Part shown: positions 1-59,568 of the stretch, one piece after another
Position numbering within the stretch: position 1 is the first letter of the stretch
Layout of the letters: each line of letters starts with the position of its first letter
Source of the DNA: Vicinamibacterales bacterium
Lineage (GTDB): Bacteria > Acidobacteriota > Vicinamibacteria > Vicinamibacterales > CAVVIG01
Direction of reading: 5' to 3'
DNA: 59,568 bases
Assembly: GCA_035510155.1 (NCBI GenBank)
Contig: DATKHR010000076.1
Location: 1 to 59,568 of the forward strand
Notes under the pieces: model-generated
The model's input: the letters and a program-made list of their open reading frames with translations, nothing else
The model's database searches: none
Told to the model about the DNA's origin: nothing
Position numbers and translations under genes: made by a program

Positions 1-1134
1 CTCCTGGCGTCGAAGGCGCTCGAGGGGCGGGTCGGCGTCGTGTGCAACCCGGCATCGGTCGACGGGGAACTGCGCCACATCGCCGACCGGATTTCCGCCC
101 ATAAGGGCGCGTCACTCGCGGCCATCTTCGGCCCGCAGCACGGCTTCAGGTCGGACGTTCAGGAAAACATGATCGAAACCGGACATGGCCGCGACGACAT
201 GCGCCATGTGCCGGTGTACTCGCTGTACAGCGAGACTCGTGAGCCGACGGGGGCGATGCTGCGAGGGCTCGATCTGCTGATCATCGACCTCCAGGACGTT
301 GGCACGCGCATCTACACCTACATCTACACGATGGCGTACTGCCTGACGGCGGCGCGGAAACACGGGGTCAAAGTCTTCGTGTGCGATCGGCCGAACCCGA
401 TCGGCGGTGTGGCGGTCGAAGGACCGATGCTCGAGCGCGGTTATGAATCGTTTGTCGGCCTCTATCCGATCCCGATGCGTCACGGCATGACGATTGGCGA
501 GTTGGCGCGGCTTTTCAACGACGAGTTCGGCATCGGCGCCGACCTCGAGGTGTTTCCGATGCAGGGGTGGCGCCGCGAGATGTACTTCGATGAGACAGGC
601 GTACCGTGGGTCTTCCCGTCGCCCAACCTTCCCACCCTCGACAGCACCATTGTCTATCCCGGAACGGTGCTCTTCGAAGGCACGAATGTCTCGGAGGGAC
701 GCGGAACGACGAGACCGTTCGAGCTCATCGGGGCTCCGTGGGTCGTTGGGGAGCATTTCGCGGCCGCTCTGAACCGCCACGAACTTCCGGGCGTCCACTT
801 TCGCCCGGTGGTCTTCGAGCCGACCTTCCACAAGTACGCGAACACGTCCTGCGGGGGCTGCCAGATCCACGTCCTGGATCGCGCATCGTTCCGGCCGGTC
901 GAGACCGGCGTCGCCCTCCTCGAGGCGTTTCGCGCCTGCGGACGTGACGCGTTCGCGTGGCGCGATCCGCCCTATGAGTACGAGCGGCACAAGTTACCGA
1001 TCGACATCCTTGCGGGGTCGTCGAGACTCAGGGAGCAGGTCGAGGCAGGCGTGCCGGTGAGGGAGATTGCACGGTCGTGGACGACGGGGGTCGATGAGTT
1101 CGTGAAACGCCGGCGCCGGTTTCTCCTGTACTGA
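1..1134 (+). CDS. DUF1343 / NamZ-like exo-beta-N-acetylmuramidase family protein, 5'-truncated at the window edge
   Basis: Frame 1 is open from base 1 (LLASKALEGRVGVVCNPASV...), so the GTG at 40 in the track is internal. Blocks such as DLQDVGTRIYTYIYTM and FEGTNVSEGRGTTRPFE fit my recollection of DUF1343. Stop at 1132-1134. Confidence 0.8.
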   Translation, partial: LLASKALEGRVGVVCNPASVDGELRHIADRISAHKGASLAAIFGPQHGFRSDVQENMIETGHGRDDMRHVPVYSLYSETREPTGAMLRGLDLLIIDLQDVGTRIYTYIYTMAYCLTAARKHGVKVFVCDRPNPIGGVAVEGPMLERGYESFVGLYPIPMRHGMTIGELARLFNDEFGIGADLEVFPMQGWRREMYFDETGVPWVFPSPNLPTLDSTIVYPGTVLFEGTNVSEGRGTTRPFELIGAPWVVGEHFAAALNRHELPGVHFRPVVFEPTFHKYANTSCGGCQIHVLDRASFRPVETGVALLEAFRACGRDAFAWRDPPYEYERHKLPIDILAGSSRLREQVEAGVPVREIARSWTTGVDEFVKRRRRFLLY

Positions 1135-1150
1135 CCCGAAGCCGGCTGCA

Positions 1151-2023
1151 CTAGCCGCGGGTCTTTGCGATAGACGGCGCGGCGGCGACTTCAGCTTGCT
1201 GGGCCGCTTCTGGCTCGAGGTGTTGCGTGATGAGGTGATCGCGCAGCTGCTCGAACGCGTCGCCCGGCGTCTCGGCATAATGCAGCAGATCGAGGTCCTG
1301 TTCCGCGATCGCGCCCCATTCGGACATCGGCTCGAGTCGCAGCACTTGATCCCAGTACTCCCGGCCGTAGAGAATCACGCCAATCTTCTTGGAGAGCTTG
1401 TCGGTCTGGACAAGCGTCAGAATCTCGAACAGCTCGTCGCACGTCCCGAAGCCGCCCGGGAAAATGACCAACGCCTTCGAGAGGTAGGCGAACCAGAACT
1501 TCCGCATGAAGAAATAGTGGAATTCGAAATGCAGCCCCTCCGTGATGTACGGATTGGCACCCTGCTCGAACGGCAGGCGGATGTTCAAGCCGATGGTTTT
1601 GCCGCCGGCCTCGCGCGCCCCACGGTTGGCGGCCTCCATGATGCCGGGGCCGCCGCCCGAGGTCACGACAAACCGGTGGTAATCCGACTGCAGTGACGTG
1701 CTCCACTGGGTCAGCAGGCGAGCGAGCTCGCGTGCCTCCTCGTAATAGCGCGCCCACTCGAGCGCCTTCCGGGTCTTCGTCAGCTCTCGCTCGTACTGCT
1801 CGTCCGCGTCGCTGACGCCGCGCGCCTTCAACGTCCGCATGGCGCGCTCCGCCCGTTCCCGGCTGTCGACGCGGGCCGAGCCGAAGAAGACCACGGTGTC
1901 CTGAATCTTCTCCTGTCTGAAACGTCGCAGGGGCTCGAGATACTCGGACAGGATGCGAATGGGCCGCGCTTCCTCGCTCTCGAGGAAGTCGGGATCCAGA
2001 TACGCGAGCGGTTGCTGCGACAT
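1151..2023 (-). CDS. LOG / TIGR00730-family Rossmann-fold protein (PpnN-like nucleotide 5'-monophosphate nucleosidase family)
   Basis: 290 aa with the LOG hallmarks GGGPGIMEAANRGA and PGGFGTCDELFE. Third codon positions are G/C-rich. Confidence 0.85.
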   Translation of the reverse strand: MSQQPLAYLDPDFLESEEARPIRILSEYLEPLRRFRQEKIQDTVVFFGSARVDSRERAERAMRTLKARGVSDADEQYERELTKTRKALEWARYYEEARELARLLTQWSTSLQSDYHRFVVTSGGGPGIMEAANRGAREAGGKTIGLNIRLPFEQGANPYITEGLHFEFHYFFMRKFWFAYLSKALVIFPGGFGTCDELFEILTLVQTDKLSKKIGVILYGREYWDQVLRLEPMSEWGAIAEQDLDLLHYAETPGDAFEQLRDHLITQHLEPEAAQQAEVAAAPSIAKTRG

Positions 2024-2085
2024 GCGATCAATTTACCATCACGGACGACGGGCCCATCGGATGCTATGATTCGCCGCCGTCACCG

Positions 2086-2547
2086 ATGGCCAAGTCTCCG
2101 GAAATCGACGTCTCGGCGTTCATCGCCGCTCCCCCGGGGCTGGTGGTCAAGGCGTTCTTCGATGCGCACGCGCTGCAAGCGTGGTGGCAGGTGCGGCACG
2201 CCGTCACGACGCCTCGCGTTCTGGGGCCGTATGCGATCGAGTGGCCGGCCACAGAGTTCCGTGACGACCTCCTCGGGCGGTTGGGCGGAGTATTCCGGGG
2301 AACCGTCATGCAGGTACATGCATCCCAGGGATTTTTTGTGGCGGATGCGTATTGGCTGCCGCCCGACGGCGAGCCGATTGGGCCGATGGCGCTCCATGTC
2401 ACGGTCACGCCGGAGGCAAACGGCAGCCTCGTACGCGTGACGCAGAGCGGGTTCGAGGAAGGCGAGCGGTGGCGGCGCTATTACGAGGTGGTCGCGCACG
2501 GCTGGGAACGCGCGCTCGCGTCGTTAAAAGCCCTGCTCGAACGCTGA
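2086..2547 (+). CDS. SRPBCC (AHSA1/START-like) domain protein
   Basis: 153 aa. Size and sequence pattern resemble Aha1-domain SRPBCC proteins. The family call is from recollection only. Confidence 0.7.
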   Translation: MAKSPEIDVSAFIAAPPGLVVKAFFDAHALQAWWQVRHAVTTPRVLGPYAIEWPATEFRDDLLGRLGGVFRGTVMQVHASQGFFVADAYWLPPDGEPIGPMALHVTVTPEANGSLVRVTQSGFEEGERWRRYYEVVAHGWERALASLKALLER

Positions 2548-2582
2548 ACAACGAAGGGCGCGACGATGGACGGTGAAGCCGG

Positions 2583-3020
2583 TTATTTGGGCTTTTGAGT
2601 CGGGTTGCCTTGAGTGTCCAGGAACGTGATGTTCGTGAAACCAGCAAGCTGGTCCTTCACTTTCGCATAGTCGCCCACGATGACAATCACCGAATCCCGG
2701 GAGCCCAGCAGCACGCCTGCGGCGTTTTTGACCTGTTCGGCGGTGATCGCGGCAGGTACTGCTTGGCACCCTGGAGCTCGGAGCCGCCGCTGCCATCGGC
2801 CCGCATCTTGTCGATTTCCTTGAAGACTTCCGTCAGCGTCGCGCCCGTCACCTCGTTCCGCACGTCGGCGTTGAAGCGATAGAACCCGGCGTCCTGAAAT
2901 CCTGTCAGCGCCGAGCCCGGCGAATAAAAGTCGATGACGACGAGCCGGGCTGGACGACAAGCGTGCCGTCTGCGAACAGGGCGAGGCAGAGGAAGAGAGC
3001 AAGGGATCGCATAAGGCCAT
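2583..3020 (-). pseudogene. Decayed remnant of a secreted M16 (pitrilysin-like) peptidase C-terminal domain
   Basis: Three pieces lie in three different frames. The first is a signal-peptide-like MRSLALFLCLALFADGTLVV (ATG at 3012). The second is VVIDFYSPGSALTGFQDAGFYRFNADVRNEVTGATLTEVFKEIDKMRADGSGGSELQGAKQYL. The third is AAITAEQVKNAAGVLLGSRDSVIVIVGDYAKVKDQLAGF...KPK, ending at the stop at 2583. The pieces resemble the last ~130 aa of M16 peptidases, and the peptidase body is missing. Confidence 0.55.
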
Positions 3021-3021
3021 G

Positions 3022-4140
3022 CTATCTGGTTGTCTGGGTATCGGGTGATGTCGTCATTTTGCCGTACGGACGGATCCCCCTCTTGACGAATGCGGTCAGC
3101 AGCCGGCGGCGGAGCTCGTTCGCGACGCGACCCTGATTGAGCGGCATCGTCTTGAACTTCATCCGCAGCGTGGCGGCGCCGTCAGCCAGGGAATCGATCC
3201 CGATCACCTCCAGCGGAGCCAGGATGACCGGCGACCATGACGGATCCTGCTGCATAGACGCACCGACTTCCCGCGCGGTTCCGAAGACCCGATCCATGAC
3301 CTCTTCATACGCGACGCGGACGTCGACGGTCGCGTAAGCGAACTGCTTGCTGAGGTTGGCGAGGGACGTGATGGTGCCGTTGGGGAACACCTGCACAGCG
3401 CCGTCGCCGTCCCTCAGGACGATCGTTCGCAGCTTGATCTGCTCCACGACGCCGCCCACGCCGTTGATGCGCGCGACGTCGCCGATCCGCACCTGGTCCT
3501 CGAGAATCAGGAAGAACCCGGAGATGACGTCGCGGACCAGGTTCTGCGCTCCGAAGCCGATCGCGAGGCCTGCGATCCCGGCGCCGGTCAAGATCGGCAT
3601 CACGTCGATCGCGAGCTCCCGGAGCAGCATCAAGGAGGCAATGAAGCCAACCGTCACGTTCACGAGGCTCGTCAAGATTCCGCTCAGAGTCGTCGCACGC
3701 CGCTGCCACTCGAGATCACTCGCGGCATGGCGCCGCGCGAGATTGAACTGCAGATGGTCGATCGCGAGGTTGGCCACGCGAATGACGACAAACGCGCCGA
3801 TGAAGATGACGAGCATGTTGACGCCGTGCGTGAGCGCCCAGTGGAGCAGCTCCTGCGGCTTCCACCGCGGCTCCGACACGCCGAAACGCTCGAGCGCGAG
3901 AGAAATGCTCGCCAGCGCCGCGACGCTGTAGACGAGAAGCGTCAGCGCGCGTACCAGCTGCTTTGCGCGCGCTTGCACGGCCTCGCGGCTCTCGGCCTCG
4001 ATGATTTCGAGGGCGCCCACCACGCGTTGAATGATCACCTGGGCGATTCGGACAAGGAGAGCGGCAACGGCGAACGCGAGCAGCACGGTGCCGGCGACGA
4101 CGTAGTTGATCGAGATGGCGAGGTAGTCGATCGACATCAC
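3022..4140 (-). CDS. MscS-family mechanosensitive ion channel
   Basis: 372 aa. N-terminal TM helices are followed by the MscS beta-domain signature (DVISGFFLILEDQVRIGDVARINGVGGVVEQIKLRTIVLRDGDGAVQVFPNG). Confidence 0.85.
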   Translation of the reverse strand: MMSIDYLAISINYVVAGTVLLAFAVAALLVRIAQVIIQRVVGALEIIEAESREAVQARAKQLVRALTLLVYSVAALASISLALERFGVSEPRWKPQELLHWALTHGVNMLVIFIGAFVVIRVANLAIDHLQFNLARRHAASDLEWQRRATTLSGILTSLVNVTVGFIASLMLLRELAIDVMPILTGAGIAGLAIGFGAQNLVRDVISGFFLILEDQVRIGDVARINGVGGVVEQIKLRTIVLRDGDGAVQVFPNGTITSLANLSKQFAYATVDVRVAYEEVMDRVFGTAREVGASMQQDPSWSPVILAPLEVIGIDSLADGAATLRMKFKTMPLNQGRVANELRRRLLTAFVKRGIRPYGKMTTSPDTQTTR

Positions 4141-5555
4141 GCGCGGCGAATCTTGAGATAGTTGGCGTCGCTCTGCCGCAGATCGGCGTTGATGCTGACG
4201 ACAACCGCTGCACTTCCTGGCGCCACGAAGCCGTGGCCGACGATCGCGGCGGCGATCCGCGGGCTAGCCTCATCGAGGTTGCCGCCAATCTCCATCACGA
4301 ACGGCACGACGCCCCAGTGGAGCGCCAACCGCCGCGCGGTCAGCTGGCGTTCGGTCACGGCGATGATGGGGGCCCTGGGGCGCAGCGCCGACAGGCGTCG
4401 AGCGGTGGCGCCGCCGCGCGTCACGGCGACAATCGCCTGCGCGTTGGCGCGAGTCGCCAGCATCACGGCCGCTTCGCAGAGCGCCTGGGTATGATCGTCA
4501 CTCACAGCCGGGTTCGTCAGGTTCGTGCACATGTTGAACTCCGGGCTGGCTTCGGCCTCGCGAATGATCGCGTCGAGGATCTTGACCGCCCCCGCCGGAT
4601 GGGCTCCGGCCGCGGTTTCGCCGGCCAGCATGATCGCGTCAACGCCGTCGTCGACCGCATTGGCGGCGTCGTTGACTTCGGCCCGGGTCGGGCGCGCTTC
4701 GGTCGTCATCGACTCGAGCACCTGGGTCGCGACGATGACGGGAATGCCGGCACGTAGGGCGCGACGCGTGATTTCCTTTTGAGCGGGCGGCACGCGCTCG
4801 AGCGGCATCTCCAGGCCAAGGTCGCCGCGGGCGACCATCACCGCGTCGCTGACGTTCAGAATGTCGGTGAGCCGATCAACGGCTTGCGGCCGCTCGAGCT
4901 TGGCCACGAGCGGCGTGTCGGCCTTTCCCGCATCGGCGAGGAGTTGGCGGGCCTGACGAAGGTCTGCGGCACTCTGCACGAAACTGAGCGCGACCATATC
5001 GACGCCAAGCGACAGCCCGAACGCGAGGTCGTCGGCGTCCTTGGGCGTGATCGCCGACGCGGCCAGCTCGACGCCAGGCGCGTTGATGCCCTTATGCTCG
5101 CCGATCTCGCCGCCGTCAACGACGGTGGTGACGATCTCGGTGCCGTCGGTCGATTCGACGCGCAGCTCGATCAGGCCGTCGGCCAACAGCAATCGGCTCC
5201 CTGGGGTGACGCTCTTCGCAAGCCCTTCGAACGTCGTCGACACGCGATCGGGTCCACCGACGAAGGTGCCGGTGGCAATCGTGAGACGTTGCCCTGGGCT
5301 CACGTGAATTGGCACGTGGTTCGCCAGCTGGCCGGTGCGGATCTTGGGTCCGCTCAGGTCCTGGAGGATGGCAACCTCGCGCCGCGCCCGCGATGCCGCC
5401 TCGCGGATGCGCTCAAACGCGAGTGCCTGCGACTGATGCGTGCCATGCGAGAAGTTGAGACGGAAGATGTCGGTCCCGGCAGCGATGAGGGCATCGAGCC
5501 CATCCTCGGATTGGCACGCGGGTCCGACAGTTGCGATGATCTTCGTGTGGCGCAT
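4137..5555 (-). CDS. pyk: Pyruvate kinase
   Basis: MRHTKIIATVGPAC...FRLNFSHG... is a typical PK N-terminus. ATG at 5555 is codon 233 of the 704-aa track ORF; the upstream 232 codons are Arg/His-rich shadow sequence antisense to the methyltransferase gene. The stop overlaps the MscS start. Confidence 0.9.
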   Translation of the reverse strand: MRHTKIIATVGPACQSEDGLDALIAAGTDIFRLNFSHGTHQSQALAFERIREAASRARREVAILQDLSGPKIRTGQLANHVPIHVSPGQRLTIATGTFVGGPDRVSTTFEGLAKSVTPGSRLLLADGLIELRVESTDGTEIVTTVVDGGEIGEHKGINAPGVELAASAITPKDADDLAFGLSLGVDMVALSFVQSAADLRQARQLLADAGKADTPLVAKLERPQAVDRLTDILNVSDAVMVARGDLGLEMPLERVPPAQKEITRRALRAGIPVIVATQVLESMTTEARPTRAEVNDAANAVDDGVDAIMLAGETAAGAHPAGAVKILDAIIREAEASPEFNMCTNLTNPAVSDDHTQALCEAAVMLATRANAQAIVAVTRGGATARRLSALRPRAPIIAVTERQLTARRLALHWGVVPFVMEIGGNLDEASPRIAAAIVGHGFVAPGSAAVVVSINADLRQSDANYLKIRRA

Positions 5556-5576
5556 AGCGATGATTAGAATACTGCG

Positions 5577-6224
5577 ATGGGTGCAATCGTGCCGGACGCG
5601 GTCGAACGGTACCTGGCGGGACTGAACCGCGGGGGCGATCCGTTGCTGGCTGAGATTGCACAGGCCGGCGTCGAACGCGATCTTCCGCTCGTGGACGCAG
5701 AGGTCGGCGCCCTGCTTCGCGTGCTCGCGACGGCGATCGGCGCGCGGAAGATTCTCGAGATTGGGACAGCGGTCGGCTACTCGGGCATCTGGCTCGCCGG
5801 GGCCTTGCCGGCCGACGGCATGTTGATGACGATGGAGATGGACGCGGGGCGCGCGAAAGAAGCGCAAGGCAACTTCGATCGCGCCGGTTTGACGAATCGC
5901 GTCAGCGTGATGCTCGGCGATGCGCAGCGCCTGATCGCCAAGGTTGCCGGGCCGTTCGACCTGATCTTTCAAGATGGCGACAAGAAGATGTACACGCCCC
6001 TGCTCGACCGGCTCGTGTCGCTTCTGCGTCCGGGCGGACTGCTCGTCACCGACAACGTGCTCTGGGACGGGAAGGTTGTGCCCGGATTCATCACGAGCGC
6101 GGCGGATGACAAGGACACGCGCGCGATCGCGGAGTACAACGAGCGCGTCGCGACGCATCCGGCACTCCTGACAACCGTGATACCGCTGCGCGACGGCGTG
6201 TCCATTTCTGTGAAAACACGATGA
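5577..6224 (+). CDS. Class I SAM-dependent O-methyltransferase (family 3, caffeoyl-CoA OMT/YrrM-like)
   Basis: 215 aa with SAM motif I ILEIGTAVGYSG and the DLIFQDGDK / GGLLVTDNVLW blocks. Confidence 0.85.
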   Translation: MGAIVPDAVERYLAGLNRGGDPLLAEIAQAGVERDLPLVDAEVGALLRVLATAIGARKILEIGTAVGYSGIWLAGALPADGMLMTMEMDAGRAKEAQGNFDRAGLTNRVSVMLGDAQRLIAKVAGPFDLIFQDGDKKMYTPLLDRLVSLLRPGGLLVTDNVLWDGKVVPGFITSAADDKDTRAIAEYNERVATHPALLTTVIPLRDGVSISVKTR

Positions 6225-6406
6225 CGGTGGACGCGTGGCTCCAGGCCACAACCGCCGACGCGGAGCGCCGGGGTCTCCCGGAGCTCAAACCTCTTCTCGA
6301 AGCGCTGGCGCGAGCGACGAGCGCGCTGCGGGCCGCTGATTTCAGCCTTCGACCGTCCGCGCTCGGCGATCAGCTCCCGCAGGATCCCGGTCATGATTTC
6401 GATTGA
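6221..6406 (+). CDS. Small (61 aa) helical protein translationally coupled to the amidase; possibly a GatC/AtzG-like partner
   Basis: ATG 6221 overlaps the methyltransferase stop (ATGA). Its TGA (6404-6406) overlaps the amidase ATG at 6393. Third positions are G/C-rich. Function is a hypothesis only. Confidence 0.45.
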   Translation: MTVDAWLQATTADAERRGLPELKPLLEALARATSALRAADFSLRPSALGDQLPQDPGHDFD

Positions 6407-7727
6407 GGAATTCGGCCGGCGTCTTCGGACCCGAGAGACGACCGTCGAGAAAGCGACGGAAGAGAGCCTGCACCGGATCGAAAACATTGCCGCGCTGAAC
6501 GCGTTCATCCTCGTGATGGCCGACGAGGCGCGGCGGCAGGCCCGCGAGCTCGACAAGGAGCTGGCTGCGGGTCGCGACCGGGGCGCGTTGCATGGCGTCC
6601 CGATCACGGTCAAAGACATCCTGGACATCCGGGGCACCGCCACGACCGCAGCGTCCCGCGTTCGGGACGGCCGCCCCGCCCGGCGCGACTGCCCGGCGAT
6701 CGCGCACCTTCGACAGGCGGGCGCCGTGTTCCTCGGCAAGACCAACCTGCACGAGTTTGCGTTCGGCACGACGAACGAGGACTCGGCGTTCGGGCCGGCG
6801 CGCCATCCGCTCGATGCCACGCGGTCGCCCGGCGGATCGAGTGGCGGTTCGGCAGCGAGCCTGGCCGCAGGCGTCGGGCTGGCGACGATCGGGACCGACA
6901 CGGGCGGATCGATTCGCATCCCGGCCGCTGCGTGCGGCCTCGTCGGCTTGAAGCCGGCCCTCGGCGACGTGTCGTTGGAGGGCGTTGTGCCGTTGTCGCG
7001 AACGATGGACCACGTGGGCCCGCTGGCGCTCAACGTGGCGGACGCGTCGCGGGTCTATCACGCGCTCCTCGGCGATCCGGCGGCGACGCTGCCCGCGCCG
7101 ATGCCCCTGACAGGTCTGCGACTCGCGGTTCCGCGTCCGTACTTCTGCGACCTTCTGGATGACGGGGTGCGCGCCACGTTCGAGGGCGCTCTCGATCGCC
7201 TGCGCGCGGACGGCGCACACGTCGATGACATCGAGATTCATCATGCGCCGGACATCGGAGCGGTGTACCTGCACATCGTGCTCAGCGAAGCGGCGGCGTA
7301 TCACGCGACCTCGCTCGAGGCGGTGCCAGAGCGGTACACGCTTCCTGTGCGACTGCGGCTCGAGATGGGACGCTATGTGCTCGCAGAGGATTACGTGCGG
7401 GCGATGGCCGGCCGAGCCGTGCTGACGCGGGAAGTGGACGCGGCGCTCGCGCAGCATGACGCGCTCATCCTGCCGTCGCTGGCGATTCCGGCGCCGCCAC
7501 TCGGCACCCCGTCAGTCGAGGTCGCGGGGAGGAAAGAGCCTGTCCGCAACATCATGCTGCGTCTGACACAGTTGTTCAATCTCACGGGGCATCCGGCGAT
7601 CTCGATTCCGTCGGGGAAGACGCGGGCCGGGTTGCCCTGCGGGGTGCAGCTTGTGGGCGAACGGCACGAAACGGATGCGTTGCTGAGAGTGGCACTGGCG
7701 TGCGAGGGGGCGATCACGGGGGCGTGA
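6393..7727 (+). CDS. Amidase-signature family amidohydrolase
   Basis: 444 aa. It carries the AS-family core GGSSGGSAASLAAG...TDTGGSIRIPAA and the catalytic Lys region HGVPITVKD. Confidence 0.85.
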   Translation: MISIEEFGRRLRTRETTVEKATEESLHRIENIAALNAFILVMADEARRQARELDKELAAGRDRGALHGVPITVKDILDIRGTATTAASRVRDGRPARRDCPAIAHLRQAGAVFLGKTNLHEFAFGTTNEDSAFGPARHPLDATRSPGGSSGGSAASLAAGVGLATIGTDTGGSIRIPAAACGLVGLKPALGDVSLEGVVPLSRTMDHVGPLALNVADASRVYHALLGDPAATLPAPMPLTGLRLAVPRPYFCDLLDDGVRATFEGALDRLRADGAHVDDIEIHHAPDIGAVYLHIVLSEAAAYHATSLEAVPERYTLPVRLRLEMGRYVLAEDYVRAMAGRAVLTREVDAALAQHDALILPSLAIPAPPLGTPSVEVAGRKEPVRNIMLRLTQLFNLTGHPAISIPSGKTRAGLPCGVQLVGERHETDALLRVALACEGAITGA

Positions 7728-7743
7728 CTCGGCGCGCGCGACT

Positions 7744-9630
7744 TCATACGTCGAGGCCGACGGCGCGCATGAGCGCGAGCGCGTTGCTGTGCTCGACGAT
7801 GCCGGGGCGCATGCGGTAGTCGAACGTCATGGTGTCTCCCTCAAGGCGATCCTCGAAATGCATGTTGACCGCGACGGGCCCGAGTGTGAGCGGGAGCTCG
7901 GTCAGCGCCAGGTCGTGGGTGGTGACGAGACCGATGGCGCCGAGCCTCGCGAGAGCGCGCACGATGGCTTCGGCGCCGATGCGGCGGTCGTAAGAGTTCG
8001 TCCCGTGCAGGATCTCGTCGAGGAGAAAGAGCGTCGACACTCCCGACGCGTCGCGCGCGCGATTCACGATATCGCGAATGCGCAGGATCTCTGCATAGAA
8101 GCGTGAATGGCCGGCCTGCAGGGAATCTTCGATCCTGAGCGTCGCGCCGAGCTGGAGCGGTGAGAGATGAAGGCGCGTTGCGCGGACGGGCGCGCCGGCG
8201 AGCGCAAGGACGATATTGACGCCGACCGAGCGCAGCAACGTGCTCTTGCCTGACATGTTCGAGCCGCTGAGGACGATCACGCGAGGCGAGACGCCGCCGA
8301 GAGCGACGTCGTTCGGCACCGACGTCTCCTCTCGCATCAGCGGATGCGCGAGGCCGGTGGCGTCGAAGACCGGACCGATCTCCGCAAAGGTTGGGAACGG
8401 ATCTCGTGGATGCTCGTACGCGTACGTTCCGATTGCCGAGAGCGCCTCGAGTTCTCCGATGGCCCGGAGCCAGTCGACCACGCGAGGGCCGTACGCGGCG
8501 TGCCATCGATCGATGGCGATGGCCAGCTGCTGGGGCAAGAGCAGCGCAAACGCAATGGGCGCGAACATCTGATTGCGTGTTGAATCGAGCCACGACACGA
8601 GCCGTCTGAGCTGGGCGATTCGGCGCGAAGGCGGCACGCCGTCGGTCACCAGCGCGGCTTTGATCCCTTCCAGGGGCAAGGCCGCCATCGGCTCGATTTC
8701 GATTCGCGACAGCAGATCGCTCAGGAGCGCGAGATCGCGATCTGGTGTCGCCACTCTGCCGAGAACCAGTTGGATCCGGCGCCACAAGGTGAAGGCGACG
8801 AGCGATTCAAGGAAGACCCAGATGAGGAGCCACCGGCTGGATATCCGTTCAGCGAACACCAGAGCTGTGAAGACGACCATGGTGACGCCGCAGATCGTCA
8901 CGACGGCTGACACGAGACGCGTCAGACCTGCGGGTGGCGCGATGGCCCAGGCGGCGAGCGTGCCGGTGCGGCTGACTTCGGCTTCGCCGGACAGAACCGC
9001 CAAGTCCTCGCGAAACTCGATCTTGTCTCGCAGCTCCGCGACGGCTGCCTGACGATCGATGACTTGCTGGATTGGCGCAAGCGTCATGCCGGAGCGCAGC
9101 CAATCTGCGAGGGTCTCCTCCCCGGCTTCAGTGGCGACGGTATTCATGAGCTCGAACAGGGATCCGCGACCGAAGAGATCCAGGTCACGCGCATAGGGAT
9201 GGGCATCCAGGAACCGAGCGCCGTCGCGGCCGCGGGCCGGGGCGATGGGGAACGCGGCGCCGATCGCCTTGGCCTGGACGCGCGCCGGTGGCCTCGGCTG
9301 ACCGGTTAACCGCTCGATGCCGCGCAGGTACCACTGCTCGGCTCGCAGCGCTCGCTCACGGCGCTGAAGGACGCGCGCATGCCAGACAATCAAGCCCACG
9401 AACACCGCGCCCAGCGCGAGACTCCACGCGGGCGAGATGGCATTGCGCACGAGGGCCAACCAGAGGGTCACGGCGCCGCCGGCAGCCACGATGAGACGGC
9501 TGTTGGAGATGAACAGGTGGGAGCGATCGAGGGCCACAAGTCGATCGCGCCACATCTGCAGCCGCTTGGCATAAATCGCTTGGGGGGTGACTTCCCCGGC
9601 TCCTCGGCGTTCCTCGCGAGGGTGGCTCAC
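7744..9630 (-). CDS. Membrane-anchored MutS-related ATPase (MutS domain V only)
   Basis: The C-terminus has Walker A GSNMSGKSTLLRSVG, LFLLDEILHGTNSYDR and TTHD. About four hydrophobic helices lie in the N-terminal half. Start set at GTG 9630, which overlaps the upstream TGA (GTGA). The track start at 9783 would run about 150 nt into the upstream gene. Confidence 0.8.
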   Translation of the reverse strand: MSHPREERRGAGEVTPQAIYAKRLQMWRDRLVALDRSHLFISNSRLIVAAGGAVTLWLALVRNAISPAWSLALGAVFVGLIVWHARVLQRRERALRAEQWYLRGIERLTGQPRPPARVQAKAIGAAFPIAPARGRDGARFLDAHPYARDLDLFGRGSLFELMNTVATEAGEETLADWLRSGMTLAPIQQVIDRQAAVAELRDKIEFREDLAVLSGEAEVSRTGTLAAWAIAPPAGLTRLVSAVVTICGVTMVVFTALVFAERISSRWLLIWVFLESLVAFTLWRRIQLVLGRVATPDRDLALLSDLLSRIEIEPMAALPLEGIKAALVTDGVPPSRRIAQLRRLVSWLDSTRNQMFAPIAFALLLPQQLAIAIDRWHAAYGPRVVDWLRAIGELEALSAIGTYAYEHPRDPFPTFAEIGPVFDATGLAHPLMREETSVPNDVALGGVSPRVIVLSGSNMSGKSTLLRSVGVNIVLALAGAPVRATRLHLSPLQLGATLRIEDSLQAGHSRFYAEILRIRDIVNRARDASGVSTLFLLDEILHGTNSYDRRIGAEAIVRALARLGAIGLVTTHDLALTELPLTLGPVAVNMHFEDRLEGDTMTFDYRMRPGIVEHSNALALMRAVGLDV

Positions 9631-10646
9631 GGGGTCAGGGAGATTTCCAGCGTCTTCGCCAGGGCGCGCGCCAGCGCGACATAGTGATCGACGGCATCGT
9701 TCAGCTCCGTGATCGACACGAACTCGTCCGCGGTGTGGGCGGAATGGATGGAGCCCGGGCCAAACAGCAACGGCTCGCCCCATGCCGAGAGGAACGGAAT
9801 GTCGGTCGTGAAGGGGAACACAGCGGCGTCGAACCCAGGAAGAGTCTTCATACGCACGGGAGGGACTTCGATCACGTCGTCGATCGTCACGCGCGATTCG
9901 AGCGGGGCCACGGCGCGTCGCACGAGGCTGGCGTCGCTGACAGTGCGAAACATGACCTCGGCCTCGGCGGCCGGCGAGACCACGTTAGGCGCCAGACCAC
10001 CCGAGATGAGGCCGATCGTGTAATGCGTGCGACCGAGCTCGGGATCCGCCGGCAAAGGGATCGATCGCAGGTCGATCAACGCGTCGAGCAGCTTGTCGAT
10101 CGCAGACTCCCCAAGCTCGGGAAACGAGGAATGCGCCGCGCGGCCGCTCGCCCGGAATTTCAGTCGGAGGATGCCGCGCGTCGCCCGACCCAGCCGATTG
10201 TCGGTGGGCTCCCCGTTGATCAGGAACCGGCTCTCGTTGGGAACGGTGTTCGCCGCGTGCGCGCCGTCGCTGCCGCGCTCTTCCCCCACCACGAACACGA
10301 GCCCGACGCGCGTCTCGCCCTCGCGGCGCAGCCGATCGGCGGCGGCAACTTGAGCGGCCAGGATGCCTTTCGCGTCACATGCGCCGCGGCCGTGCAGTCG
10401 ATCTCCGGCCACGCGGCTCGGAAAGAACGGCGGCACGCAGTCCAAGTGGGTCGAGAAGACGACGACGGGGGTCGTGCCGCGCGCGATGACGTTGAAGCGC
10501 GACGCGTCGACACGCTGTTCGGTGACTGAAAATCCCAAGCCCCGCAGGTAGCCGGCCAGCCAGCGGCCCGCGTCCCCTTCCTGCCCCGTCGTCGAGTCGA
10601 TGTCGACGAGCGCGCGCGTCAAGGCGACGAGATCGACGGGATTCAC
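9627..10646 (-). CDS. M20-family metallopeptidase (ArgE/DapE-like; by context a candidate N-succinyl-diaminopimelate desuccinylase)
   Basis: Motifs HLDCVPP, GRGACDAKG, VVGEERGSDG and NGEPTD. GTG 10646 overlaps the dapD stop (GTGA). The 473-aa track ORF N-terminus is shadow sequence inside dapD. Confidence 0.8.
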   Translation of the reverse strand: MNPVDLVALTRALVDIDSTTGQEGDAGRWLAGYLRGLGFSVTEQRVDASRFNVIARGTTPVVVFSTHLDCVPPFFPSRVAGDRLHGRGACDAKGILAAQVAAADRLRREGETRVGLVFVVGEERGSDGAHAANTVPNESRFLINGEPTDNRLGRATRGILRLKFRASGRAAHSSFPELGESAIDKLLDALIDLRSIPLPADPELGRTHYTIGLISGGLAPNVVSPAAEAEVMFRTVSDASLVRRAVAPLESRVTIDDVIEVPPVRMKTLPGFDAAVFPFTTDIPFLSAWGEPLLFGPGSIHSAHTADEFVSITELNDAVDHYVALARALAKTLEISLTP

Positions 10647-11527
10647 CGAATCCACGCCTCGAGCTCCGTGCGCGTATCTGTCCTCAGGTCGCGGTACTTC
10701 ACGATCACGGGTGTCGACAGAGACAGGCCCCACTCCGGACCTTTCCCGCCGGTCACTGCGCGCGCGCCGGGCACGACCACCGCCCCCTCGGGAATGACGA
10801 GCGGACACGTGGCTGTCGGCTTGATGATTTCGCCGCGCACGAGATCGTAGACAGGCGTGGATCCCGTCAGCACCGTGCCGGCGCCCACGACGGCTCGGGT
10901 CTTGATGACCGCGCCTTCGTAGATCCCGGTGTTTCCGCCCACGAGCGCGTCGTCCTCGACGATGACCGGCAGCGCGCCGATCGGCTCGATGACGCCGCCT
11001 AGCTGGGCGCCGGCGCTGACGTGGACGCGGGCGCCGACTTGCGCGCACGAGCCGACGAGCGCGTGCGAATCGATCAACGTGTTTTCGCCGATCCAGGCGC
11101 CGATGTTCACGAACATCGGCGGCATGCAGATGACGCCGCGCGCCAGGTACGCACCGTCGCGCACCGACGAGCCGCCGGGCACGAGGCGGATGCCGGATTG
11201 CGCGCCTGCGCGGAACTGACGTACGGGGAGCGTATCTTTGTCGAAGAATTGCTCGTAACGCTCAGCATGCGTCGGAGACATGTCGATCGTCTCGCCAAAC
11301 CGGAATCCGAGCAGGATGCCTTGTTTGACCCACGCGTTGACACGCCAGCCACTTGGGCTCGACGGATCGGGTTCGGCCGCGCGGATGTCGCCGGTGGACA
11401 GCGCGTCTCTCAGGGTGGCGAAAGCGTGTCGCGCCGCGCGGCTGTCGGCAGCCGCGCCCGCGGACACGAGGGACTCGATTTCGGTTTGGAGGCTGCCGGC
11501 TCCCGCGCTCGGATCGTGCGGGCGCAT
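10643..11527 (-). CDS. dapD: 2,3,4,5-tetrahydropyridine-2,6-dicarboxylate N-succinyltransferase
   Basis: 294 aa. A left-handed beta-helix hexapeptide region (NIGAWIGENTLIDSHALVGSCAQVGARVHVSAGAQLGGVIEP...) follows a DapD-type N-domain (WVKQGILLGFR). Confidence 0.85.
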   Translation of the reverse strand: MRPHDPSAGAGSLQTEIESLVSAGAAADSRAARHAFATLRDALSTGDIRAAEPDPSSPSGWRVNAWVKQGILLGFRFGETIDMSPTHAERYEQFFDKDTLPVRQFRAGAQSGIRLVPGGSSVRDGAYLARGVICMPPMFVNIGAWIGENTLIDSHALVGSCAQVGARVHVSAGAQLGGVIEPIGALPVIVEDDALVGGNTGIYEGAVIKTRAVVGAGTVLTGSTPVYDLVRGEIIKPTATCPLVIPEGAVVVPGARAVTGGKGPEWGLSLSTPVIVKYRDLRTDTRTELEAWIR

Positions 11528-12427
11528 TTATGCGACAGCCGCCTTCAGAAGCCCCAGCTCTTTCAGCACGTCGGCGATCTTCTGGCGCGATTCGGGCTTC
11601 GGGGCACACATCGGGAGGCGATAGTGCTCGTCGAGCAGACCCATCGCGGCCATGGCGGCTTTGACCGGAATCGGGTTCGATTCGATGAAGTTGCCGAGCA
11701 TCAGCGGAAGGATGCGCGCATGAATGCCACGGGCGGCCGCAAAATCGCCGCGCTCTGCCGCCTCGACCATCTGCGCCATCTCGAACGGGATTTCGTTCGA
11801 CGCGACGGAAATAATCCCGCGGCCGCCGACAGCCATCAGCGGCAGCGTCAGCGCGTCATCTCCCGACAGCACGATGAAGTCGTGCGGCAACGCGCGGCAG
11901 ATCTCGCACATCTGGGTGACGTTGCCTGAAGCTTCCTTGACGCCAACGATGTTCGGGATCTGCGCGAGGCGAGCGAGCGTGGCGACCTCGACGTTCACGC
12001 CGGTGCGGCCGGGGACATTGTAGACGATGATCAGGAGCGACGTGCTCTCAGCGATGGCTCTGTAATGCTGGTAAAGGCCTTCCTGTGTGGGCTTGTTGTA
12101 ATACGGCGTGACCGACAGGAGACCCGAGGCGCCAGCGTGGCGCATCGCGTCGGCCTGGTGAATGACTTCGGTCGTGTTGTTCCCGCCTGCGCCGGCCAGC
12201 ACGGGCACGGCGCCGTTGGCTTCGTCCACCAGAATCTCGACGATCAGCGTGCGCTCGCCGTCGGTGAGGGTAGGGCTTTCACCGGTCGTGCCGCAGGGGC
12301 ACAGAAAGTGGACGCCTGCGTCAATTTGCCGGCGGCCGAGGCGCCTGACGCCGACCTCGTCGAGCGCGCCTGACTGCGTGAACGGCGTGACGAGTGCGGT
12401 CCCGACTCCGGTGAATGGCGTTCTCAT
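11528..12427 (-). CDS. dapA: 4-hydroxy-tetrahydrodipicolinate synthase
   Basis: MRTPFTGVGTALVTPF...GTTGESPTL...YNVPGRTG. ATG 12427 overlaps the dapB stop (ATGA). The stop TAA at 11528-11530 abuts the dapD ATG. Confidence 0.9.
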   Translation of the reverse strand: MRTPFTGVGTALVTPFTQSGALDEVGVRRLGRRQIDAGVHFLCPCGTTGESPTLTDGERTLIVEILVDEANGAVPVLAGAGGNNTTEVIHQADAMRHAGASGLLSVTPYYNKPTQEGLYQHYRAIAESTSLLIIVYNVPGRTGVNVEVATLARLAQIPNIVGVKEASGNVTQMCEICRALPHDFIVLSGDDALTLPLMAVGGRGIISVASNEIPFEMAQMVEAAERGDFAAARGIHARILPLMLGNFIESNPIPVKAAMAAMGLLDEHYRLPMCAPKPESRQKIADVLKELGLLKAAVA

Positions 12428-13122
12428 ATAGGTCCTATCCCAAGGACGTCTCGCATGTTGAACCATCCGCGCTTTCCCGTGACCCATTTTGCCGCAGCGA
12501 TGGCGCCTCGCGCGAATGCCGTACGATCGCGCGCCGTGTGCGAGAGCGTGACCGTCTCAGCCGGACCGTCGAATCCGACGGTGTGGGTGCCCGGGATGAA
12601 TCCCGCGCGCGTCGATGAGATGTCGATGAGCCGAGGGAAGCCTGCACGCTCCATCGTCTGCTTCAGCAGCAAGGCGGTCCCCGACGGCGCGTCTTTCTTC
12701 GTGGCGTGATGGGCTTCGTGCAGGAACGCACCGAATTCGGTCTGCCCCGCGAACAGCCTGGCGGCTTGCGCCGCCAGCGCCTCGAACAGGACGGCTCCCG
12801 CCGAGAAGTTGGGCGCGACGACAGCGCCGACGCCGCCATCCCGCACGGCTTGACGTACCGATGATTCGTCATTCTGCCAACCGGTGGTCCCGATGACAAG
12901 ATTGATGCCGCGGCGCGCGAGCGCGGCGGCGTTGCCGACGACGACCGCCGGGATCGAGAAATCGATCGCGACGTCCACGCCGTTCCACTGCGGCGCGTCG
13001 GGCCCGCCACCGTGCGACGGCGATTGCGGATCCATCACGCCCACGACCTCGCAGCCGTACTGGGGCGCCAGTTCGCCAACGAGCCTGCCCATCTTGCCGT
13101 AGCCCACCAGGAGGATTCTCAT
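12424..13122 (-). CDS. dapB: 4-hydroxy-tetrahydrodipicolinate reductase
   Basis: MRILLVGYGKMGR Rossmann N-terminus and an HHATKKDAPSGTA block. ATG 13122 overlaps the lysC stop. Confidence 0.9.
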   Translation of the reverse strand: MRILLVGYGKMGRLVGELAPQYGCEVVGVMDPQSPSHGGGPDAPQWNGVDVAIDFSIPAVVVGNAAALARRGINLVIGTTGWQNDESSVRQAVRDGGVGAVVAPNFSAGAVLFEALAAQAARLFAGQTEFGAFLHEAHHATKKDAPSGTALLLKQTMERAGFPRLIDISSTRAGFIPGTHTVGFDGPAETVTLSHTARDRTAFARGAIAAAKWVTGKRGWFNMRDVLGIGPI

Positions 13123-14495
13123 CGAAAGAAGGTTTCGTGAAGCCGGGTCATCGCATGGCGCACATCCGAATTCCGCAGGACGAACGTGATATTGCGTCGT
13201 GACGCGGCTTGGGAGACGAGGCGCAACGGAATCCGATCCAACGCTGTCACCGCGCGTCCGAACAAGCCGGCATCAGTGCGCAAATTCTCGCCGACTGCAC
13301 AGATGATAGCCATATCACGCTCGCAGCTGACTTCAGCGAAATTGCCGAGGTTGTCGACGATCGCGTCCAGGCGACGCGTGTCGTCGATCGTCACCGAGAC
13401 GCTGACCTCCGAGGTCGTGACGACGTCCACCGGCGTTTTGAAGCGCTCGAAGACTTCGAATAAGCGACGGAGGAAACCGTGCGCCATCAGCATGCGCGAG
13501 GACGTGATGTCGATCACCGTGACCTCGCGCTTGCACGCAATGGCGGTCAGTTGGCGGGATGAGTCTTTACTCTGCGCCCCGTCGGCGGTGATGAGCGTGC
13601 CGGTATTTTCGGGGCGGCGCGCGTTGAGAATCCTGACCGGGATGTTCTTCGCGACGGCCGGAAGGATCGTACTGGGGTGCAGGACCTTCGCGCCGAAGTA
13701 GGCGAGCTCGGATGCCTCGGCGAACGATAACCGCGGCACGACGTGTGGCCTCGGCACGATTCGAGGATCGGCGGTCAGCATGCCGTCGACGTCGGTCCAG
13801 ATTTGTATTTCAGCGGCATCGAGGGAGGCACCGAAGACGGCCGCTGAGTAGTCCGACCCCCCGCGCCCCAGGGTGGTCGTAACGCCGCTGACAGTCGCGC
13901 CGATGAATCCCCCGAGAACCGGCACCTGCCCTGACGCCACCACAGGCGCGATCCGCCCGCGACAGCAGTGTTCGGTCCGCGCGATGTCGGGCGACGCGCC
14001 CCCGTGCTCGTCATCGGTGACCAGGACGCGGCGCGCATCGACCCACGCGCTTGGCAGCTGATGGTCGTTCATTGCGGCGGAGACGATACGGCTGCTGGCG
14101 AGCTCACCGGCGGCCAGCACGGCGTCGAGCGAGCGCGGCGAGACCTCGCGCAGGACGGCGAGCGCGTGCACGAGGCCGGTCAGCTCGTCAAACTCTTTCT
14201 TGACGTGGGCAAGGACAGCGTCGCGGCTGCCGGTCGTCACTCGGCTCGCGACGTCAATGTGGCGGTCGAGAAGCGCGCGCAGGTCGGCGGCCGCCCTGTC
14301 ACCCTCGCCCTCTTCCGCGAGCGCCACGACGGCGACGAGCGTATCCGTGACGCCGGCGAGCGCGGAGACGACCACAATGGGCGCCGCGGCATCTTTGGCT
14401 TTCTGGCGACGAACGATGCCGATCAACCGGTCGATCGCGTCAGGGTCCGCCACCGACGTGCCGCCGAACTTCATCACGATGCTCACAGGAGACAC
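13119..14495 (-). CDS. lysC: Aspartate kinase
   Basis: VMKFGGTSV N-terminus and C-terminal ACT-type regulatory region. GTG at 14495 overlaps the asd stop by 13 nt. An alternative ATG lies at 14474 (MKFGGTSV). Confidence 0.9.
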   Translation of the reverse strand: MSPVSIVMKFGGTSVADPDAIDRLIGIVRRQKAKDAAAPIVVVSALAGVTDTLVAVVALAEEGEGDRAAADLRALLDRHIDVASRVTTGSRDAVLAHVKKEFDELTGLVHALAVLREVSPRSLDAVLAAGELASSRIVSAAMNDHQLPSAWVDARRVLVTDDEHGGASPDIARTEHCCRGRIAPVVASGQVPVLGGFIGATVSGVTTTLGRGGSDYSAAVFGASLDAAEIQIWTDVDGMLTADPRIVPRPHVVPRLSFAEASELAYFGAKVLHPSTILPAVAKNIPVRILNARRPENTGTLITADGAQSKDSSRQLTAIACKREVTVIDITSSRMLMAHGFLRRLFEVFERFKTPVDVVTTSEVSVSVTIDDTRRLDAIVDNLGNFAEVSCERDMAIICAVGENLRTDAGLFGRAVTALDRIPLRLVSQAASRRNITFVLRNSDVRHAMTRLHETFFR

Positions 14496-15538
14496 TCCCG
14501 GTGCATCAGCTCCGCATTGAGGATCGCCGCACCCGCCGCGCCGCGAATCGTATTGTGTCCGAGGGCGACAAATTTATGGTCGAGGACGGCGCACGAACGA
14601 AGGCGTCCGACAGTGACCGCCATCCCGCCGTCGCGGTGCGCATCGAGCGCGGGTTGCGGACGGTTCGGCTCTGACAAGTAGACGACTGGCTGGCGCGGAG
14701 CCGACGGCAGCGCCATCTCCTGTGGCCGGCCTCTGAATGCATTCCAGGCGTCGATCAACGCGCCGGCGTCGACGCCACGCGCTCCGCCGCCGAAGGCGAT
14801 CGAGATGGATGCTGTGTGCCCATCATGAACCGGCACGCGAGTGGTGGTCGCGCTGATCGTCACGGGATGATGCTCGACGAGACCGCCTCGAAGCGTGCCG
14901 AGAATCTTGTTCGTCTCGGTCTGGATCTTCTCCTCCTCGCCGCCGCCGATGTATGGAATGACGTTGGACAGGATGTCCCACGAGGGCACGCCTGGATAGC
15001 CGGCACCGGAGATCGCCTGCAAGGTCGTGATCATCGCTTTCTCGAGGCCGAACTGGCGAAGCGGCGCGAGCGCCATCGCCAGCACAACCGTCGCACAGTT
15101 CGGGTTCGTCACAATGGCGCCCTTCCATCCGCGGGCGGCCGTCTGAGCCTTCAGCAGCGCCAGGTGATCCGCGTTCACTTCCGGAATGAGGAGCGGCACG
15201 TCAGGTTCCATACGGTAGTTGCGCGAGTTGCTGACGATAACGTGGCCGGCCTGTGCGAAGGCAGCCTCGATGTCTCCCGCGACCGACGAGTCGAGCCCGG
15301 AGAACACGAGCTTCGGCGCGCGGCCCGGCGTCGCCGCATCGACCTGGCGGCCCGCCACGTCGTCGGGCAGCGGGGCCTGAAGGCGCCATGGTGTGGCGTC
15401 GCGGTATGGTTTCCCTTCCGATCGTTGACTGGCGCCCAGCCATGCGACCTTGAACCACGGATGCTTCGCGAGCAGCGCGATGAACTGTTGGCCAACGGCG
15501 CCGGTCGCTCCAAGAATGCCGACCTCGATTAGTGTCAT
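14483..15538 (-). CDS. asd: Aspartate-semialdehyde dehydrogenase
   Basis: MTLIEVGILGATGAVGQQ...TNPNCATV (active-site Cys block). ATG 15538 is codon 35 of the track ORF. Confidence 0.9.
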   Translation of the reverse strand: MTLIEVGILGATGAVGQQFIALLAKHPWFKVAWLGASQRSEGKPYRDATPWRLQAPLPDDVAGRQVDAATPGRAPKLVFSGLDSSVAGDIEAAFAQAGHVIVSNSRNYRMEPDVPLLIPEVNADHLALLKAQTAARGWKGAIVTNPNCATVVLAMALAPLRQFGLEKAMITTLQAISGAGYPGVPSWDILSNVIPYIGGGEEEKIQTETNKILGTLRGGLVEHHPVTISATTTRVPVHDGHTASISIAFGGGARGVDAGALIDAWNAFRGRPQEMALPSAPRQPVVYLSEPNRPQPALDAHRDGGMAVTVGRLRSCAVLDHKFVALGHNTIRGAAGAAILNAELMHRECLL

Positions 15539-15559
15539 GACTCGTGACTCGAAAGAATC

Positions 15560-15595
15560 AAAAAAAAAGCCGACGCGGCGTGAACCGTGTCGGCT
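15560..15595 (-). terminator. Intrinsic terminator / attenuator hairpin about 21 nt upstream of the asd start codon
   Basis: The minus strand reads AGCCGACACGG-TTCACG-CCGCGTCGGCT (11-position stem with one A-C mismatch) followed by nine T residues. It sits inside the 5' leader of the operon, not after a gene. Confidence 0.6.
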
Positions 15596-15621
15596 GTGTG
15601 TTGGCTCGGTTGTGGCGATGA

Positions 15622-15714
15622 CTAGCGCGCGAGCATACAAACTCCGACAGCGGACTGTTTCATCCGCTTGGTCGACTTCGACCGCTTGGTCACACTGGTT
15701 CGCTTCGCGCGCAT
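15622..15714 (-). CDS. Candidate 30-aa leader peptide MRAKRTSVTKRSKSTKRMKQSAVGVCMLAR
   Basis: ATG 15714 to TAG 15622-15624, read directly from the sequence. Too short for the ORF track. It has 5 Lys, 3 Thr and 3 Met codons. It lies between an extended -10-like box and the terminator hairpin. Coding status is unproven. Confidence 0.35.
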   Translation of the reverse strand: MRAKRTSVTKRSKSTKRMKQSAVGVCMLAR

Positions 15715-15724
15715 CGGGACCGAC

Positions 15725-15733
15725 AGTATAGCA
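15725..15733 (-). promoter_or_regulatory. Extended -10-like element TGCTATACT
   Basis: The minus strand reads ...CCATGCTATACTGTCGGTCCCGATG. There is no convincing -35. It would place the TSS a few nt before the leader-peptide ATG. Confidence 0.3.
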
Positions 15734-15757
15734 TGGGCCTTGGTTGTTGAGCCGGCG

Positions 15758-15964
15758 TCAGAGGTATTTCAGGATGCCGCTGAGCGCCTGATAGAGGACC
15801 TGCGCGAGATTCCGGACGAGCGGCGAGATCTCACCTTCATTGACGGCATTGGCGACGGTGACGGGGTTGGTGAGGAAAAGCCAGATCGTCGCCCCGGCCA
15901 GCGCGATGCTCACGATGGCGACGCACGCGAACAGGCTGACGCTGAGGCGCTGAAATCGCATCAC
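15758..15964 (-). CDS. Small (68 aa) membrane protein, unknown function
   Basis: One clear TM helix (LFACVAIVSIALAGATIWLFL). Third-position G/C bias is strong. Confidence 0.6.
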   Translation of the reverse strand: MMRFQRLSVSLFACVAIVSIALAGATIWLFLTNPVTVANAVNEGEISPLVRNLAQVLYQALSGILKYL

Positions 15965-16009
15965 GTCTCAAATATCACACGGCGAGCCATCAGCGACATG
16001 ACAGTTCCG

Positions 16010-17014
16010 TCACACTTCGAGGACGATCTTACCGAACTGGGCGGACGCTTCGAGCCGGTCTTGAGCGCGCGCGGCGTCGGCCAGCGGGAACGTGCGGTCG
16101 ATGGCCGGCGCCAGCTGACCGCTGAAGAAGTACCGCGCGGCCTGCCAGAGCTCGCCTTTCGTACCCATGTAGGAACCCAGGATTGAGAGCTGCTTCGAGA
16201 AGACCGCGGTCAGATCGAGGCTCCCCTTCGGGCCCGTCGTGGCCCCACAGGTCACGAGGCGACCACGGCGCGCGAGGGCGCGGACACTCTTCGCCCAGGT
16301 TGATTCGCCAACATGTTCTATGACGACATCCACGCCCCTGTTGTTCGTGTGGACCTTGATTTCTTCGGCGATGTCTTGCTCATGATGGTGGATCGCGAAA
16401 AAGGCGCCAAGCGCGCGCGCCCGCTCGAGCTTCTCGTGAGATCCCGCCGTCGCAAACACGCGCGCGCCATGAAGCCGCGCAATCTGAATCGCCGCTTGGC
16501 CGACGCCGCTTCCGGCCGCCAGAATCAGCACGTCTTCTCCGCGCGCGATTTGCGCCTTTGTCACGAGCATGTGCCATGCCGTCACGAACGTCAACGGAAA
16601 GGCGGCGGCATGAACAAAATCGATGTGATCGGGGATGCCGATGAGGTTCTGGACTGGCACCTTGACGAACTCTGCGTAACCGCCCTGATGATTGCGATAA
16701 CCGAGCACCTCGTACAGCGGGCAATCGTTGTCACGGCCCGACAGGCACGCGGCGCACCGGCCACAGCTGATGCCGGCTTGCAACATGACGCGTTGCCCGG
16801 TCTCCACGACTTCGCCGGCCACGTCGCTGCCTGAGATATGCGGCATCGGAATCGTCAGGCGCGGCAGACCGCGCCGCTCCCAGAGGTCGAGGTGATTGAG
16901 CGCGCACGCGCGCACCCGCACCAACACTTCGCCGGCCGCGGGCTCCGGATCTGGCGCGTTCTCGTAGCGGAGCACGTCCACGCCGCCGTGAGCGTGGAAG
17001 CGGATCGCTCTCAT
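16010..17014 (-). CDS. Zinc-binding alcohol dehydrogenase / NADPH:quinone oxidoreductase (MDR superfamily)
   Basis: 334 aa with a GroES-like N-domain containing the Cys cluster (CGRCAACLSGRDNDC) and Rossmann motif AAGSGVGQAA. Confidence 0.85.
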   Translation of the reverse strand: MRAIRFHAHGGVDVLRYENAPDPEPAAGEVLVRVRACALNHLDLWERRGLPRLTIPMPHISGSDVAGEVVETGQRVMLQAGISCGRCAACLSGRDNDCPLYEVLGYRNHQGGYAEFVKVPVQNLIGIPDHIDFVHAAAFPLTFVTAWHMLVTKAQIARGEDVLILAAGSGVGQAAIQIARLHGARVFATAGSHEKLERARALGAFFAIHHHEQDIAEEIKVHTNNRGVDVVIEHVGESTWAKSVRALARRGRLVTCGATTGPKGSLDLTAVFSKQLSILGSYMGTKGELWQAARYFFSGQLAPAIDRTFPLADAARAQDRLEASAQFGKIVLEV

Positions 17015-17026
17015 TTGTGAAGGTCT

Positions 17027-18460
17027 CTATGAGAAGGCGTCTGGCGGCAGGACGAGCGGATCGCCCACACCGAGGCCGCCGAGCTCGGCCCCGAACACGT
17101 CGATGTCGCCGACGATGAGTGTCGTCAGGCGGGCGGGGTCAATGTAACGCGTCATGACCCGCGAGACCTCGTCCCGGCTGACGGCTTCGATGCGCGGAAC
17201 AAACTGCGCGTAATAATCATCGGGCAGATCGTAGAGCGCGAGCTGCATCACCGCGCGGCCGATCTGATCGGCTGTCTCGAAATTTCGCGCGTACCCTCGG
17301 GTGAGCGCGGCAACCCCGAATGACAGCTCCTCGGGGGTCACAGGACGCGTGCCGCGGATCCCTTCGATCTCGGCGAGTGACTCATGGATGGCCTGCACGG
17401 TCGCGGCCGTTTGCACGCTGACCTGCAGCACGAAGGGCCCCGGGCGACGGCGGAACTCGAACGCCGTTCGCGCGCCGTAGGTGAATCCTTTGTCTTCCCG
17501 CAGATTGAGATTGACGCGGCTGACGAACTGCCCGCCAAGGATCGCATTCGCGAGCGCGAGGGCGTGGTAGTCAGGCGTGTGTCGCGCGGCAGCAACCTGG
17601 CCGATGCGAAGCTCGGACTGGGGGGCGCGCAATCGCGGCACGACGGCAAGGCGCGGAGGGGCGCTCGGCGCTTGGCCCTTTGTGTTTGGTGCTTGGTGCG
17701 TGGTCCGTCCTTGGTCCCTGCTCGCTGGCGCTGGGCGCTGGGTCCGTCGTCCGTGATCCTCGCCCCAATCGGCGAAGGCGTGGGCGGCGAGCCGGGCCAT
17801 CGCCGAGTGATCGCAGTCTCCGACGGCGATGAGCGTCGCGGCGGCGGGCACAAGCTCGCGCCCATGAAACGACCGCACGTCGTCGATCGTCAGCGACGTG
17901 AGTGAGGCCTCGTTGCCTATCGGGGAATGACCGTATGGATCGTCGCCGTACACGAGCGAGAGGAATGCGCGATCAGCAACCGCGGCGGGGGAATCACGCA
18001 ATTGTTTCAACCGATGCAACCTGAGTTGCCGCACGCGCTCGAAATCGGATTCGCCGAGCGACGGTCGAGCGACGATGTCGCCCACGAGAGGCAGGACGCG
18101 ATCGGTGACGCGGCTGAGTGCCGTCACGCTGATGGCGGTGGCATCCGAGCCGATATCGGTATCGAACTGCGCGCCGAGGCGGGCGAGCGCCTCGTGCATC
18201 TGGATAGCCGACCGACCTCCGCTCCCCTCATCCAGCATGTCGGCGGTGATCGCTGCCAGGCCGTCCTGCCCCGGGGGATCCGCCGCAGCGCCGCGCGTGA
18301 CGAGGAGGATGAGCGAAACCACAGGGACTTGCGGATGGCGAACGGTCCAAACGCGCAGGCCGCTCGGCAAGACGGACTTCTCGACCGGCGGGAACTTGAA
18401 CGTCCGGGCGGGTCCCGGTTCCGGCAACTTCGAGCGATCGGCCGTCAGGGCGCGAGCCAT
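17027..18460 (-). CDS. M16-family peptidase-like protein, probably the non-catalytic partner
   Basis: Pitrilysin-fold sequence without an HxxEH motif. It has a low-complexity insert (...RTQRPAPASRDQGRTTHQAPNTKGQAPSAPP...). ATG 18460 overlaps the upstream TGA by 1 nt; an alternative ATG lies at 18484. Confidence 0.8.
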   Translation of the reverse strand: MARALTADRSKLPEPGPARTFKFPPVEKSVLPSGLRVWTVRHPQVPVVSLILLVTRGAAADPPGQDGLAAITADMLDEGSGGRSAIQMHEALARLGAQFDTDIGSDATAISVTALSRVTDRVLPLVGDIVARPSLGESDFERVRQLRLHRLKQLRDSPAAVADRAFLSLVYGDDPYGHSPIGNEASLTSLTIDDVRSFHGRELVPAAATLIAVGDCDHSAMARLAAHAFADWGEDHGRRTQRPAPASRDQGRTTHQAPNTKGQAPSAPPRLAVVPRLRAPQSELRIGQVAAARHTPDYHALALANAILGGQFVSRVNLNLREDKGFTYGARTAFEFRRRPGPFVLQVSVQTAATVQAIHESLAEIEGIRGTRPVTPEELSFGVAALTRGYARNFETADQIGRAVMQLALYDLPDDYYAQFVPRIEAVSRDEVSRVMTRYIDPARLTTLIVGDIDVFGAELGGLGVGDPLVLPPDAFS

Positions 18461-19764
18461 CAGGACACCGCGATCGGCTCGCATCCCGCGGCCGCAAGAT
18501 CGTTTCGGCCGCGCGGGACGATGCTGAGGGTTACGCGCGCGGAGGGATCGAGATAGCGTGAAGCAGCCTGGCGCATGGAGCCGGGCGTGACATCGCGATA
18601 GCGCGCCAGGTCGCGATCGAAATACGACGGGTCGCCTTTAAAGACATTGTAAGCGTTGAGCTGGTCGGATTTTCCGCCAAAGCCGCCCACTGTCTGGAGG
18701 CGGAAGATGAACTGCGACTCGGCTTGAGTGTGCCCGCGGTCCATCTCATCATCTGTGGGTCCATCTGTGACGAGACGACGGATCTCGTCGAGCACGGCCG
18801 CTTCAAGCTCGTCGAGCCCGTGGCCTGGCGCCGCGGTAGCCACGACCTGTGTATAGCCCCCGATCTCCCGTGAATTCTGCGCGGCGGACACGTCGGTCGC
18901 GCTTCGCTCCTCGAAAACCAGGCGGCGGTACAGCCTCGATGTCTTGCCATTGGCGAGGAGATCGTTTGCCAGGTCGAGGTCCGCGTCGCCCTCCGCGAAC
19001 ATTGCGGGCGTCGGCCACGCCATGTATATCCGCGGCAGCTCCACCCGATCCTCGAGCGAGTACCGGCCCTCGCGCGGCCGGGACGACGGGGCATTCACGG
19101 CAGGGACGAGCTCTCCCGGCGGGATCTCACCGAAGTACCGATCCACGAGCGCGAGCGCGTCGCCCGGATCGACATCGCCCGCGATCGCGATCGAAGCGTT
19201 CGCCGGATGATAGTAACGCTGAAAGAACGCGCGCACGTCGTCAAGGCGCGCGGCCTGCAGGTCGGCGATCTCGCCGATCGTCGTCCAGCGATACGGGTGG
19301 TCCGGCGGGAACACCGCGGCCAGCATTGCCATTGGGGCGAGCCCGTACGGTCTGTTCTCGTAGTTCTGCCGCCGCTCGTTCAACACGACGTCACGCTGGT
19401 TGGTGAACTTGGCCTCGGTCAGCGCCGGCAGCAGATAGCCCATGCGGTCCGACTCCATCCACAGCGCGAGCTCCAGGGCGTTGGACGGCACGACTTCCCA
19501 ATAGTTCGTACGGTCGGCGTTGGTCGATCCGTTGAGTGTGCCGCCGGCGCCTTGCAGCGGCTGGAAATAGCTCTGGTCATGGTGCGCAGATCCTTCGAAC
19601 ATCAAGTGCTCGAAGAGGTGGGCGAAGCCGGTGCGGCCCGGCTGCTCATTCTTGGATCCGACGTGATACCAGATGTTGACGGCAACAATCGGGCAGGCGT
19701 GGTCCTCGTGGATCAAGACGTCGAGGCCGTTGGCGAGAGTGTGCTTGATGAAGGAGAGTGGCAT
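18460..19764 (-). CDS. M16-family zinc peptidase (catalytic subunit)
   Basis: 434 aa with the inverted zincin motif HLFEHLMFEG. Confidence 0.9.
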   Translation of the reverse strand: MPLSFIKHTLANGLDVLIHEDHACPIVAVNIWYHVGSKNEQPGRTGFAHLFEHLMFEGSAHHDQSYFQPLQGAGGTLNGSTNADRTNYWEVVPSNALELALWMESDRMGYLLPALTEAKFTNQRDVVLNERRQNYENRPYGLAPMAMLAAVFPPDHPYRWTTIGEIADLQAARLDDVRAFFQRYYHPANASIAIAGDVDPGDALALVDRYFGEIPPGELVPAVNAPSSRPREGRYSLEDRVELPRIYMAWPTPAMFAEGDADLDLANDLLANGKTSRLYRRLVFEERSATDVSAAQNSREIGGYTQVVATAAPGHGLDELEAAVLDEIRRLVTDGPTDDEMDRGHTQAESQFIFRLQTVGGFGGKSDQLNAYNVFKGDPSYFDRDLARYRDVTPGSMRQAASRYLDPSARVTLSIVPRGRNDLAAAGCEPIAVS

Positions 19765-19876
19765 GGTTCAGCAGCGCTCAGCTGTTGACTTCGGCACAAG
19801 CGTTGGACGATCAGCTTTCAGCTACCCGACTTCTTGTCGCAGGCGTCGAGCGACAGGCGGGGATTCGCGCCGCCCG

Positions 19877-20956
19877 TCATCGCACCACCGTCAAGGGGAT
19901 CGTCGGGCGGTTGTAGCTCGCGATTGACACTTGCGCCGCGGTGCGTTCCGCCGCCGCCATGAACGCCCGCGCCGCCGACGACTCGGGCTCGCTGATCATC
20001 AGAGGGATGCCGATATCGCTGCCCTCGCGAATCGGCTGATAGATCGGAATCCGCCCGATGAACGGCACGCCGAGATCCGCCGCCATCTTCTCGCCGCCGC
20101 CGCGACCGAAGATATCCGCCTCGTGCGCGCAGTTGGGGCACACGAAGTAGCTCATGTTCTCGATGACGCCGAGAGGCGAAATGTTCAACTTCTTGTACAT
20201 CGCGACGGCACGCCGGGTATCGGCGAGCGACACCTGCTGCGGCGTCGTGACGACAATGGCGCCGGCGACGGGCACGGTCTGGCTGAGGCTGAGCGCGATG
20301 TCGCCGGTGCCCGGCGGGAGATCGACCACGAGGTAGTCCAGATCGACCCAGCGGACCTCGCGAAAAAACTGCTGCAGCGCCCCGTGGAGCATCGGCCCGC
20401 GCCAGATGATTGGCGCGTCGTCACCGGTCAAGAATCCCATCGAGATGATCTGCAGACCGAACTTCTCGGCCGGAACGATCTTCTGGCCGTCGGTCACGAG
20501 CTGTGCCTTCATGCCGAGCATGATCGGCACGTTCGGACCGTAGATATCCCCGTCGATGAGGCCGACTCTGCTGCCGCACTTGGCGAGCGCAATTGCCAGG
20601 TTGACCGCTACGGTGGTCTTCCCCACGCCGCCCTTGCCGGCACCGACCGCGATCACGTTCTTCACGCCGGGCACGGCCTGGCGGGAGCCGTCTGCGCCGA
20701 CCGCCTCGCGCACTCGGGCGCTCATCTTCACGTCGACCGACGTGACGCCTGGCAGCTGCATGACCGCCGCGCGCGCCTGATCGCGCATCTGATCCTTCAC
20801 AGGACACGCGGGCGTTGTCAGCTCAATCGTCAACGCGACGCGACCCTGATCGATGGCGAGGTCCTTCACGAATCCGAGGCTGACGATGTCGCGATTGAGA
20901 TCGGGATCCCTGACGACCTTCAGGGCCTCGAGGACGCTGCCACGCTCGACTCGCAT
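19877..20956 (-). CDS. apbC: Mrp/NBP35/ApbC-family Fe-S cluster carrier ATPase
   Basis: N-terminal DUF59-like VRDPDLNRDIVSLGFV, deviant Walker A GKGGVGKTT, and C-terminal CPNC. ATG 20956 is codon 137 of the track ORF. Confidence 0.9.
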   Translation of the reverse strand: MRVERGSVLEALKVVRDPDLNRDIVSLGFVKDLAIDQGRVALTIELTTPACPVKDQMRDQARAAVMQLPGVTSVDVKMSARVREAVGADGSRQAVPGVKNVIAVGAGKGGVGKTTVAVNLAIALAKCGSRVGLIDGDIYGPNVPIMLGMKAQLVTDGQKIVPAEKFGLQIISMGFLTGDDAPIIWRGPMLHGALQQFFREVRWVDLDYLVVDLPPGTGDIALSLSQTVPVAGAIVVTTPQQVSLADTRRAVAMYKKLNISPLGVIENMSYFVCPNCAHEADIFGRGGGEKMAADLGVPFIGRIPIYQPIREGSDIGIPLMISEPESSAARAFMAAAERTAAQVSIASYNRPTIPLTVVR

Positions 20957-20986
20957 AGCTTCAAGGATATCGTACACTCGCGCGCC

Positions 20987-21334
20987 ATGCCGGAATCGAC
21001 CGTTTCTCCGAATCGAAGCCTGATGATCGTGCTCGCCTACCTCTGGGTTCTGGCGCTTATTCCGTTGCTCGCGGAGAAACAAGATCACGAGGTGCAGTGG
21101 CACGCGAAGCACGGCCTGGTGCTGATGGGGACAGAGCTGGTGCTGATCGTCGCGTACGTCCTGATGACGACCGTCATCAGCCTTGCGACGTTCGGGCTGG
21201 GCTGCGCCCTCAGCCTTCTTCTCGTGTTCGCGTGGGTTGGCATCCTCGTCCTCCATGCGGCGGCCATTCTGAAGGGCGTCAATGGCGGACGCCTTCTGAT
21301 TCCGAGGATCAGCGAGTACGCGGAACGCTTTTGA
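20987..21334 (+). CDS. Small integral membrane protein (DUF4870/Tic20-like by recollection)
   Basis: This is the C-terminal 115 codons of the 467-aa track ORF; the rest is antisense shadow of apbC. It has three hydrophobic helices. An alternative ATG lies at 21023. Confidence 0.6.
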   Translation: MPESTVSPNRSLMIVLAYLWVLALIPLLAEKQDHEVQWHAKHGLVLMGTELVLIVAYVLMTTVISLATFGLGCALSLLLVFAWVGILVLHAAAILKGVNGGRLLIPRISEYAERF

Positions 21335-21369
21335 GCGAAGTTTCTCTGCGGACCTTTGTGACAAGCCCG

Positions 21370-21660
21370 ATGACGACCTGGCTCCGCCGGCGACTGATTG
21401 AGCTGCTGCCGCTGGCGCTCTTGATTGGAGTCGCCCTGAACGCGCAATCGGTCGCGCTCACCGCCATTCACCTGTATCAGCGAGCGCTCTCGCCGGTGGC
21501 GGCGCGCGCGGGCCTGAGCTGCCGGTTCACGCCGACGTGCAGCAGGTTCGCGGAGGTCGTCATCGAGCGCGAGGGCGTTGTTCGCGGAGGGTGGCGAGCG
21601 CTCAGGCGGATCACGCGCTGCAATCCGTGGACCGAGATGGGGACACCGGATGAGCCGTAG
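21370..21660 (+). CDS. yidD: Membrane protein insertion efficiency factor YidD
   Basis: IHLYQRALSP...CRFTPTCSRFAEVVIEREG...RRITRCNPW is the YidD signature. An N-terminal TM extension is present. Confidence 0.8.
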   Translation: MTTWLRRRLIELLPLALLIGVALNAQSVALTAIHLYQRALSPVAARAGLSCRFTPTCSRFAEVVIEREGVVRGGWRALRRITRCNPWTEMGTPDEP

Positions 21661-21690
21661 CCGGATGTGATCTGCGACGCGGCTTCGCTG

Positions 21691-22077
21691 TCAAGCGTCC
21701 GGCAGGAACAGGCGTTTTCCGCGTTCGTTCAGGAGGATCCAGAGCGCGTAGATGCCGAGCGCGGTGCCGTAAGGCAACAACACAAGGTCAACGGATCCCA
21801 GGATCAGCGCCATGATGCGCCCCCACGGCCGCCGTCGCCGCAGCGGAAAGCCGACGACAATGTGTGCGGCGCCCCAGAGGATGGCAATGATGGCGAGCAG
21901 CGTGAAGATGGCGGCCGTGACGCTGGCGGCTACCTGACCACTTGCGCCGCCGCGACCTGCGGACGTGATGATCGCGACCGCACCGATGCCGAGCGCCAGC
22001 GTCGACAGACCGATCAACGTCGTCAACAGTCCCCAAACGATGAAGAGCACGCCTAGAAACTCTACTTGCGTCGCCAT
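21691..22077 (-). CDS. Integral membrane protein, unknown function
   Basis: 128 aa with four hydrophobic segments and good G/C third-position bias. The ATG at 22077 is preceded directly by the heptamer array and has no SD. Confidence 0.6.
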   Translation of the reverse strand: MATQVEFLGVLFIVWGLLTTLIGLSTLALGIGAVAIITSAGRGGASGQVAASVTAAIFTLLAIIAILWGAAHIVVGFPLRRRRPWGRIMALILGSVDLVLLPYGTALGIYALWILLNERGKRLFLPDA

Positions 22078-22079
22078 TC

Positions 22080-22177
22080 GATTGCGGATTGCGGGTTGCG
22101 GATTGCAGATCGAGGGCTGCGGAATGTGGATTGAGGATTGTGGATTGCGGAGTGAAGATTGAGGATTGGAAATTGTG
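22080..22177 (+). repeat. Degenerate heptanucleotide tandem array, 14 units (consensus GATTGNG on the plus strand)
   Basis: Read in register: gattgcg gattgcg ggttgcg gattgca gatcgag ggctgcg gaatgtg gattgag gattgtg gattgcg gagtgaa gattgag gattgga aattgtg. Confidence 0.9.
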
Positions 22178-22188
22178 GTTCTGGAAAC

Positions 22189-22590
22189 TCAGATCGCGGC
22201 CGGGCGGATGACCACGCGAACTTCGACGCGAACAGCGGGGGCATCAGGTGAGCAGAGACGAAAGCGGAGGCGGGCCCCGTCGGCCACGCCCGGGGGCACG
22301 GACACACGGACGGCGTGGTGCGCCAACGATTCTCCGGTCCCGAGACAGCGGGGGCACGCCTCGGCCCAGGTTTCACCGCGGCCGCCGCACGACGGGCACG
22401 TCGCTCTAACGGGCACCTCAAGCGGCACGATGTGACCCTTCCGGGCCTCGAACTTCGAAACCGACACTTCGGCCAGGAGGACGTCCTGGTCCGCGCGCTC
22501 GCCAAGAAAGCGATCGCGCATGCGTTCAACAACCCGTCCCACGGAAGGGAAGTCGATGTCAATTTCGTCCGCGAAACACTCGTGCGGCAT
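22189..22590 (-). CDS. J-domain-less DnaJ-like protein (CXXCXGXG zinc finger plus DnaJ C-terminal-type beta domain)
   Basis: CPSCGGRG and CPRCLGTG zinc-finger repeats, followed by VRVSVPPGVADGARLRF. Start set at ATG 22590 (MPHECF...); the track start at 22671 is also possible. Confidence 0.6.
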   Translation of the reverse strand: MPHECFADEIDIDFPSVGRVVERMRDRFLGERADQDVLLAEVSVSKFEARKGHIVPLEVPVRATCPSCGGRGETWAEACPRCLGTGESLAHHAVRVSVPPGVADGARLRFRLCSPDAPAVRVEVRVVIRPAAI

Positions 22591-22603
22591 GTGAGCGCAA
22601 TTA

Positions 22604-22632
22604 ACGATAGAAGTGGGTTTCACGCTTGTCAA
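22604..22632 (-). promoter_or_regulatory. Sigma-70-like promoter TTGACA-17 nt-TATCGT
   Basis: The minus strand reads CTTGACAAGCGTGAAACCCACTTCTATCGTTAATTGCGCTCACATG. The -10 ends 13 nt before ATG 22590. Confidence 0.35.
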
Positions 22633-22909
22633 GACAGGGGCGGGATGTCTGATGGCGTTGACATCCGACAAGAATCATGCCCTGACGAGAACCTTGCAAG
22701 TGACGGAAAGATGAGTTTCGTGAACGTCAGAACGTCGTGCGTGTGTCCGGCAATACGAATGCCATGATGATCACATTCGAGGGCCGCCTCCGCCTGGACA
22801 CACCGCCGCCCGCTCGGACACACCTTATGCGACCGCGTGAATGGCTGCGACTATTTCGAGGAGGCCGAAGAGCGAACCTGACGAACGGTCGAGGAAGACC
22901 GGCGCACGC

Positions 22910-23131
22910 TCAGCGCGCGCCGATCGTCAGCAGAACTTCTTTGCGGAGCGTGTCTTCGAACTCGGCAAACTTCAATTCTGTTTCGCACTCATCGCACAGG
23001 ACTTCGAACACCGCGGGCCGGCTCTCCTCGGTTACTTCGACGCGGCCACCGTCGACGCTTACTACATGCATCTGCAGCGTTTTGACCTGAAAATTCCGGT
23101 CATTGCCGCAGTTGGGACAGGTCAACGTCAC
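22910..23131 (-). CDS. Small (73 aa) zinc-ribbon protein
   Basis: CPNCG...CDEC cysteine pairs. GTG start with AGGAG 8 nt upstream. Codon bias is coding-like. Confidence 0.6.
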   Translation of the reverse strand: MTLTCPNCGNDRNFQVKTLQMHVVSVDGGRVEVTEESRPAVFEVLCDECETELKFAEFEDTLRKEVLLTIGAR

Positions 23132-23219
23132 TTAACACTCCTTCGACTCTTCGATTCTATGCAATGGCCACGCCCCGGCGCAATGCAAATATGGCCGAAA
23201 TCTGCTAGATTCGTGCAGG

Positions 23220-23390
23220 ATGGGGTCGGAATCCTTCCAAATTCACAGCTCGGCACGCGGTCCGCATTGGATTGCCTGGGTCAGCCGCGATGGCAGCGGC
23301 AAGCCCGACGGTGGCGTCGTGCTGGTCGCCGGGAACAAAGAAGAGGCCGAAGCGCGAGCCGAGCGCTGGGCTCGGCGGCAGGGGACGTGA
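23220..23390 (+). CDS. Unlisted small ORF (56 aa) MGSESFQIHSSARGPHWIAWVSRDGSGKPDGGVVLVAGNKEEAEARAERWARRQGT
   Basis: Read directly from the sequence; it is below the track's length cutoff. Third positions are G/C-rich. The pattern is shared with the small ORF at 31342..31572. Confidence 0.45.
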   Translation: MGSESFQIHSSARGPHWIAWVSRDGSGKPDGGVVLVAGNKEEAEARAERWARRQGT

Positions 23391-23406
23391 TTCGGAATCG
23401 GGTGAA

Positions 23407-26400
23407 CTACTCGGAACTTAACGGTCCGAAGTCGTCGACGAGTGTTGCCGTGACCGGCGGCAACGGCAGGCGTCGCGGCTCGCCGTCCCAGCGAGGCGCC
23501 CCGATCACGTGTCGGACGCCACTCGGCCCTGTCCAGCAAGGCTGCTCCCCGCGCGCGGCGACAACAAACAGGTTCTTCAACTCGTCGGGAAGTACGTCGG
23601 CGAGGCTGCCGCGCCCCGCGCGACACCTGCCTTCCTGAACCGTTGCGGAGAGGTACAACCGATCGCGCGCTCGCGTGAGCGCAACATAAAGAAGGCGTTT
23701 GGTCTCTTCCCGCTCGCGAGCCGACGCATCCTCGTCCGCTTCGGACTGATAGTCGGCGATGGCGACGAACGCGTCGCCTCCGGCTTCGGCAACACGAATC
23801 GGGGGGCGGATGGCGCCGGTGCCACGGCCCATGTTGACGACGAAGACGATCGGAAACTCGAGGCCCTTTGCGGCGTGCACCGTCATCAGGCTCACGGCGT
23901 CCACCGCGTCAATCGCGGCATTCGATTCATCACCGAGGGCGAGCCGCTCGAGGTAGTCCGCAAGCCGCGACAACGTCGCGTATCCGCGGTTCTGCGCGCG
24001 GCGGATCATGGCGCGGAACTTCTTGAGGTTCTCTCGTGCTTGCCGGCGGCGCGTTCCGCGCAGCTCGTAGGCGTAGGCGGTCTCGCGGATCACAGCGTCG
24101 AGAAGGTCGGACGGCGGCTGCCTGTCAACGCGCGCGAGCCACTCGGGAACACAAGCGCGCAGCAGATCCAGCACGCGCCGATCCTCTGTGCTCAGCCTTA
24201 CTCGGTTTGCATTGGCAGGCCACGACGGGTCGAGGATCGCGTCGGCCACGCGCGGAGACAGCGCGGCGAGGGCGTCATCGGACAGCCGCACGAAGCGCGA
24301 TCTCAGAAACGATGACGCCGCGAGGTCGGAAAGCGGATCGGCAAGGTACCGAAGCAAAGCGACAGCATCCTGCACCTCGTCGGAGTCGAAGAAGCCGAGG
24401 CCCTTGTAAACGTAGGTCGGGACGCCACGGCGGGAGAGGGCCGCCTCGAATTCCCGGTGACTGTCGCGCGATCGAAAGAGAATCCCGACATCGGCTGGCC
24501 GCGCGACACGACGCAACCCTGTCAGCCGATCGCGGACGAATGAACCTGACAACAGGGCGACGATTTCGTCCGCCGCTCGATCGGCGGCTTGGCTCACCGA
24601 CTCGCCTACGATCACCGCGAGTGGGGCCGACGAGCCAGCGGAAACAGGAAGGGCAGGATGGGCCTGGAGGGCGGGAGCGGCGGGGCATGCCGAGAAGGAA
24701 GGAGGGGCAATCGGGAAGCGGTCGCGCTCGTCGTAAAGAAATGCATCGCGACGGTTATCACTTGGAGAGCTCCCCTCCGCCGGTAGCGGCGCCCTGCCGG
24801 GGGTCACAATTGCGGCGCACACGTCGTTCACGAACGAGAGAATCTCGGGCGCTGATCGGAAGCTGACCGTAATCGCCCGCCGCGGCTGGCTCGCCGGCCG
24901 GAGCCCTTCGATGAACGCCGCCGCATCCTCGACGAGCCCGACATCCGCGTCGCGAAACCCGTAGATTGACTGTTTACGGTCGCCGACGATGAAGATCGAG
25001 GGCGCGATCGCGTCGGCAGCGGCACCCATGCCTTCGCCCCACGTCTTGACCAGCTGCCGCACCAGCTCCCACTGCGCGCGGCTCGTGTCCTGAAATTCGT
25101 CGAGGAGCACATGCCGGTGGCGGGTCTCGAGGCGAAGGCGACTCTCAGCGAACTCGTCGAGGTCCCTCAACAGCTTGACCGCCCGCTCGAGGACGCCGGG
25201 AAAATCGAGCAGCGCATGCGATTCGAGCGCGCGCTCGTATTGCCGCAGGGCGATCGCGAAGACGCGCCATACGCCGCGTGACATCACGACGTTCAGGTCG
25301 CGGCGGAGGCTGCGGATCGCTTCGGCAACGGACGGCGCAATGGCGGCCGCCGTCCGGCGGTGGCGCTTCCATGCGTCTTCGGTCCGGCAGTCGGTGGCGT
25401 TGAAACCAGTCCCGGCAAAGTGCCTGCCGCGCGGGTCACCGTCCTGCTTCAGAAAGTACGCGCGGAGGCGATCGATGAAGTTGCGGAAGGCGGCTTGTTC
25501 TTCGCGGCGTGAGAACGAAAGGGCATCATCGTCAGGCGAGAGCGGCGTGACGAGACCTGCAATGTCGGCGGCCAGCATCGCAAAGGGCGGGCGCTCAGTT
25601 GGCCCGTCGCTCAAGAAGGCCTGGAGGCCGCGGGCCTCAAAGCGGGAGCGTGCTGCGGAGCCAAGGCGTGGCGCGGGAATCGATAGAAAGATCTCGCGCA
25701 GCCGGCCGGCGGCGTTGCGACACGCGACTGCGGCCGTGAGATCTTTCGGGCCCGCAGCAAGGTAGCGGCGGAGCACGCGCGGGGCGACGAGGCGGCGGTC
25801 GATGAGCGCCGCGATGCCGCTTCGAAGGCGGCGCTCGCCCAGCTGGGCAAACAGAAGCGCGACGTCGTCGTCTTCCGCGGCGATGCTGCGGCACATGCGG
25901 AAGGCACGATCGAGGGACTCCTCCATCAGGCGCGGCACGTCGGTGTCGGCAGCCAGCTCGAATCCCGGATCGACGTCCGCCTCGAGCGGGAACTCGCGCA
26001 AGAGCGAGAGGCAGAACGCGTCGATCGTGGAAATGGCGATATCGCCGAGGCGCGATTTCAACTCACGCCATCGACGACGGTCGAGCTCTGACAGACGGCT
26101 CTCTTCGCTCAAGCGATCGACGATGCGCTGCCGCATTTCGGCCGCTGCCTTGCGCGTGAACGTAATCGCCAGGATGTTCTCCGGGTCGACGCCGGCGCGT
26201 AGGAGGTTGACGTAACGCTCGACGAGAATGCGCGTCTTCCCCGTGCCAGCCGAAGCCTCGAGGACGATGTTCTGCGTGGGATCGACGGCGGCAGAGCGGG
26301 CGTCCTGGTCAGAAAGTGATTCAGGATTTGGGATTAGGGACTCGGAATTTGGAATCTGGGACTCTGAAGTCGCGATCTGGATTGCCACGCCGCCGCGCTG

Positions 26401-26469
26401 CGGATCCGGATCCGCTTGCGTGCCGGGGTCGTCGTCGAATGGCAGCCGAAGCTCAGACGTCACCGACAT
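23407..26469 (-). CDS. UvrD/AddA-like superfamily-1 helicase without a recognisable C-terminal nuclease domain
   Basis: Walker A EASAGTGKTR, DEFQDT and LLYVALTRARDRLYLS. The protein ends about 90 aa after motif VI. ATG 26469 overlaps the upstream gene end by 17 nt. No canonical start exists downstream of the heptamer array. Confidence 0.85.
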   Translation of the reverse strand: MSVTSELRLPFDDDPGTQADPDPQRGGVAIQIATSESQIPNSESLIPNPESLSDQDARSAAVDPTQNIVLEASAGTGKTRILVERYVNLLRAGVDPENILAITFTRKAAAEMRQRIVDRLSEESRLSELDRRRWRELKSRLGDIAISTIDAFCLSLLREFPLEADVDPGFELAADTDVPRLMEESLDRAFRMCRSIAAEDDDVALLFAQLGERRLRSGIAALIDRRLVAPRVLRRYLAAGPKDLTAAVACRNAAGRLREIFLSIPAPRLGSAARSRFEARGLQAFLSDGPTERPPFAMLAADIAGLVTPLSPDDDALSFSRREEQAAFRNFIDRLRAYFLKQDGDPRGRHFAGTGFNATDCRTEDAWKRHRRTAAAIAPSVAEAIRSLRRDLNVVMSRGVWRVFAIALRQYERALESHALLDFPGVLERAVKLLRDLDEFAESRLRLETRHRHVLLDEFQDTSRAQWELVRQLVKTWGEGMGAAADAIAPSIFIVGDRKQSIYGFRDADVGLVEDAAAFIEGLRPASQPRRAITVSFRSAPEILSFVNDVCAAIVTPGRAPLPAEGSSPSDNRRDAFLYDERDRFPIAPPSFSACPAAPALQAHPALPVSAGSSAPLAVIVGESVSQAADRAADEIVALLSGSFVRDRLTGLRRVARPADVGILFRSRDSHREFEAALSRRGVPTYVYKGLGFFDSDEVQDAVALLRYLADPLSDLAASSFLRSRFVRLSDDALAALSPRVADAILDPSWPANANRVRLSTEDRRVLDLLRACVPEWLARVDRQPPSDLLDAVIRETAYAYELRGTRRRQARENLKKFRAMIRRAQNRGYATLSRLADYLERLALGDESNAAIDAVDAVSLMTVHAAKGLEFPIVFVVNMGRGTGAIRPPIRVAEAGGDAFVAIADYQSEADEDASAREREETKRLLYVALTRARDRLYLSATVQEGRCRAGRGSLADVLPDELKNLFVVAARGEQPCWTGPSGVRHVIGAPRWDGEPRRLPLPPVTATLVDDFGPLSSE
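26318..26387 (+). repeat. Degenerate heptanucleotide tandem array, about 10 units (consensus GATTNGG), inside the helicase coding sequence
   Basis: gattcag gatttgg gattagg gactcgg aatttgg aatctgg gactctg aagtcgc gatctgg attgcca. It is translated on the minus strand as ...ATSESQIPNSESLIPNPESLS... Confidence 0.85.
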
Positions 26470-29400
26470 AATCCTTCCGGCAGACCGTTGAGTAGCCGCA
26501 GGTCTCACACCGGTACACATCGTCGGGCGCGGGTGGAAACTGACCGTGGGCGATGGCGTCAATGGTCTGAGCCAACCGGTCCTGCGCCTCGGCCAGCACT
26601 TTGTCGCGATCCGCGTCGCTTTGAAAGAGCGGCACGACGCGTCTTGGGCCTTTGAACGCCAGATAGGCGGCCTCGCTCATTGACCAGTCGCCGCCTCGAT
26701 TGGCGCGCAGCCACTGCTCCGCGCACAGACTATAGACCGGCAGCTGGAGTGCCTTCTTGCGATCGGGCGGCCACCCCAGCTTGTAATCAACGAGCCGGAA
26801 CGTGCCGTCAGCAAGGAGATCGACCCGATCCGCCTTTCCCCGCAGCGCGATCCTTCTCGGGCCGCCGGACGTCGTAAAGGTGAACTCGCCACGCAGTTCG
26901 TGTTCCAGCAAACGGTCGATGACGGGGATGGGGCGCTCCGCTTCCATGCGCATGACTGCTTCGCCCAGGCCGGCGGCAGCGGGAGAGCCGAGGAGCCGGG
27001 TGCGCTCAAGGCCGGCTTCGGCGCCGGGCAGCTCAGTCAGCTTCCGGTCGACGACGGCGGTGAACATGCGGCGGGCCTCGTCGATGTTGTTGGAGTCGAT
27101 CGCGCCGTATCCCGCGCTCTGCCATGCCGCGAAGAACTCTTCGAACACCTCGTGAAGAAATTGTCCCTGGCGACGCGGATCCATGACCTCTTCGTCATCC
27201 GGTTCTTCGTCGAGCTTCAAGATGTGTTGAGCGAAGAAGCGAAAGGGGCAACCCAGGTAGGTTTCGAGAGCGCTGACCGACCACGGGCGAACATTTCGGT
27301 CGAGTGAGCCGGGTTGGTCGACTGCCGCGGTGAGCACGCCGTGATATTGCGCCGAATCACACGGCGTGCGGGACGCGCGGAGCGAAGCCCACGCCTGGGC
27401 GCGCGGGTCGAGGGGCGCGAAGGATACGGGGTCGAGCGACAACGCCTCGTCCATAAAAACTCTGGAGGCGAGGGTTGCGCCCGCCGCGGGTGCCGCGGTG
27501 GGGACCCCCGCGCCCCGCCGCACCGCTGGTGCCGCGGTGGGGACCCCGGCGTCGAGCAGCAGCGATCGCCACACGAGGGCGTCGTCGTCCAATGTAAACG
27601 TCGAAAGGATCGTTCGCCGCGACGGCGAGGCGACGAGATCCTGAAAATTGGCCTCCGCAGATGCTTGCCGCTCCCTCTCCGACGGCCAGCCCAAGGCCTT
27701 CAACAGCGAAGATGGATAGAAGATGTTTCGCTTCGGACGCTCGGGCCACTCAGGCTCGATCAGGCCGACGACCGTGAGGTCGTCGAAGTCGCCGTAGCGG
27801 GCAGCGTTGTCGTCGAGCAACTGGAGCCCTCGATCGGCGGGGTCGACCTCGACCGTCTGCTCCTCGATCCAGCGGCGTACGGCGAGCGCCAAGTCTTCGA
27901 CCGTCCATGACGGGTCGTCGTGCGTCGCGTGAACGGCCGCGAGCGCGTTCAATGTGTCGCTAATGGCGGCGCGAGCTCGGCGCTCCCGTGATGCAAGCTC
28001 TGTCCGGTCTCCGTCAATCGATCGCAGATGCCGCTCCCAGAATGCGGCCAGGTGACGCACGTGGACCGATGCTCGTGCCTGCTCGGCGAGGGGTGCCAAT
28101 TCCCGTGTGACGCGGATGGCGAGATGCAGCGCGGGAGCCGACCTCGCGTCCTTCCACGTCTCCGCAAATGTCCCAAGGCGAGCGGGATCGCCGAGATACC
28201 GGGCGGCACTTAGCGCGCGATCAAGAGCGGCGACGGCCTCGCGCGAGACGCCTTCACCCTCACCGTTACCCACGCCTCCGATCTCGCTGCTCTCACGGTC
28301 GAGCGTGAAGCGGAAGTGTGGCGACCGCAAAAGCGCGACAGTTGTTGAGCGCGTAAAATTCGCTTCAACTGCCTCCAGAATCAGATCGAGGGCGGCAGAG
28401 GTCGGCTCGGCTGCCAGCGGCAACGTGTCACCGGTCTGAAAGGGAATGCCCGCGGACCCAAACACGTCGCGAGCCAGGTACAGGTACGGCAAGGGGCGCT
28501 TGTACACGACACCGACGCGATCAAGCGCGACGGATGAGCCGTTTCGGCGATCAGACTTCAGCTGGCGGGCGACGGCCACGAGTTCTTCTTCGCGGTCGCG
28601 ATACGTGGACCAAGGTTCGTGCGATTGCCCGGGCGACTGCGTTCCAGAGGCCCCGCCTCCGTTGGGCCCGAGCTGCGTTCCAGAGGCCCCGCCCCCGTTG
28701 GGCCCGAGCGATTTCCACTCGACTTCGTCGATCCCGGGCAGCCAGGTGTGCAGGCGCTGGTGGAAGCCCGACTGCAGCAGCTTTTCAGTCGCGATGACGT
28801 CAAGGAACTCGAGCCCCGGAATGCGCGACAGGAGATCGAAATCAGCGACGAACAGACCTTCAGCGCTGGCAATCCAGTCGGCGAGGGTGACGATGATGTG
28901 GCGCACCGGGTGGGGCGACGGCTCCGCGATGAGCTGTTCGCGCAGGGTGTGCTCGTCGCAGGCCCCCGATTGGTGAACACGACGCTCATACTCACGGAAG
29001 GCATCAGCCAAGAACTGAGTCTGCTGGCGCATACGGCGTGCGCCACGATCTATGTCGAGATCCAGGGGATCCGGCGAGCGATCGCTCGAGCCCAGCGCTG
29101 TCTGGATCAGCTCTTCGAAACGCGTGACGGATTGTGATTGGCGGCGCAGGTGATCGTAAAAGCGAAGCATCTCCGCGATCAGCCCGAGCCTGAGCCTGAT
29201 GCGCCGTTCAATCGGCGCGCAGGCGGACCGAGCGCTTGCCTGGGCGATGACGTCGCGCTCGATGACGGTCAGGCGGCGTGGGGGCTGGCCAAGGCGCGCG
29301 TGGAAGAGGTCGTACAGCTCATCGCGAGTGACTGGAGCCGGGCCGGCGACGTGGGTCAGGTCGGTTGCACGGAGCTGGCGGGCCGGGTCGGGCCCGTGAA

Positions 29401-29611
29401 ACTGGCGCGTCGGGCCGGTCGCCGGGGTCGGACCTGCGATTGACGAGTTGGCGCGGAATTGATGCCAGGAATGCAGTAACTGGCGGCCCGCAGCGCGAGT
29501 AGGAACGACAACAATTGTGGTCGGAGTTGCGAGATTTGCGATCGCGCGGCGGAAGCCGCGCAGATCCGGCACGCGCACAAGCCGCGTCCGGCGTGGGGTG
29601 GTCACGGCCAC
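26453..29611 (-). CDS. AddB-like PD-(D/E)XK nuclease/inactive-helicase subunit with C-terminal Fe-S cysteines
   Basis: YLGCPFRFFAQH...GKADRVDLL...LVDYKLG...CETCGYSTVC (one plus three Cys around the nuclease motif). Start set at GTG 29611, 1 nt after the upstream TGA; GTG 29605 is also possible. Confidence 0.8.
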   Translation of the reverse strand: MAVTTPRRTRLVRVPDLRGFRRAIANLATPTTIVVVPTRAAGRQLLHSWHQFRANSSIAGPTPATGPTRQFHGPDPARQLRATDLTHVAGPAPVTRDELYDLFHARLGQPPRRLTVIERDVIAQASARSACAPIERRIRLRLGLIAEMLRFYDHLRRQSQSVTRFEELIQTALGSSDRSPDPLDLDIDRGARRMRQQTQFLADAFREYERRVHQSGACDEHTLREQLIAEPSPHPVRHIIVTLADWIASAEGLFVADFDLLSRIPGLEFLDVIATEKLLQSGFHQRLHTWLPGIDEVEWKSLGPNGGGASGTQLGPNGGGASGTQSPGQSHEPWSTYRDREEELVAVARQLKSDRRNGSSVALDRVGVVYKRPLPYLYLARDVFGSAGIPFQTGDTLPLAAEPTSAALDLILEAVEANFTRSTTVALLRSPHFRFTLDRESSEIGGVGNGEGEGVSREAVAALDRALSAARYLGDPARLGTFAETWKDARSAPALHLAIRVTRELAPLAEQARASVHVRHLAAFWERHLRSIDGDRTELASRERRARAAISDTLNALAAVHATHDDPSWTVEDLALAVRRWIEEQTVEVDPADRGLQLLDDNAARYGDFDDLTVVGLIEPEWPERPKRNIFYPSSLLKALGWPSERERQASAEANFQDLVASPSRRTILSTFTLDDDALVWRSLLLDAGVPTAAPAVRRGAGVPTAAPAAGATLASRVFMDEALSLDPVSFAPLDPRAQAWASLRASRTPCDSAQYHGVLTAAVDQPGSLDRNVRPWSVSALETYLGCPFRFFAQHILKLDEEPDDEEVMDPRRQGQFLHEVFEEFFAAWQSAGYGAIDSNNIDEARRMFTAVVDRKLTELPGAEAGLERTRLLGSPAAAGLGEAVMRMEAERPIPVIDRLLEHELRGEFTFTTSGGPRRIALRGKADRVDLLADGTFRLVDYKLGWPPDRKKALQLPVYSLCAEQWLRANRGGDWSMSEAAYLAFKGPRRVVPLFQSDADRDKVLAEAQDRLAQTIDAIAHGQFPPAPDDVYRCETCGYSTVCRKDYVGDV
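27489..27546 (-). repeat. Imperfect 39-nt in-frame duplication inside the AddB-like gene
   Basis: The core ggtgccgcggtggggaccc occurs at 27489 and 27528. It encodes AGVPTAAPA twice. Confidence 0.7.
28637..28708 (-). repeat. 36-nt x2 in-frame tandem duplication inside the AddB-like gene
   Basis: The unit ctgcgttccagaggccccgcc(t/c)ccgttgggcccgag occurs twice with one mismatch. It encodes LGPNGGGASGTQ twice. Confidence 0.9.
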
Positions 29612-29612
29612 G

Positions 29613-31007
29613 TCACTGAAGTTGAGGGGGACGCAGCAACGACCGGATATCCTCACGCGCGCGCGCGCCAAGCATCAGGGCGCCGGCGGCGGCGGACGAC
29701 GCGTTCCAGGCGCGGCCCATATCGTTGGCGAGCGTGGCTTCACGCCTCACGATGACCGCGCTCGAGGCAAGCTGCGCGGCGCTCACCATAAGAGCGTGGG
29801 CGGCGGCCAGCTCCTCAGGCGGACCAATTCTCGCCAGCAGCTTCAGAAGCAAGGACACACGCTGCTCCAGTGAGGCGAGCGAAGCCGGCGACGAGCCGGC
29901 AAGCGCTTTGATGTCCTCCAGGGACGGCCTGAGCTGCGCGAAGAGTGCGATCGGCGCGCGAATCGCAGTACTGTAAGCCACGAACGCCGGAAGCCGCAGC
30001 TCCCAGTGATCGCGTGCCAGGCGAAGACGCCGGGTGGCGTCGAGCTTTGCCTCGAGAGTCTTGACGAGCGTGCTGACGGCCTCCGGGCGCTGATAGCCCA
30101 GCTCGGCGTCGTGCTGCCGTACGCCCGCCAGCAGCCGCTCCACTCCGCGAACGTCGGCCAGGGCGGCTCGCCGATCAACTGCCGCAAGCGTGCCGGTTGC
30201 CAGCGCACTATAGGAACGGTCGATCTGGAGCTCCACGTTCAGGGCCGCTTCCACCTCTGCTCTCTTTGTCGCGACAAAAGCGGAGGGGAGCTCGCCCTTG
30301 TCGCGCTCAATGACGCCGAGCGCTGTAGAGAGAAGCGAGGTTCGCTCGACCGAGCTGTCGATGACTCGCGCGGCGTTGAGCACCTGCTCGATCCCCTCGC
30401 GCAAGGTGAGCGGCGGCAGCAGCGGCTCCGTGATGGCCGGTGGATCGACGAACGCCGACAGGCTGAGATCGAACTGGGTTTCGCCGGAAGCCGCTCGGAG
30501 ATCGGCAATCGCCTCATCGAGCATGCCCACCATCTGTCGCACTTCGGCCTGACGATAGTTGTAGTGCCGCTGCGGCCAGTCGGCGAGGAGCGACCGGGCG
30601 CGCTCGACGATGGCGAGGCGGTGGGCGGGACTCGACGTGGTCGCGACGTCGTCGAGCGCCTGGGCGAGCTGCTTGGTCAACGCGGCGTAGTCGAGTTCCG
30701 CTTGCCCTTTCAGGTAATGAGCGGCGCGGGCGGCGTTTGCGTAGCGGTCGGTGCGGTCCCAGTCGACGCGCTCGGCGGGCAGGTTCACGAGGTGGAGCGG
30801 AGGGTTCGGCGTAACCGCGGTCGGCATTGAAAAAACGACGCGGTCACCGACGCGGGCGGGCTCGCCGTAGCTCACGAGCGACGTCCCGTCGCGGAGAAAG
30901 ATCCGCAGCAGCGTCGCGTCCTCTTCGGCAGCGGCCGCCGGCGCCGCCGGCATCGGCAACAGCAGGAGCGCCGATAGCGTGGCAGCCGACCACGTTCGAC
31001 TGTTCAT
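29613..31007 (-). CDS. Secreted protein of unknown function (first gene of the AddB/helicase operon)
   Basis: 464 aa with a signal-peptide-like N-terminus (ATLSALLLLPMPAAPAAAAEE), a small beta-rich region and then a long Ala/Leu/Arg-rich helical region. No family recognised. Confidence 0.7.
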   Translation of the reverse strand: MNSRTWSAATLSALLLLPMPAAPAAAAEEDATLLRIFLRDGTSLVSYGEPARVGDRVVFSMPTAVTPNPPLHLVNLPAERVDWDRTDRYANAARAAHYLKGQAELDYAALTKQLAQALDDVATTSSPAHRLAIVERARSLLADWPQRHYNYRQAEVRQMVGMLDEAIADLRAASGETQFDLSLSAFVDPPAITEPLLPPLTLREGIEQVLNAARVIDSSVERTSLLSTALGVIERDKGELPSAFVATKRAEVEAALNVELQIDRSYSALATGTLAAVDRRAALADVRGVERLLAGVRQHDAELGYQRPEAVSTLVKTLEAKLDATRRLRLARDHWELRLPAFVAYSTAIRAPIALFAQLRPSLEDIKALAGSSPASLASLEQRVSLLLKLLARIGPPEELAAAHALMVSAAQLASSAVIVRREATLANDMGRAWNASSAAAGALMLGARAREDIRSLLRPPQLQ

Positions 31008-31016
31008 GAGGTTTCA

Positions 31017-31045
31017 AGGGTAGTGCGCGGCGCGGAGTCCGTCAA
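31017..31045 (-). promoter_or_regulatory. Sigma-70-like promoter TTGACG-17 nt-TACCCT
   Basis: The minus strand reads CAGTTGACGGACTCCGCGCCGCGCACTACCCTTGAAACCTCATG. The -10 ends 9 nt before ATG 31007. Confidence 0.35.
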
Positions 31046-31046
31046 C

Positions 31047-31088
31047 TGTGGATATCCTGTGGATGGATCGTGTATTTCCTGTGGACGA
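31047..31088 (-). promoter_or_regulatory. Four 11-nt-phased DnaA-box-like 9-mers abutting the -35
   Basis: The plus strand has TGTGGATAT (31047), TGTGGATGG (31058), CGTGTATTT (31069) and TGTGGACGA (31080). On the minus strand these read ATATCCACA, CCATCCACA, AAATACACG and TCGTCCACA, against the consensus TTATCCACA. Confidence 0.4.
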
Positions 31089-31341
31089 ACGGACAGGTGA
31101 AATTTTTTTTGGGGCGGCGCCGCTCCTTGTCTGAACCCCCCTCTGATCTGTGCGCGAGCTTTCGTGCGTCGCTTCGCTTGGATCCCGATCGAACGATGCG
31201 TAAAATCCGTTGCTCGCTTCTCGGAACAGGTTGCTCGGACTCGGAGCTCGCTCGTCGTTGCTCGAGCTCGCTGGCCGGAGCTCACTGCCGGGGGGCTCGT
31301 TGCCTGGTTGTTACTCGATATTCGTCAGATTTCACCGCGCT

Positions 31342-31572
31342 GTGGCCGCAGACGTTCATCGCTATCAAGAGTCCATCGCGGGACACCCGTACCTCATCGA
31401 AGTCATGGCGGTGTCGGAGGATCGCTGGCGCGCGTACATCGTTCGCATTCCCGGCGTCCCCACGGCGCTGATGCCGTTTTACGGTCCCACGCCGACGGAG
31501 GCGGCGCGCCAACTCCGCGACTGGCTGACCCGCGCGCATCAGCAGGCGGCCTCGCCGGCCGGGACAGTGTAG
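31342..31572 (+). CDS. Small protein (about 76 aa) ...HPYLIEVMAVSEDRWRAYIVRIPGVPTALMPFYGPTPTEAARQLRDWLTRAHQQ...
   Basis: This is the 3' part of track ORF 31210..31572, whose upstream part is low-complexity CTCG-repeat translation. GTG 31342 is chosen as the start; ATG 31405 is an alternative. Third positions are G/C-rich. The stop lies 11 nt before the S9 peptidase GTG. Confidence 0.4.
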   Translation: MAADVHRYQESIAGHPYLIEVMAVSEDRWRAYIVRIPGVPTALMPFYGPTPTEAARQLRDWLTRAHQQAASPAGTV

Positions 31573-31583
31573 GATCGGGGGGC

Positions 31584-32621
31584 GTGACCGCCCCTCTGTT
31601 CAAAACCCGCGCGGCGTGGGTGACTCTTGCACTTACCATCGCCGCCACGCCGCTCGTCAGCGGCCAGCTTCAGCCGCCACGCGTACCCGATTTCGACCGC
31701 ATGCTCAAAGAGCAGGCCGCCACCGACGAGGCGTGGCGAGCTGCCAGCGTTGGTTACATGCAGATGGACAAAATCACCTACCGGAGCCAGGTGGGTGACA
31801 TGGATATTCCGGCGTTTGTCTTTCAGCCCTTAAAGCTGCGGGGCGCCAAGGGGCATCCGGCCATCGTGTGGGTCCACGAAAACATCCGCGGCCATCTTTA
31901 CGAACACTACATCCCGTACATCCGCGAAGCCACGGCGAAGGGGTATGTGGTCATCGCGCCTGAGTACCGCGGGAGCATCGGCTATGGGAAGGCGTTTTAC
32001 GACGCGATCGACTACGGTGGGGCCGAGGTGGACGATGTCGTCACGACGGTCGAGGTGCTGAAAACGAAATACCCCCAGGTCGACTCCGCGCGCGTGGGGA
32101 TCATCGGGTGGAGCCACGGCGGGATGATTACGCTCCTGTCGATTCTCCGGAACCAGACGATGTTCAAGGCTGGGGTTGCGATGGTGCCGGTGACAAACCT
32201 GTTTCAGCGTCTGGCGTGGAAGGGGGTTGAGCGGCAACATCAGCTGATTGATCCGGCGAACCGGTACGGCGGTTTGCCGTCCGAGAGGCAGGACGTCTAC
32301 AAAGAGCGCTCGCCGCTGTACAACGTGGACAAGCTGCAGATTCCGCTCTTCGTGGCCGTCACTCGGAACGATGAAGACGTCAACATCGAAGAGGACATGC
32401 AGCTCGTGGATGCGTTGCGTTCGAGGAAGCCGCAACTTGCCGAAACGGTTGTATACGACAACCCGCCAGGGGGGCACACGTTCGATCGTCGCGTCGATTC
32501 CAAGACGTGGCAACCTGAAAACACGCGCGAGCAGCGTGACTCGTGGAATCGTGTCTGGACATTCCTCGATTGGAACCTCGATCCGTTTCACTCAGCAATG
32601 ATGGCTCCCGGGACGAAGTGA
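31584..32621 (+). CDS. S9-family serine peptidase / alpha-beta hydrolase (prolyl oligopeptidase catalytic domain), secreted
   Basis: Nucleophile elbow IIGWSHGGMI, a signal-like N-terminus (AAWVTLALTIAATPLVSG), and GTG 31584 with AGGA 10 nt upstream. The track ORF start at 31164 is shadow. Confidence 0.8.
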   Translation: MTAPLFKTRAAWVTLALTIAATPLVSGQLQPPRVPDFDRMLKEQAATDEAWRAASVGYMQMDKITYRSQVGDMDIPAFVFQPLKLRGAKGHPAIVWVHENIRGHLYEHYIPYIREATAKGYVVIAPEYRGSIGYGKAFYDAIDYGGAEVDDVVTTVEVLKTKYPQVDSARVGIIGWSHGGMITLLSILRNQTMFKAGVAMVPVTNLFQRLAWKGVERQHQLIDPANRYGGLPSERQDVYKERSPLYNVDKLQIPLFVAVTRNDEDVNIEEDMQLVDALRSRKPQLAETVVYDNPPGGHTFDRRVDSKTWQPENTREQRDSWNRVWTFLDWNLDPFHSAMMAPGTK

Positions 32622-32645
32622 AGGGGATTCGGGATTCGGGCTGCG
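32622..32645 (+). repeat. Three-unit heptamer run forming the whole spacer between convergent genes
   Basis: aggg gattcgg gattcgg gctgcg lies exactly between TGA 32619-32621 and the minus-strand stop at 32646-32648. Confidence 0.7.
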
Positions 32646-33290
32646 TCACTCGGTCGGCGCGCGGAACTTACCGGAGCGCTTCACGACCTCGTCGGTAACC
32701 GCACGGGCAGCTTCCTGCAGCGCTTTCCCCATCGGAGTTTTCATCCACGAGCCGTCGCCCACGTCGAACGCCCCGAGGCTCGTTGCCATGTCGGTGCCGA
32801 CGCCGGTTTCTGATCCCTTCCCTTCCACGTCGAACGAATCGACCACTGCGCCGGCTGATGGGCTCACGAGATCCATGTGGAGGGATACGGTTGCAGTGGA
32901 ACGATTCACTCTGCCGCTGACGCCGGTGCCGAACACCGAAGTACTGAGGCCCTTCGAAGACTGCGAGACCGAAGCGTCGACGACGATGCCGACGAGGACG
33001 ATGTCGACGTTCGACTGAGCACCGAGCGACGCTGCCTGCGCCGGCGGGAGCGGCGAGGACGCACCCGAAGGCGGCGTCAACAGCTCCGGGGCGAGCTTAT
33101 GGCTCTTGATCATCTCCACGCGAACGAGCTTCGCCAGGGAGCGGCCCGCAGCGTCAGTCGCGCCGTTCACGCTCACGACATCGAACGGCAGGATACCCGC
33201 TCGCAACGGCGCATCGGCCGCAAAAGCTGACGCGATCAGCGAGAGCGCCAGTGCTGTGCGAAAGAGTGAAGTCATGTCCTTTCTGAACAT
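32646..33290 (-). CDS. CsgG/LpoB-like periplasmic (lipo)protein
   Basis: Signal peptide, then a pattern resembling the CsgG family: AGILPFDVVSVNG...SLAKLVRVEMIKS...DIVLVGIVVD...ATVSLHMDLVSPSAGAVVDSF...ALQEAARAVTDEVVKR. The call is by recollection. Confidence 0.5.
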   Translation of the reverse strand: MFRKDMTSLFRTALALSLIASAFAADAPLRAGILPFDVVSVNGATDAAGRSLAKLVRVEMIKSHKLAPELLTPPSGASSPLPPAQAASLGAQSNVDIVLVGIVVDASVSQSSKGLSTSVFGTGVSGRVNRSTATVSLHMDLVSPSAGAVVDSFDVEGKGSETGVGTDMATSLGAFDVGDGSWMKTPMGKALQEAARAVTDEVVKRSGKFRAPTE

Positions 33291-33374
33291 GTTACACCGG
33301 TGAGCGCTACAATTGAGACCTCCACGAGCTTTTTGGATCGAGACGTCGAGCGCCCCTTCACAGAGGTACTAGTG

Positions 33375-34598
33375 ATGCTACGTGGCTTCACAGTTGGATG
33401 CATCGCGATAGCGAGCGTTGCGGGTGCGCGGCCGTCGATGGCGCAGCCTTTCACGCTCGACGAGAAGATCAAACCGACCGAGATCAAGCTGGAACCGTAC
33501 AAGCCGGGCGGCAAGGCCGATGGCAGGATGTACGGCGCGGTGATCAATCAAACGCAGGAAGGTCAGTACTTCTTCGTCCAAGGCCTCAGCATCTACTCTC
33601 CGACGTATGTCGCCGTCGCTGCCGATCCTCCGACCGCGCGTATTCAAGTCGCTCTTCATAAAGAGACGTGGGGGACGCCGAGTCTCGAGGGCAAGACGGA
33701 CGATACCGGTCGCTGGAACGCGACATTCAAAACCAACGGCGATTTCGGCATCCACGTCACGCCGGATCGCGTTCCTGCCACCTACGCTCTGGTGGTGTGG
33801 GTGGGGAACGAAGTGGAGATGAGCCTCCCGTCGCCCTTCACGAAATCGTCCCACACGACCGGTCGCGACGCGTCCTCCGGCAATCTGGGGATGTTCGCGC
33901 TCGCCGGGCTGTTGATTGTCGCGGTCGCCGCGGCCGGATTCTACAAAGTCAAGGCTGCGCGGATGTGTCTGCTCATCGGGTTGCTTCTGACCGCGCCGCT
34001 GTTTGCCCGGGCCGGCTCGGCGCAAGACTACCCAAAGGCCGTCGCGGCGATGCTCGATCAGCTCAAGTCGTTTCTGGAGCGTCAAGAGAGTGTCGAAAAA
34101 TTCTGGGAATCGTTGAAGGCATTGAGCAATGACGAGGGAGTCCCCGATGACAGCCAGCGAGGCCCTTCGCTGCCGTCCAGTTGTCTGGATGGGACCTGGA
34201 AACCGCCCAGCGGGGACGCTTACAAGAATTGTCAGTGCATGGCCACGGCGGTGGACAAGCTGCGGAAGAACCGCCAGATGCTCGAGAAGTTGCGCATTCT
34301 CGTCGCCAATCAGAAAGCGTTCGTCGGCAAGGCCACGGCACTCGGCAACAGCTTTGCGCAACTGCATACCGTGCTCGGGCTGCAATGGGTTGGCATCAAG
34401 AAGCACGATATCGACGAGCCGTACGCGCAATTCAAGACCATCTCGAATCAGAAGCATCAGCAGCTGATGGCTGCGATCCAGACCGATCTGAAAGACATCA
34501 GCGAGTGCGAAGCGAAACTCGGCGAGCCCGATTGGTACCAGAAGTTCGGGTTCGTGTACTACGAGTTCTTGTATGCCGCCTATAAGCCGTCATTCTGA
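33375..34598 (+). CDS. Orphan membrane protein: signal peptide, beta-rich domain, TM hairpin, Cys-containing helical domain
   Basis: ATG 33375 has GAGG 9 nt upstream. Hydrophobic segments are LGMFALAGLLIVAVAAAGF and MCLLIGLLLTAPLFA. The 3' half is visibly more A/T-rich and K/Q/N-rich than its neighbours. No family recognised. Confidence 0.7.
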   Translation: MLRGFTVGCIAIASVAGARPSMAQPFTLDEKIKPTEIKLEPYKPGGKADGRMYGAVINQTQEGQYFFVQGLSIYSPTYVAVAADPPTARIQVALHKETWGTPSLEGKTDDTGRWNATFKTNGDFGIHVTPDRVPATYALVVWVGNEVEMSLPSPFTKSSHTTGRDASSGNLGMFALAGLLIVAVAAAGFYKVKAARMCLLIGLLLTAPLFARAGSAQDYPKAVAAMLDQLKSFLERQESVEKFWESLKALSNDEGVPDDSQRGPSLPSSCLDGTWKPPSGDAYKNCQCMATAVDKLRKNRQMLEKLRILVANQKAFVGKATALGNSFAQLHTVLGLQWVGIKKHDIDEPYAQFKTISNQKHQQLMAAIQTDLKDISECEAKLGEPDWYQKFGFVYYEFLYAAYKPSF

Positions 34599-34623
34599 GC
34601 GTTGTCCTGGCGGCGGAGTTTCC

Positions 34624-35844
34624 ATGAAGGATAGACACACGTCTGCGACTCGTGGTGACCGCCGTCTGCCGGTGGCTCTGGCCATGGGCATGGCCGCGGT
34701 GGCGTGGGTGGTGGCGGCCGATGCGCCCACTCGTATCGCGCTGCAGCCGGGCCTGACGATCGTGACCGCGCTGACCGATCGGTACGGGGACTACGAATCG
34801 ATCAAGATGGTCGAATCGGTCACGCCAGAGGCGGTCAAACTCGTGTACTCGGCGGATATCCCTGACACGGCTTCGCAAGGTCCGCAAGCGTCGCGAAGTT
34901 CGCCGGGTTCGCAGGCTCCGGCGGGTTCGCAGGGTTCCGCCGCCGCGACCAAGTCGCGCAAGGTGAGCGCGCGCCGAATCGTCAGGCGCGAAGACCTCCG
35001 AACCGCTCACGAATACATGCAGACGTTCAGCCCATCCGCGCCCGAGACAATCGCCGGGACGACTGCGATCGGTGCGTCGGCGGCCGTGTTGACCGAGCTC
35101 AAGACAAAGGGTCAGACGACCTTCACGTTTCAGACGCCAAACCGCCAGCCCTCGATGGACAAGGTGCTGTCGGTCCTCGCGGGCGGCGGCAACAAGCAGG
35201 CCAAGAGCTTCGAGGACCTCGGCAAGCAGCTCGACGCCAGCAAAGCCTCCGGCACCCTGACGCGGGTCGAACCGACCGCCGTCCCATTTCCCGTGCTGAT
35301 CAACGGCCAGCGGACGACGCTGCCTGCCATTCACGCGCGCGGGACGTTCGACGACCTGCATGCTGACTTCTACTTCCTGGATGATCCCGACAATCCGGTC
35401 GCCCTGAAGTGGACGACCGGCAGCCAGACGGGGAACCTGCAGGTCGTGCAGATTACATACGCAGCGATGAAACAGCCGCAAATCGAGGACGCGCTCAAGC
35501 AGTCGGGGCGCGCCGAGGTGCACGGGATTTACTTCGACTTCGGCAGCGCGACGATCAAGCCGGAATCGGAGCCTGCGCTCAAGGAAATTGGGGACGCGGT
35601 CGCGAAGAACCCGAGCTGGATGCTGAGCGTCGAGGGGCACACGGACAACATCGGCGGCGACGCCGCCAATATGGAGTTGTCCAAGCGCCGGGCCGACGCC
35701 GTCAAGCAGGCGCTGACAACGCAGTATCATGTCAGCCCGGCGAAGCTCACGACGGCCGGCTTCGGGGCCACGCAGCCGAAGGAGTCGAACGACACGCCAG
35801 AGGGGCGCGCGCGCAATCGGCGCGTCGAGCTCGTCAAGCAGTAG
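34624..35844 (+). CDS. OmpA-family protein (unknown N-terminal domain plus C-terminal OmpA/MotB peptidoglycan-binding domain)
   Basis: The C-terminus reads FDFGSATIKPES...VEGHTDNIGGDAANMELSKRRADAV...GRARNRRVEL. ATG 34624 is followed by a signal-like segment. Confidence 0.85.
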   Translation: MKDRHTSATRGDRRLPVALAMGMAAVAWVVAADAPTRIALQPGLTIVTALTDRYGDYESIKMVESVTPEAVKLVYSADIPDTASQGPQASRSSPGSQAPAGSQGSAAATKSRKVSARRIVRREDLRTAHEYMQTFSPSAPETIAGTTAIGASAAVLTELKTKGQTTFTFQTPNRQPSMDKVLSVLAGGGNKQAKSFEDLGKQLDASKASGTLTRVEPTAVPFPVLINGQRTTLPAIHARGTFDDLHADFYFLDDPDNPVALKWTTGSQTGNLQVVQITYAAMKQPQIEDALKQSGRAEVHGIYFDFGSATIKPESEPALKEIGDAVAKNPSWMLSVEGHTDNIGGDAANMELSKRRADAVKQALTTQYHVSPAKLTTAGFGATQPKESNDTPEGRARNRRVELVKQ

Positions 35845-35869
35845 AAACCGGCGATCAACTCAGCTTTCG

Positions 35870-35896
35870 GCGCTCGTTTCGAGCGCACAGCGTTTT
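35870..35896 (+). terminator. Weak intrinsic terminator candidate after the OmpA-family gene
   Basis: GCGCTCG-TTT-CGAGCGC is a 7-bp stem. A TTTT run follows 6 nt downstream. Confidence 0.3.
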
Positions 35897-35904
35897 CCCT
35901 GACC

Positions 35905-36990
35905 ATGCGACTCGCCGTTGAGCCGCCAATCGAGCCGATGCTCGCGAAGCTCGCCGATGAGCTGCCTGCCGCCGGCGATTTCCTGTACGAGCCCAAATGG
36001 GATGGTTTTCGGGCGATCGTCTTTCGCGGCGAGGAGAGCGTCTTCATTCAAAGCCGCGACCTGCGGCCGCTCGATCGGTATTTCCCCGAGCTGCACGCCG
36101 CTTTACTCGCCAACCTGCCGGCCGGCCTGGTGGTCGACGGAGAGATCGTGATCGCGACGCCCCACGGGCTGGATTTCGACGCGCTCCAGCTTCGCCTGCA
36201 TCCTGCCGCTTCTCGCGTGGCCAAGCTGGCTGCGGAAACTCCGGCGTCGCTGGTGGCCTTCGACGTGCTCGCGGCCGAGGGGCGCGATCTGCGCGGGGCG
36301 CCGCAGAGCGAGCGGCGCGCGCTGCTCGAGCGGGTACTCGTGGATATCAAGCGGCCGATCCACTTGACGCCGATGACGCGCGACGCGGCTGTTGCGCTGG
36401 ACTGGTTGTCGCGCTTCGAGGGCGCGGGTCTCGACGGCGTCATTGTGAAGCCGGCGAACGGCGTGTACGAGCCCGGCAAGCGCGCAATGATCAAAGTCAA
36501 GCATGCGCGGACGGCGGACTGCGTGGTGGCCGGCTTCCGGTGGCACAAGGCGGGCAGGAACGAACTCATCGGCTCGCTCCTGCTCGGGTTGTACGACGAC
36601 AGGGGGAGGCTTCACCACGTGGGGGTGACATCCTCGTTCACGATGACGACACGAAAGGCGCTGGCGGAGGAACTGGCGCCGCTGCGCGAGCGGGCGCTGG
36701 ACGAGCATCCGTGGCGCGAGTGGGCGGGGACCGAAGGCGATGAGATGACGCGGATGCCGGGCGGCCAGAGCCGTTGGAGCGCGGGCAAAGATCTTTCCTG
36801 GGAGCCGCTCCGGATCGAACGCGTGTGTGAAGTCAAGTACGACCACATGCAGGGGCGGAGATTTCGCCACGCGGCCACGTTTCAGCGGTGGCGGCCGGAC
36901 AAGGATCCGCGTGCATGCGACTACGATCAGCTCGAGGTCACCACACCGTACGAGCTGGAGAAGGTGTTCGGGGCGGGCCGGACGGTTTGA
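35905..36990 (+). CDS. ATP-dependent DNA ligase (LigC / LigD ligase-domain type)
   Basis: 361 aa with adenylation motif I EPKWDGFR and a typical LigC-size core with OB domain. Confidence 0.9.
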   Translation: MRLAVEPPIEPMLAKLADELPAAGDFLYEPKWDGFRAIVFRGEESVFIQSRDLRPLDRYFPELHAALLANLPAGLVVDGEIVIATPHGLDFDALQLRLHPAASRVAKLAAETPASLVAFDVLAAEGRDLRGAPQSERRALLERVLVDIKRPIHLTPMTRDAAVALDWLSRFEGAGLDGVIVKPANGVYEPGKRAMIKVKHARTADCVVAGFRWHKAGRNELIGSLLLGLYDDRGRLHHVGVTSSFTMTTRKALAEELAPLRERALDEHPWREWAGTEGDEMTRMPGGQSRWSAGKDLSWEPLRIERVCEVKYDHMQGRRFRHAATFQRWRPDKDPRACDYDQLEVTTPYELEKVFGAGRTV

Positions 36991-37001
36991 CATCGCGGCG
37001 G

Positions 37002-38270
37002 TCACGAATTCGGTCGCGACCACTGCCCTACGGCTTCGTCCGGGTCGAGGGCTTCCTGCGGAGGACGGAGCGCCACGGGCACGTGCTGAAGATTGACGCG
37101 AATGCGCGTCCACGTGTGGAAGCGGCCGCGCATCGAGTCGACGAGGACGTCGGCGGGTTGGAGATGGGCGGCGGCTTCCGCGTGTCTGGCCCGCCAGCGA
37201 TCGAGGCCTGCCAGCGCGTCGTCTTTGCGCTGCGCGCGACCGATTTCAATCATCGGGAATTTCGGCATGCGGCGTCGCGATGGCTGGACTCGGGCAGGCT
37301 CGCCGGCCTGCTTCCGATAGTGCGGGGGCCAGGGAGCGTCGCCCAGTCCGTCGCGCTCGTGGCGGGCCGAGAGCTCCAGCAGGCTGTCGAGTGAACAGGG
37401 TTGCCGGTCCATGCCCGCATGGGGGTCGCCTATCCGGGCGAAGCGGGGCGGCATCGTGACGAGCGTGAAGTCTCCAGGCTCGCAGCTGTCAATCTCCTCC
37501 CACGCGAGAGGTGCTGACACGCGCGCATCCGGCGTCGGACGCACCGAGTAGGCGGCGGCAATCGTGCGATCCTTTGCGTTCTGGTTGTAATCGAGAAACA
37601 CGCCGTGGCGCTCTTCCTTCCACCATTTGCTCGTGGCGAGTGGGGGCGCGCGGCGCTCGACCTCACGCGCAAACGCGAGCGCGGCGCGGCGAACCTCGTC
37701 GAACCCCCACCGCGCCTCGATACGCACATAGACGTGGATGCCGCGGGAACCGGACGTCTTCGGCCAACCGACGAGCCCGAAGTCATGGAGCGTTGCGCGC
37801 ACGATCTGCGCGACGGCACGAAGTTGGGTCCACGCGATGCCGGGCACTGGATCGAGATCCACGCGCAGCTCGTCAGGGCATTCGAGGCGGTCTGCGCGCA
37901 CTGGATGGGGGTGGAGCTCGAGGCACGCCAGGTTGGCCATCCACACGAGGGCGGCAGCATCGCGCGGCACGACTTCTTCGGCGCTCCGGCCGGAGGGAAA
38001 GTGCAGCGCGACCACATCGATCCAGGCAGGACGGGATTTGGGCGCGCGTTTCTGATAGAAGAACTCGCCGTCGATCCCGTTCGGGTACCGCACCAGGACA
38101 TTGGGACGGCCGCCGGCGCCCCGAAGGGCGCCGGAAGCGACGGCGAGATAGTAGTGGACCAGATCCATCTTCGTATGGCCCGCTTGCGGAAAGAGCACCT
38201 TTCGCGGGTTGGAAATGAGGATGTCGTGTCCGGCGGCGGTAACGAGCTCTTGTTCGGCGCGCTGTGCCAT
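37002..38270 (-). CDS. Stand-alone LigD-type primase-polymerase (AEP family) with C-terminal extension
   Basis: ISNPRKVLFP..., DLDP and KTSGSRGIHVYV AEP motifs. ATG 38270 is codon 86 of the track ORF. There are about 120 extra C-terminal residues (PWPPHYRKQAGEPARVQPS...). Confidence 0.85.
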   Translation of the reverse strand: MAQRAEQELVTAAGHDILISNPRKVLFPQAGHTKMDLVHYYLAVASGALRGAGGRPNVLVRYPNGIDGEFFYQKRAPKSRPAWIDVVALHFPSGRSAEEVVPRDAAALVWMANLACLELHPHPVRADRLECPDELRVDLDPVPGIAWTQLRAVAQIVRATLHDFGLVGWPKTSGSRGIHVYVRIEARWGFDEVRRAALAFAREVERRAPPLATSKWWKEERHGVFLDYNQNAKDRTIAAAYSVRPTPDARVSAPLAWEEIDSCEPGDFTLVTMPPRFARIGDPHAGMDRQPCSLDSLLELSARHERDGLGDAPWPPHYRKQAGEPARVQPSRRRMPKFPMIEIGRAQRKDDALAGLDRWRARHAEAAAHLQPADVLVDSMRGRFHTWTRIRVNLQHVPVALRPPQEALDPDEAVGQWSRPNS

Positions 38271-38408
38271 GGATCGGATGAGTATGCCGGATTCTTGTCC
38301 CTCGTCCGTGGTCCACTCTGCTGAGCACGGCGTGCCGCTATCGGCGCGCCGTCGAGCTGGTGCGTCTGGAATGGTCTGGCCGTTGCAGGCGCTTCGCTCG
38401 GAGGCCCT

Positions 38409-38957
38409 ATGAAAAAGACGACCTGGACAGGCATATGCACGACGATCGTCGGTTTCTCGACCGCAGCGATCATCGCCCAGACGACACCGCCGTCGCAGAG
38501 CAACCCCTCCAGCGCTGGCAAGCAAATTACTGTGACCGGATGCTTGAAAGCGGCGCCTGGGGCGGCCCCCACCGCGGGTGGAACGGCCGGAACACCAGGA
38601 ACTGCGGGAACGACGGGGACCGCAGGGGCCGCGGGCGCAGCCACCGAGACCGCCGCCGACGTGAAGTTCCTGCTCACGAACGTTACGCCCTCGTCTGGTG
38701 ATGCGTCAGGCGGCGCGAGCACAGCCGGGGCCGCGCCAGCGGCGAGTGCGGCGAGCACGCCTCCCAGTCCAACGTATCGACTCATTGCAAACGCTGCCTC
38801 GCTCAGCCCGCATGTCGGCAAGAAGCTCGAGCTGACAGGAACGATCGAGGATCAGGACAGCGGAGCTCGATCGAGCGGGTCAGCCGCTTCCGAGGCGAAC
38901 GCGCCTGCGTTGAGGGTCAGCTCAGGCAAAGTCCTCGCAGCGTCGTGCTCAGAGTGA
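38409..38957 (+). CDS. Secreted low-complexity (Ala/Gly/Thr-rich) protein
   Basis: GGAGG SD 5 nt upstream, signal peptide MKKTTWTGICTTIVGFSTAAIIAQ, and a GT(A/P)G-type low-complexity core. Confidence 0.6.
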   Translation: MKKTTWTGICTTIVGFSTAAIIAQTTPPSQSNPSSAGKQITVTGCLKAAPGAAPTAGGTAGTPGTAGTTGTAGAAGAATETAADVKFLLTNVTPSSGDASGGASTAGAAPAASAASTPPSPTYRLIANAASLSPHVGKKLELTGTIEDQDSGARSSGSAASEANAPALRVSSGKVLAASCSE

Positions 38958-39006
38958 CGGCACCGCTCACCCGACAGCTCGACCTGATCGATAACCGATG
39001 ATCGGA

Positions 39007-39043
39007 GGGCGAGAAACTGAAGGGCTCTCGCGGTTTCTCGCCC
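39007..39043. terminator. Hairpin between convergent genes (no U-tract)
   Basis: GGGCGAGAAAC-(15 nt)-GTTTCTCGCCC is a perfect 11-bp stem. Confidence 0.35.
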
Positions 39044-39074
39044 TGCCCGCACAGCGTGCGCCCACACCGAGAGC

Positions 39075-39374
39075 TCAACGGACAGATTCGGCGATCCGTT
39101 TCGGCATGTCGTCCGCGCGCTGGCTGGCGCGAAATTCGACGATGCGGAAGTCGGCGAGGCCGCGGGCATGAAAAGGGTCTTCCTGGATGATGGCCTGGAC
39201 GTGTTCGCGACTTTTGCCAACCGCCAGGATGATCCCCCCGTCTCGCGGGATCTTTCGACCCGAGACGAGAAAGTTACCCGATGCGTAGTATTTCTTCAGG
39301 AATTTGACGTGCGCCGCCATGTGCGCATCGATTTCAGCGAGGTCGACCTTGTAGGTCAGTTCGATGAGAAACAT
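39075..39374 (-). CDS. YciI-family protein
   Basis: 99 aa. MFLIELTYKVDL...H..FL...SG.FLVSGR...DGGIILA is a pattern typical of YciI-like proteins. Confidence 0.8.
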   Translation of the reverse strand: MFLIELTYKVDLAEIDAHMAAHVKFLKKYYASGNFLVSGRKIPRDGGIILAVGKSREHVQAIIQEDPFHARGLADFRIVEFRASQRADDMPKRIAESVR

Positions 39375-39474
39375 CTCCTGAGCTTGTCTCAGATGTCGTT
39401 CGAGCGTAAATAGCGGTTCCCACCATGGCGTGCGGGTTGGACGGTGCGCGGCGCGAGAGGGGTGAATTCGGCGC

Positions 39475-42024
39475 TTACCGAAGTGGAAGCGGTAGTGCAG
39501 CTCGGAGATAGCGCAAGTACGCGTTCTCGGGATCGAGCTTCAGCGCGGTGTCGACGAAGACGCGTGCTTCATCGAGGCGGTCGGCTGCTGCGGCTTCATG
39601 CTCTCTCCAGATCGCGTTCATGACCTTCTGTGACGTTCGCAACGTCGTCACGTCACCAGGCGCTTCGGTCAGGTAGGTGTCGACCGGCTGACGGTGTTTC
39701 GTGATTTCGTCATAGCCCATGGGATCGATCGGATAGAAATTGAAGTACTCGATCCTGGGATGATTGTCCGTGACGATCGGTCCGTCACCAATGAGGCCGT
39801 CCAAGGCCCGGTCGGCAGCGACAAAGGTCGCTGCGATATCCTCCGGAGAGCGAAAACCGATCGCTTCCAAGTCCTCCCGCAGCTTCGGGAATCCCATCCT
39901 GCGACGCCACTCGCCAAGGTCGACGCTGAGAGGCTCCATCGAGCCGATGGCGACCCCTTCCATACGGCTGGGGATCCATAGCGACACATGCGGAAACTCC
40001 GCCATCATCGTGCGGATCATCATGCGAGGAAGGGCCTGACGAGAGAAGTCCAGCGGCATCCATTGCGCCAGCACGCCGCGCGCGGCGAGGTGTTGCTTGG
40101 CAAGCGTGTAGAACTCGCGGGTATACAGATTCACGACGCCCGCATCGTGCGGGGGCGGCGGCTCAAAGGTGATGACGTCGAACTCCTGATTCGTGCGCAA
40201 CAGGTACTGGCGGACGTCCGCCACCACCCGATCCACATGAGGCTGGCGGTAGAAGCCATGATTCAGCGGCTCGAACAGTGGCGCAAAGTCGAAGACCGGT
40301 TCAGCCAGATCGACGGCCGCAATCTTTCGAAGCTCTGGATGGACGGTCAGGGCGCCAACGGTCGTTCCAGTGCCGATGCAACCGACGAGCGCAGATCGCG
40401 GGTCCCGATGGAGCAGGGTCGGGAGATGGCCGAGCATCGCCATATAACGCCGGCCGGGCGGGCTGTTGTTGGCGTAGCTCCAACCGTTCACCAATAACTG
40501 TTGATAGTTACCCGCCTCCGCCGAGCGATAGCCCATGACAACGAACGTCGCGTCGCGGGCCTCCTCGAAGGCGAGAACCCTCCCATCCTGGAAGCTCGTT
40601 TGTGCCTCGACCAAGTATCGCGGGCCGAGGATCCAAGTGCCTATGCAGATGAATACGATACCCTCGACCGTCAAGCGGTGGAGGCGTCCGTCTCGACGCA
40701 ACGACGGCTGTGAAGCAACGATCACCGTGAACAGCAGAAGGTTCAGCCCGACGACGAGCGTTAAGCCGGCCTGAGTGCCGAGATACGGGACGAGCACGAA
40801 CCCGGCGGTGAGCGAGCCAAGCGTTCCCCCGAGCGTGTTCAGGGCATAGAGCCGGCCAAGTCGGCGCCCGAGGACCGATACGCGTTGAATCGTCAGCTCG
40901 CTCGCGAGAGGAAACCCTATGCCGATGAGCGTCGTCGGCACCAGAAGCACGACCATGCAAAGAAACATGGTCTCGGACGCCCCGGCCAGCCGCTCGAAGA
41001 AACGGCCGTGGAGTCCGAGCTGCTGCATGGAGGCCTCGAAAGCCATGGAGATGTTGCGCGAGCGTCCGAGCAGCGCGACAGTCAACAGCCCGGCCGCGGC
41101 GATCAGGAGTTGGAGGCGCGCGAAATAGGCAAGCAGCCGGTCTTTGCGAGGCGCTAGAAATCTGGCGCAGATGAAGGCACCGAGCACCAGCCCGACGAGA
41201 TACGTCGAGAGCATGGCGGAAAAGGCGAAGACTGTGTGGACCTGAAAGTTCGCAAGGACGCGAAACCAGAGGACCTCGTACGCGATCGATGCAAAGCCAT
41301 TGGCCGCGAACACGACGACCAGGACGACGACGCGCCCGGAGGAAGTTGTCTCAGCTGCCGCCGCGTCGACTTGCGGTGCTGTGAGGGACGTCGCTTCCGA
41401 CGGCCGCGTGCCTGTAGCCGCGCGAACTGTCAACATCCCGGCCAACGCCGCATTGCACACATAGATCATGGACCCGACGATCGCCGATTGCATGACTCCG
41501 AGCGCTCCGATCAACACGAAACCAACCGCTGCACAACCGAGCGCCGCGCCAAGCGTGTTCACGCCGTACAACAATCCAATCCGCCGTGCGAGCACCGCTT
41601 GCTCCCGGATAACGTGCTTCGCAAGGATCGGGAGCGTCGCTCCCATGAGCATCGTCGGCAGAGCGAGCGTGGCGAAGGAAAAGACGACCGTGAGCAAGCC
41701 GCCTCTCAGAGACTGATCGCCAACAAGCGGCGCCAACCCGTGTGCCCAACGTGGCCAGTTCGCGAGAAAAAGAGTGACGAGGATGGCGGCGGCACCAAGA
41801 CCGAATTCGAGAGCGGCGTAGGCCCCCAGGGGCCGTCGAACCCGGTCCGCCAGTTTCCCGCCAGACCAGCTGCCGAGCGACAGTCCGAAGAAGAAGCTCG
41901 CGACCGTCATGCTCACGGCAAACGTTGAACTGCCGAGCACGAACTGCAGAAGCTTGAACCAGACGACCTGGTAAATCAGGGAGGCTGCGCCCGAGGCCAG
42001 GAACATCACATAGATGGCAGCCAT
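39475..42024 (-). CDS. Fused multi-TM (MFS-like) / spermidine-synthase-like protein with TPR-like C-terminus
   Basis: 849 aa. About 12 or more hydrophobic helices are followed by a methyltransferase-fold block (VGCIGTGTTVGAL...DVITFEPPPP) as in polyamine aminopropyltransferase-like membrane proteins. Confidence 0.8.
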   Translation of the reverse strand: MAAIYVMFLASGAASLIYQVVWFKLLQFVLGSSTFAVSMTVASFFFGLSLGSWSGGKLADRVRRPLGAYAALEFGLGAAAILVTLFLANWPRWAHGLAPLVGDQSLRGGLLTVVFSFATLALPTMLMGATLPILAKHVIREQAVLARRIGLLYGVNTLGAALGCAAVGFVLIGALGVMQSAIVGSMIYVCNAALAGMLTVRAATGTRPSEATSLTAPQVDAAAAETTSSGRVVVLVVVFAANGFASIAYEVLWFRVLANFQVHTVFAFSAMLSTYLVGLVLGAFICARFLAPRKDRLLAYFARLQLLIAAAGLLTVALLGRSRNISMAFEASMQQLGLHGRFFERLAGASETMFLCMVVLLVPTTLIGIGFPLASELTIQRVSVLGRRLGRLYALNTLGGTLGSLTAGFVLVPYLGTQAGLTLVVGLNLLLFTVIVASQPSLRRDGRLHRLTVEGIVFICIGTWILGPRYLVEAQTSFQDGRVLAFEEARDATFVVMGYRSAEAGNYQQLLVNGWSYANNSPPGRRYMAMLGHLPTLLHRDPRSALVGCIGTGTTVGALTVHPELRKIAAVDLAEPVFDFAPLFEPLNHGFYRQPHVDRVVADVRQYLLRTNQEFDVITFEPPPPHDAGVVNLYTREFYTLAKQHLAARGVLAQWMPLDFSRQALPRMMIRTMMAEFPHVSLWIPSRMEGVAIGSMEPLSVDLGEWRRRMGFPKLREDLEAIGFRSPEDIAATFVAADRALDGLIGDGPIVTDNHPRIEYFNFYPIDPMGYDEITKHRQPVDTYLTEAPGDVTTLRTSQKVMNAIWREHEAAAADRLDEARVFVDTALKLDPENAYLRYLRAALPLPLR

Positions 42025-42092
42025 CTGGCTCGCCTATCGGCTCGAGTCGCGATGGACTTGAGACCGGCTGGCCGAACTCGCCTCCGACGTGG

Positions 42093-43385
42093 CTAGCGTG
42101 ATGCTGCTTGCTGACGCTGTTTCTCTTCCGGCGGTTGCACACGGACGAATGCCCGGTACAGCAGCAGGTCGTACGTGATTTTCAGCGTGCCTGCGATGAA
42201 AAAGGGCAAATTGATTAAAGCCGGTCGCGCAAACATCAAGCCTACAAACAGCGGACCGATTGCCGCGCCGATCGTCCGGGCCACGCCGGCGATGCCTGCG
42301 GCAGCGGATCGCTCATCAGGGCTCACGACGGCCATGAGGTACGACTGCCTGGTGGGCACATCCATCTGGCTGATGCTGAACCGCGCCAGCAGGACCAGGA
42401 CCGCAAGCGAGAGCGTCGGCATCAGCGGGATGAGTATCAAGAGGACGTTGGAGGGGAGATGCGTGGCGACCATGGTCCTGATCAGACCGAATCGCGCGGC
42501 CAGACGAGAGGCCAGGAGCGCGGAGAGCCCGGCGAAGATGTTCGCCCAGAAAAAGATCGTCCCGAGCAACGCAGGGTCGGCCCCGAACCGGAGGTAAAAC
42601 CAATACGCTGCGAAGCTCTGGATAACGAAGCCGCCGGCAAACGAGTCCAGAGCGAACAGAGCCGCCAACTTCACCACGACGTCCCGCGATCGATCGAGCC
42701 CTGAAAAGCGTGTGAACGCCGGCCGGAACGCTCGTCCTTCGCTCGGGCCGGGTGTTTCTACCGCGGGCGACAGCCCGGAAAACAACGCCGCCAGCGTCAC
42801 GCCGAGCACTGCGTAGAGGATGACGACGACCCGGTATCCACTCGGCGGGGCAGCCGCGTGCAAGCCGCGCGTCGCGAAGCCCGCCGCCAGTGCGCCCAGC
42901 GCAGTCGCCAACGAGCCGACGAGGGTGTACCAGGCAAGGACCTCGGTCCGGGTCCGGTCGGTCGCCACGTGCGTGAGCGCCGCTTGCTCAATAGAGAGGA
43001 ACGGTCCCACTTCATTACCGCTGGGGCTGATGACGCCAACGGTTCCGGCCAGAACGAGGAGCCAGAACGCGCTCGCAGACGCGAAGACCATTCCGGCAGC
43101 GGCCATCAGCGCCGCCCCGACCACCAACGCGCGGCGGCGTCCCATCCGATCGGCGCGCGTCGTGAGGTACAGAGAGATGACGGTATCGCCAACGAGCGTC
43201 AACGTCAGCAGGGTGCCGGTCTGCGGCTCGCTCAGCCCGATGCCGATGAGGTAGAAGACCAACACGACGGACAGCGAGCCGTACGCGAACAGACGGATGA
43301 AGCGCGTCGCAAAAAGGAGCACGCCGTCGAGCGGCAGTTGCGCGAGGACGGCTGGGACGATCGATGGGCGCATGCGCTGGCGCAA
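42093..43385 (-). CDS. MFS transporter
   Basis: 430 aa, 12-TM pattern, and an MFS loop motif (TRADRMGRRRAL). Confidence 0.85.
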   Translation of the reverse strand: MRQRMRPSIVPAVLAQLPLDGVLLFATRFIRLFAYGSLSVVLVFYLIGIGLSEPQTGTLLTLTLVGDTVISLYLTTRADRMGRRRALVVGAALMAAAGMVFASASAFWLLVLAGTVGVISPSGNEVGPFLSIEQAALTHVATDRTRTEVLAWYTLVGSLATALGALAAGFATRGLHAAAPPSGYRVVVILYAVLGVTLAALFSGLSPAVETPGPSEGRAFRPAFTRFSGLDRSRDVVVKLAALFALDSFAGGFVIQSFAAYWFYLRFGADPALLGTIFFWANIFAGLSALLASRLAARFGLIRTMVATHLPSNVLLILIPLMPTLSLAVLVLLARFSISQMDVPTRQSYLMAVVSPDERSAAAGIAGVARTIGAAIGPLFVGLMFARPALINLPFFIAGTLKITYDLLLYRAFVRVQPPEEKQRQQAASR

Positions 43386-43558
43386 GAGGAGCGACGTGTC
43401 GAAGCTTACAGCGTCATGCCGACTCCGTGGGCGCAGCCATCAATGCTGCTCCAAACCGGCGCGGGACACAACGGCTCAGGTGGTCCGCCACTCCGACCGT
43501 GGCATGATGACGCAGGAGCGCATTCCCCAGCCCGAGTTGTGCGACAGGAGCAACGCTG

Positions 43559-44608
43559 ATGCACAAGTTCATCGCGTCGATCTGCATGGGCCTTCCGTTC
43601 GCGTTTTCCCCGATCGGCCAGCCTGCGCCGCGACAGCCGTTGAAGGTCTTCGCGCAGGTCGGCCTCTCGCCGCAGCAGGTTGCCGCAATCGAGGAAGGCC
43701 GCGCGGTGGCGAAGGTGCTCTCATGGGGAAAGCCATCGGAGATTTACGTGTTTGGCGCCGTGCGCGTGAATGGCTCGCGCGACGCGTACCTCGCCGCGAC
43801 GCGCGATCTCGGACGGCTCGCGGGGAACCCAGGCTATTTGGGGATTGGTGAGCTCCCCGCGACGGCGACGGTCGCAGATCTCAGTGCACTCGCTCTGGAC
43901 GCAGACGACATCAAAGCGTTGAAAAGCTGCCGGGAGGGTGACTGCGACGTCCAACTGCCGACCAACGCGATTCGAGCGTTTCAGAACGAAGTGAAGTGGT
44001 CCCAGCCGGACGTCGCCGACCAGGTCAACGGGCTTGCCCGCAGGATGGTGCTCGACTTGATCGGTCAGTATCGACATGGCGGCAACGGCGCGCTCGGCAT
44101 CTACCGCGACAAGGAACATCCCGCGCTGGTCGCGGAACAGTTCGAGACGATGGTGGGTCGTGCGTCGGAGCTCCCGGACGTCCTGCCCGAATTGCGGCGA
44201 TACCTTCTTCAGTATCCGGACGCAGAATTACCCGGAGCCGACAGTTTTTTCTACTGGGAAAAGGTCGATTTTGGAATGAAGCCGACGATCCGGGTGAATC
44301 ACGGCGTCATCTACAAGACGCGGGTCGAGAATCGCGACATCGACGCCGTTGCGATCAAACAGTTGTACGCCAGCCACTACTTTCATACGGCCCTGGACCT
44401 CTCCGTGTGCGTCGCCGATTCGGAGGGGCCCGATTCCCGCGGCTTCTACCTGCTCACGGTCAAGGGCTCGGAGCAGGAAGGGCTGACAGGCTTCAAGGGC
44501 TCCATGTTGCGAAGAATCGTCGTGAACAAGACCAGCTCGTCGCTCGAAACGGCCCTCGGCTCGATCAAGAAGTCGATCGAAAAGTCCGCCCCCGGGTCCA
44601 ACCACTGA
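43559..44608 (+). CDS. Hypothetical secreted protein
   Basis: 349 aa with a signal-like N-terminus and coding-like codon bias. No family recognised. Confidence 0.6.
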   Translation: MHKFIASICMGLPFAFSPIGQPAPRQPLKVFAQVGLSPQQVAAIEEGRAVAKVLSWGKPSEIYVFGAVRVNGSRDAYLAATRDLGRLAGNPGYLGIGELPATATVADLSALALDADDIKALKSCREGDCDVQLPTNAIRAFQNEVKWSQPDVADQVNGLARRMVLDLIGQYRHGGNGALGIYRDKEHPALVAEQFETMVGRASELPDVLPELRRYLLQYPDAELPGADSFFYWEKVDFGMKPTIRVNHGVIYKTRVENRDIDAVAIKQLYASHYFHTALDLSVCVADSEGPDSRGFYLLTVKGSEQEGLTGFKGSMLRRIVVNKTSSSLETALGSIKKSIEKSAPGSNH

Positions 44609-44628
44609 CATCAAGGCTGATCGCGATG

Positions 44629-45984
44629 TCAGGCTGGGCCTGAAGCCGCCGACCCCACACCGTCCGCGGCGAGGGAGCCGCGCGGCATGAACAACAGGAT
44701 CAGCGCTGCCGCGAGGACCTCGAGCCCGGCGATGACATATAGTCCCGTCGCGGTTTTGCCCGTCACATCCTCCAGCCAGCCGACCACCGAGGGTCCGACC
44801 CAGCCTGTGAGCATGCCGAGGGAATTGATGAGCGCGATCCCGCCGGCAACCGCCGTGCCGGCCAGCAGCATCGGCGGTATTTGCCAGAACGGTCCGTTGT
44901 AGCAGAGCGCGCTCGCGACTGCGACAACGAGAGCGCCAAAGGCCAGACGCGGAGTGCCGGCGAAGAGACCGATCCCGACGAGGCCAGCGGCGCACATCAG
45001 GCAGGGAAGCGCGGCGTGGTAGCGCCGCTCCCGCGTGCGGTCGGAATGGCGGCTCACCAATACCATCCCAACCAAAGCGCCAATGTACGGCACTGCGGAG
45101 AGCATGCCGATCCTGATGGCGTTCGTCACGCCGAACCCCTGAATGATGCTCGGCACCCAGAACGTAATGGTTGCGTTAGAGGAGGTCGCACAAAAATGGA
45201 TGACGGTCAGGAGCCACACGCGGGGAAGCTTCAACGCCTGGGAGAAGCCGTGCTCGCGGGCACCGGCATTGACGCGATCCTTTTCGAGATCGGCAAGAAC
45301 GAGCCGCTTCTCACCCTCGGTGAGCCAGCCTGCATTCGCCGGCTTGTCAACCACGATCAGGAACGCCAAAAGTCCAACGAGGATCGAGGGAACACCTTCC
45401 AGCAGGAACAGCCATTGCCAATTGGCGAGGCCCGCCCTGCCGCCCATCGAACCCATAATCCAGCCCGAGAGGGGGCCGCCGAGGATGGTCGAGAGTGGGA
45501 TGGAAGTCAGGAAGAGGGCGACCATCTGGGCGCGATGCCTGGCAGGAAACCAATAGGTCAAGTAGAGGACCACGCCAGGAAGCAGACCTGCTTCGAATGA
45601 ACCGAGTAGAAAGCGCAACACGTAGAACCATGGGGCAGATTTCACGAACATCATCGCCATGCTCGTGAAGCCCCACAAGATCGTGATGCGGGCGAAGGTC
45701 TTGCGGGCGCCGATCCTCTCGAGCAGCAGGTTGCTGGGAATCTCGAACAGCATGTAGCCCAGATAGACGATGCCCGCGCCAAACCCGTACACCGCCTCGC
45801 TGAAGCCGAGGTCCTTCACCATCTGCAGCTTGGCGAACCCCAGGTTGTAGCGGTCCAGCCACGCCATGAGAAAGAGAAGCACAAGGAAGGGGATGATCCG
45901 CCTCGCGATCTTCGCGTACACCGCGTCAATATCGCCGACGACAATCGGGCGAAGGGTCGTCGCGGATTCAGCCACGTGTTTCAT
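44629..45984 (-). CDS. MFS transporter (anion:cation symporter ACS-like)
   Basis: ...FLMAWLDRYNLGFAKLQM... is ACS-type. ATG 45984 is codon 31 of the track ORF. Confidence 0.85.
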   Translation of the reverse strand: MKHVAESATTLRPIVVGDIDAVYAKIARRIIPFLVLLFLMAWLDRYNLGFAKLQMVKDLGFSEAVYGFGAGIVYLGYMLFEIPSNLLLERIGARKTFARITILWGFTSMAMMFVKSAPWFYVLRFLLGSFEAGLLPGVVLYLTYWFPARHRAQMVALFLTSIPLSTILGGPLSGWIMGSMGGRAGLANWQWLFLLEGVPSILVGLLAFLIVVDKPANAGWLTEGEKRLVLADLEKDRVNAGAREHGFSQALKLPRVWLLTVIHFCATSSNATITFWVPSIIQGFGVTNAIRIGMLSAVPYIGALVGMVLVSRHSDRTRERRYHAALPCLMCAAGLVGIGLFAGTPRLAFGALVVAVASALCYNGPFWQIPPMLLAGTAVAGGIALINSLGMLTGWVGPSVVGWLEDVTGKTATGLYVIAGLEVLAAALILLFMPRGSLAADGVGSAASGPA

Positions 45985-46078
45985 GAGCGCCGTTCGGCAG
46001 AAGTGCACATCATACTGGCGTGCAGGCTGGCGCGTTGGAACCCGCAGTGATAACGTCCAACGGTCTGGAGGCAAGGGG

Positions 46079-47254
46079 ATGGCGAAGGTGTCTCGTCGTG
46101 AACTCGGCCGACTTGCAGCGGGTCTGGCGGCAACGCAGGCGCTCTCGCCGCAAGCACAAGCACGAGTGCCCGAGCAATCGTCCTACATCGGCCCGCTGAC
46201 CGGCATCACAGCAGGCCTCGAGGGCCGTCAATTCGATCCGGTCGCTTACACCCACGACGTGTTCGGCGTGACGCCGCAGCGACTACGATTTCAAGCTCGT
46301 ACGCGTTCAGAAGGCGAAGTCTGGCAGAGAGCCTTGCGCGCCAAAATAACCGAGTTGCTCGGCGGGTTCCCCGCCGAGCGGCCGCCGCTCAACCCTGTTC
46401 TCCTCGAGACCCGCGCGTTCCCCACTTACCGGCGAGAAAAGATCGCATTCGACAGTCGACCGGGATCGAGCGTGCTTGCCTACGCCCTGATTCCCGCGCA
46501 CGCCAAAGCGCCTGCCTCGACGGTCATCTGCGTGCCAGGCCACGGCCGCGGCGTCGACGATATCGTCGGCATCGACGAGCAGGGGCGTGATCGGACGGAC
46601 AGAAGCGGGTATCAGCACGACTTTGCTATTCAAGCGACGGAAGCTGGATTGGTCGCGCTGGCGATCGAGCCGATGGGATTCGGGTGCCGGCGCGATCCGG
46701 TCAACGCGCGGCAAGGGCTGTCACACAAGGCGTGCGAGCCGGTGGCGGGCAGCGCGCTGCTGGTCGGCCAGACGATGATCGGATGGCGCGTCTGGGACGT
46801 CATGCGGACGATTGACTACATCGCGACGCGACCCGAGCTGGACTCGAGCCGCGTCGGCTGCATGGGAATCTCAGGCGGCGGGACGGTCACGCTCTTTGCG
46901 ACCGCACTCGAGCCGCGGATTCGCGCGGCGATGGTGAGCGGTTATCTCAACACTTTTCGGGACAGCATCGGCAGCCTTGCCCATTGCATCGACAACTACG
47001 TCCCCGGCGTCCTGAATTGGGCCGAGATGTATGACGTCGCCGGCCTGATTGCGCCGCGGCCGCTGTTCGTGGAATCGGGAGAGAAAGACAACATCTTTCC
47101 GATTCACGCGAGCATCGAGAGCTTCAGTAGAGTCCGCGAGATCTACAGCGTGTTCGGGGCGACTGACCTGATCGAACAAGAGGTGTTTCCCGGTGAGCAC
47201 TCGTTTTGGGGCAAACGGGGCGTTCCATTCCTGGCGCGAAGCCTGAATGCATGA
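46079..47254 (+). CDS. Alpha/beta hydrolase (acetyl-xylan-esterase / dienelactone-hydrolase-like) with Tat-type signal
   Basis: ATG 46079 has GGAG 9 nt upstream. It has a twin-Arg signal SRRELGRLAAGLAA and nucleophile elbow GISGGG. Confidence 0.75.
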   Translation: MAKVSRRELGRLAAGLAATQALSPQAQARVPEQSSYIGPLTGITAGLEGRQFDPVAYTHDVFGVTPQRLRFQARTRSEGEVWQRALRAKITELLGGFPAERPPLNPVLLETRAFPTYRREKIAFDSRPGSSVLAYALIPAHAKAPASTVICVPGHGRGVDDIVGIDEQGRDRTDRSGYQHDFAIQATEAGLVALAIEPMGFGCRRDPVNARQGLSHKACEPVAGSALLVGQTMIGWRVWDVMRTIDYIATRPELDSSRVGCMGISGGGTVTLFATALEPRIRAAMVSGYLNTFRDSIGSLAHCIDNYVPGVLNWAEMYDVAGLIAPRPLFVESGEKDNIFPIHASIESFSRVREIYSVFGATDLIEQEVFPGEHSFWGKRGVPFLARSLNA

Positions 47255-47305
47255 AAGGCACCGATCCTCAAATAACTCTTCACCCCCCTCGGCGTGATTC
47301 GGGCC

Positions 47306-48025
47306 TCAAGCTGCGATCGGACTGCCAAACAGCCCTTCACGGATCAGCTCGTCAACCGCGATCACAAACTGTCGGATGCTTGGGAGACGAAGTGTGAGGG
47401 TCGCGGACGGCAGCAGCCGTTCCGCCAATGCCACGAGCGCGACCGTCGCTCGTTGTTTGGGAGTCTTGTCGAGCAGCCACCACAACAGCACCGCGAGGTG
47501 GACGAGATACAGAAGCCGGCCGAGCGCCTCAGCCAACGGCGGCTTCGGCGCATCGCTCGATCCTGCAACCGCGTCCTCGAAGACCCGCTGAACACGCTGG
47601 CGGGAGAACGCAGTTCGAACGGCGAACACCCCGTCATCTGGGTCGCCGACGAGCACGGGAACCAGCGCGCGGAGTGCGACGCGGTGCGGCTGTAAAACGT
47701 GCAAGCTCGTCCGGAGCGCGAACATGAACCGGTCGCGCCACTTGCCCGGCCGCATGCTTGCCGCTTGATGCGCGTAGTCCGCGGAGAGTTCCTCGTAGAA
47801 GGCGATGATGACCGCCTGTTTGCTCGGGAAATACCGATAGAGCAGGCCGACACTGACACCTGCCTCTCCAGCGATATCTCGCAGGGTCGTGGCCTGGTAC
47901 CCCCCTTCAGCGATCATCCGCATGGCCGTCGCGTACAGGCGGTCTCGGGCGGCAGTGCCCTGTGCCGTCCGGCCGGGCGGTCGGCCTCTCTTCCGCAGCT
48001 TGACATTTTCAGTGAACATGTTCAT
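47306..48025 (-). CDS. TetR-family transcriptional regulator
   Basis: HTH TLRDIAGEAGVSVGLLYRYFPSK. It is divergent from the DCC gene with only about 12 nt between the start codons. ATG 48019 is an alternative start. Confidence 0.85.
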   Translation of the reverse strand: MNMFTENVKLRKRGRPPGRTAQGTAARDRLYATAMRMIAEGGYQATTLRDIAGEAGVSVGLLYRYFPSKQAVIIAFYEELSADYAHQAASMRPGKWRDRFMFALRTSLHVLQPHRVALRALVPVLVGDPDDGVFAVRTAFSRQRVQRVFEDAVAGSSDAPKPPLAEALGRLLYLVHLAVLLWWLLDKTPKQRATVALVALAERLLPSATLTLRLPSIRQFVIAVDELIREGLFGSPIAA

Positions 48026-48037
48026 TAATATTAGAGC

Positions 48038-48487
48038 ATGATTGATTCTCGAGTGCAACCAGGGTCACAGCCCGAAGGCGCTCACCTGGTCCTGTACGAC
48101 GGCATGTGCGGCCTCTGCGACCGCCTCGTGCAATTCCTGCTGACACACGACCACCGCCGTGTCTTCAATTTCGCTTCGCTCCAGAGCGCGACCGGTCAGG
48201 CCATGCTCGAGCGGTACCGCCAGGATTCTCGCGATCTGACCTCGTTCTATGTTGTGGCGAACTATCGAACGCCGGATTCCCGTCTCTTCATGAGAAGTGA
48301 CGCCGCGCTTTTCGTGGCAAGCGAACTCGCGTGGCTGTGGAAGGCGATGCGCCTCGTGCGCCTGGTACCGAAGGGAGTCCGTGACCGCGTGTACGACCTC
48401 GTGGCTCGAAATCGATATCGCGTCTTCGGCCGGCACGAACAGTGTCTGATGCCTCGTCCGGAGTTCCGAAGCCGATTCGTCGACTGA
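48038..48487 (+). CDS. DCC-family thiol-disulfide oxidoreductase (DUF393)
   Basis: LYDGMCGLCD motif near the N-terminus; 149 aa. Confidence 0.8.
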   Translation: MIDSRVQPGSQPEGAHLVLYDGMCGLCDRLVQFLLTHDHRRVFNFASLQSATGQAMLERYRQDSRDLTSFYVVANYRTPDSRLFMRSDAALFVASELAWLWKAMRLVRLVPKGVRDRVYDLVARNRYRVFGRHEQCLMPRPEFRSRFVD

Positions 48488-48512
48488 ACGGAGGGGACCG
48501 TAACGGGAGGAC

Positions 48513-49229
48513 ATGATGTCCAACGCACCGAAGGAACCGAACGCGGCCCACCTTGTGAGCCTGGCGGACGAGAAGGCGGTTCAGGAGGTCGTCCGGACGA
48601 CCATCCTCGATCTCTGGAAAGTCGTGAACACTCTCACGCGGCTCCGGCCGTCGAAGCGTGAGCGTTATCGCGTGACCATTTTCGGGTCGGCCCGCGCCCA
48701 GCCCGGAACGTTCGTGTACGAGGAAGTGAAACGTGCGGCGGTCGCCTTTGCATCGATGGGCTGCGACATCGTCACCGGCGGTGGCCCCGGCCTGATGCAA
48801 GCTGCCAACGAGGGCGCGCGCACCGCCGGCGCGACCGGTTCGATGGGTATCCGCGTGGACCTGCCGTTCGAGCAGGACGTGAATCCGTTTGTCGAGCAGG
48901 CCTTCGAGCACGAGACATTCTTCACGCGACTCCATCACTTTGTGATCATTTCCGACGCGTTCGTCGTGATGCCGGGTGGCATCGGTACGGTGCTCGAGAC
49001 GCTCATGATCTGGCAACTGCTCCAGGTGCGGCACATGGACAACGTGCCGCTCCTCCTCGTGGGCAAAATGTGGAAGGGGCTCGTCGAGTGGGCCACAACG
49101 AGCATGCTCGACCACAGGCTGGCACTCGCGAAACCGGAAGACATGCAGATTCCGCAGTGCCTCGAGACGGCGGATGAAGCCATCGCGGTCGTTCGCGATC
49201 TGCACGACAAGTGGCAAGCGCGGCAGTAA
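48513..49229 (+). CDS. LOG / TIGR00730-family protein (second paralogue in the window)
   Basis: TGGGPGLMQAANEGA and MPGGIGTVLE motifs. Confidence 0.85.
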   Translation: MMSNAPKEPNAAHLVSLADEKAVQEVVRTTILDLWKVVNTLTRLRPSKRERYRVTIFGSARAQPGTFVYEEVKRAAVAFASMGCDIVTGGGPGLMQAANEGARTAGATGSMGIRVDLPFEQDVNPFVEQAFEHETFFTRLHHFVIISDAFVVMPGGIGTVLETLMIWQLLQVRHMDNVPLLLVGKMWKGLVEWATTSMLDHRLALAKPEDMQIPQCLETADEAIAVVRDLHDKWQARQ

Positions 49230-49500
49230 GCTCGACACATGTCGTGCGCGGATATCACTTGGGCAATCGCGATTGCCACCGTGCATTGTCCGCGACGACC
49301 TTGGAAACCACCGCGGCCCTGCAGCGCAGGCTTACCCGCGATGTGGCAGTGTTACTTGGGACGTGAGGCGTGATCTCGCAAGCGCGCCAAGAACTGGAGC
49401 GTGCTCGATCGGGAGTGGATCGGTCTCGGCTATTTCGATGGCTATATTGGTTCGGCGCTGGTGAGGTCAACGCGACTTCGGCATCGAACCGATCTTCCCG

Positions 49501-50442
49501 TCACCAATACGCAATGCCGTCAGGACCTTGGCCGACCGGCACTTTCGTGGTTACCGTCCAGGTGGATGTATCGATCACCTGCATTTCGTTTGCAGCCGTG
49601 CACGCGACGAACGCGCGGCGTCCATCCGGTGCAACGATCACGCCCCCAGGGTTGCCACCTACGGAAATGGTCGTGACCGGCTTCCGAGCGGCGACATCAT
49701 AGACGGTGACATCGGAAGATCCGGCATTCGGAATGAAGACGGTTTTTCCGTTGGGGCTGAACGCGACTCGGATCGGTCCGGTCCCGGTCGACAGCGTCGC
49801 GACGACCTGATGCTTAGCCGCGTCGACGACGCTCACGGTATTGTCAGTGCGATTTGCCGCCCATACTTGCTTCCCGTCCGGAGACAGGGCCAAGCCCTCC
49901 ACACCTTTGCCGGCCGGAATATTGGCGACAATCTTCATCGCGTTCACGTCAAACACCGACACCGTGGCCGAGGTGACGTTCGTGAAGTAAGCCCAGCGGC
50001 TGTCGGGACTGACAACGACCATATGCGTTCGTTCTTGATCCGTGTCGACTGCACGAGCGATCTCGTCTTTTCTTGCATCGATCACGATGATCTTTTTCTT
50101 GCCTTCGCTGGTCACGAACCCGTAGCGACCGTCGGGGGTGAACGCCACTCCGTGGGGAGTTCCGAAATCTGCTGAGGTCAGCGTCTTCAGCACCTTACGC
50201 GTCATCAAGTCGACCACCGAGACGGTGTTCTCGCCGGTGTTGGCGACGTACGCCTTCGATCCATTTGGCGAGACCGCCATCTCGTGGGGCGTTTTGCCCA
50301 CGGCGACGGTCTGTTCTGATTTCATGGACGTCGTGTTCACGAACGAAATGCTGTCCCCTGCCTTGTTCAGCACCAAAACCACATTCGGATCGGTCGCAAA
50401 AGTCAGGGCGCTGAAAAGCCATACGGCTAGAAAAGCCTTCAT
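49501..50442 (-). CDS. Secreted YVTN-type beta-propeller repeat protein
   Basis: Signal peptide followed by repeated ~40-aa units (VANTGENTVSVVD, AANRTDNTVSVVD, IPNAGSSDVTVYD). Confidence 0.8.
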   Translation of the reverse strand: MKAFLAVWLFSALTFATDPNVVLVLNKAGDSISFVNTTSMKSEQTVAVGKTPHEMAVSPNGSKAYVANTGENTVSVVDLMTRKVLKTLTSADFGTPHGVAFTPDGRYGFVTSEGKKKIIVIDARKDEIARAVDTDQERTHMVVVSPDSRWAYFTNVTSATVSVFDVNAMKIVANIPAGKGVEGLALSPDGKQVWAANRTDNTVSVVDAAKHQVVATLSTGTGPIRVAFSPNGKTVFIPNAGSSDVTVYDVAARKPVTTISVGGNPGGVIVAPDGRRAFVACTAANEMQVIDTSTWTVTTKVPVGQGPDGIAYW

Positions 50443-50467
50443 CGGGACCTCCTCTACAACTTTCCAC

Positions 50468-51286
50468 CTACATCAACCTGCAAATCATTCGGGTTTGTCC
50501 CGCGTCGCAATACCAGAGAACGCCTTTGCCGTCGATGTCGAGACCGTGGGGTTCGGGATCAGTCGGCGACAACTGGATTTTGGCCAGCATCCGCCCATCC
50601 TTCGGATCGAGCTTGTAAATCGCACGGTCGTCGGAATTGATTACCCAGAGCGATCCGTTGTCCCAGGCGATTCCGTGGGTACGCGGCGTCGAGCCGGGCG
50701 CTGGAATGCTTCGGATGATGTCGCCCGTCTCCGGCTCCATCAAATAGACTCTTCCACCCGCCGGCACCGCCATCCAGTACTTGCCATCGACCCATTTCAG
50801 ACCGTGCCCGCCCGACGGCGTGTCGGTCGCTGGATTCATTCTCCCGTAGTACCCGGAGCCGGGGGTCCGCCAGGACTTCAACGTCTTCCCCGTTTGCGGA
50901 TCGACCTTTAACGTGACGGGCGGGTCCTTCGGGTCCTTCATCTTCGTGGACGTGATCCAAAGTGCTCCACTGCCAAAAGTGATGCCGCTACCGTGGATGG
51001 AATCCGTCATGATTTCCCTGATCACGGCGCCCGTCTCTGGCGTCACCAGGAATACTTTGTTGCCAGGCTGATCAACCTGATCGAGTATCCACAGGCCTTC
51101 CGACGTGAACTGAAGATCGTTCGGTTGCCTGCAGCCCGCCACCGTATAGAGCCTCTCGACGCGCTTCGTGATGAGCGGCACATTCTCCAGGGCGCGCGCC
51201 GGCGCGACACGGGTAGCGGCCACGGCAGGAACCGAGGCCACGGCAGTCAGAAAACGGCGACGCGAAATCTGATGACCGATCAACAT
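50468..51286 (-). CDS. Tat-exported beta-propeller-like protein
   Basis: AAGGAGG SD. It has a twin-Arg signal SRRRFLTAVASVPAVAA and repeated G..W(I/V) propeller-like blades. The precise family is not recognised. Confidence 0.7.
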   Translation of the reverse strand: MLIGHQISRRRFLTAVASVPAVAATRVAPARALENVPLITKRVERLYTVAGCRQPNDLQFTSEGLWILDQVDQPGNKVFLVTPETGAVIREIMTDSIHGSGITFGSGALWITSTKMKDPKDPPVTLKVDPQTGKTLKSWRTPGSGYYGRMNPATDTPSGGHGLKWVDGKYWMAVPAGGRVYLMEPETGDIIRSIPAPGSTPRTHGIAWDNGSLWVINSDDRAIYKLDPKDGRMLAKIQLSPTDPEPHGLDIDGKGVLWYCDAGQTRMICRLM

Positions 51287-51757
51287 CGTTCCTCCTTGAA
51301 TGTGATCGCTATGATGTTAACGAGCACCCGGGCGAGCGGCACGGCGTAGACGGGCTTGGTCTCGGCGGCCGGTTTATAGCTGTCAATGCAAGGGAACATC
51401 GACGTCCAGGTCGCGGCGATTCCCGGTTCTGGAGAATCTCGTAGGCACCCTTGAGGCGCCAGGGCGAAGGGGTCTGTCTTCGTCCGTCGAGTTGGCTCCA
51501 TTTCAACACGGATAGCCTCTGGCGGACAAGCGATGTGCGCCTGAAACCCTCGACGCCGTGCTCGCCGATCGACCATTCAATCTGCGCCAATGCGCCTGCC
51601 AGCGCCCTTCGAAATCAGGATCGGCCCATTGCGCATGATGGACGCAAGCAGCATGATGCGATCGAATAGGCCGATAATCGAATCCGCGGCAATCGGACCG
51701 GGGAGCGAGGAGACGGACTGCTTGAGGGTATTTGGAACTGTGATCGAGGGGGCGGCA

Positions 51758-52000
51758 ATGAAGTCTTCAGAACTGATCTCGGTCTCGACATTCCGGTCAA
51801 CGGCAGATGCCCAGATCGCCAAGGGCATTCTCGATGAATCTGGAATCGAATCCATCATCCGGTCCGACAACGCTGGCGGAATGTATCCGGCGATCGGCGG
51901 CGCGGACTTGTTAGTGAGAGCAGAAGACATTGAGAAAGCAACCAATGCGCTGCATAGACGCCATCACAGTCCGACCTTTCGGACAGAGGCGACGCGCTGA
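51758..52000 (+). CDS. DUF2007-like small protein
   Basis: 80 aa with a GAGGGGG SD. MKSSELISVSTFRSTADAQIAKGILDESGIESIIRSD...LLVRAEDIEKA fits my recollection of DUF2007. The track ORF start at 51590 is upstream shadow. Confidence 0.6.
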   Translation: MKSSELISVSTFRSTADAQIAKGILDESGIESIIRSDNAGGMYPAIGGADLLVRAEDIEKATNALHRRHHSPTFRTEATR

Positions 52001-52049
52001 ATCGCCTGATCGGTGAGGACGATCTCGTCGCAAGCGAAAAGCTGTAGGC

Positions 52050-53252
52050 CTATCGGACCGGGAGCCGTGTGTCGAGCGATCGGAGGCGTTCGGCGACGGC
52101 AGTCGCCATGACGTGAGCCGCCCGGGCGTTTGGGTGTCGGTCCCATGGAAGTCGCCAAGCAGAATCCATTTCCACACGTGCATACGGTAATCCTGTCTCG
52201 TCGAGAATTCGTCGTCGAAGCATCTCCTCCACGGGTTCTTCCCCGCCAAACTGTGGAACGAGGGTGAGCGGCGCGGCTCCGCGAGATTGCGCCAGTGCCG
52301 CTGTAGCCCTAAGAACGTCTCGCGTGATGCCGATCCCGCCCTCAACCGTTTCGCTTCGGCGATACGGTACAAGGAGCCCGGCAAGCGACAGCAGCCTGGC
52401 ATGCTGTGTCGCCGGCTGCCAGACGAGTCCCGGGCCCAGGTGCGGTCGATCATCGTCGAGGTCACGGCCAAACAAGGCCGGCATGAAGAGCGAGACGACC
52501 GCGATTGGCTGATGAAAATGCGGCAATTCCCGCTCGAGGCGCAGGTACGCCTGGTCACTGCTGAAGCCGTGAACGGCAAGGTTGGCGCTCTGAACGTGCA
52601 GGATGGAGCCGACCTGCGCCGGTATACTCTCGTCCCACGCCAGTCCCTCGCCAAACATCATCGATTCGCCGATGAACACGACCGTTGGTCGCGTGGGATC
52701 GACTGGTTCATCGATTCGGCGAACGCGGTACCCGGCCGCATCGGTGGCGTATTCGATCGTGCGGCCACCCACGGCATTACGACCGATGCGAGACGGCACG
52801 AGCGTCCAGCCCAATCGCGAATCGGCTTGGCGGCGCGGTTCCTCTTCGGGCTGTAGCCACTCGCCCGGGTGCAGGCGCACCTGTCGAAGAACGAGCTCAC
52901 TCGCACCGAGCGCTAAGAGTGCCGAGAGCGCGAGCGGCAACATTCGTAACAGCAAGCGTCTCGAGAGGCGCGACGCCAGTCGCGGCGCAGCGACGGCCAC
53001 CAACCCACCAAGCGTTACCACCGACCAACGACCGACCACATACAAGAGAACGTACCAATGTCGCGGCAGAAAGAACGACGGAAGGACGTGCCGATCGAGC
53101 CAGCGCTGATCCGCGGCGATTGCAAGCCACACCAATGCTGCGCCGATCACAGTGATGCCGAGCACGGCGGGCACACGGTGCGGAGTGGTGGCTGGCTTCA
53201 CACCTCCGGTGGACCACCCAGTCCCCGTCGCTTCGGAACGCGAACCGATCAC
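52050..53252 (-). CDS. Membrane-anchored SGNH/GDSL-like hydrolase-fold protein
   Basis: Three N-terminal TM helices, then VVFIGESMMFG (block-I-like). GTG 53252 overlaps the upstream TGA (GTGA). Confidence 0.55.
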   Translation of the reverse strand: MIGSRSEATGTGWSTGGVKPATTPHRVPAVLGITVIGAALVWLAIAADQRWLDRHVLPSFFLPRHWYVLLYVVGRWSVVTLGGLVAVAAPRLASRLSRRLLLRMLPLALSALLALGASELVLRQVRLHPGEWLQPEEEPRRQADSRLGWTLVPSRIGRNAVGGRTIEYATDAAGYRVRRIDEPVDPTRPTVVFIGESMMFGEGLAWDESIPAQVGSILHVQSANLAVHGFSSDQAYLRLERELPHFHQPIAVVSLFMPALFGRDLDDDRPHLGPGLVWQPATQHARLLSLAGLLVPYRRSETVEGGIGITRDVLRATAALAQSRGAAPLTLVPQFGGEEPVEEMLRRRILDETGLPYARVEMDSAWRLPWDRHPNARAAHVMATAVAERLRSLDTRLPVR

Positions 53253-54205
53253 CGGCGCCGACCTATCGTGAAAAACAGACCACCCTCATACCCCATTCGA
53301 CGGATCCATCCGACTTGGGCGAGCCAGCCTTCAAGCCACCAGTTGTCAACTGCGGGATCGAACAAACCGTTCGAGTCGTCTTCGAGTACGGCACTGGGGT
53401 ACGCCCGCGTGTATTCGACGCCGTTTTCCACGAACCAGCGCTGGACCTCCGCGAGCGTGTGGCAATGTTCCTCGGGATGTTGATACTGGTCGCGCCGCCA
53501 TGCCTCACGACGCGCAGGTTCGTTCCAGCGGTCGCGCAACACAGGATCGAACGGTATCAACCGGAAGCCGGTCAACCGCGCGACGACGCGCCGCAGGCGA
53601 AGTGGAATGCGAGCCAACGTGTTGTAGAGACCGAGCACAATCATGCCGCCAGGCCGGGCGAGTGAGGCCAGCCGGACAAAGGATGCGCGGGGATCCGGTG
53701 TGTGGTGCAGTGTCCCGGAGCAATAGACGACGTCGAAGAAGTCCGTCCTCAAGGCCGGGCGCTGAAGATCGGTCTCGACGAATTGGACTCCATCGAGACC
53801 GAAGCGTCGCGCGGCCGACGCGCCAAGCAGGAGCGCCGCTCGCGCGAGATCGGCGCCCACCACCACACGATTCGCATGCGCCAGATACAAACATATTTGA
53901 CCAGTTCCGCATCCGATCTCGACCACGCGAGCGCCGGCGGGGATGGCCTGATCCAGCAACTGCACAAAGGTGCTGCGACCCGCCTTCATGCGCAGGGCCT
54001 GGAGGGTGTCACCTGGCGCATAGCCTGGAAACGGATTCGTCTCGTAGAAACGCCGAACGATCTCAGTTCGAGGATCACCGGGCAGGCGGAGGTTCGGGAT
54101 TCCATCCGGCGCGCTGAATTGCGCGCCGCAGCCATGGCAAGACCAGTCAGCCATCAGCCTATCCGCACAGGCCGGACAAGCGAACACCTCGCTGATGGCG
54201 TCCAT
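53249..54205 (-). CDS. Class I SAM-dependent methyltransferase with N-terminal Trm112-like zinc ribbon
   Basis: CPAC...CHGCG, then SAM motif I VVEIGCGTGQ and FDVVYCSGTLHH. Confidence 0.85.
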   Translation of the reverse strand: MDAISEVFACPACADRLMADWSCHGCGAQFSAPDGIPNLRLPGDPRTEIVRRFYETNPFPGYAPGDTLQALRMKAGRSTFVQLLDQAIPAGARVVEIGCGTGQICLYLAHANRVVVGADLARAALLLGASAARRFGLDGVQFVETDLQRPALRTDFFDVVYCSGTLHHTPDPRASFVRLASLARPGGMIVLGLYNTLARIPLRLRRVVARLTGFRLIPFDPVLRDRWNEPARREAWRRDQYQHPEEHCHTLAEVQRWFVENGVEYTRAYPSAVLEDDSNGLFDPAVDNWWLEGWLAQVGWIRRMGYEGGLFFTIGRRR

Positions 54206-54207
54206 GC

Positions 54208-54420
54208 TCAGAAGACGGCGTAGATAAAGGGAGCCAGCGCTTCAATGGTGGTGGCCAGAATGAGCACCACGCCAAAAACGCAGAGGAACACCGCCAAGGG
54301 GATGAGCCAGCGTTTACCAGAATCGCTTCGCCACAGGCCGCCGACGAGATCCGCAATTGAGCCACCGGCCATGCCAATCATGAGGAGTCGTCGCCGTATG
54401 CCGCTTGACTTCTTGATCAT
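54208..54420 (-). CDS. DUF5989-like small membrane protein
   Basis: 70 aa. ...KRWLIPLAVFLCVFGVVLILATTIEALAPFIYAVF matches the C-terminal ...APFIYxxF pattern I associate with DUF5989. The ATG overlaps the carbamoyltransferase stop (ATGA). Confidence 0.7.
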   Translation of the reverse strand: MIKKSSGIRRRLLMIGMAGGSIADLVGGLWRSDSGKRWLIPLAVFLCVFGVVLILATTIEALAPFIYAVF

Positions 54421-56189
54421 GCGACCGCCTCCTTCAACGACTTCCCCGGGCCGGCGACTCGCTTCATGACGAGCGTCGGGCCCGCGACGAGCACGTCGAT
54501 TCCGCAGCGTCGAAACGTCAAGTACCCCTCGAGCGCGTGATTTACGATCGGCTCGCCGGCGACATTGAATGATGTGTTGAGCAGAACTGGGACGCCAGTC
54601 CGGCTGCCGTACTCTTCGAGGAGCGCGTACAACCGCGGAGCCATGTCACGCTCGAGCACCTGCACTCGGGCAGAGCCGTCGACATGCGTGACCGCTGCGA
54701 GCCTCTCGCGCCATTCGGGCCGCACGGGAAACACGCCCGACATGAATCGAGCCAGCCGTGCTCCCCCGGCCGGCAGCTCGAAGAAGCGATCTGCCGACTC
54801 CATGGTCGTCACGGGTGCGAACGGCCGAAATTCTTCGCGGTGCTTGATATCGCGATTGAGCCGGTCGCGAATCTCTCGGGCGTGCGGCGCCGCGAGAATG
54901 CTGCGATGGCCGAGGGCGCGCGGCCCGAACTCGGAGGCGCCGTCCATCCACCCGACGATCCGACCAGTTATCAGTTCGTCGGCGATCCGTTCGATGAGCG
55001 CACTTTCGTCAAGCTCCTCGACGGCTTGCCCATCCTCGCGAGCCGCATGGGCCAGTTCCCGCGCATCCACGGTGGGCCCCCAGAAGGCATGGTCCGGAAC
55101 CTCGCGATCCGGCTGCTGAAAGTACAGGCGATCGGTGTACAGTGCCGCGCCCAGGGCACATCCGGCATCGCCCGGGGCCGATGGAACAAACACGCGCTCG
55201 AACCCGGACTCCGCCAGGATGCGCGCATTGGCGACGCCATTCAGGGCCACTCCGCCGCCAAAACACAGATCGGCCAAACCGGTTTCTCGATGCAGCCCGC
55301 GCGTGATGTCCACCAACGTTTCTTCAAGCACCTGCTGCACGCTCGCAGCGCAATCAGCGTAGCGCCGGCCTTCCGGGCTCTCTAGATCGATGGGGTCGTA
55401 CGGATTGCGAGCAGGCCCAAACAAGTCGATGAATCGCGACGAATATGACTGCCGTGCCGTGGTGTGGTACTCGAAGTAATCGGGCACGATGACAAATGCG
55501 CCATCCGACGTCCGACGAATCAGTCTACGCACCTTATCGCTCATGGTCGCGCGACCATAGGCGGCCAGCCCCATGACCTTGTACTCGTCTTCGTTCACGG
55601 CGAACCCAAGATACGCGGTGAACGTCGAATACAACATCCCGAGCGAGTGCGGATATCTGATCTCCCGAAGAAGGGTGATGTCGGAACGGCCGTCGGGGCG
55701 ACGCTCCCCGTGCCCAATCGTCAGCGTCGCCCATTCGCCCACACCGTCGGCGGTAAGGATTGCAGCCCGCCGTGTCGGCGCCGTAAAGAAGGCGACAGCT
55801 GCGTGCGCTGCATGGTGGTCGGTGAAGAACACCTTGTTTCCTGGCACACCGAGCTGCGATGAAATGATCCCGCGAATCCACACTTTCTCACCGAGCGAAT
55901 TCTTGATGGCCTGTGGAAACGATCGCCACGAGTGCGGGAAGGCCCGCAACGCGCAGGTGAGAATTCGCTCGAACTTCAACATGCTGCGTTCGTAGAAAAC
56001 AACCGCATCGAGATCGGACGGTGCCAGCGCCGCGCGCCCCAGACACCATTCGATGGCACCGATGGGGAACGAGCTGTCGTGCTTGTGCCGCGACAACCGC
56101 TCCTCCTGCACGGCACAAACCGGCACGCCATCGACGAGCAACGCTGCCGCCGAATCATGGTAGTGCGCGGAAATACCCAGTATCTTCAT
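54417..56189 (-). CDS. NodU/CmcH-family carbamoyltransferase
   Basis: 590 aa. MKILGISAHYHDSAAALLVDG...VQEERLSR is the typical family N-terminus. Confidence 0.9.
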   Translation of the reverse strand: MKILGISAHYHDSAAALLVDGVPVCAVQEERLSRHKHDSSFPIGAIEWCLGRAALAPSDLDAVVFYERSMLKFERILTCALRAFPHSWRSFPQAIKNSLGEKVWIRGIISSQLGVPGNKVFFTDHHAAHAAVAFFTAPTRRAAILTADGVGEWATLTIGHGERRPDGRSDITLLREIRYPHSLGMLYSTFTAYLGFAVNEDEYKVMGLAAYGRATMSDKVRRLIRRTSDGAFVIVPDYFEYHTTARQSYSSRFIDLFGPARNPYDPIDLESPEGRRYADCAASVQQVLEETLVDITRGLHRETGLADLCFGGGVALNGVANARILAESGFERVFVPSAPGDAGCALGAALYTDRLYFQQPDREVPDHAFWGPTVDARELAHAAREDGQAVEELDESALIERIADELITGRIVGWMDGASEFGPRALGHRSILAAPHAREIRDRLNRDIKHREEFRPFAPVTTMESADRFFELPAGGARLARFMSGVFPVRPEWRERLAAVTHVDGSARVQVLERDMAPRLYALLEEYGSRTGVPVLLNTSFNVAGEPIVNHALEGYLTFRRCGIDVLVAGPTLVMKRVAGPGKSLKEAVA

Positions 56190-56341
56190 CGCTCAGTCTC
56201 ACTCGTCGATCATCTCGCCCTTCATGCCCGTTCTGGATGCCGCAACGCAGCAGGAACGCGCAGCTCCCGGACCAGGTTGCAACGTACGCTGTGCGCTTGA
56301 TCGATCGCCCCTGCTGAAGGCGTCGCACATAGCCCCTCTCG

Positions 56342-57088
56342 TCAGTACTGGCTGGTCGGCGATGCGTTGCGCCCCTGCACAATCCTCGTCCACCCGCCAA
56401 CTTCGCGCCGCTCAGCCCGTTTCGCGAACCATGCAAACGGCGGAAGCAGGATGAAGTACTGCAGGAGAAGCATGCCGCTGCTCATGCTGCCCGCGAGCGC
56501 CGCGGCCACGCGTACGTACCGCTTCCAGAGGCGACTGCCGCGTGCCCGCCAGACCTGACGACGGTGTGAGTGCGGCGAGACTCGTGTCAGCTGGGTATAG
56601 GTGTAATTCATGTGAAACACTTCGTCGCGCAGGATCTCTTCGAAGATCTTACGAGTTGCAGGATCATCGTCGACGAGCTCGCGATAGATCGTGAAGCGCC
56701 CCGCTGCGGCCTTTTCCGCCACATGCAGGAACGCCAGCAGGCGATGATCGGGCTCTCCATCGATGCGTAAGTCATCGAGCCCATGGCCACCCGGCAGGGG
56801 CGTGCCGTTGAACAGACCGCTGCGAGCAGGGCGTTTCTGAGCCAGCGCGGCGCCGCGCCGACGGAACAGATCGCCGTGCCGCAGCTCGTCGATCGCGTGC
56901 TCAAGGTAGAGCCGCCTGAGGAGGGGATCCGGCGTGTTCTCAGCGGCGCGAAGAATATCGCGGCCACCGTCAGTTTCCACCTCGGCGAACGCCAACAGCT
57001 TGCGCAAGCGTCGATCGACGTTGCCCCACACCCAGCGATGCACCGGTCGCAACGCGCGGTCGATCGGCGAACTCCAGCCGGTCGCCAT
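56342..57088 (-). CDS. Ferritin-like (di-iron ExxH x2) domain protein with C-terminal membrane segment
   Basis: EHAIDELRHG and EEILRDEVFHMNY give two ExxH pairs. A hydrophobic C-terminal helix is present (MLLLQYFILLPPFAWF). Confidence 0.6.
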   Translation of the reverse strand: MATGWSSPIDRALRPVHRWVWGNVDRRLRKLLAFAEVETDGGRDILRAAENTPDPLLRRLYLEHAIDELRHGDLFRRRGAALAQKRPARSGLFNGTPLPGGHGLDDLRIDGEPDHRLLAFLHVAEKAAAGRFTIYRELVDDDPATRKIFEEILRDEVFHMNYTYTQLTRVSPHSHRRQVWRARGSRLWKRYVRVAAALAGSMSSGMLLLQYFILLPPFAWFAKRAERREVGGWTRIVQGRNASPTSQY

Positions 57089-57241
57089 AATCGGGATCCG
57101 GCAAGCATAGTCCGTTCCAGCGATTACGACGCCGGTCGTAGTGTCGTATTCGTCCCGGCTCGATGAGGTTTACCGTTGATGAAAACGATCCAAAAGTCTG
57201 TAACTTTCAGGCGACGCGAGCCGCGGTTTGCGGATCACAGC

Positions 57242-57763
57242 TCAGCGGTCGATTGTGAACGACGCGCTTGACCCGAATCCAGCCGCCGCCCGATCGCCCG
57301 GATCGATGCCTGCCTCCTCCAGAGGCTTCCTGATGAAAGCGCGACCAAACTAGCTTGCTTCGCCGCCGAGGATCCACACATGTGAGTCTGCCGGCTGCTT
57401 GCCGACGAGCCGCGCGACGACGCCAGCAATCCCAATCGAGAACACATCCTCGCCGGCGGTCGTGATCGCCAGCTTCACCAGGCGAGGCTTCGGCGTCGCG
57501 GCGACGAAGGAAAGGGTCTTCGGCGGCGCCTCGGGCGGGGCGTGTTTGAGAACCGTCAGGACGAGACCATTTGCGAGATCCGATGGCAGATCGAGATGTT
57601 CGGAGTCGACCTTTTCATTTCCGTGCTGGTCAGCAGGCGCAATCGTTGGCGCTGCGAGAAGACTGTGGTCTCGTCGAATCATCGCCAAGCATACCGTCAG
57701 GAGCACGACCCTGCTGACGCTTGCTTGCCCGCGTTCATGCACAAGACACTCGTACTCAGACAC
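57242..57763 (-). pseudogene. Hypothetical gene interrupted by an in-frame TAG (57350-57352)
   Basis: 137 codons are followed by TAG and then 35 more in-frame codons (FGRAFIRKPLEEAGIDPGDRAAAGFGSSASFTIDR) with coding-like third positions, up to TGA 57242-57244. Confidence 0.35.
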
Positions 57764-57937
57764 CGTGCCGACGACCGGCGCGTCAGTACGGATCAGATTC
57801 CTCTTCGAGCATGAGCTAGGCCGCTCGAATCAGTTTCAGCGTGTGGTGACAGGCCAGCGTGGGCGCGCGAGCATCAAGGTGGGTTTGGGATCGCTCGGCC
57901 ACGCAGCCGCACAGGCAAATGCCACACCATCTGCGAA

Positions 57938-58417
57938 CTAGTCCTGATTCTCGCCTTGAATCTGTTGCGTCAGATAGCGTTCGTACCCGACCTGCTCAAT
58001 CTGATGGAGCTGAGCTTCGAGGAAATCGACGTGTTCTTCTTCGTCCCTGAGAAGCCGCTCCAACAGCTCCCGCGAAGTGTTGTCGGCAGCGTCGCGCGCG
58101 ACTTTGATGGCCTCGTTGTACATGACTACGGCTCTGAGCTCGAGGTCGAGGTCATTTCGCAGCTGCACCTTGACATCAGCCCCGATCGTCAAGGGTAGCG
58201 GCTCCATCTTCGGCGTGCCGTCGAGGAAGATGATGCGCTCGAGCAATGCTTCGGCGTGTTTCATCTCGCCGATCGATTGCTTCCGGATGAAGGTGCCCAG
58301 CCGGTGATAGCCCCAGTTGTGGCACATCTCGGCGTGCACGAAATACTGGCTGATCGCCGTGAGTTCCTCGCGAAGGCCCTCGTTGAGTTTCGCGATCACG
58401 TGTTTGTTTCCTTGCAT
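57938..58417 (-). CDS. bfr: Bacterioferritin
   Basis: 159 aa. MQGNKHVIAKLNEGLREELTAISQYFVHAEM...GEMKHAE...EEEHVDFLE shows classical Bfr di-iron and heme-Met features. Confidence 0.9.
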   Translation of the reverse strand: MQGNKHVIAKLNEGLREELTAISQYFVHAEMCHNWGYHRLGTFIRKQSIGEMKHAEALLERIIFLDGTPKMEPLPLTIGADVKVQLRNDLDLELRAVVMYNEAIKVARDAADNTSRELLERLLRDEEEHVDFLEAQLHQIEQVGYERYLTQQIQGENQD

Positions 58418-58680
58418 CCCGTCTCCTGTTCATGGAATCGAGCCGACGCGTCGACCATTCCTGCTCAAAGCAATTGAGCGTGATTGTACACGCGGTACCT
58501 GGCTGGGAGGCCAGACACCTCGGGCGCGGCAGGCAAGCATCGGCGGCGGCACAGTAAGCGGCATCCGCGATGCCCCCCTCATAGGAAGACCTCACGCGTC
58601 GAACACCGTCGTCAGCTCGACGCGAAGATCCTGCAGGGCAGCAGTTCTCACATGTGAAACGATTTACACAGGGAAAATGC

Positions 58681-58941
58681 CTAGGCTCCGCTCACGCGTT
58701 CAGTTTTCGCCCCACACTCTTTGCTTCGCCCATTCGGCCGTTGCTGGGAATCGAGTTGCGCTTGAATTTCCGCGATTCGTTGAAACTGCACCAGGAGCTC
58801 TGTCTGGATCCGTTCAATCGTAGCTTCCTGACGAAGTAACAAGTCGCGCACGTCGGCGAAGTCGGTGCCCGTGATCTTCATGCGCTGACTGGAACGGACT
58901 CGGGGCGGACGGCGAACTCGTTTTTTGTCATCGATACCCAA
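58681..58941 (-). CDS. Small coiled-coil protein, unknown function
   Basis: 86 aa, or 66 aa from ATG 58881 (MKITGTDFADVRDLLLRQEATIERIQTELLVQFQRIAEIQAQL...). Codon bias is moderately coding-like. Confidence 0.4.
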   Translation of the reverse strand: MGIDDKKRVRRPPRVRSSQRMKITGTDFADVRDLLLRQEATIERIQTELLVQFQRIAEIQAQLDSQQRPNGRSKECGAKTERVSGA

Positions 58942-58948
58942 TTCCAGT

Positions 58949-59266
58949 TCATGGTCGGTGAGCCCGTGTCGCCAGCACGCTTGCGTCGGCCTGCCGCGAC
59001 CCCTTGACCTCGACGGAATCCCCGGCCTTCAGCGAGGCGCAAGACGTGTCCTTGAATTGGATCGAGGCGTTGGTCTTGACCTGGGTCGAATTGATGCTGA
59101 ACGAGAGCGAATTGGACGCGAATGATCCGCCGATGCTGCCCGCCGCGATCGAACCTTTCAGCTCGACGTCTCCCTCATTCTCGTCGCTGTTCGCACCGTC
59201 GCCCTCGACGCTCGCCGCCAGCACAGACTCATCGTTGGATTGAATCTGTCTCGGTCTGAGGCACAC
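58949..59266 (-). CDS. DUF5666-like beta-domain protein, possibly the 3' part of a frameshifted gene
   Basis: GTG 59266. The C-terminus ...KAGDSVEVKGSRQADASVLAT resembles DUF5666. A signal-anchor ORF (MSERSKRHRVSVAIVIGAVALSLAS, ATG 59409) lies upstream in a different frame. Confidence 0.4.
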   Translation of the reverse strand: MCLRPRQIQSNDESVLAASVEGDGANSDENEGDVELKGSIAAGSIGGSFASNSLSFSINSTQVKTNASIQFKDTSCASLKAGDSVEVKGSRQADASVLATRAHRP

Positions 59267-59568
59267 GCGCGGTAGTCAGACAACGTTCGCACAGGCATAA
59301 TGCGCGCGCTCCTCGATCTTCGACGCGCGGCGGGCGACGCAAGACTGAGCGCCACGGCCCCGATCACGATGGCGACTGAGACCCGATGACGTTTCGACCG
59401 CTCGCTCATCGGCCCATGCTTCTTCCGGATGTTCGGCGGGTAATCATTCAGCAGAATTTCCGGCATCCAAAGGAGTCCAAGAAGCAGTTTCGATCGTGTC
59501 CTGCCCGAACTACGGATCTTCTTTCTCGTTGCCAGACTTCCTGGGACAGTGTTCCCTCGCGTCATCCT

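What the first reader, a model, noticed from the sequence alone, without database searches (positions are those of the whole stretch)
15541..15757. Candidate Lys/Thr/Met-rich leader-peptide attenuator in front of the asd-lysC-dap operon
The 217-nt leader (minus strand) contains several ordered elements.
- An extended -10-like box, TGCTATACT.
- A 30-codon ORF 10 nt later, MRAKRTSVTKRSKSTKRMKQSAVGVCMLAR. It has 5 Lys, 3 Thr and 3 Met codons, which are the end products of the aspartate pathway that asd and lysC feed.
- A strong hairpin plus U9 terminator ending 21 nt before the asd ATG.

I can draw the classical four-segment scheme by hand.
- Segments 1:2 pair as AGCGGA-TGAAACAG-TCCGCT (15649-15668), with segment 1 spanning codons K16-R17-M18.
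- Segments 2:3 pair as CCG(C)UGUCGG (15644-15654) with CCGACACGG (15585-15595), giving 9 bp with one bulge. This would act as an antiterminator.
- Segments 3:4 form the terminator.

Lysine genes are usually controlled by L-box riboswitches or LysR-type proteins. A ribosome-mediated multivalent attenuator for the common aspartate-pathway operon would be unusual.
Basis: partly seen in the sequence, partly recalled or inferred. Interest (0 to 1): 0.7.

Follow-up and report, generated by a model that had tools for sequence, protein, structure and literature searches.

The report
Lysine-codon leader-peptide attenuator before asd operon
A short translated reading frame, an alternative RNA pairing and a terminator sit in front of a soil acidobacterium's lysine-synthesis operon and look like a classical ribosome-sensed attenuator tuned to lysine, a family conserved across Vicinamibacterales that has no match in Rfam.

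Summary
At 15541-15757 (minus strand) there is an extended -10 box, a 30-codon sORF 10 nt later, a hairpin plus U9, and the hand-drawn pairings.

Comparison makes it much more than chance. 81 leaders from Vicinamibacterales (Acidobacteriota) MAGs and soil metagenomes share the same plan, always directly upstream of asd(-lysC)-dapB-dapA.
- The sORF stays in frame over 16 different lengths (24-46 codons).
- The stop codon turns over between TAA, TGA and TAG at a fixed place.
- Every sORF has at least one Lys codon in its N-terminal part (31% expected). The usual form is CGA-AAG-CGG (Arg-Lys-Arg), 30 nt upstream of the antiterminator core.
- Segments 1 to 4 change sequence between lineages but keep 1:2, 2:3 and 3:4 complementarity.
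- No Rfam family matches.

Best explanation (confidence about 0.7): ribosome-mediated transcription attenuation that senses Lys-tRNA supply from a leaderless or near-leaderless sORF.

Limits:
- Met enrichment is not supported.
- Thr enrichment is confounded by helix constraints.
- The window's own segment-1 hairpin is lineage-specific.
- Nothing was tested experimentally.
- Equilibrium folding gives only a modest switch.

Verdict: a new member of a known kind, of moderate interest.

The parts
15725..15733 (-). Extended -10 promoter box TGCTATACT. No clear -35 in the window; relatives have TTGAAG 16 nt upstream.
   Evidence: Sequence. The same box, or a one-mismatch variant, is found in the 73 parsed leaders, 7-12 nt before the sORF start in 68 of them.
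15622..15714 (-). Leader sORF, 30 codons plus TAG: MRAKRTSVTKRSKSTKRMKQSAVGVCMLAR. It has no Shine-Dalgarno sequence and starts 10 nt after the -10 box, which implies a leaderless or near-leaderless mRNA.
   Evidence: The homologous sORF is in frame in 81 of 81 leaders, over 16 lengths, with stops TAA, TGA and TAG.
15658..15705 (-). Tract holding the five Lys codons: AAG 15705-15703, 15687-15685, 15678-15676 and 15669-15667, and AAA 15660-15658. Three are followed by an Arg codon (AAG-CGN). These are the proposed sensing codons.
   Evidence: Lys is 9.4% of sORF residues against 2.3% in window ORFs. All 81 sORFs have Lys in the N-terminal part, and Lys is almost absent from the last 10 residues.
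15649..15668 (-). Window-specific 1:2 hairpin AGCGGA-UGAAACAG-UCCGCU. It hides the 5' part of segment 2, and its segment 1 covers codons K16-R17-M18.
   Evidence: MFE folds; RNAduplex -10.2 kcal/mol. Not conserved in relatives.
15644..15654 (-). Segment 2 (5' half of the antiterminator), UCCGCUGUCGG, with the conserved core GUCGG.
   Evidence: Pairs with 15593-15585 in masked folds. The GUCGG core ends 15-18 nt before the stop codon in most leaders.
15625..15712 (-). Long-range closing helix. GCGCGCGA (15712-15705, codons 1-4) pairs with UCGCGCGC (15632-15625, last codons), enclosing the sORF in the untranslated RNA.
   Evidence: MFE and centroid structures. The corresponding GUGCUU/GAGCAC and GCGCUU/GAGCGC pairings in relatives were seen by eye and not counted formally.
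15604..15634 (-). Hairpin H spanning the stop codon. GCUCG (15634-15630) pairs with CGAGC (15608-15604). It sits between segments 2 and 3 and would be opened by a ribosome reaching the stop codon.
   Evidence: RNAalifold consensus. 98% of cells are paired in clade 1, and the hairpin is also present in clade 2. It is nearly invariant, so there is little covariation.
15568..15595 (-). Terminator hairpin. Segment 3 is AGCCGACACGG (15595-15585) and segment 4 is GCCGCGUCGGCU (15579-15568). The stem carries a conserved A.C mismatch.
   Evidence: 98-99% of cells are paired in both clades.
15560..15568 (-). U-tract (T9) of the intrinsic terminator, 21 nt before the asd ATG.
   Evidence: A T-run of 6-9 is present in nearly all relatives.
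9627..15538 (-). Regulated operon: asd 15538-14483, lysC 14495-13119, dapB 13122-12424, dapA 12487-11528, dapD 11527-10643, and a dapE-like gene from about 10640 to 9627.
   Evidence: NCBIfam matches above the curated cut-offs for asd, lysC, dapB, dapA and dapD. The order asd(-lysC)-dapB-dapA is conserved in the loci.

Best explanation
This is a ribosome-mediated (leader-peptide) transcription attenuator of the lysine/diaminopimelate operon asd-lysC-dapBADE.

**Proposed sequence of events**
1. Transcription starts a few bases before the sORF ATG, from an extended -10 promoter. This is inferred from the spacing.
2. A ribosome translates the sORF while RNA polymerase moves on.
3. When Lys-tRNA is plentiful, the ribosome runs to the stop codon and leaves. 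Segment 2 (core GUCGG) is then taken by an upstream partner, segment 1. In the window that partner is the AGCGGA hairpin plus the closing helix.
4. Segments 3 and 4 form the hairpin-U9 terminator, and transcription stops 21 nt before asd.
5. When Lys-tRNA is scarce, the ribosome stalls on a Lys codon. In relatives this is the conserved CGA-AAG-CGG, 30 nt upstream of GUCGG. In the window it is most likely K13 or K16.
6. The stalled ribosome covers segment 1 but not segment 2. Segment 2 pairs with segment 3 as soon as segment 3 is made, helped by hairpin H, which brings the two together. The terminator cannot form, and the operon is transcribed.

**Shown here:** the sequence elements, their conservation, selection for an open frame, the positional conservation of Lys codons, and the conserved mutually exclusive complementarities.

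**Inferred:** the transcription start, translation itself, stalling, termination efficiency, and the response to lysine.
For: 1. **sORF under coding constraint.**
   - All 81 leaders have the frame open from a start codon 7-12 nt after the -10 box to a stop at a fixed place.
   - There are 16 different lengths and 73 distinct nucleotide sequences. Stops are TAA 31, TGA 28 and TAG 14.
   - The nucleotide distance from the ATG to the segment 2 core is a multiple of 3 in 60 of 64 leaders, over 18 such distances. The non-coding distance from stop to U-tract takes any value from 55 to 72.
   - A 45-nt mobile insert inside the sORF adds exactly 15 codons.
2. **Lys codons.**
   - Lys is 9.4% of sORF residues against 2.3% background.
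   - 81 of 81 sORFs have Lys in the N-terminal part against 31% expected. Only 3 Lys occur in the 810 C-terminal residues.
   - A Lys codon lies 30 nt upstream of GUCGG in 52 of 73 leaders.
   - The Lys codon lies in the loop between segments 1 and 2, so helix constraints do not explain it.
   - In the window the flanking CGA is not kept but the AAG codons are.
3. **Alternative pairings.**
   - Terminator: 97-99% of cells paired.
   - 2:3 pairing: 99% of cells paired in clade 2 and 87% in clade 1, with U.A to C.G exchanges at one pair.
   - 1:2 pairing: 86-91% of cells paired in clade 2, where 0 of 500 shuffles reach the observed paired fraction, covariation score or count of pairs changed on both sides (whole terminated structure), and 75% in clade 1.
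   - Lineages with different segment sequences (clade 1, clade 2, L056, L070, L078) keep cognate 1:2, 2:3 and 3:4 duplexes. These are mostly stronger than cross-lineage combinations.
   - Segment 3 against its own sORF beats dinucleotide shuffles at p <= 0.05 in 44% of leaders.
   - The terminator carries an A.C mismatch or a bulge, whereas 2:3 is perfect (CCGUGUCGG/CCGACACGG).
4. **Footprint-masked folding.** Antiterminator occupancy is higher with the first Lys in the A site than with late codons in 41 of 72 leaders, and lower in 3 (Wilcoxon p = 1e-9). Clade 2 behaves in the textbook way.
5. **Context.**
   - The leader is always directly upstream of asd-(lysC)-dapB-dapA.
   - The U-tract is 0-21 nt from the asd ATG in many loci, including the window, leaving no room for another promoter.
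   - The neighbouring upstream gene is divergent in most relatives.
6. **No known RNA family.** Nothing matches at the Rfam gathering thresholds, and no leader hit has E < 0.1.
Against: - There is no experimental datum. The only RNA-derived contig (15608-15827) crosses the presumed start site and ends before the terminator, so it tells nothing.
- The equilibrium model is weak. In the window and L001-L003 the terminator wins at full length whatever is masked.
- In clade 1 the untranslated truncated RNA is predicted to form 2:3 (median 0.79), so default termination must rest on co-transcriptional kinetics.
- Only 1-2 Lys codons are invariant, which is few for an attenuator, and Arg codons are more numerous.
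- CGA before AAG shows no synonymous drift in most leaders. That looks like a nucleotide-level constraint and not a codon-level one.
- A stall at the second Lys, 15 nt from GUCGG, is predicted to mask part of segment 2.
- Column-wise covariation in clade 1 is modest, and the core helices are almost invariant.
- There is no Shine-Dalgarno sequence. In five loci 38-109 nt are inserted between the box and the ATG, so leaderless initiation cannot be universal.
Confidence: 0.7

Rival explanations
1. The architecture is the same, but the signal is multivalent. Stalling at Thr codons, Arg codons or both in the N-terminal part of the sORF, as well as at Lys, relieves termination.
For: - Thr is 11.5% of sORF residues against 5.1% background, and is present in the N-terminal part of 96% of sORFs against 57% expected.
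- Arg is the commonest residue (17.2%) and flanks Lys as R-K-R in 74 of 81 sORFs.
- Masked folds give antitermination for a stall at any codon from 2 up to the RKR motif.
- asd serves the Lys, Thr and Met branches.
Against: - The conserved Thr codons (ACC) lie inside segment 1 and pair with GGU of segment 2. The Thr just before RKR is freely replaced by N, I, M, S or A.
- Met is not enriched.
- The invariable operon partners are dapB and dapA, which are lysine-specific. lysC is absent in clade 2.
- Arg is abundant genome-wide (10%).
Confidence: 0.2
2. The invariant CGAAAGCGG(G) element is a binding site for a protein or a small ligand, or another RNA-level signal, that sets the 1:2 against 2:3 choice. 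Translation of the sORF is secondary or only resets the structure.
For: - There is nucleotide-level invariance, including synonymous positions. CGA is 31% of sORF Arg codons against 13% background.
- The motif is repeated twice in clade 1.
- In clade 2 it sits in an asymmetric internal loop next to a conserved hairpin.
- In clade 2 it is itself complementary to the terminator 5' arm (-19.4 kcal/mol).
Against: - The window and L001-L003 lack CGA before most Lys codons yet keep AAG or AAA.
- The codon after Lys varies (R, W, H, Q, K, C).
- Frame, start and stop conservation are unexplained without translation.
- No Rfam family matches.
Confidence: 0.1
3. This is an arrest-peptide sensor of the TnaC or SpeFL type. 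The nascent peptide (basic N-terminal part, conserved ...RVGxxVL(E/D)x C-terminus) senses free lysine or another metabolite in the exit tunnel and stalls the ribosome at or near the stop codon. That stall fixes the RNA conformation.
For: - The C-terminal residues and the distance from segment 2 to the stop codon (15-18 nt) are conserved.
- The stop codon lies inside hairpin H.
Against: - C-terminal conservation is at nucleotide level. CUC is always used for Leu, and GCUCG is an arm of hairpin H. The residues differ between clades (VCVLER against VCALDA).
- The last residue before the stop is variable.
Confidence: 0.05
4. There is no regulation. The hairpin-U9 is an ordinary terminator of the upstream gene or of a small-protein gene, and asd is expressed by leak-through or from another promoter.
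For: In the window the 68-aa ORF ends at 15758 with no terminator of its own.
Against: - In most relatives the neighbouring upstream gene is divergent, and the leader is still there.
- The U-tract is 0-21 nt from the asd ATG in many loci, including the window.
- The conserved 2:3 complementarity and Lys codons would have no purpose.
- L054 has lost the sORF and the terminator together.
Confidence: 0.03

Closest known systems
trp operon leader (trpL) of Escherichia coli, the four-segment attenuation paradigm
   Same: - A short translated ORF in the leader.
- Few regulatory codons (two Trp there, one or two invariant Lys here).
- Segments 1:2 and 3:4 against 2:3.
- An intrinsic terminator just before the first structural gene.
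   Different: - No sequence relation.
- The sORF here has no Shine-Dalgarno sequence and starts 7-12 nt after the -10 box.
- The regulatory codons lie in the loop between segments 1 and 2, not inside segment 1.
- An extra conserved hairpin spans the stop codon.
- The phylum is Acidobacteriota.
thr operon leader (thrL, Rfam RF00506) of Enterobacteria
   Same: A leader-peptide attenuator in front of an aspartate-family operon.
   Different: - thrL has runs of Thr and Ile codons and controls thrABC.
- Here there are scattered Lys codons flanked by Arg, and the control is over asd-lysC-dapBAD(E).
- The RF00506 model does not match.
Leader-peptide attenuation of the lysine (alpha-aminoadipate pathway) gene cluster of Thermus thermophilus. 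This is cited from my own knowledge (Tsubouchi et al., J Biol Chem 2005); I could not find it in the paper library.
   Same: Lys codons in a short leader ORF are proposed to control read-through into lysine-biosynthesis genes.
   Different: - A different pathway (AAA, not DAP), a different phylum, and different genes.
- Sequence relation could not be tested because I had no sequence to compare.
Lysine riboswitch (L-box, Rfam RF00168)
   Same: It controls lysC, asd and dap genes, often through a terminator, and gives the same physiological outcome.
   Different: - It is a direct lysine-binding aptamer of five helices and needs no ORF.
- No match here, even at permissive thresholds.
asd RNA motif (Rfam RF01732) of Lactobacillales
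   Same: A conserved RNA upstream of asd.
   Different: A structured RNA of unknown function with no sORF logic. No match here.

Membership tests
Ribosome-mediated (leader-peptide) transcription attenuators | A short ORF in the 5' leader of a biosynthetic operon | tested here: met
   sORF at 15714-15622. A homologous sORF is present in 81 of 81 leaders.
Ribosome-mediated (leader-peptide) transcription attenuators | The ORF is translated | tested here: inconclusive
   Only indirect evidence: frame kept over 16 lengths, indels in multiples of 3, stop-codon turnover, and conserved start-codon position. No ribosome or proteomic data. No Shine-Dalgarno sequence.
Ribosome-mediated (leader-peptide) transcription attenuators | Codons for the pathway's end product are enriched at a defined place in the ORF | tested here: met
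   Lys is enriched 4-fold. It is present in 100% of N-terminal parts against 31% expected, lies 30 nt before the segment 2 core in 52 of 73 leaders, and is nearly absent from the C-terminal 10 residues.
Ribosome-mediated (leader-peptide) transcription attenuators | An intrinsic terminator between the ORF and the first structural gene | tested here: met
   GC-rich hairpin plus U6-U9, with 97-99% of cells paired in both clades. Activity was not tested.
Ribosome-mediated (leader-peptide) transcription attenuators | An antiterminator pairing that excludes the terminator, and an anti-antiterminator that excludes it in turn | tested here: met
   2:3 and 1:2 complementarity is conserved in all lineages, with segment-level co-variation. 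Column-wise covariation is modest.
Ribosome-mediated (leader-peptide) transcription attenuators | A stall at the regulatory codons favours the antiterminator, and completed translation favours the terminator | tested here: inconclusive
   Footprint-masked folding goes in the right direction (41 against 3 leaders, p = 1e-9) and is clear in clade 2. It is weak for the window itself and at full-length equilibrium.
Ribosome-mediated (leader-peptide) transcription attenuators | Read-through responds to the supply of the amino acid | not testable with these tools
   Needs Term-seq or reporter assays in a cultured relative.
Lysine riboswitch (RF00168) | Match to the covariance model (five-helix aptamer) | tested here: not met
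   No hit at the gathering threshold in the whole window, and none at E <= 10 in 15400-16100.
Thr_leader (RF00506) and the other Rfam leader-peptide families | Match to the covariance model | tested here: not met
   The only sub-threshold hits are terminator look-alikes: ctRNA_pGA1 at E = 0.23 and sX6 at E = 1.6.
T-box leaders | Specifier loop plus conserved T-box antiterminator bulge (Rfam RF00230) | tested here: not met
   No Rfam hit. The leader is only about 160 nt.
asd RNA motif (RF01732) | Match to the covariance model | tested here: not met

The most novel reading that the evidence does not exclude
The invariant Arg-Lys-Arg triplet CGA-AAG-CGG in a leaderless sORF is more than a hungry-codon sensor. 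It could be a codon-context or nascent-chain device, for example slow CGA decoding that sharpens the Lys stall, or dual Lys/Arg sensing. It could also be a binding site for an unknown factor acting together with the ribosome. That would make this a hybrid attenuator of a type not yet described.
Probability: 0.15. Interest if true: 0.7.

Novelty: new member of a known kind. Interest (0 to 1): 0.5.

Why it matters
- Lysine genes are textbook examples of riboswitch (L-box) or protein control. A conserved, order-wide leader-peptide attenuator for the DAP-pathway operon shows a third solution, in a phylum where attenuators have hardly been assigned functions. [quoted passage not shown]
- It gives a defined regulatory element for Vicinamibacterales, which are abundant soil bacteria. 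It could be added to RNA and leader-peptide family collections and used in genome annotation.
- Two features make it a useful comparative case for how attenuators are built: the start only 7-12 nt from the -10 box, and the very small number of sensing codons.

Tried and rejected
- **Rfam, whole window and permissive scan of the leader.** Nothing real was found. Rfam on the five asd loci without the leader also found nothing, so no replacement riboswitch was seen.
- **Consensus promoter/terminator scan.** It missed both elements because of its strict rules.
- **RNAalifold on 36 leaders.** It recovered only hairpin H and the terminator. Register slips between lineages limit column-wise covariation tests.
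- **Full-length equilibrium folding with ribosome masks.**
- **Public RNA runs.** Two metatranscriptomes hold fragments as assembled contigs. One covers 15608-15827. It has no strand or end information.
- **Metagenome pattern scan** (CGAAAGCGGG..GTCGG..GCTCG). 115 of 120 returned stretches were chance matches. The 5 real leaders all precede asd, so no further regulon members were found.
- **nhmmer with both clade profiles.** There is one copy per window or locus; the extra hits are the palindromic terminator on the other strand.
- **Literature searches** for the Thermus lysine leader and for any description of this element. Nothing relevant is in the library.
- **Rejected readings.** It is not the terminator of the 68-aa gene (divergent neighbour in relatives). 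It is not a riboswitch (frame conservation). There is no Met sensing (no enrichment).
Full report
**What is there.** On the minus strand, the 219 nt between the stop of a 68-aa ORF (15758) and the asd ATG (15538) hold the following elements:
- TGCTATACT at 15733-15725.
- An ATG 10 nt later, opening a 30-codon ORF (15714-15622, MRAKRTSVTKRSKSTKRMKQSAVGVCMLAR).
- A GC-rich hairpin with one A.C mismatch (15595-15568).
- A T9 run ending 21 nt before asd.

The leader folds better than its shuffles (z = -2.97). The genes downstream are asd (archaeal-type), a lysine-sensitive-type aspartokinase, dapB, dapA, dapD and a dapE-like gene.

**Known RNA families.** No Rfam family reaches its threshold anywhere in the window. 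A permissive scan of the leader gives only terminator look-alikes, with E = 0.23 and 1.6. It is therefore not an L-box, a T-box, the asd motif or a catalogued leader.

**Relatives.** A search with the Asd protein in one-genome-per-species contigs returned 80 loci, almost all labelled Vicinamibacterales or Acidobacteriota MAGs.
- 75 of these loci carry a homologous leader, 72 parsed automatically and L029, L037 and L070 parsed by hand. With the window that makes 76.
- Five more leaders came from soil metagenome contigs, giving 81 in total.
- Five loci lack the leader: L054, L059, L077, L079 and L080. L054 keeps the promoter box but has lost the sORF and terminator together. The other four have no trace of it, and two of them (L077, L079) are labelled as other acidobacterial groups or left unclassified.
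- In all 81 leaders asd follows directly, and the operon is asd-lysC-dapB-dapA or asd-dapB-dapA.
- In most relatives the neighbouring upstream gene is divergent, a 347-aa hydrolase-like gene.
- The U-tract is 0-21 nt from the asd ATG in many loci, including the window.

Together these points exclude the reading that the hairpin is just the terminator of the upstream gene with a separate asd promoter downstream.

**The sORF is under selection to stay open.**
- The 73 automatically parsed sORFs are all different at nucleotide level and have 16 different lengths (24-46 codons).
- They start with ATG (69), GTG (3) or TTG (1), 7-12 nt after the -10 box in 68 cases.
- They end with TAA (31), TGA (28) or TAG (14) at one fixed place.
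- The nucleotide distance from the first ATG after the box to the GUCGG core is a multiple of three in 60 of 64 leaders, over 18 such distances. The untranslated distance from the stop to the U-tract takes any value from 55 to 72.
- A 45-nt palindromic insert in six clade-2 leaders adds exactly 15 codons.
- The eight leaders parsed by hand also have the frame open.

I take this as good, though indirect, evidence of translation. The position of the start implies a leaderless or nearly leaderless mRNA. In five loci REP-like inserts of 38-109 nt separate the box from the ATG.

**What the peptide conserves.**
- The consensus is M-x-F-T-S-D-T-R-K-R-x-G-R-K-R-A-G-R-V-G-x-C-V-L-E/D-R in clade 1, and MFARTTKPTxRKRVPTxGTxRVGGVCALDA in clade 2.
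- Lys is 9.4% of residues against 2.3% in long ORFs of the window. Arg is 17.2% against 10.0%, Thr 11.5% against 5.1%, and Met 1.2% against 1.9%.
- All 81 sORFs have Lys in the N-terminal part, against 31% expected from composition. The last ten residues hold 3 Lys in 810 positions.
- A Lys codon lies 30 nt upstream of the GUCGG core in 52 of 73 leaders.
- The Lys codon sits in the loop between helix segments 1 and 2, so pairing does not explain it.
- The conserved Thr codons (ACC) are part of segment 1, and the Thr next to RKR is freely replaced.

Lys sensing is therefore supported, Met sensing is not, and Thr sensing stays open.

Unexplained: the Arg codon before Lys is almost always CGA (31% of sORF Arg codons against 13% background), with no synonymous drift. 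The window and its nearest relatives do not keep it.

**Alternative pairings.**

| Element | Clade 1 | Clade 2 |
|---|---|---|
| Segment 1 | CACCUCCGACA | GCGCACCACC..ACCGAC |
| Segment 2 | (GGCCG)UGUCGGAG | GUCGGUGGUG.UGUGCGC |
| Segment 3 | GCCGAC(A)CGG(CC) | CCCGCCGAC |
| Segment 4 | CCGCGUCGGC | not listed separately |

- The clade 1 terminator has a mismatch or bulge where 2:3 is perfect.
- The isolated leaders L056, L070 and L078 use yet other sequences.
- Cognate 1:2, 2:3 and 3:4 duplexes are kept in all eight representatives and are mostly stronger than cross-lineage combinations.
- In clade 2 the terminated conformation has 90.5% of cells paired and 6 pairs with changes on both sides. 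For the paired fraction, the covariation score and the count of such pairs, 0 of 500 shuffles reach the observed value. The 2:3 helix is 99% paired but invariant.
- In clade 1, 1:2 is 75% paired and 2:3 is 87% paired, with U.A to C.G exchanges at one pair. Hairpin H and the terminator are 98% paired.
- Segment 3 finds a better partner in its own sORF than in dinucleotide shuffles at p <= 0.05 in 44% of leaders.
- Column-wise covariation is thus modest. The stronger argument is that the three mutually exclusive complementarities persist while the sequences change.

**Ribosome masks.**
- RNA truncated before segment 4 was folded with a 30-nt footprint on successive codons. The antiterminator is favoured when the A site is anywhere from codon 2 up to the first RKR. 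It falls when the A site is later.
- First-Lys occupancy exceeds late-codon occupancy in 41 of 72 leaders and is lower in 3 (p = 1e-9).
- Clade 2 behaves in the textbook way.
At full length and equilibrium the terminator always wins.
- In clade 1 the untranslated truncated RNA is predicted to prefer 2:3. The model therefore needs kinetic, co-transcriptional control, as in known attenuators. This was not tested.

**Conclusion.** The best-supported reading (about 0.7) is a ribosome-mediated attenuator that senses Lys-tRNA supply. Rivals that I cannot exclude are:
- additional Thr or Arg sensing (0.2);
- an RNA-level function of the CGAAAGCGG element (0.1);
- an arrest-peptide mechanism (0.05).

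A non-regulatory terminator is very unlikely (0.03). It works like the trp and thr leaders, and like the Thermus lysine leader that I recall but could not retrieve. By sequence it belongs to no catalogued family. I rate it a new member of a known kind, with moderate interest. It gives a function to a conserved attenuator in Acidobacteria, where almost none have been assigned (PMC2965389), and it is a non-riboswitch solution for DAP-pathway lysine genes.

Noticed in passing
L064, L068, L069, L071 and L074 (partial in L076), inside the sORF; for example L064:2700-2745: A 45-nt palindromic, MITE/REP-like insert (CGCCCCTCGACG...CCTGTCGAAGGGT) sits inside the leader sORF. It adds exactly 15 codons (RPSTTLGTTLSLSKG). 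Near-identical leaders (L067, L073, L075) lack it.
   Followed up: partly
L030, L044, L050, L051, L053 (between -10 box and sORF); L009-L018, L020, L051, L061-L076 (between terminator and asd): Hairpin-forming repeat elements and short tandem repeats are inserted into the leader flanks. Examples are GGACACGAAG-type units and 763 nt of roughly 100-nt repeats in L020. The asd 5' region seems to be a hotspot for such insertions.
   Followed up: no
L054:2950-3003: This locus keeps the divergent neighbour and a TGTTATACT box but has lost the sORF and terminator. The box lies 23 nt from the asd ATG. It is a natural deletion variant that should express asd constitutively.
   Followed up: partly
window 15758-15964 and 16010-17014 (minus strand): The 68-aa ORF (no family match) and the quinone-oxidoreductase-like gene are syntenic with asd in relatives. 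There, a divergent 347-aa hydrolase-like gene lies between the 68-aa ORF and the leader (L001 1750-2793). That gene is missing in the window, so read-through from the 68-aa ORF would enter the attenuator.
   Followed up: partly
L057-L076, and L025, L028, L038, L041, L045, L048, L055: lysC is absent from the operon in these lineages, which have asd-dapB-dapA. The constant partners of the leader are therefore asd, dapB and dapA.
   Followed up: partly
Clade 2 leaders, for example L067:2759-2775: The RKR element GGUCGAAAGCGGGUU is itself complementary to the terminator 5' arm AACCCGCCGAC (about -19 kcal/mol). It could be a second antiterminator or a coincidence. This is not seen in clade 1.
   Followed up: no
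window 9627-11048 (minus strand): The longest ORF for the dapE-like gene overlaps dapD by about 400 nt. Family matches begin near residue 138, so the real start is probably near 10640.
   Followed up: no

Follow-up and report, generated by a model that had tools for sequence, protein, structure and literature searches.

A heptanucleotide tandem array that fills the spacer between two genes of a Vicinamibacterales bacterium belongs to the 7-bp simple sequence repeats (SSRs) that are over-represented in many bacteria. It is a further example of a known and still poorly understood class that occurs in cyanobacteria, Xanthomonas and Beggiatoa. The array, found in a stretch of 59,568 nt (the window), is probably a microsatellite that was born by slippage and is transcribed with its operon, tolerated only with the weakly structured, C-rich strand as sense, and serves as a passive leader free of an SD motif. 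The features of the window that bear on this reading are collected in Table 1.

Table 1. Coordinates and properties of the array, its flanking genes and the other period-7 repeats of the window.
Feature	Coordinates	Strand	Remarks
Heptanucleotide tandem array, 14 units	22080..22177	-	Sense (CGCAATC)n; plus-strand consensus GATTGCG
Degenerate array tail, GTTCTGGAAAC on the plus strand	22178..22188	-	Separates the array from the upstream stop codon
Upstream gene, 160-aa protein with a DnaJ-type CXXCXGXG zinc-finger motif	22189..22671	-	Pfam PF00684, E 4e-5 (below the curated cut-off)
Downstream gene, 128-aa DUF308-like membrane protein	21691..22077	-	Pfam PF03729, E 7e-5 (slightly under the cut-off)
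Period-7 array, GGATTTG-like on the plus strand	26318..26367	-	In-frame translation SESQIPNSESLIPNPESL, N-terminal extension of a UvrD/AddA-type helicase
Mini-array AGGGGATTCGGGATTCGGGCTGCG	32622..32645	.	Entire 24-nt spacer of the convergent genes 31164..32621 (+) and 32646..33290 (-)
Degenerate period-7 array, sense ACCAAGC-like	17655..17731	-	Encodes the low-complexity insertion PAPASRDQGRTTHQAPNTKGQAPSAPP in an M16 peptidase

All 14 heptamers of the array are in register from 22080, and 80 of the 98 bases equal the consensus (82% identity). The commonest units are GATTGCG, with three copies (22080, 22087 and 22143), and GATTGAG, with two (22129 and 22157). GATTGTG, GATTGCA and GGTTGCG are present once each, and six further units are degenerate (GATCGAG, GGCTGCG, GAATGTG, GAGTGAA, GATTGGA and AATTGTG). 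Tandem Repeats Finder (TRF) lists 22080-22168 twice, with period 7 at 12.7 copies (score 80) and as a super-repeat of period 21 (score 94). The period-7 self-match of the array is 27/35 against a maximum of 24 among 50 shuffles, and GATTNNGGATTNNG with at most one mismatch is found 14 times where 3.3 are expected, a number that none of 100 shuffles reaches. The 14-unit degenerate array of the original prediction at 22080-22177 is confirmed, and such contiguous head-to-tail 7-bp copies beyond chance are what defines a heptanucleotide SSR. GATTGCG and its variants lack a GGG run, and CGCAATC has no stop codon on either strand.

Both flanking genes are on the minus strand. The stop codon of the DnaJ-like gene reads tca on the plus strand (22189-22191) and the ATG of the DUF308 gene is at 22077-22075, leaving a 111-nt spacer (22078-22188). 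The ORF coordinates support the claim that the array makes up essentially this entire spacer; the distance from the array to the ATG, predicted as 3 nt, is 2 nt. The sense RNA is (CGCAAUC)n and, as had been foreseen, carries no SD motif, with GGAG, GAGG and AGGA all absent from the sense strand of the spacer. The DnaJ-like product has homologues in 80 Vicinamibacterales/Acidobacteriota loci, and the start position of the DUF308 gene is kept in the orthologues of about 60 loci. The spacer proved free of promoter-like and terminator-like sites, and no plus-strand promoter-like site was found nearby. The shadow ORF 22062..22562 on the minus strand does translate the array into the expected SAIRNPQSAI-type peptide (...SAIHNPQSTFRSPRSAIRNPQSAIEWRRK), but this ORF, which runs over the conserved DnaJ-like gene in a different frame, is spurious.

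A metatranscriptome contig matches 22140-22299 with 0 differences and runs from the DnaJ-like gene across its stop codon into the array. This RNA evidence is a single unstranded contig with a depth of 3.7, from a library that possibly contains DNA, and it covers the stop-proximal third of the array. The sense strand folds weakly (-22.4 kcal/mol for 151 nt), and its centroid leaves most of the array unpaired; the value for the antisense strand is -43.8 kcal/mol. The fold z-scores are -0.13 for the sense strand and -0.34 for the other, and since both are near 0 they indicate no selected RNA structure. Rfam covariance models gave 0 matches at the gathering score over the whole window, and a search for tRNA or tmRNA found none. 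A structured RNA was rejected on these results and the z-scores of both strands.

The spacer was compared at about 60 loci with the same DnaJ-like/DUF308 gene pair. In many distant relatives the two genes overlap by 4 nt or are separated by a few nucleotides, in many closer relatives the spacers are 15-104 nt long and made of heptamers, and in the closest species of the collection (L001, 80% protein identity) the spacer is 18 nt long. Several relatives have units that are 1-2 substitutions from those of the window, in the register ATC-NGC-N (ATCCGCA, ATCTGCA, ATCAGCA and ATCAGCC). The spacer of L015 has units of CCCCAGT, the STRR1 unit of cyanobacteria. In the inspected heptamer-filled spacers, G never exceeds C on the sense strand, C is in excess in all except L016, and there is no SD motif.

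The whole array is present without difference or gap in independently assembled soil metagenome contigs from five runs (X1, X3, X4, X5 and X6), and a contig from X10 differs from the window outside the array only. Short reads can mis-assemble tandem repeats, and the original prediction had allowed for an assembly artefact. The identical full array in five independent runs, with the same class of array in isolate and complete genomes, effectively refutes this reading. Two related strains differ in length by whole units, one lacking 22106-22154 (49 nt, exactly 7 units) and the other 22093-22134 (42 nt, exactly 6 units). The unit number is therefore polymorphic between strains, at the level of consensus contigs.

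Period 7 is favoured well beyond this locus. A census set of 957 kb, drawn from 80 related genomes plus the window rather than from one whole genome, contains 58 period-7 arrays, against at most 15 for each of the other periods between 4 and 15, and when shuffled it contains 0 arrays for periods of 6 and above. TRF finds 75 repeats of period 7 in this set, 20 of period 8, nine of period 9 and five of period 6, and no remaining period exceeds nine. An excess of period 7 over the neighbouring periods, as expected of heptanucleotide SSRs, is thus present in the 957-kb set, and the recurrence in relatives on which the original prediction had made its case depend speaks in favour of the array. Two multi-phylum locus sets also show it, with 85 period-7 arrays versus at most 10 for other periods in one, and 56 versus 28 for period 6 and at most eight for the rest in the other. 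The units are diverse among relatives, and some are without GGA. (GATTGCG)4 has at least 120 matches in at least eight phyla, and in viral contigs its count is 21 versus seven for (GTTCGAG)4, a stop-free control of the same composition. The control also has at least 120 matches, and the idea of GATTGCG as a specially widespread cross-phylum unit was dropped.

Related arrays had been proposed at 26318, 32622 and 23389, all in the same plus-strand orientation. Those at 26318-26367 and 32622-32645 are real and share this orientation, whereas 23389 holds about two loose units, was recovered by no scan and is not significant. At 22080 and 26318 the shared orientation follows from the relevant gene being on the minus strand, with the G-poor form as the sense strand. 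This reasoning does not apply to 32622, since that mini-array lies between convergent genes; it has only three G-tracts. As read from the sequence, the helicase at 26318 offers no start codon in frame after the array and before the GKT motif. The period-7 array at 17655-17731 had been overlooked. Some arrays appear to be translated, as in the AddA N-terminal extension, the M16 peptidase insertion and pilin or TadE-like leaders in other phyla.

The orientation of the arrays is biased with respect to the gene that follows. Among (CGCAATC)n arrays of many phyla with a coding-like ORF start at most 30 nt downstream, 34 have the C-rich strand as sense and eight the G-rich strand (p = 7e-5); the control unit CTCGAAC gives 21 versus 10 in the same test. 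Unselected arrays with a gene start within 60 nt are biased as well (54 versus 33, p = 0.03). A first orientation test on all units, based on crude intergenic calls, gave no bias (25 versus 21), and the bias is visible only when starts downstream of each array end are scored on both strands. The gene calls are crude (GC3-based), so the gene-start counts carry error. In close inverted pairs the G-rich arm precedes the C-rich arm in 28 of 30. An orientation tied to replication was rejected: with flank GC skew as an approximate stand-in for replication direction, the G-C skew of the arrays matches it in 52 of 89 cases only. In other phyla, many (CGCAATC)n arrays stop 0-10 nt short of a recognisable start that has no SD motif. 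These include arrays before hisF (L094 and L168), a response regulator gene (L171) and genes in L133, L134, L091 and L110, and at nusB in L199 the junction of array and start is identical, CGCAATCgaATG.

Long SSRs with units of 5-11 bp were surveyed in 2007, reportedly by Mrazek et al. in PNAS. PMC4692102 cites this survey (its reference 33) for an over-representation of heptameric SSRs across bacteria. The properties that the present arrays share with this class are head-to-tail 7-bp units, a mostly intergenic location, many arrays per genome, an excess of period 7 over its neighbours, large free-living host genomes and a variable copy number. In the open-access literature searched, no paper links heptanucleotide repeats with Acidobacteria and none has the unit dimer CGCAATCCGCAATC in it, and a tree-of-life-wide survey of short tandem repeats from 2025 makes no mention of heptamers.

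Xanthomonas has a GC content of about 65%, and its heptamers run counter to the suggestion that high-GC genomes have no described equivalent. The GGGAATC repeats of Xanthomonas, along with GGGGA(T/C)T of Nostoc, were described in detail by Rehm et al. in 2015 (PMC4692102), and TAACTGA repeats are treated in PMC4679880. The G-rich strand of the Xanthomonas and Nostoc heptamers is non-coding upstream of genes and coding downstream, and the repeats are depleted between divergent genes (PMC4692102). The present arrays follow the same placement rules: they are intergenic and apparently transcribed, obey the strand preference, are rare between divergent genes, form inverted, convergent pairs and keep the same gene neighbours in related species while length and sequence change. 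With Xanthomonas they also share a high-GC host. The Xanthomonas and Nostoc units, however, have runs of three to four G, form G-quadruplexes in vitro and have a preferred copy number of 4, whereas GATTGCG has no such G-run and a G-quadruplex at the 22080 array is impossible. Because a unit unable to form G-quadruplexes obeys the same placement rules, the rules do not need these structures, which argues that they arise from transcript G/C asymmetry rather than from quadruplexes.

TAACTGA direct repeats were described by MacGregor in 2015 in marine Beggiatoaceae, cyanobacteria and Bacteroidetes, and a role in translation was proposed (PMC4679880). They too are contiguous forward heptamers that lie a few nucleotides before starts, over the usual place of an SD motif that is absent, and some copies lie inside ORFs. 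This forward placement is seen at the DUF308 ATG and in other phyla. The TAACTGA repeats differ in copy number (two to six per set in the BOGUAY genome, with longer arrays elsewhere) and in containing stop codons, unlike CGCAATC. A single unit dominates in Beggiatoa, whereas the units of Vicinamibacterales are highly diverse. With CGCAATC as its sense unit, the 22080 array is not one of the TAACTGA repeats.

The comparison with cyanobacterial STRR heptamers made in the original prediction is apt, since those of Calothrix/Nostoc are also dispersed intergenic tandem heptanucleotides with several unit families per genome. STRR are defined for heterocystous cyanobacteria. The 22080 array is not an STRR, given its Vicinamibacterales host and a unit that differs from those of the STRR families.

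The site of the array was probably at first an overlapping or very short junction of two translationally coupled genes, the DnaJ-zinc-finger-like gene and the DUF308 gene. Growth by slipped-strand mispairing, whole units at a time, is the most likely origin of the array. It would be transcribed over its whole length as the intercistronic part of the operon mRNA, where the G-poor (CGCAAUC)n would be kept because it has little structure and places no SD-like or G-rich stretches by the start codon. The array would be a passive leader or spacer with weak structure and without an SD motif, probably with no dedicated binding factor, and the DUF308 ATG would be used via structure-free (ribosomal protein S1-type) initiation or re-initiation. 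Copy number drifts in whole units between strains, and the unit sequence turns over between species. Against this passive reading, slippage alone leaves the preference for period 7 over 5, 6 and 8 unexplained; the polymerase footprint is an idea for period 7 that is cited in PMC4692102. The recurrence of arrays at one spacer in many lineages and upstream of hisF could reflect positive selection rather than mere tolerance, and a purely passive model explains the arm order of the inverted pairs only partly.

It is possible but unlikely that the array is a dedicated translational cis-element, a selected ribosome- or protein-binding leader that provides or regulates SD-independent initiation of the abutting gene, as MacGregor proposed for the TAACTGA repeats. 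Candidates for the binder are ribosomal protein S1 and a cold-shock-domain protein whose footprint is about 7 nt; the binder would set the period while the unit drifts. The array 2 nt from an ATG without an SD motif, the SD-less arrays that abut starts in other phyla, the strong sense-strand bias and the conserved presence of an array at the DnaJ-like/DUF308 spacer though the unit changes all point this way, as do the precedents of PMC4679880 and bioRxiv 10.1101/2022.06.06.494920. By a crude estimate, an SD core lies before only 51 of the 482 roughly called gene starts, and a control window gives 44. However, the array is dispensable, since there are DUF308 orthologues with an overlap or a 0-20 nt spacer that have neither array nor SD motif. 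In co-directional spacers the sorted distances from the array to the downstream start and to the upstream stop look similar, the arrays filling the spacer and lying no nearer the start than the stop. A sequence-specific binder does not fit the extreme diversity of the units, an arbitrary control heptamer is as widespread as GATTGCG, and no binder is known for any heptamer class. A wider version, doubtful and rather unlikely, would make period-7 arrays bacteria-wide, orientation-dependent cis-elements whose period is set by the roughly 7-nt footprint of a protein (a cold-shock domain or S1 OB-fold) and whose unit is free to drift. G-poor sense arrays would be SD-independent initiation platforms before genes, and pairs with a G-rich and then a C-rich arm would be 3'-end or insulator hairpins behind genes. 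If true, such a footprint-fixed class would explain why period 7 is favoured, why an array persists at the DnaJ-like/DUF308 junction despite unit change, and the 28/30 arm order.

Control of transcription or of expression level by the array is less likely still. Rut sites are stretches of C-rich, G-poor, unstructured and untranslated RNA of about 70-100 nt that cause Rho-dependent 3' ends. The sense RNA of the array, with C well above G, little structure and about 100 untranslated nucleotides, fits such a Rho-loading site in composition and lack of structure, the spacer has no intrinsic terminator, and the orthologous spacers are C-rich on the sense strand. Yet it is quite improbable that, when the DUF308 gene is slowly translated, the array attenuates its transcription and so sets how strongly the two genes are expressed relative to each other. 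Efficient termination would be harmful where arrays sit just before essential genes in operons. The C-rich arm of an inverted pair follows the G-rich arm in the transcript and can pair with it immediately, the opposite of an exposed rut site, and the published preference at gene 3' ends puts the G-rich form on the coding strand (PMC4692102). A contingency locus of the phase or rheostat type, in which unit-number changes are selected to tune the downstream membrane protein, is very improbable. Its model would be the (ATCTTTC)n repeat of H. influenzae hmw1A/hmw2A (PMC12721329), also a heptamer SSR transcribed upstream of the gene with a G-poor sense strand and whole-unit changes, and the length variants among related strains and the apparent transcription of the array are consistent with it. 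The hmw repeat, however, pairs with a G-rich region to form a long hairpin that is cut by RNase III, and works as an expression rheostat in a host-adapted pathogen (PMC12721329), whereas the fold analysis of the 22080 array (sense z-score -0.13) finds no such partner or structure. The same 14 units in contigs from five independent soil samples give no sign of rapid switching at the consensus level, the arrays of relatives adjoin housekeeping genes of all kinds, and Rehm et al. were equally negative for Xanthomonas and Nostoc (PMC4692102). An element that acts as DNA or as antisense RNA is extremely unlikely. The duplex would bind an iteron-like or nucleoid-associated protein or take up a non-B structure, or (GGAUUGC)n RNA would sequester a CsrA-like GGA-binding protein. 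GGA does occur every 7 nt on the plus strand in many units, and the (TTTTGAT)n heptamers of the V. cholerae ctxAB promoter are reported to recruit transcriptional regulators (bioRxiv 10.1101/2021.05.14.444153). But the array lacks the G-runs of a G-quadruplex and a plus-strand promoter-like site nearby, relatives have units without GGA, and the orientation bias tracks the transcription of the adjacent gene and not flank GC skew.

The DnaJ-like/DUF308 locus offers a natural series from gene overlap through a short spacer to a 14-unit array; its units turn over between species, and strains vary in length by whole units. Arrays without a stop codon on either strand give rise to shadow ORFs and to low-complexity peptides of the SAIRNPQ type, and annotation needs to separate spurious array peptides, such as that of ORF 22062..22562, from the apparently translated ones. 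Few unexplained non-coding features in the large genomes of free-living bacteria are commoner than heptamer microsatellites. In Vicinamibacterales, one of the most abundant soil lineages, there is about one array in every 13 kb, and a genome of several Mb would hold several hundred.

The array between the DnaJ-like and DUF308-like genes is real. Its 14 units, read on the plus strand from 22080, are GATTGCG, GATTGCG, GGTTGCG, GATTGCA, GATCGAG, GGCTGCG, GAATGTG, GATTGAG, GATTGTG, GATTGCG, GAGTGAA, GATTGAG, GATTGGA and AATTGTG, and 80 of their 98 bases match the consensus GATTGCG. Tandem Repeats Finder (TRF) calls period 7 over 22080-22168 (12.7 copies, score 80) and also a period-21 super-repeat (score 94), and the period-7 self-match peak of a sliding scan (27/35) lies above all 50 shuffles (maximum 24). 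The dimer pattern GATTNNGGATTNNG, with at most one mismatch, occurs 14 times versus 3.3 expected, and none of 100 shuffles reaches 14. The ATG of the DUF308-like gene is 2 nt from the array end, and the sense RNA, (CGCAAUC)n, has no purine-rich Shine-Dalgarno (SD) motif. The related sites named in the original prediction include a true period-7 array at 26318 and a true mini-array at 32622; the one at 23389 is not significant. The window has one further degenerate array, in an M16 peptidase ORF.

Coordinates of arrays, genes and other features in the window and in loci from other genomes (L numbers)
Feature	Sequence	Coordinates	Strand	Remarks
DnaJ-like gene (upstream)	window	22189..22671	minus	160 aa; DnaJ-type CXXCXGXG zinc-finger motif; Pfam match under curated cut-off
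Spacer between the two genes	window	22078-22188		111 nt
Heptamer array	window	22080-22177		14 units
DUF308-like gene (downstream)	window	21691..22077	minus	128 aa; membrane protein; Pfam match just under cut-off
Array in UvrD/AddA-type gene	window	26318-26367
Mini-array	window	32622-32645
Degenerate array in M16 peptidase ORF	window	17655-17731		ORF 17027..18484, minus strand
36-nt tandem duplication	window	28637-28709		AddB-like ORF 26453..29671, minus strand; 2.0 copies, 97% match, TRF score 139
Internal AddA array	L010	~2675-2734
Internal AddA array	L016	~3107-3170
Internal AddA array	L021	~446-502
Internal AddA array	L007	~3316-3366
Inverted pair	L020	6937-7042
Inverted pair	L033	6832-6935
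Inverted pair	L158	3889-4015
Inverted pair	L171	2766-2905
Spacer insertion	L025	6417-7273		855 nt
Spacer	L015	6111-6135
Stagnimonas aquatica array	L160	1211-1339		16 units, perfect

Relatives of the DnaJ-like protein (best match 80% identity) place the window in the Vicinamibacterales (Acidobacteriota), and the proposal of a repeat family holds there, since the motif class recurs. In 957 kb (80 loci plus the window; at least 5 copies, 72% self-match) there are 58 arrays of period 7 versus at most 15 of any other period (15, 6, 8, 12, 4, 1, 4 and 2 for periods 4, 5, 6, 8, 9, 10, 11 and 12), and shuffled sequence gives none at any period of 6 or more under the same criteria. TRF, as an independent method, finds 75, 20, 9 and 5 arrays of periods 7, 8, 9 and 6 in the same 957 kb. 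Heptamer arrays occur about once per 13 kb, and their units are diverse (CGCAATC, CAGCCAT, CCCTAAT, GGAACCC, GACGATC, CCGTTAG and many others). A crude gene call based on GC3 puts about two thirds of them between genes, and in the high-GC loci collected 26 lie between convergent genes versus 8 between divergent genes.

Other arrays lie inside coding sequence. The array at 26318 reads in frame as SESQIPNSESLIPNPESL, an N-terminal extension of a UvrD/AddA-type helicase, and must be coding because no start codon is seen, by reading the sequence, between it and the GKT motif. The M16 peptidase array, ACCAAGC-like in sense, encodes a low-complexity insertion, PAPASRDQGRTTHQAPNTKGQAPSAPP, inside the M16_C domain match span. 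Judged from sequence, both appear to be translated, as do arrays in a TadE-like N-terminus (L151), a prepilin leader (L148) and AddA loops (L010, L016). AddA orthologues of relatives carry (CGCAATC)n internally, directly upstream of a conserved AAFRxxIDRLRAYF segment (in frame in L016 as ...NPQSAIRNPQSAI...), so the unit of the intergenic array doubles as a coding loop insertion. The large AddB-like ORF contains a near-perfect duplication that encodes LGPNGGGASGTQ twice consecutively. Cumulative GC skew climbs steadily to a maximum near 48-50 kb of the window and then declines, and local GC falls to 0.58 at 50-52 kb; the stretch at about 48000-52000 is possibly a place where the skew switches, or else a segment of foreign composition.

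About 60 of the loci keep the DnaJ-like and DUF308 genes as a pair. In many more-distant relatives the genes overlap by 4 nt or sit a few nt apart, an arrangement typical of translational coupling, and many closer relatives have heptamer-built spacers of 15-104 nt. Several relatives have units one or two substitutions off that of the window in the register ATC-NGC-N (ATCCGCA in the window, ATCTGCA in L012, ATCAGCA and ATCAGCG in L013, ATCAGCC in L002, L007 and L020), and others have unrelated units (CTAATCC in L021, GCCCTGA in L026, TTTTCAC in L029, CTGTCGA in L016, AAGTCTC in L017). In L001, the nearest species collected, the spacer is only 18 nt long. In the inspected heptamer-filled spacers sense G never exceeds C (C > G in all except L016), no SD motif is present, and the start codon lies no more than about 30 nt beyond the array. 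Most simply read, the junction array is old and would expand, contract and homogenise newly arisen variants of its unit, and some arrays would be newly born. The L025 spacer carries an insertion with heptamer-like repeats at its start and, by eye, a terminal inverted repeat (TAATGCCGTTCGGAAATTC ... GAATTTCCGAACGGCATTA), resembling a MITE or IS remnant. The L015 spacer is CCCCCAGTCCCCAGCCCCACG, which contains CCCCAGT, the unit of the cyanobacterial STRR1.

An exact (GATTGCG)4 scan gives at least 120 matches, and those listed include Acidobacteriota, Planctomycetota, Verrucomicrobiota, Gemmatimonadota, Chloroflexota, Bacteroidota, Armatimonadota and some Proteobacteria. The unit is not specially widespread, since (GTTCGAG)4, a control matched in composition, likewise gives at least 120 matches, with another taxon mix. 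Both sets of loci are rich in other period-7 arrays. Loci among the (GATTGCG)4 matches listed have 85 period-7 arrays versus at most 10 of any other period, and those among the control matches listed hold 56 of period 7, 28 of period 6 and at most 8 of others.

The placement of heptamer arrays is non-random. Coding-like ORF starts downstream of array ends were split by which strand is sense. Within 30 nt of (CGCAATC)n, in high-GC loci among the matches listed, the sense strand is C-rich in 34 cases and G-rich in 8 (p = 7e-5). The control (CTCGAAC)n gives, among the matches listed, 21 and 10 within 30 nt (p = 0.07) and 33 and 14 within 60 nt (p = 0.008); unselected arrays of any unit give 54 and 33 within 60 nt (p = 0.03). 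(CGCAATC)n lies 4 nt upstream of the hisF ATG in two genomes (L094, L168) with an identical junction, CGCAATCgaaaATG; 2 nt upstream of nusB in L199, where the junction CGCAATCgaATG is identical to that of the window; and 4 nt ahead of a response regulator gene in L171. In L133 and L134 array and ATG overlap. The (CGCAATC)n array of Stagnimonas aquatica (NZ_RJVO01000003.1), a cultured gammaproteobacterium, is 23 nt upstream of a gene beginning MTEILILYYSRNG and could be an experimentally tractable example. Array orientation does not track flank GC skew, an approximate stand-in for the direction of replication (52 of 89 agree).

Arrays near each other are frequently inverted, with 51 inverted pairs versus 15 direct ones within 700 nt. 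In inverted pairs less than 150 nt apart the G-rich arm precedes the C-rich arm, 5' to 3', in 28 of 30, and the flanking genes are co-directional in 16, convergent in 7 and divergent in 1. This arm order is not due to replication direction, because the G-rich/C-rich arrangement is identical on both strands, and the rule that the C-rich strand is sense before a start accounts for it only partly.

At least 24 soil-metagenome runs (X numbers) contain the 1 kb that surrounds the array. Contigs assembled independently from X1, X3, X4, X5 and X6 span the whole array with 0 differences and 0 gaps, and an X10 contig differs outside the array only; with the array intact in five separate runs, an artefact is almost out of the question. 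Pure (GATTGCG)n 31-mers (words over 22080-22110; runs X1-X10) have an assembler depth of about 300-900 versus 7-25 for the genome of the window, so (GATTGCG)n is very common across the soil community. Two lower-depth contigs represent related strains with flanks about 90% identical, one without 22106-22154 (49 nt, 7 units) and the other without 22093-22134 (42 nt, 6 units). Variation by whole units would suit a copy-number rheostat, which we consider quite unlikely, as well as slippage. A metatranscriptome contig matching 22140-22299 exactly runs from the DnaJ-like gene through its stop codon into the array; it is unstranded, has a depth of 3.7, and could reflect DNA carry-over.

The sense RNA (151 nt) folds at -22.4 kcal/mol with the array mostly unpaired in the centroid, and the antisense RNA at -43.8 kcal/mol; z-scores near zero on both strands indicate that no particular RNA structure is selected. 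A G-quadruplex is impossible for GATTGCG because the unit has no G-run, and a DNA-level or antisense role is very improbable. Searches found neither an Rfam family nor a tRNA, and in the spacer nothing that resembles a promoter or terminator; that the unpaired sense RNA is a Rho-loading attenuator is unlikely. By crude start calls, only 51 of 482 genes carry an SD core between -18 and -5, versus 44 in a control window, which hints weakly at low SD use in this lineage. TAACTGA heptamers abut start codons without SD in Beggiatoaceae, cyanobacteria and Bacteroidetes, with S1, cold-shock or CsrA-type proteins as proposed binders (MacGregor 2015, PMC4679880), heptamer repeats near start codons are reported in a Nostoc preprint to affect recF and recO reporters (bioRxiv 10.1101/2022.06.06.494920), and the (ATCTTTC)n of H. 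influenzae hmw, a transcribed 5'-UTR heptamer, acts via a hairpin and RNase III (PMC12721329). For the window array, an element selected for a role in translation, with a protein or the ribosome as its partner, is a possible but doubtful reading.

Overall, the array is probably a slippage-born heptanucleotide microsatellite that forms part of an operon transcript and is tolerated in a G-poor, SD-free sense orientation. It would have grown by slipped-strand mispairing at a formerly minimal gene junction and would now be an intercistronic stretch of the operon transcript, presumably with no dedicated binder. Selection may be mainly a filter that lets an array stand beside a start codon only in the orientation that is G-poor, has little structure and lacks an SD, and the G-rich form would be permitted after stop codons and form hairpins when paired with its complement. 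Translation from the DUF308 ATG may begin by re-initiation or in a structure-free (S1-type) manner. No model tested accounts for the arm order or for why the period is 7 over 5, 6 or 8.

A 2007 survey, as cited in Rehm et al. (2015, PMC4692102), is credited with a heptameric SSR excess across bacteria and with proposing that 7-nt slippage is promoted by the footprint of the polymerase active site. Rehm et al. describe GGGAATC repeats of Xanthomonas and GGGGA(T/C)T repeats of Nostoc, and their findings agree with the present ones: the repeats are intergenic, transcribed and rare between divergent genes, have the G-rich strand non-coding upstream of genes and coding downstream, form inverted convergent pairs, and stay beside the same genes across sister species with length and sequence changed. 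The analogy originally drawn with cyanobacterial heptamer repeats (STRR) is good, but the belief that nothing similar had been described for high-GC genomes is wrong, given the Xanthomonas repeats. In the literature searched, no paper connects Acidobacteria to heptanucleotide repeats, and none shows this unit as a dimer. The array is a known kind of repeat in a new phylum, with a new unit, and the published placement rules are recovered here for a unit unable to form a quadruplex. New here is that one orthologous junction offers a natural series of states, that strain variants differ by whole units, that the strand rules hold without quadruplex potential, and that inverted pairs have a strong arm-order asymmetry.
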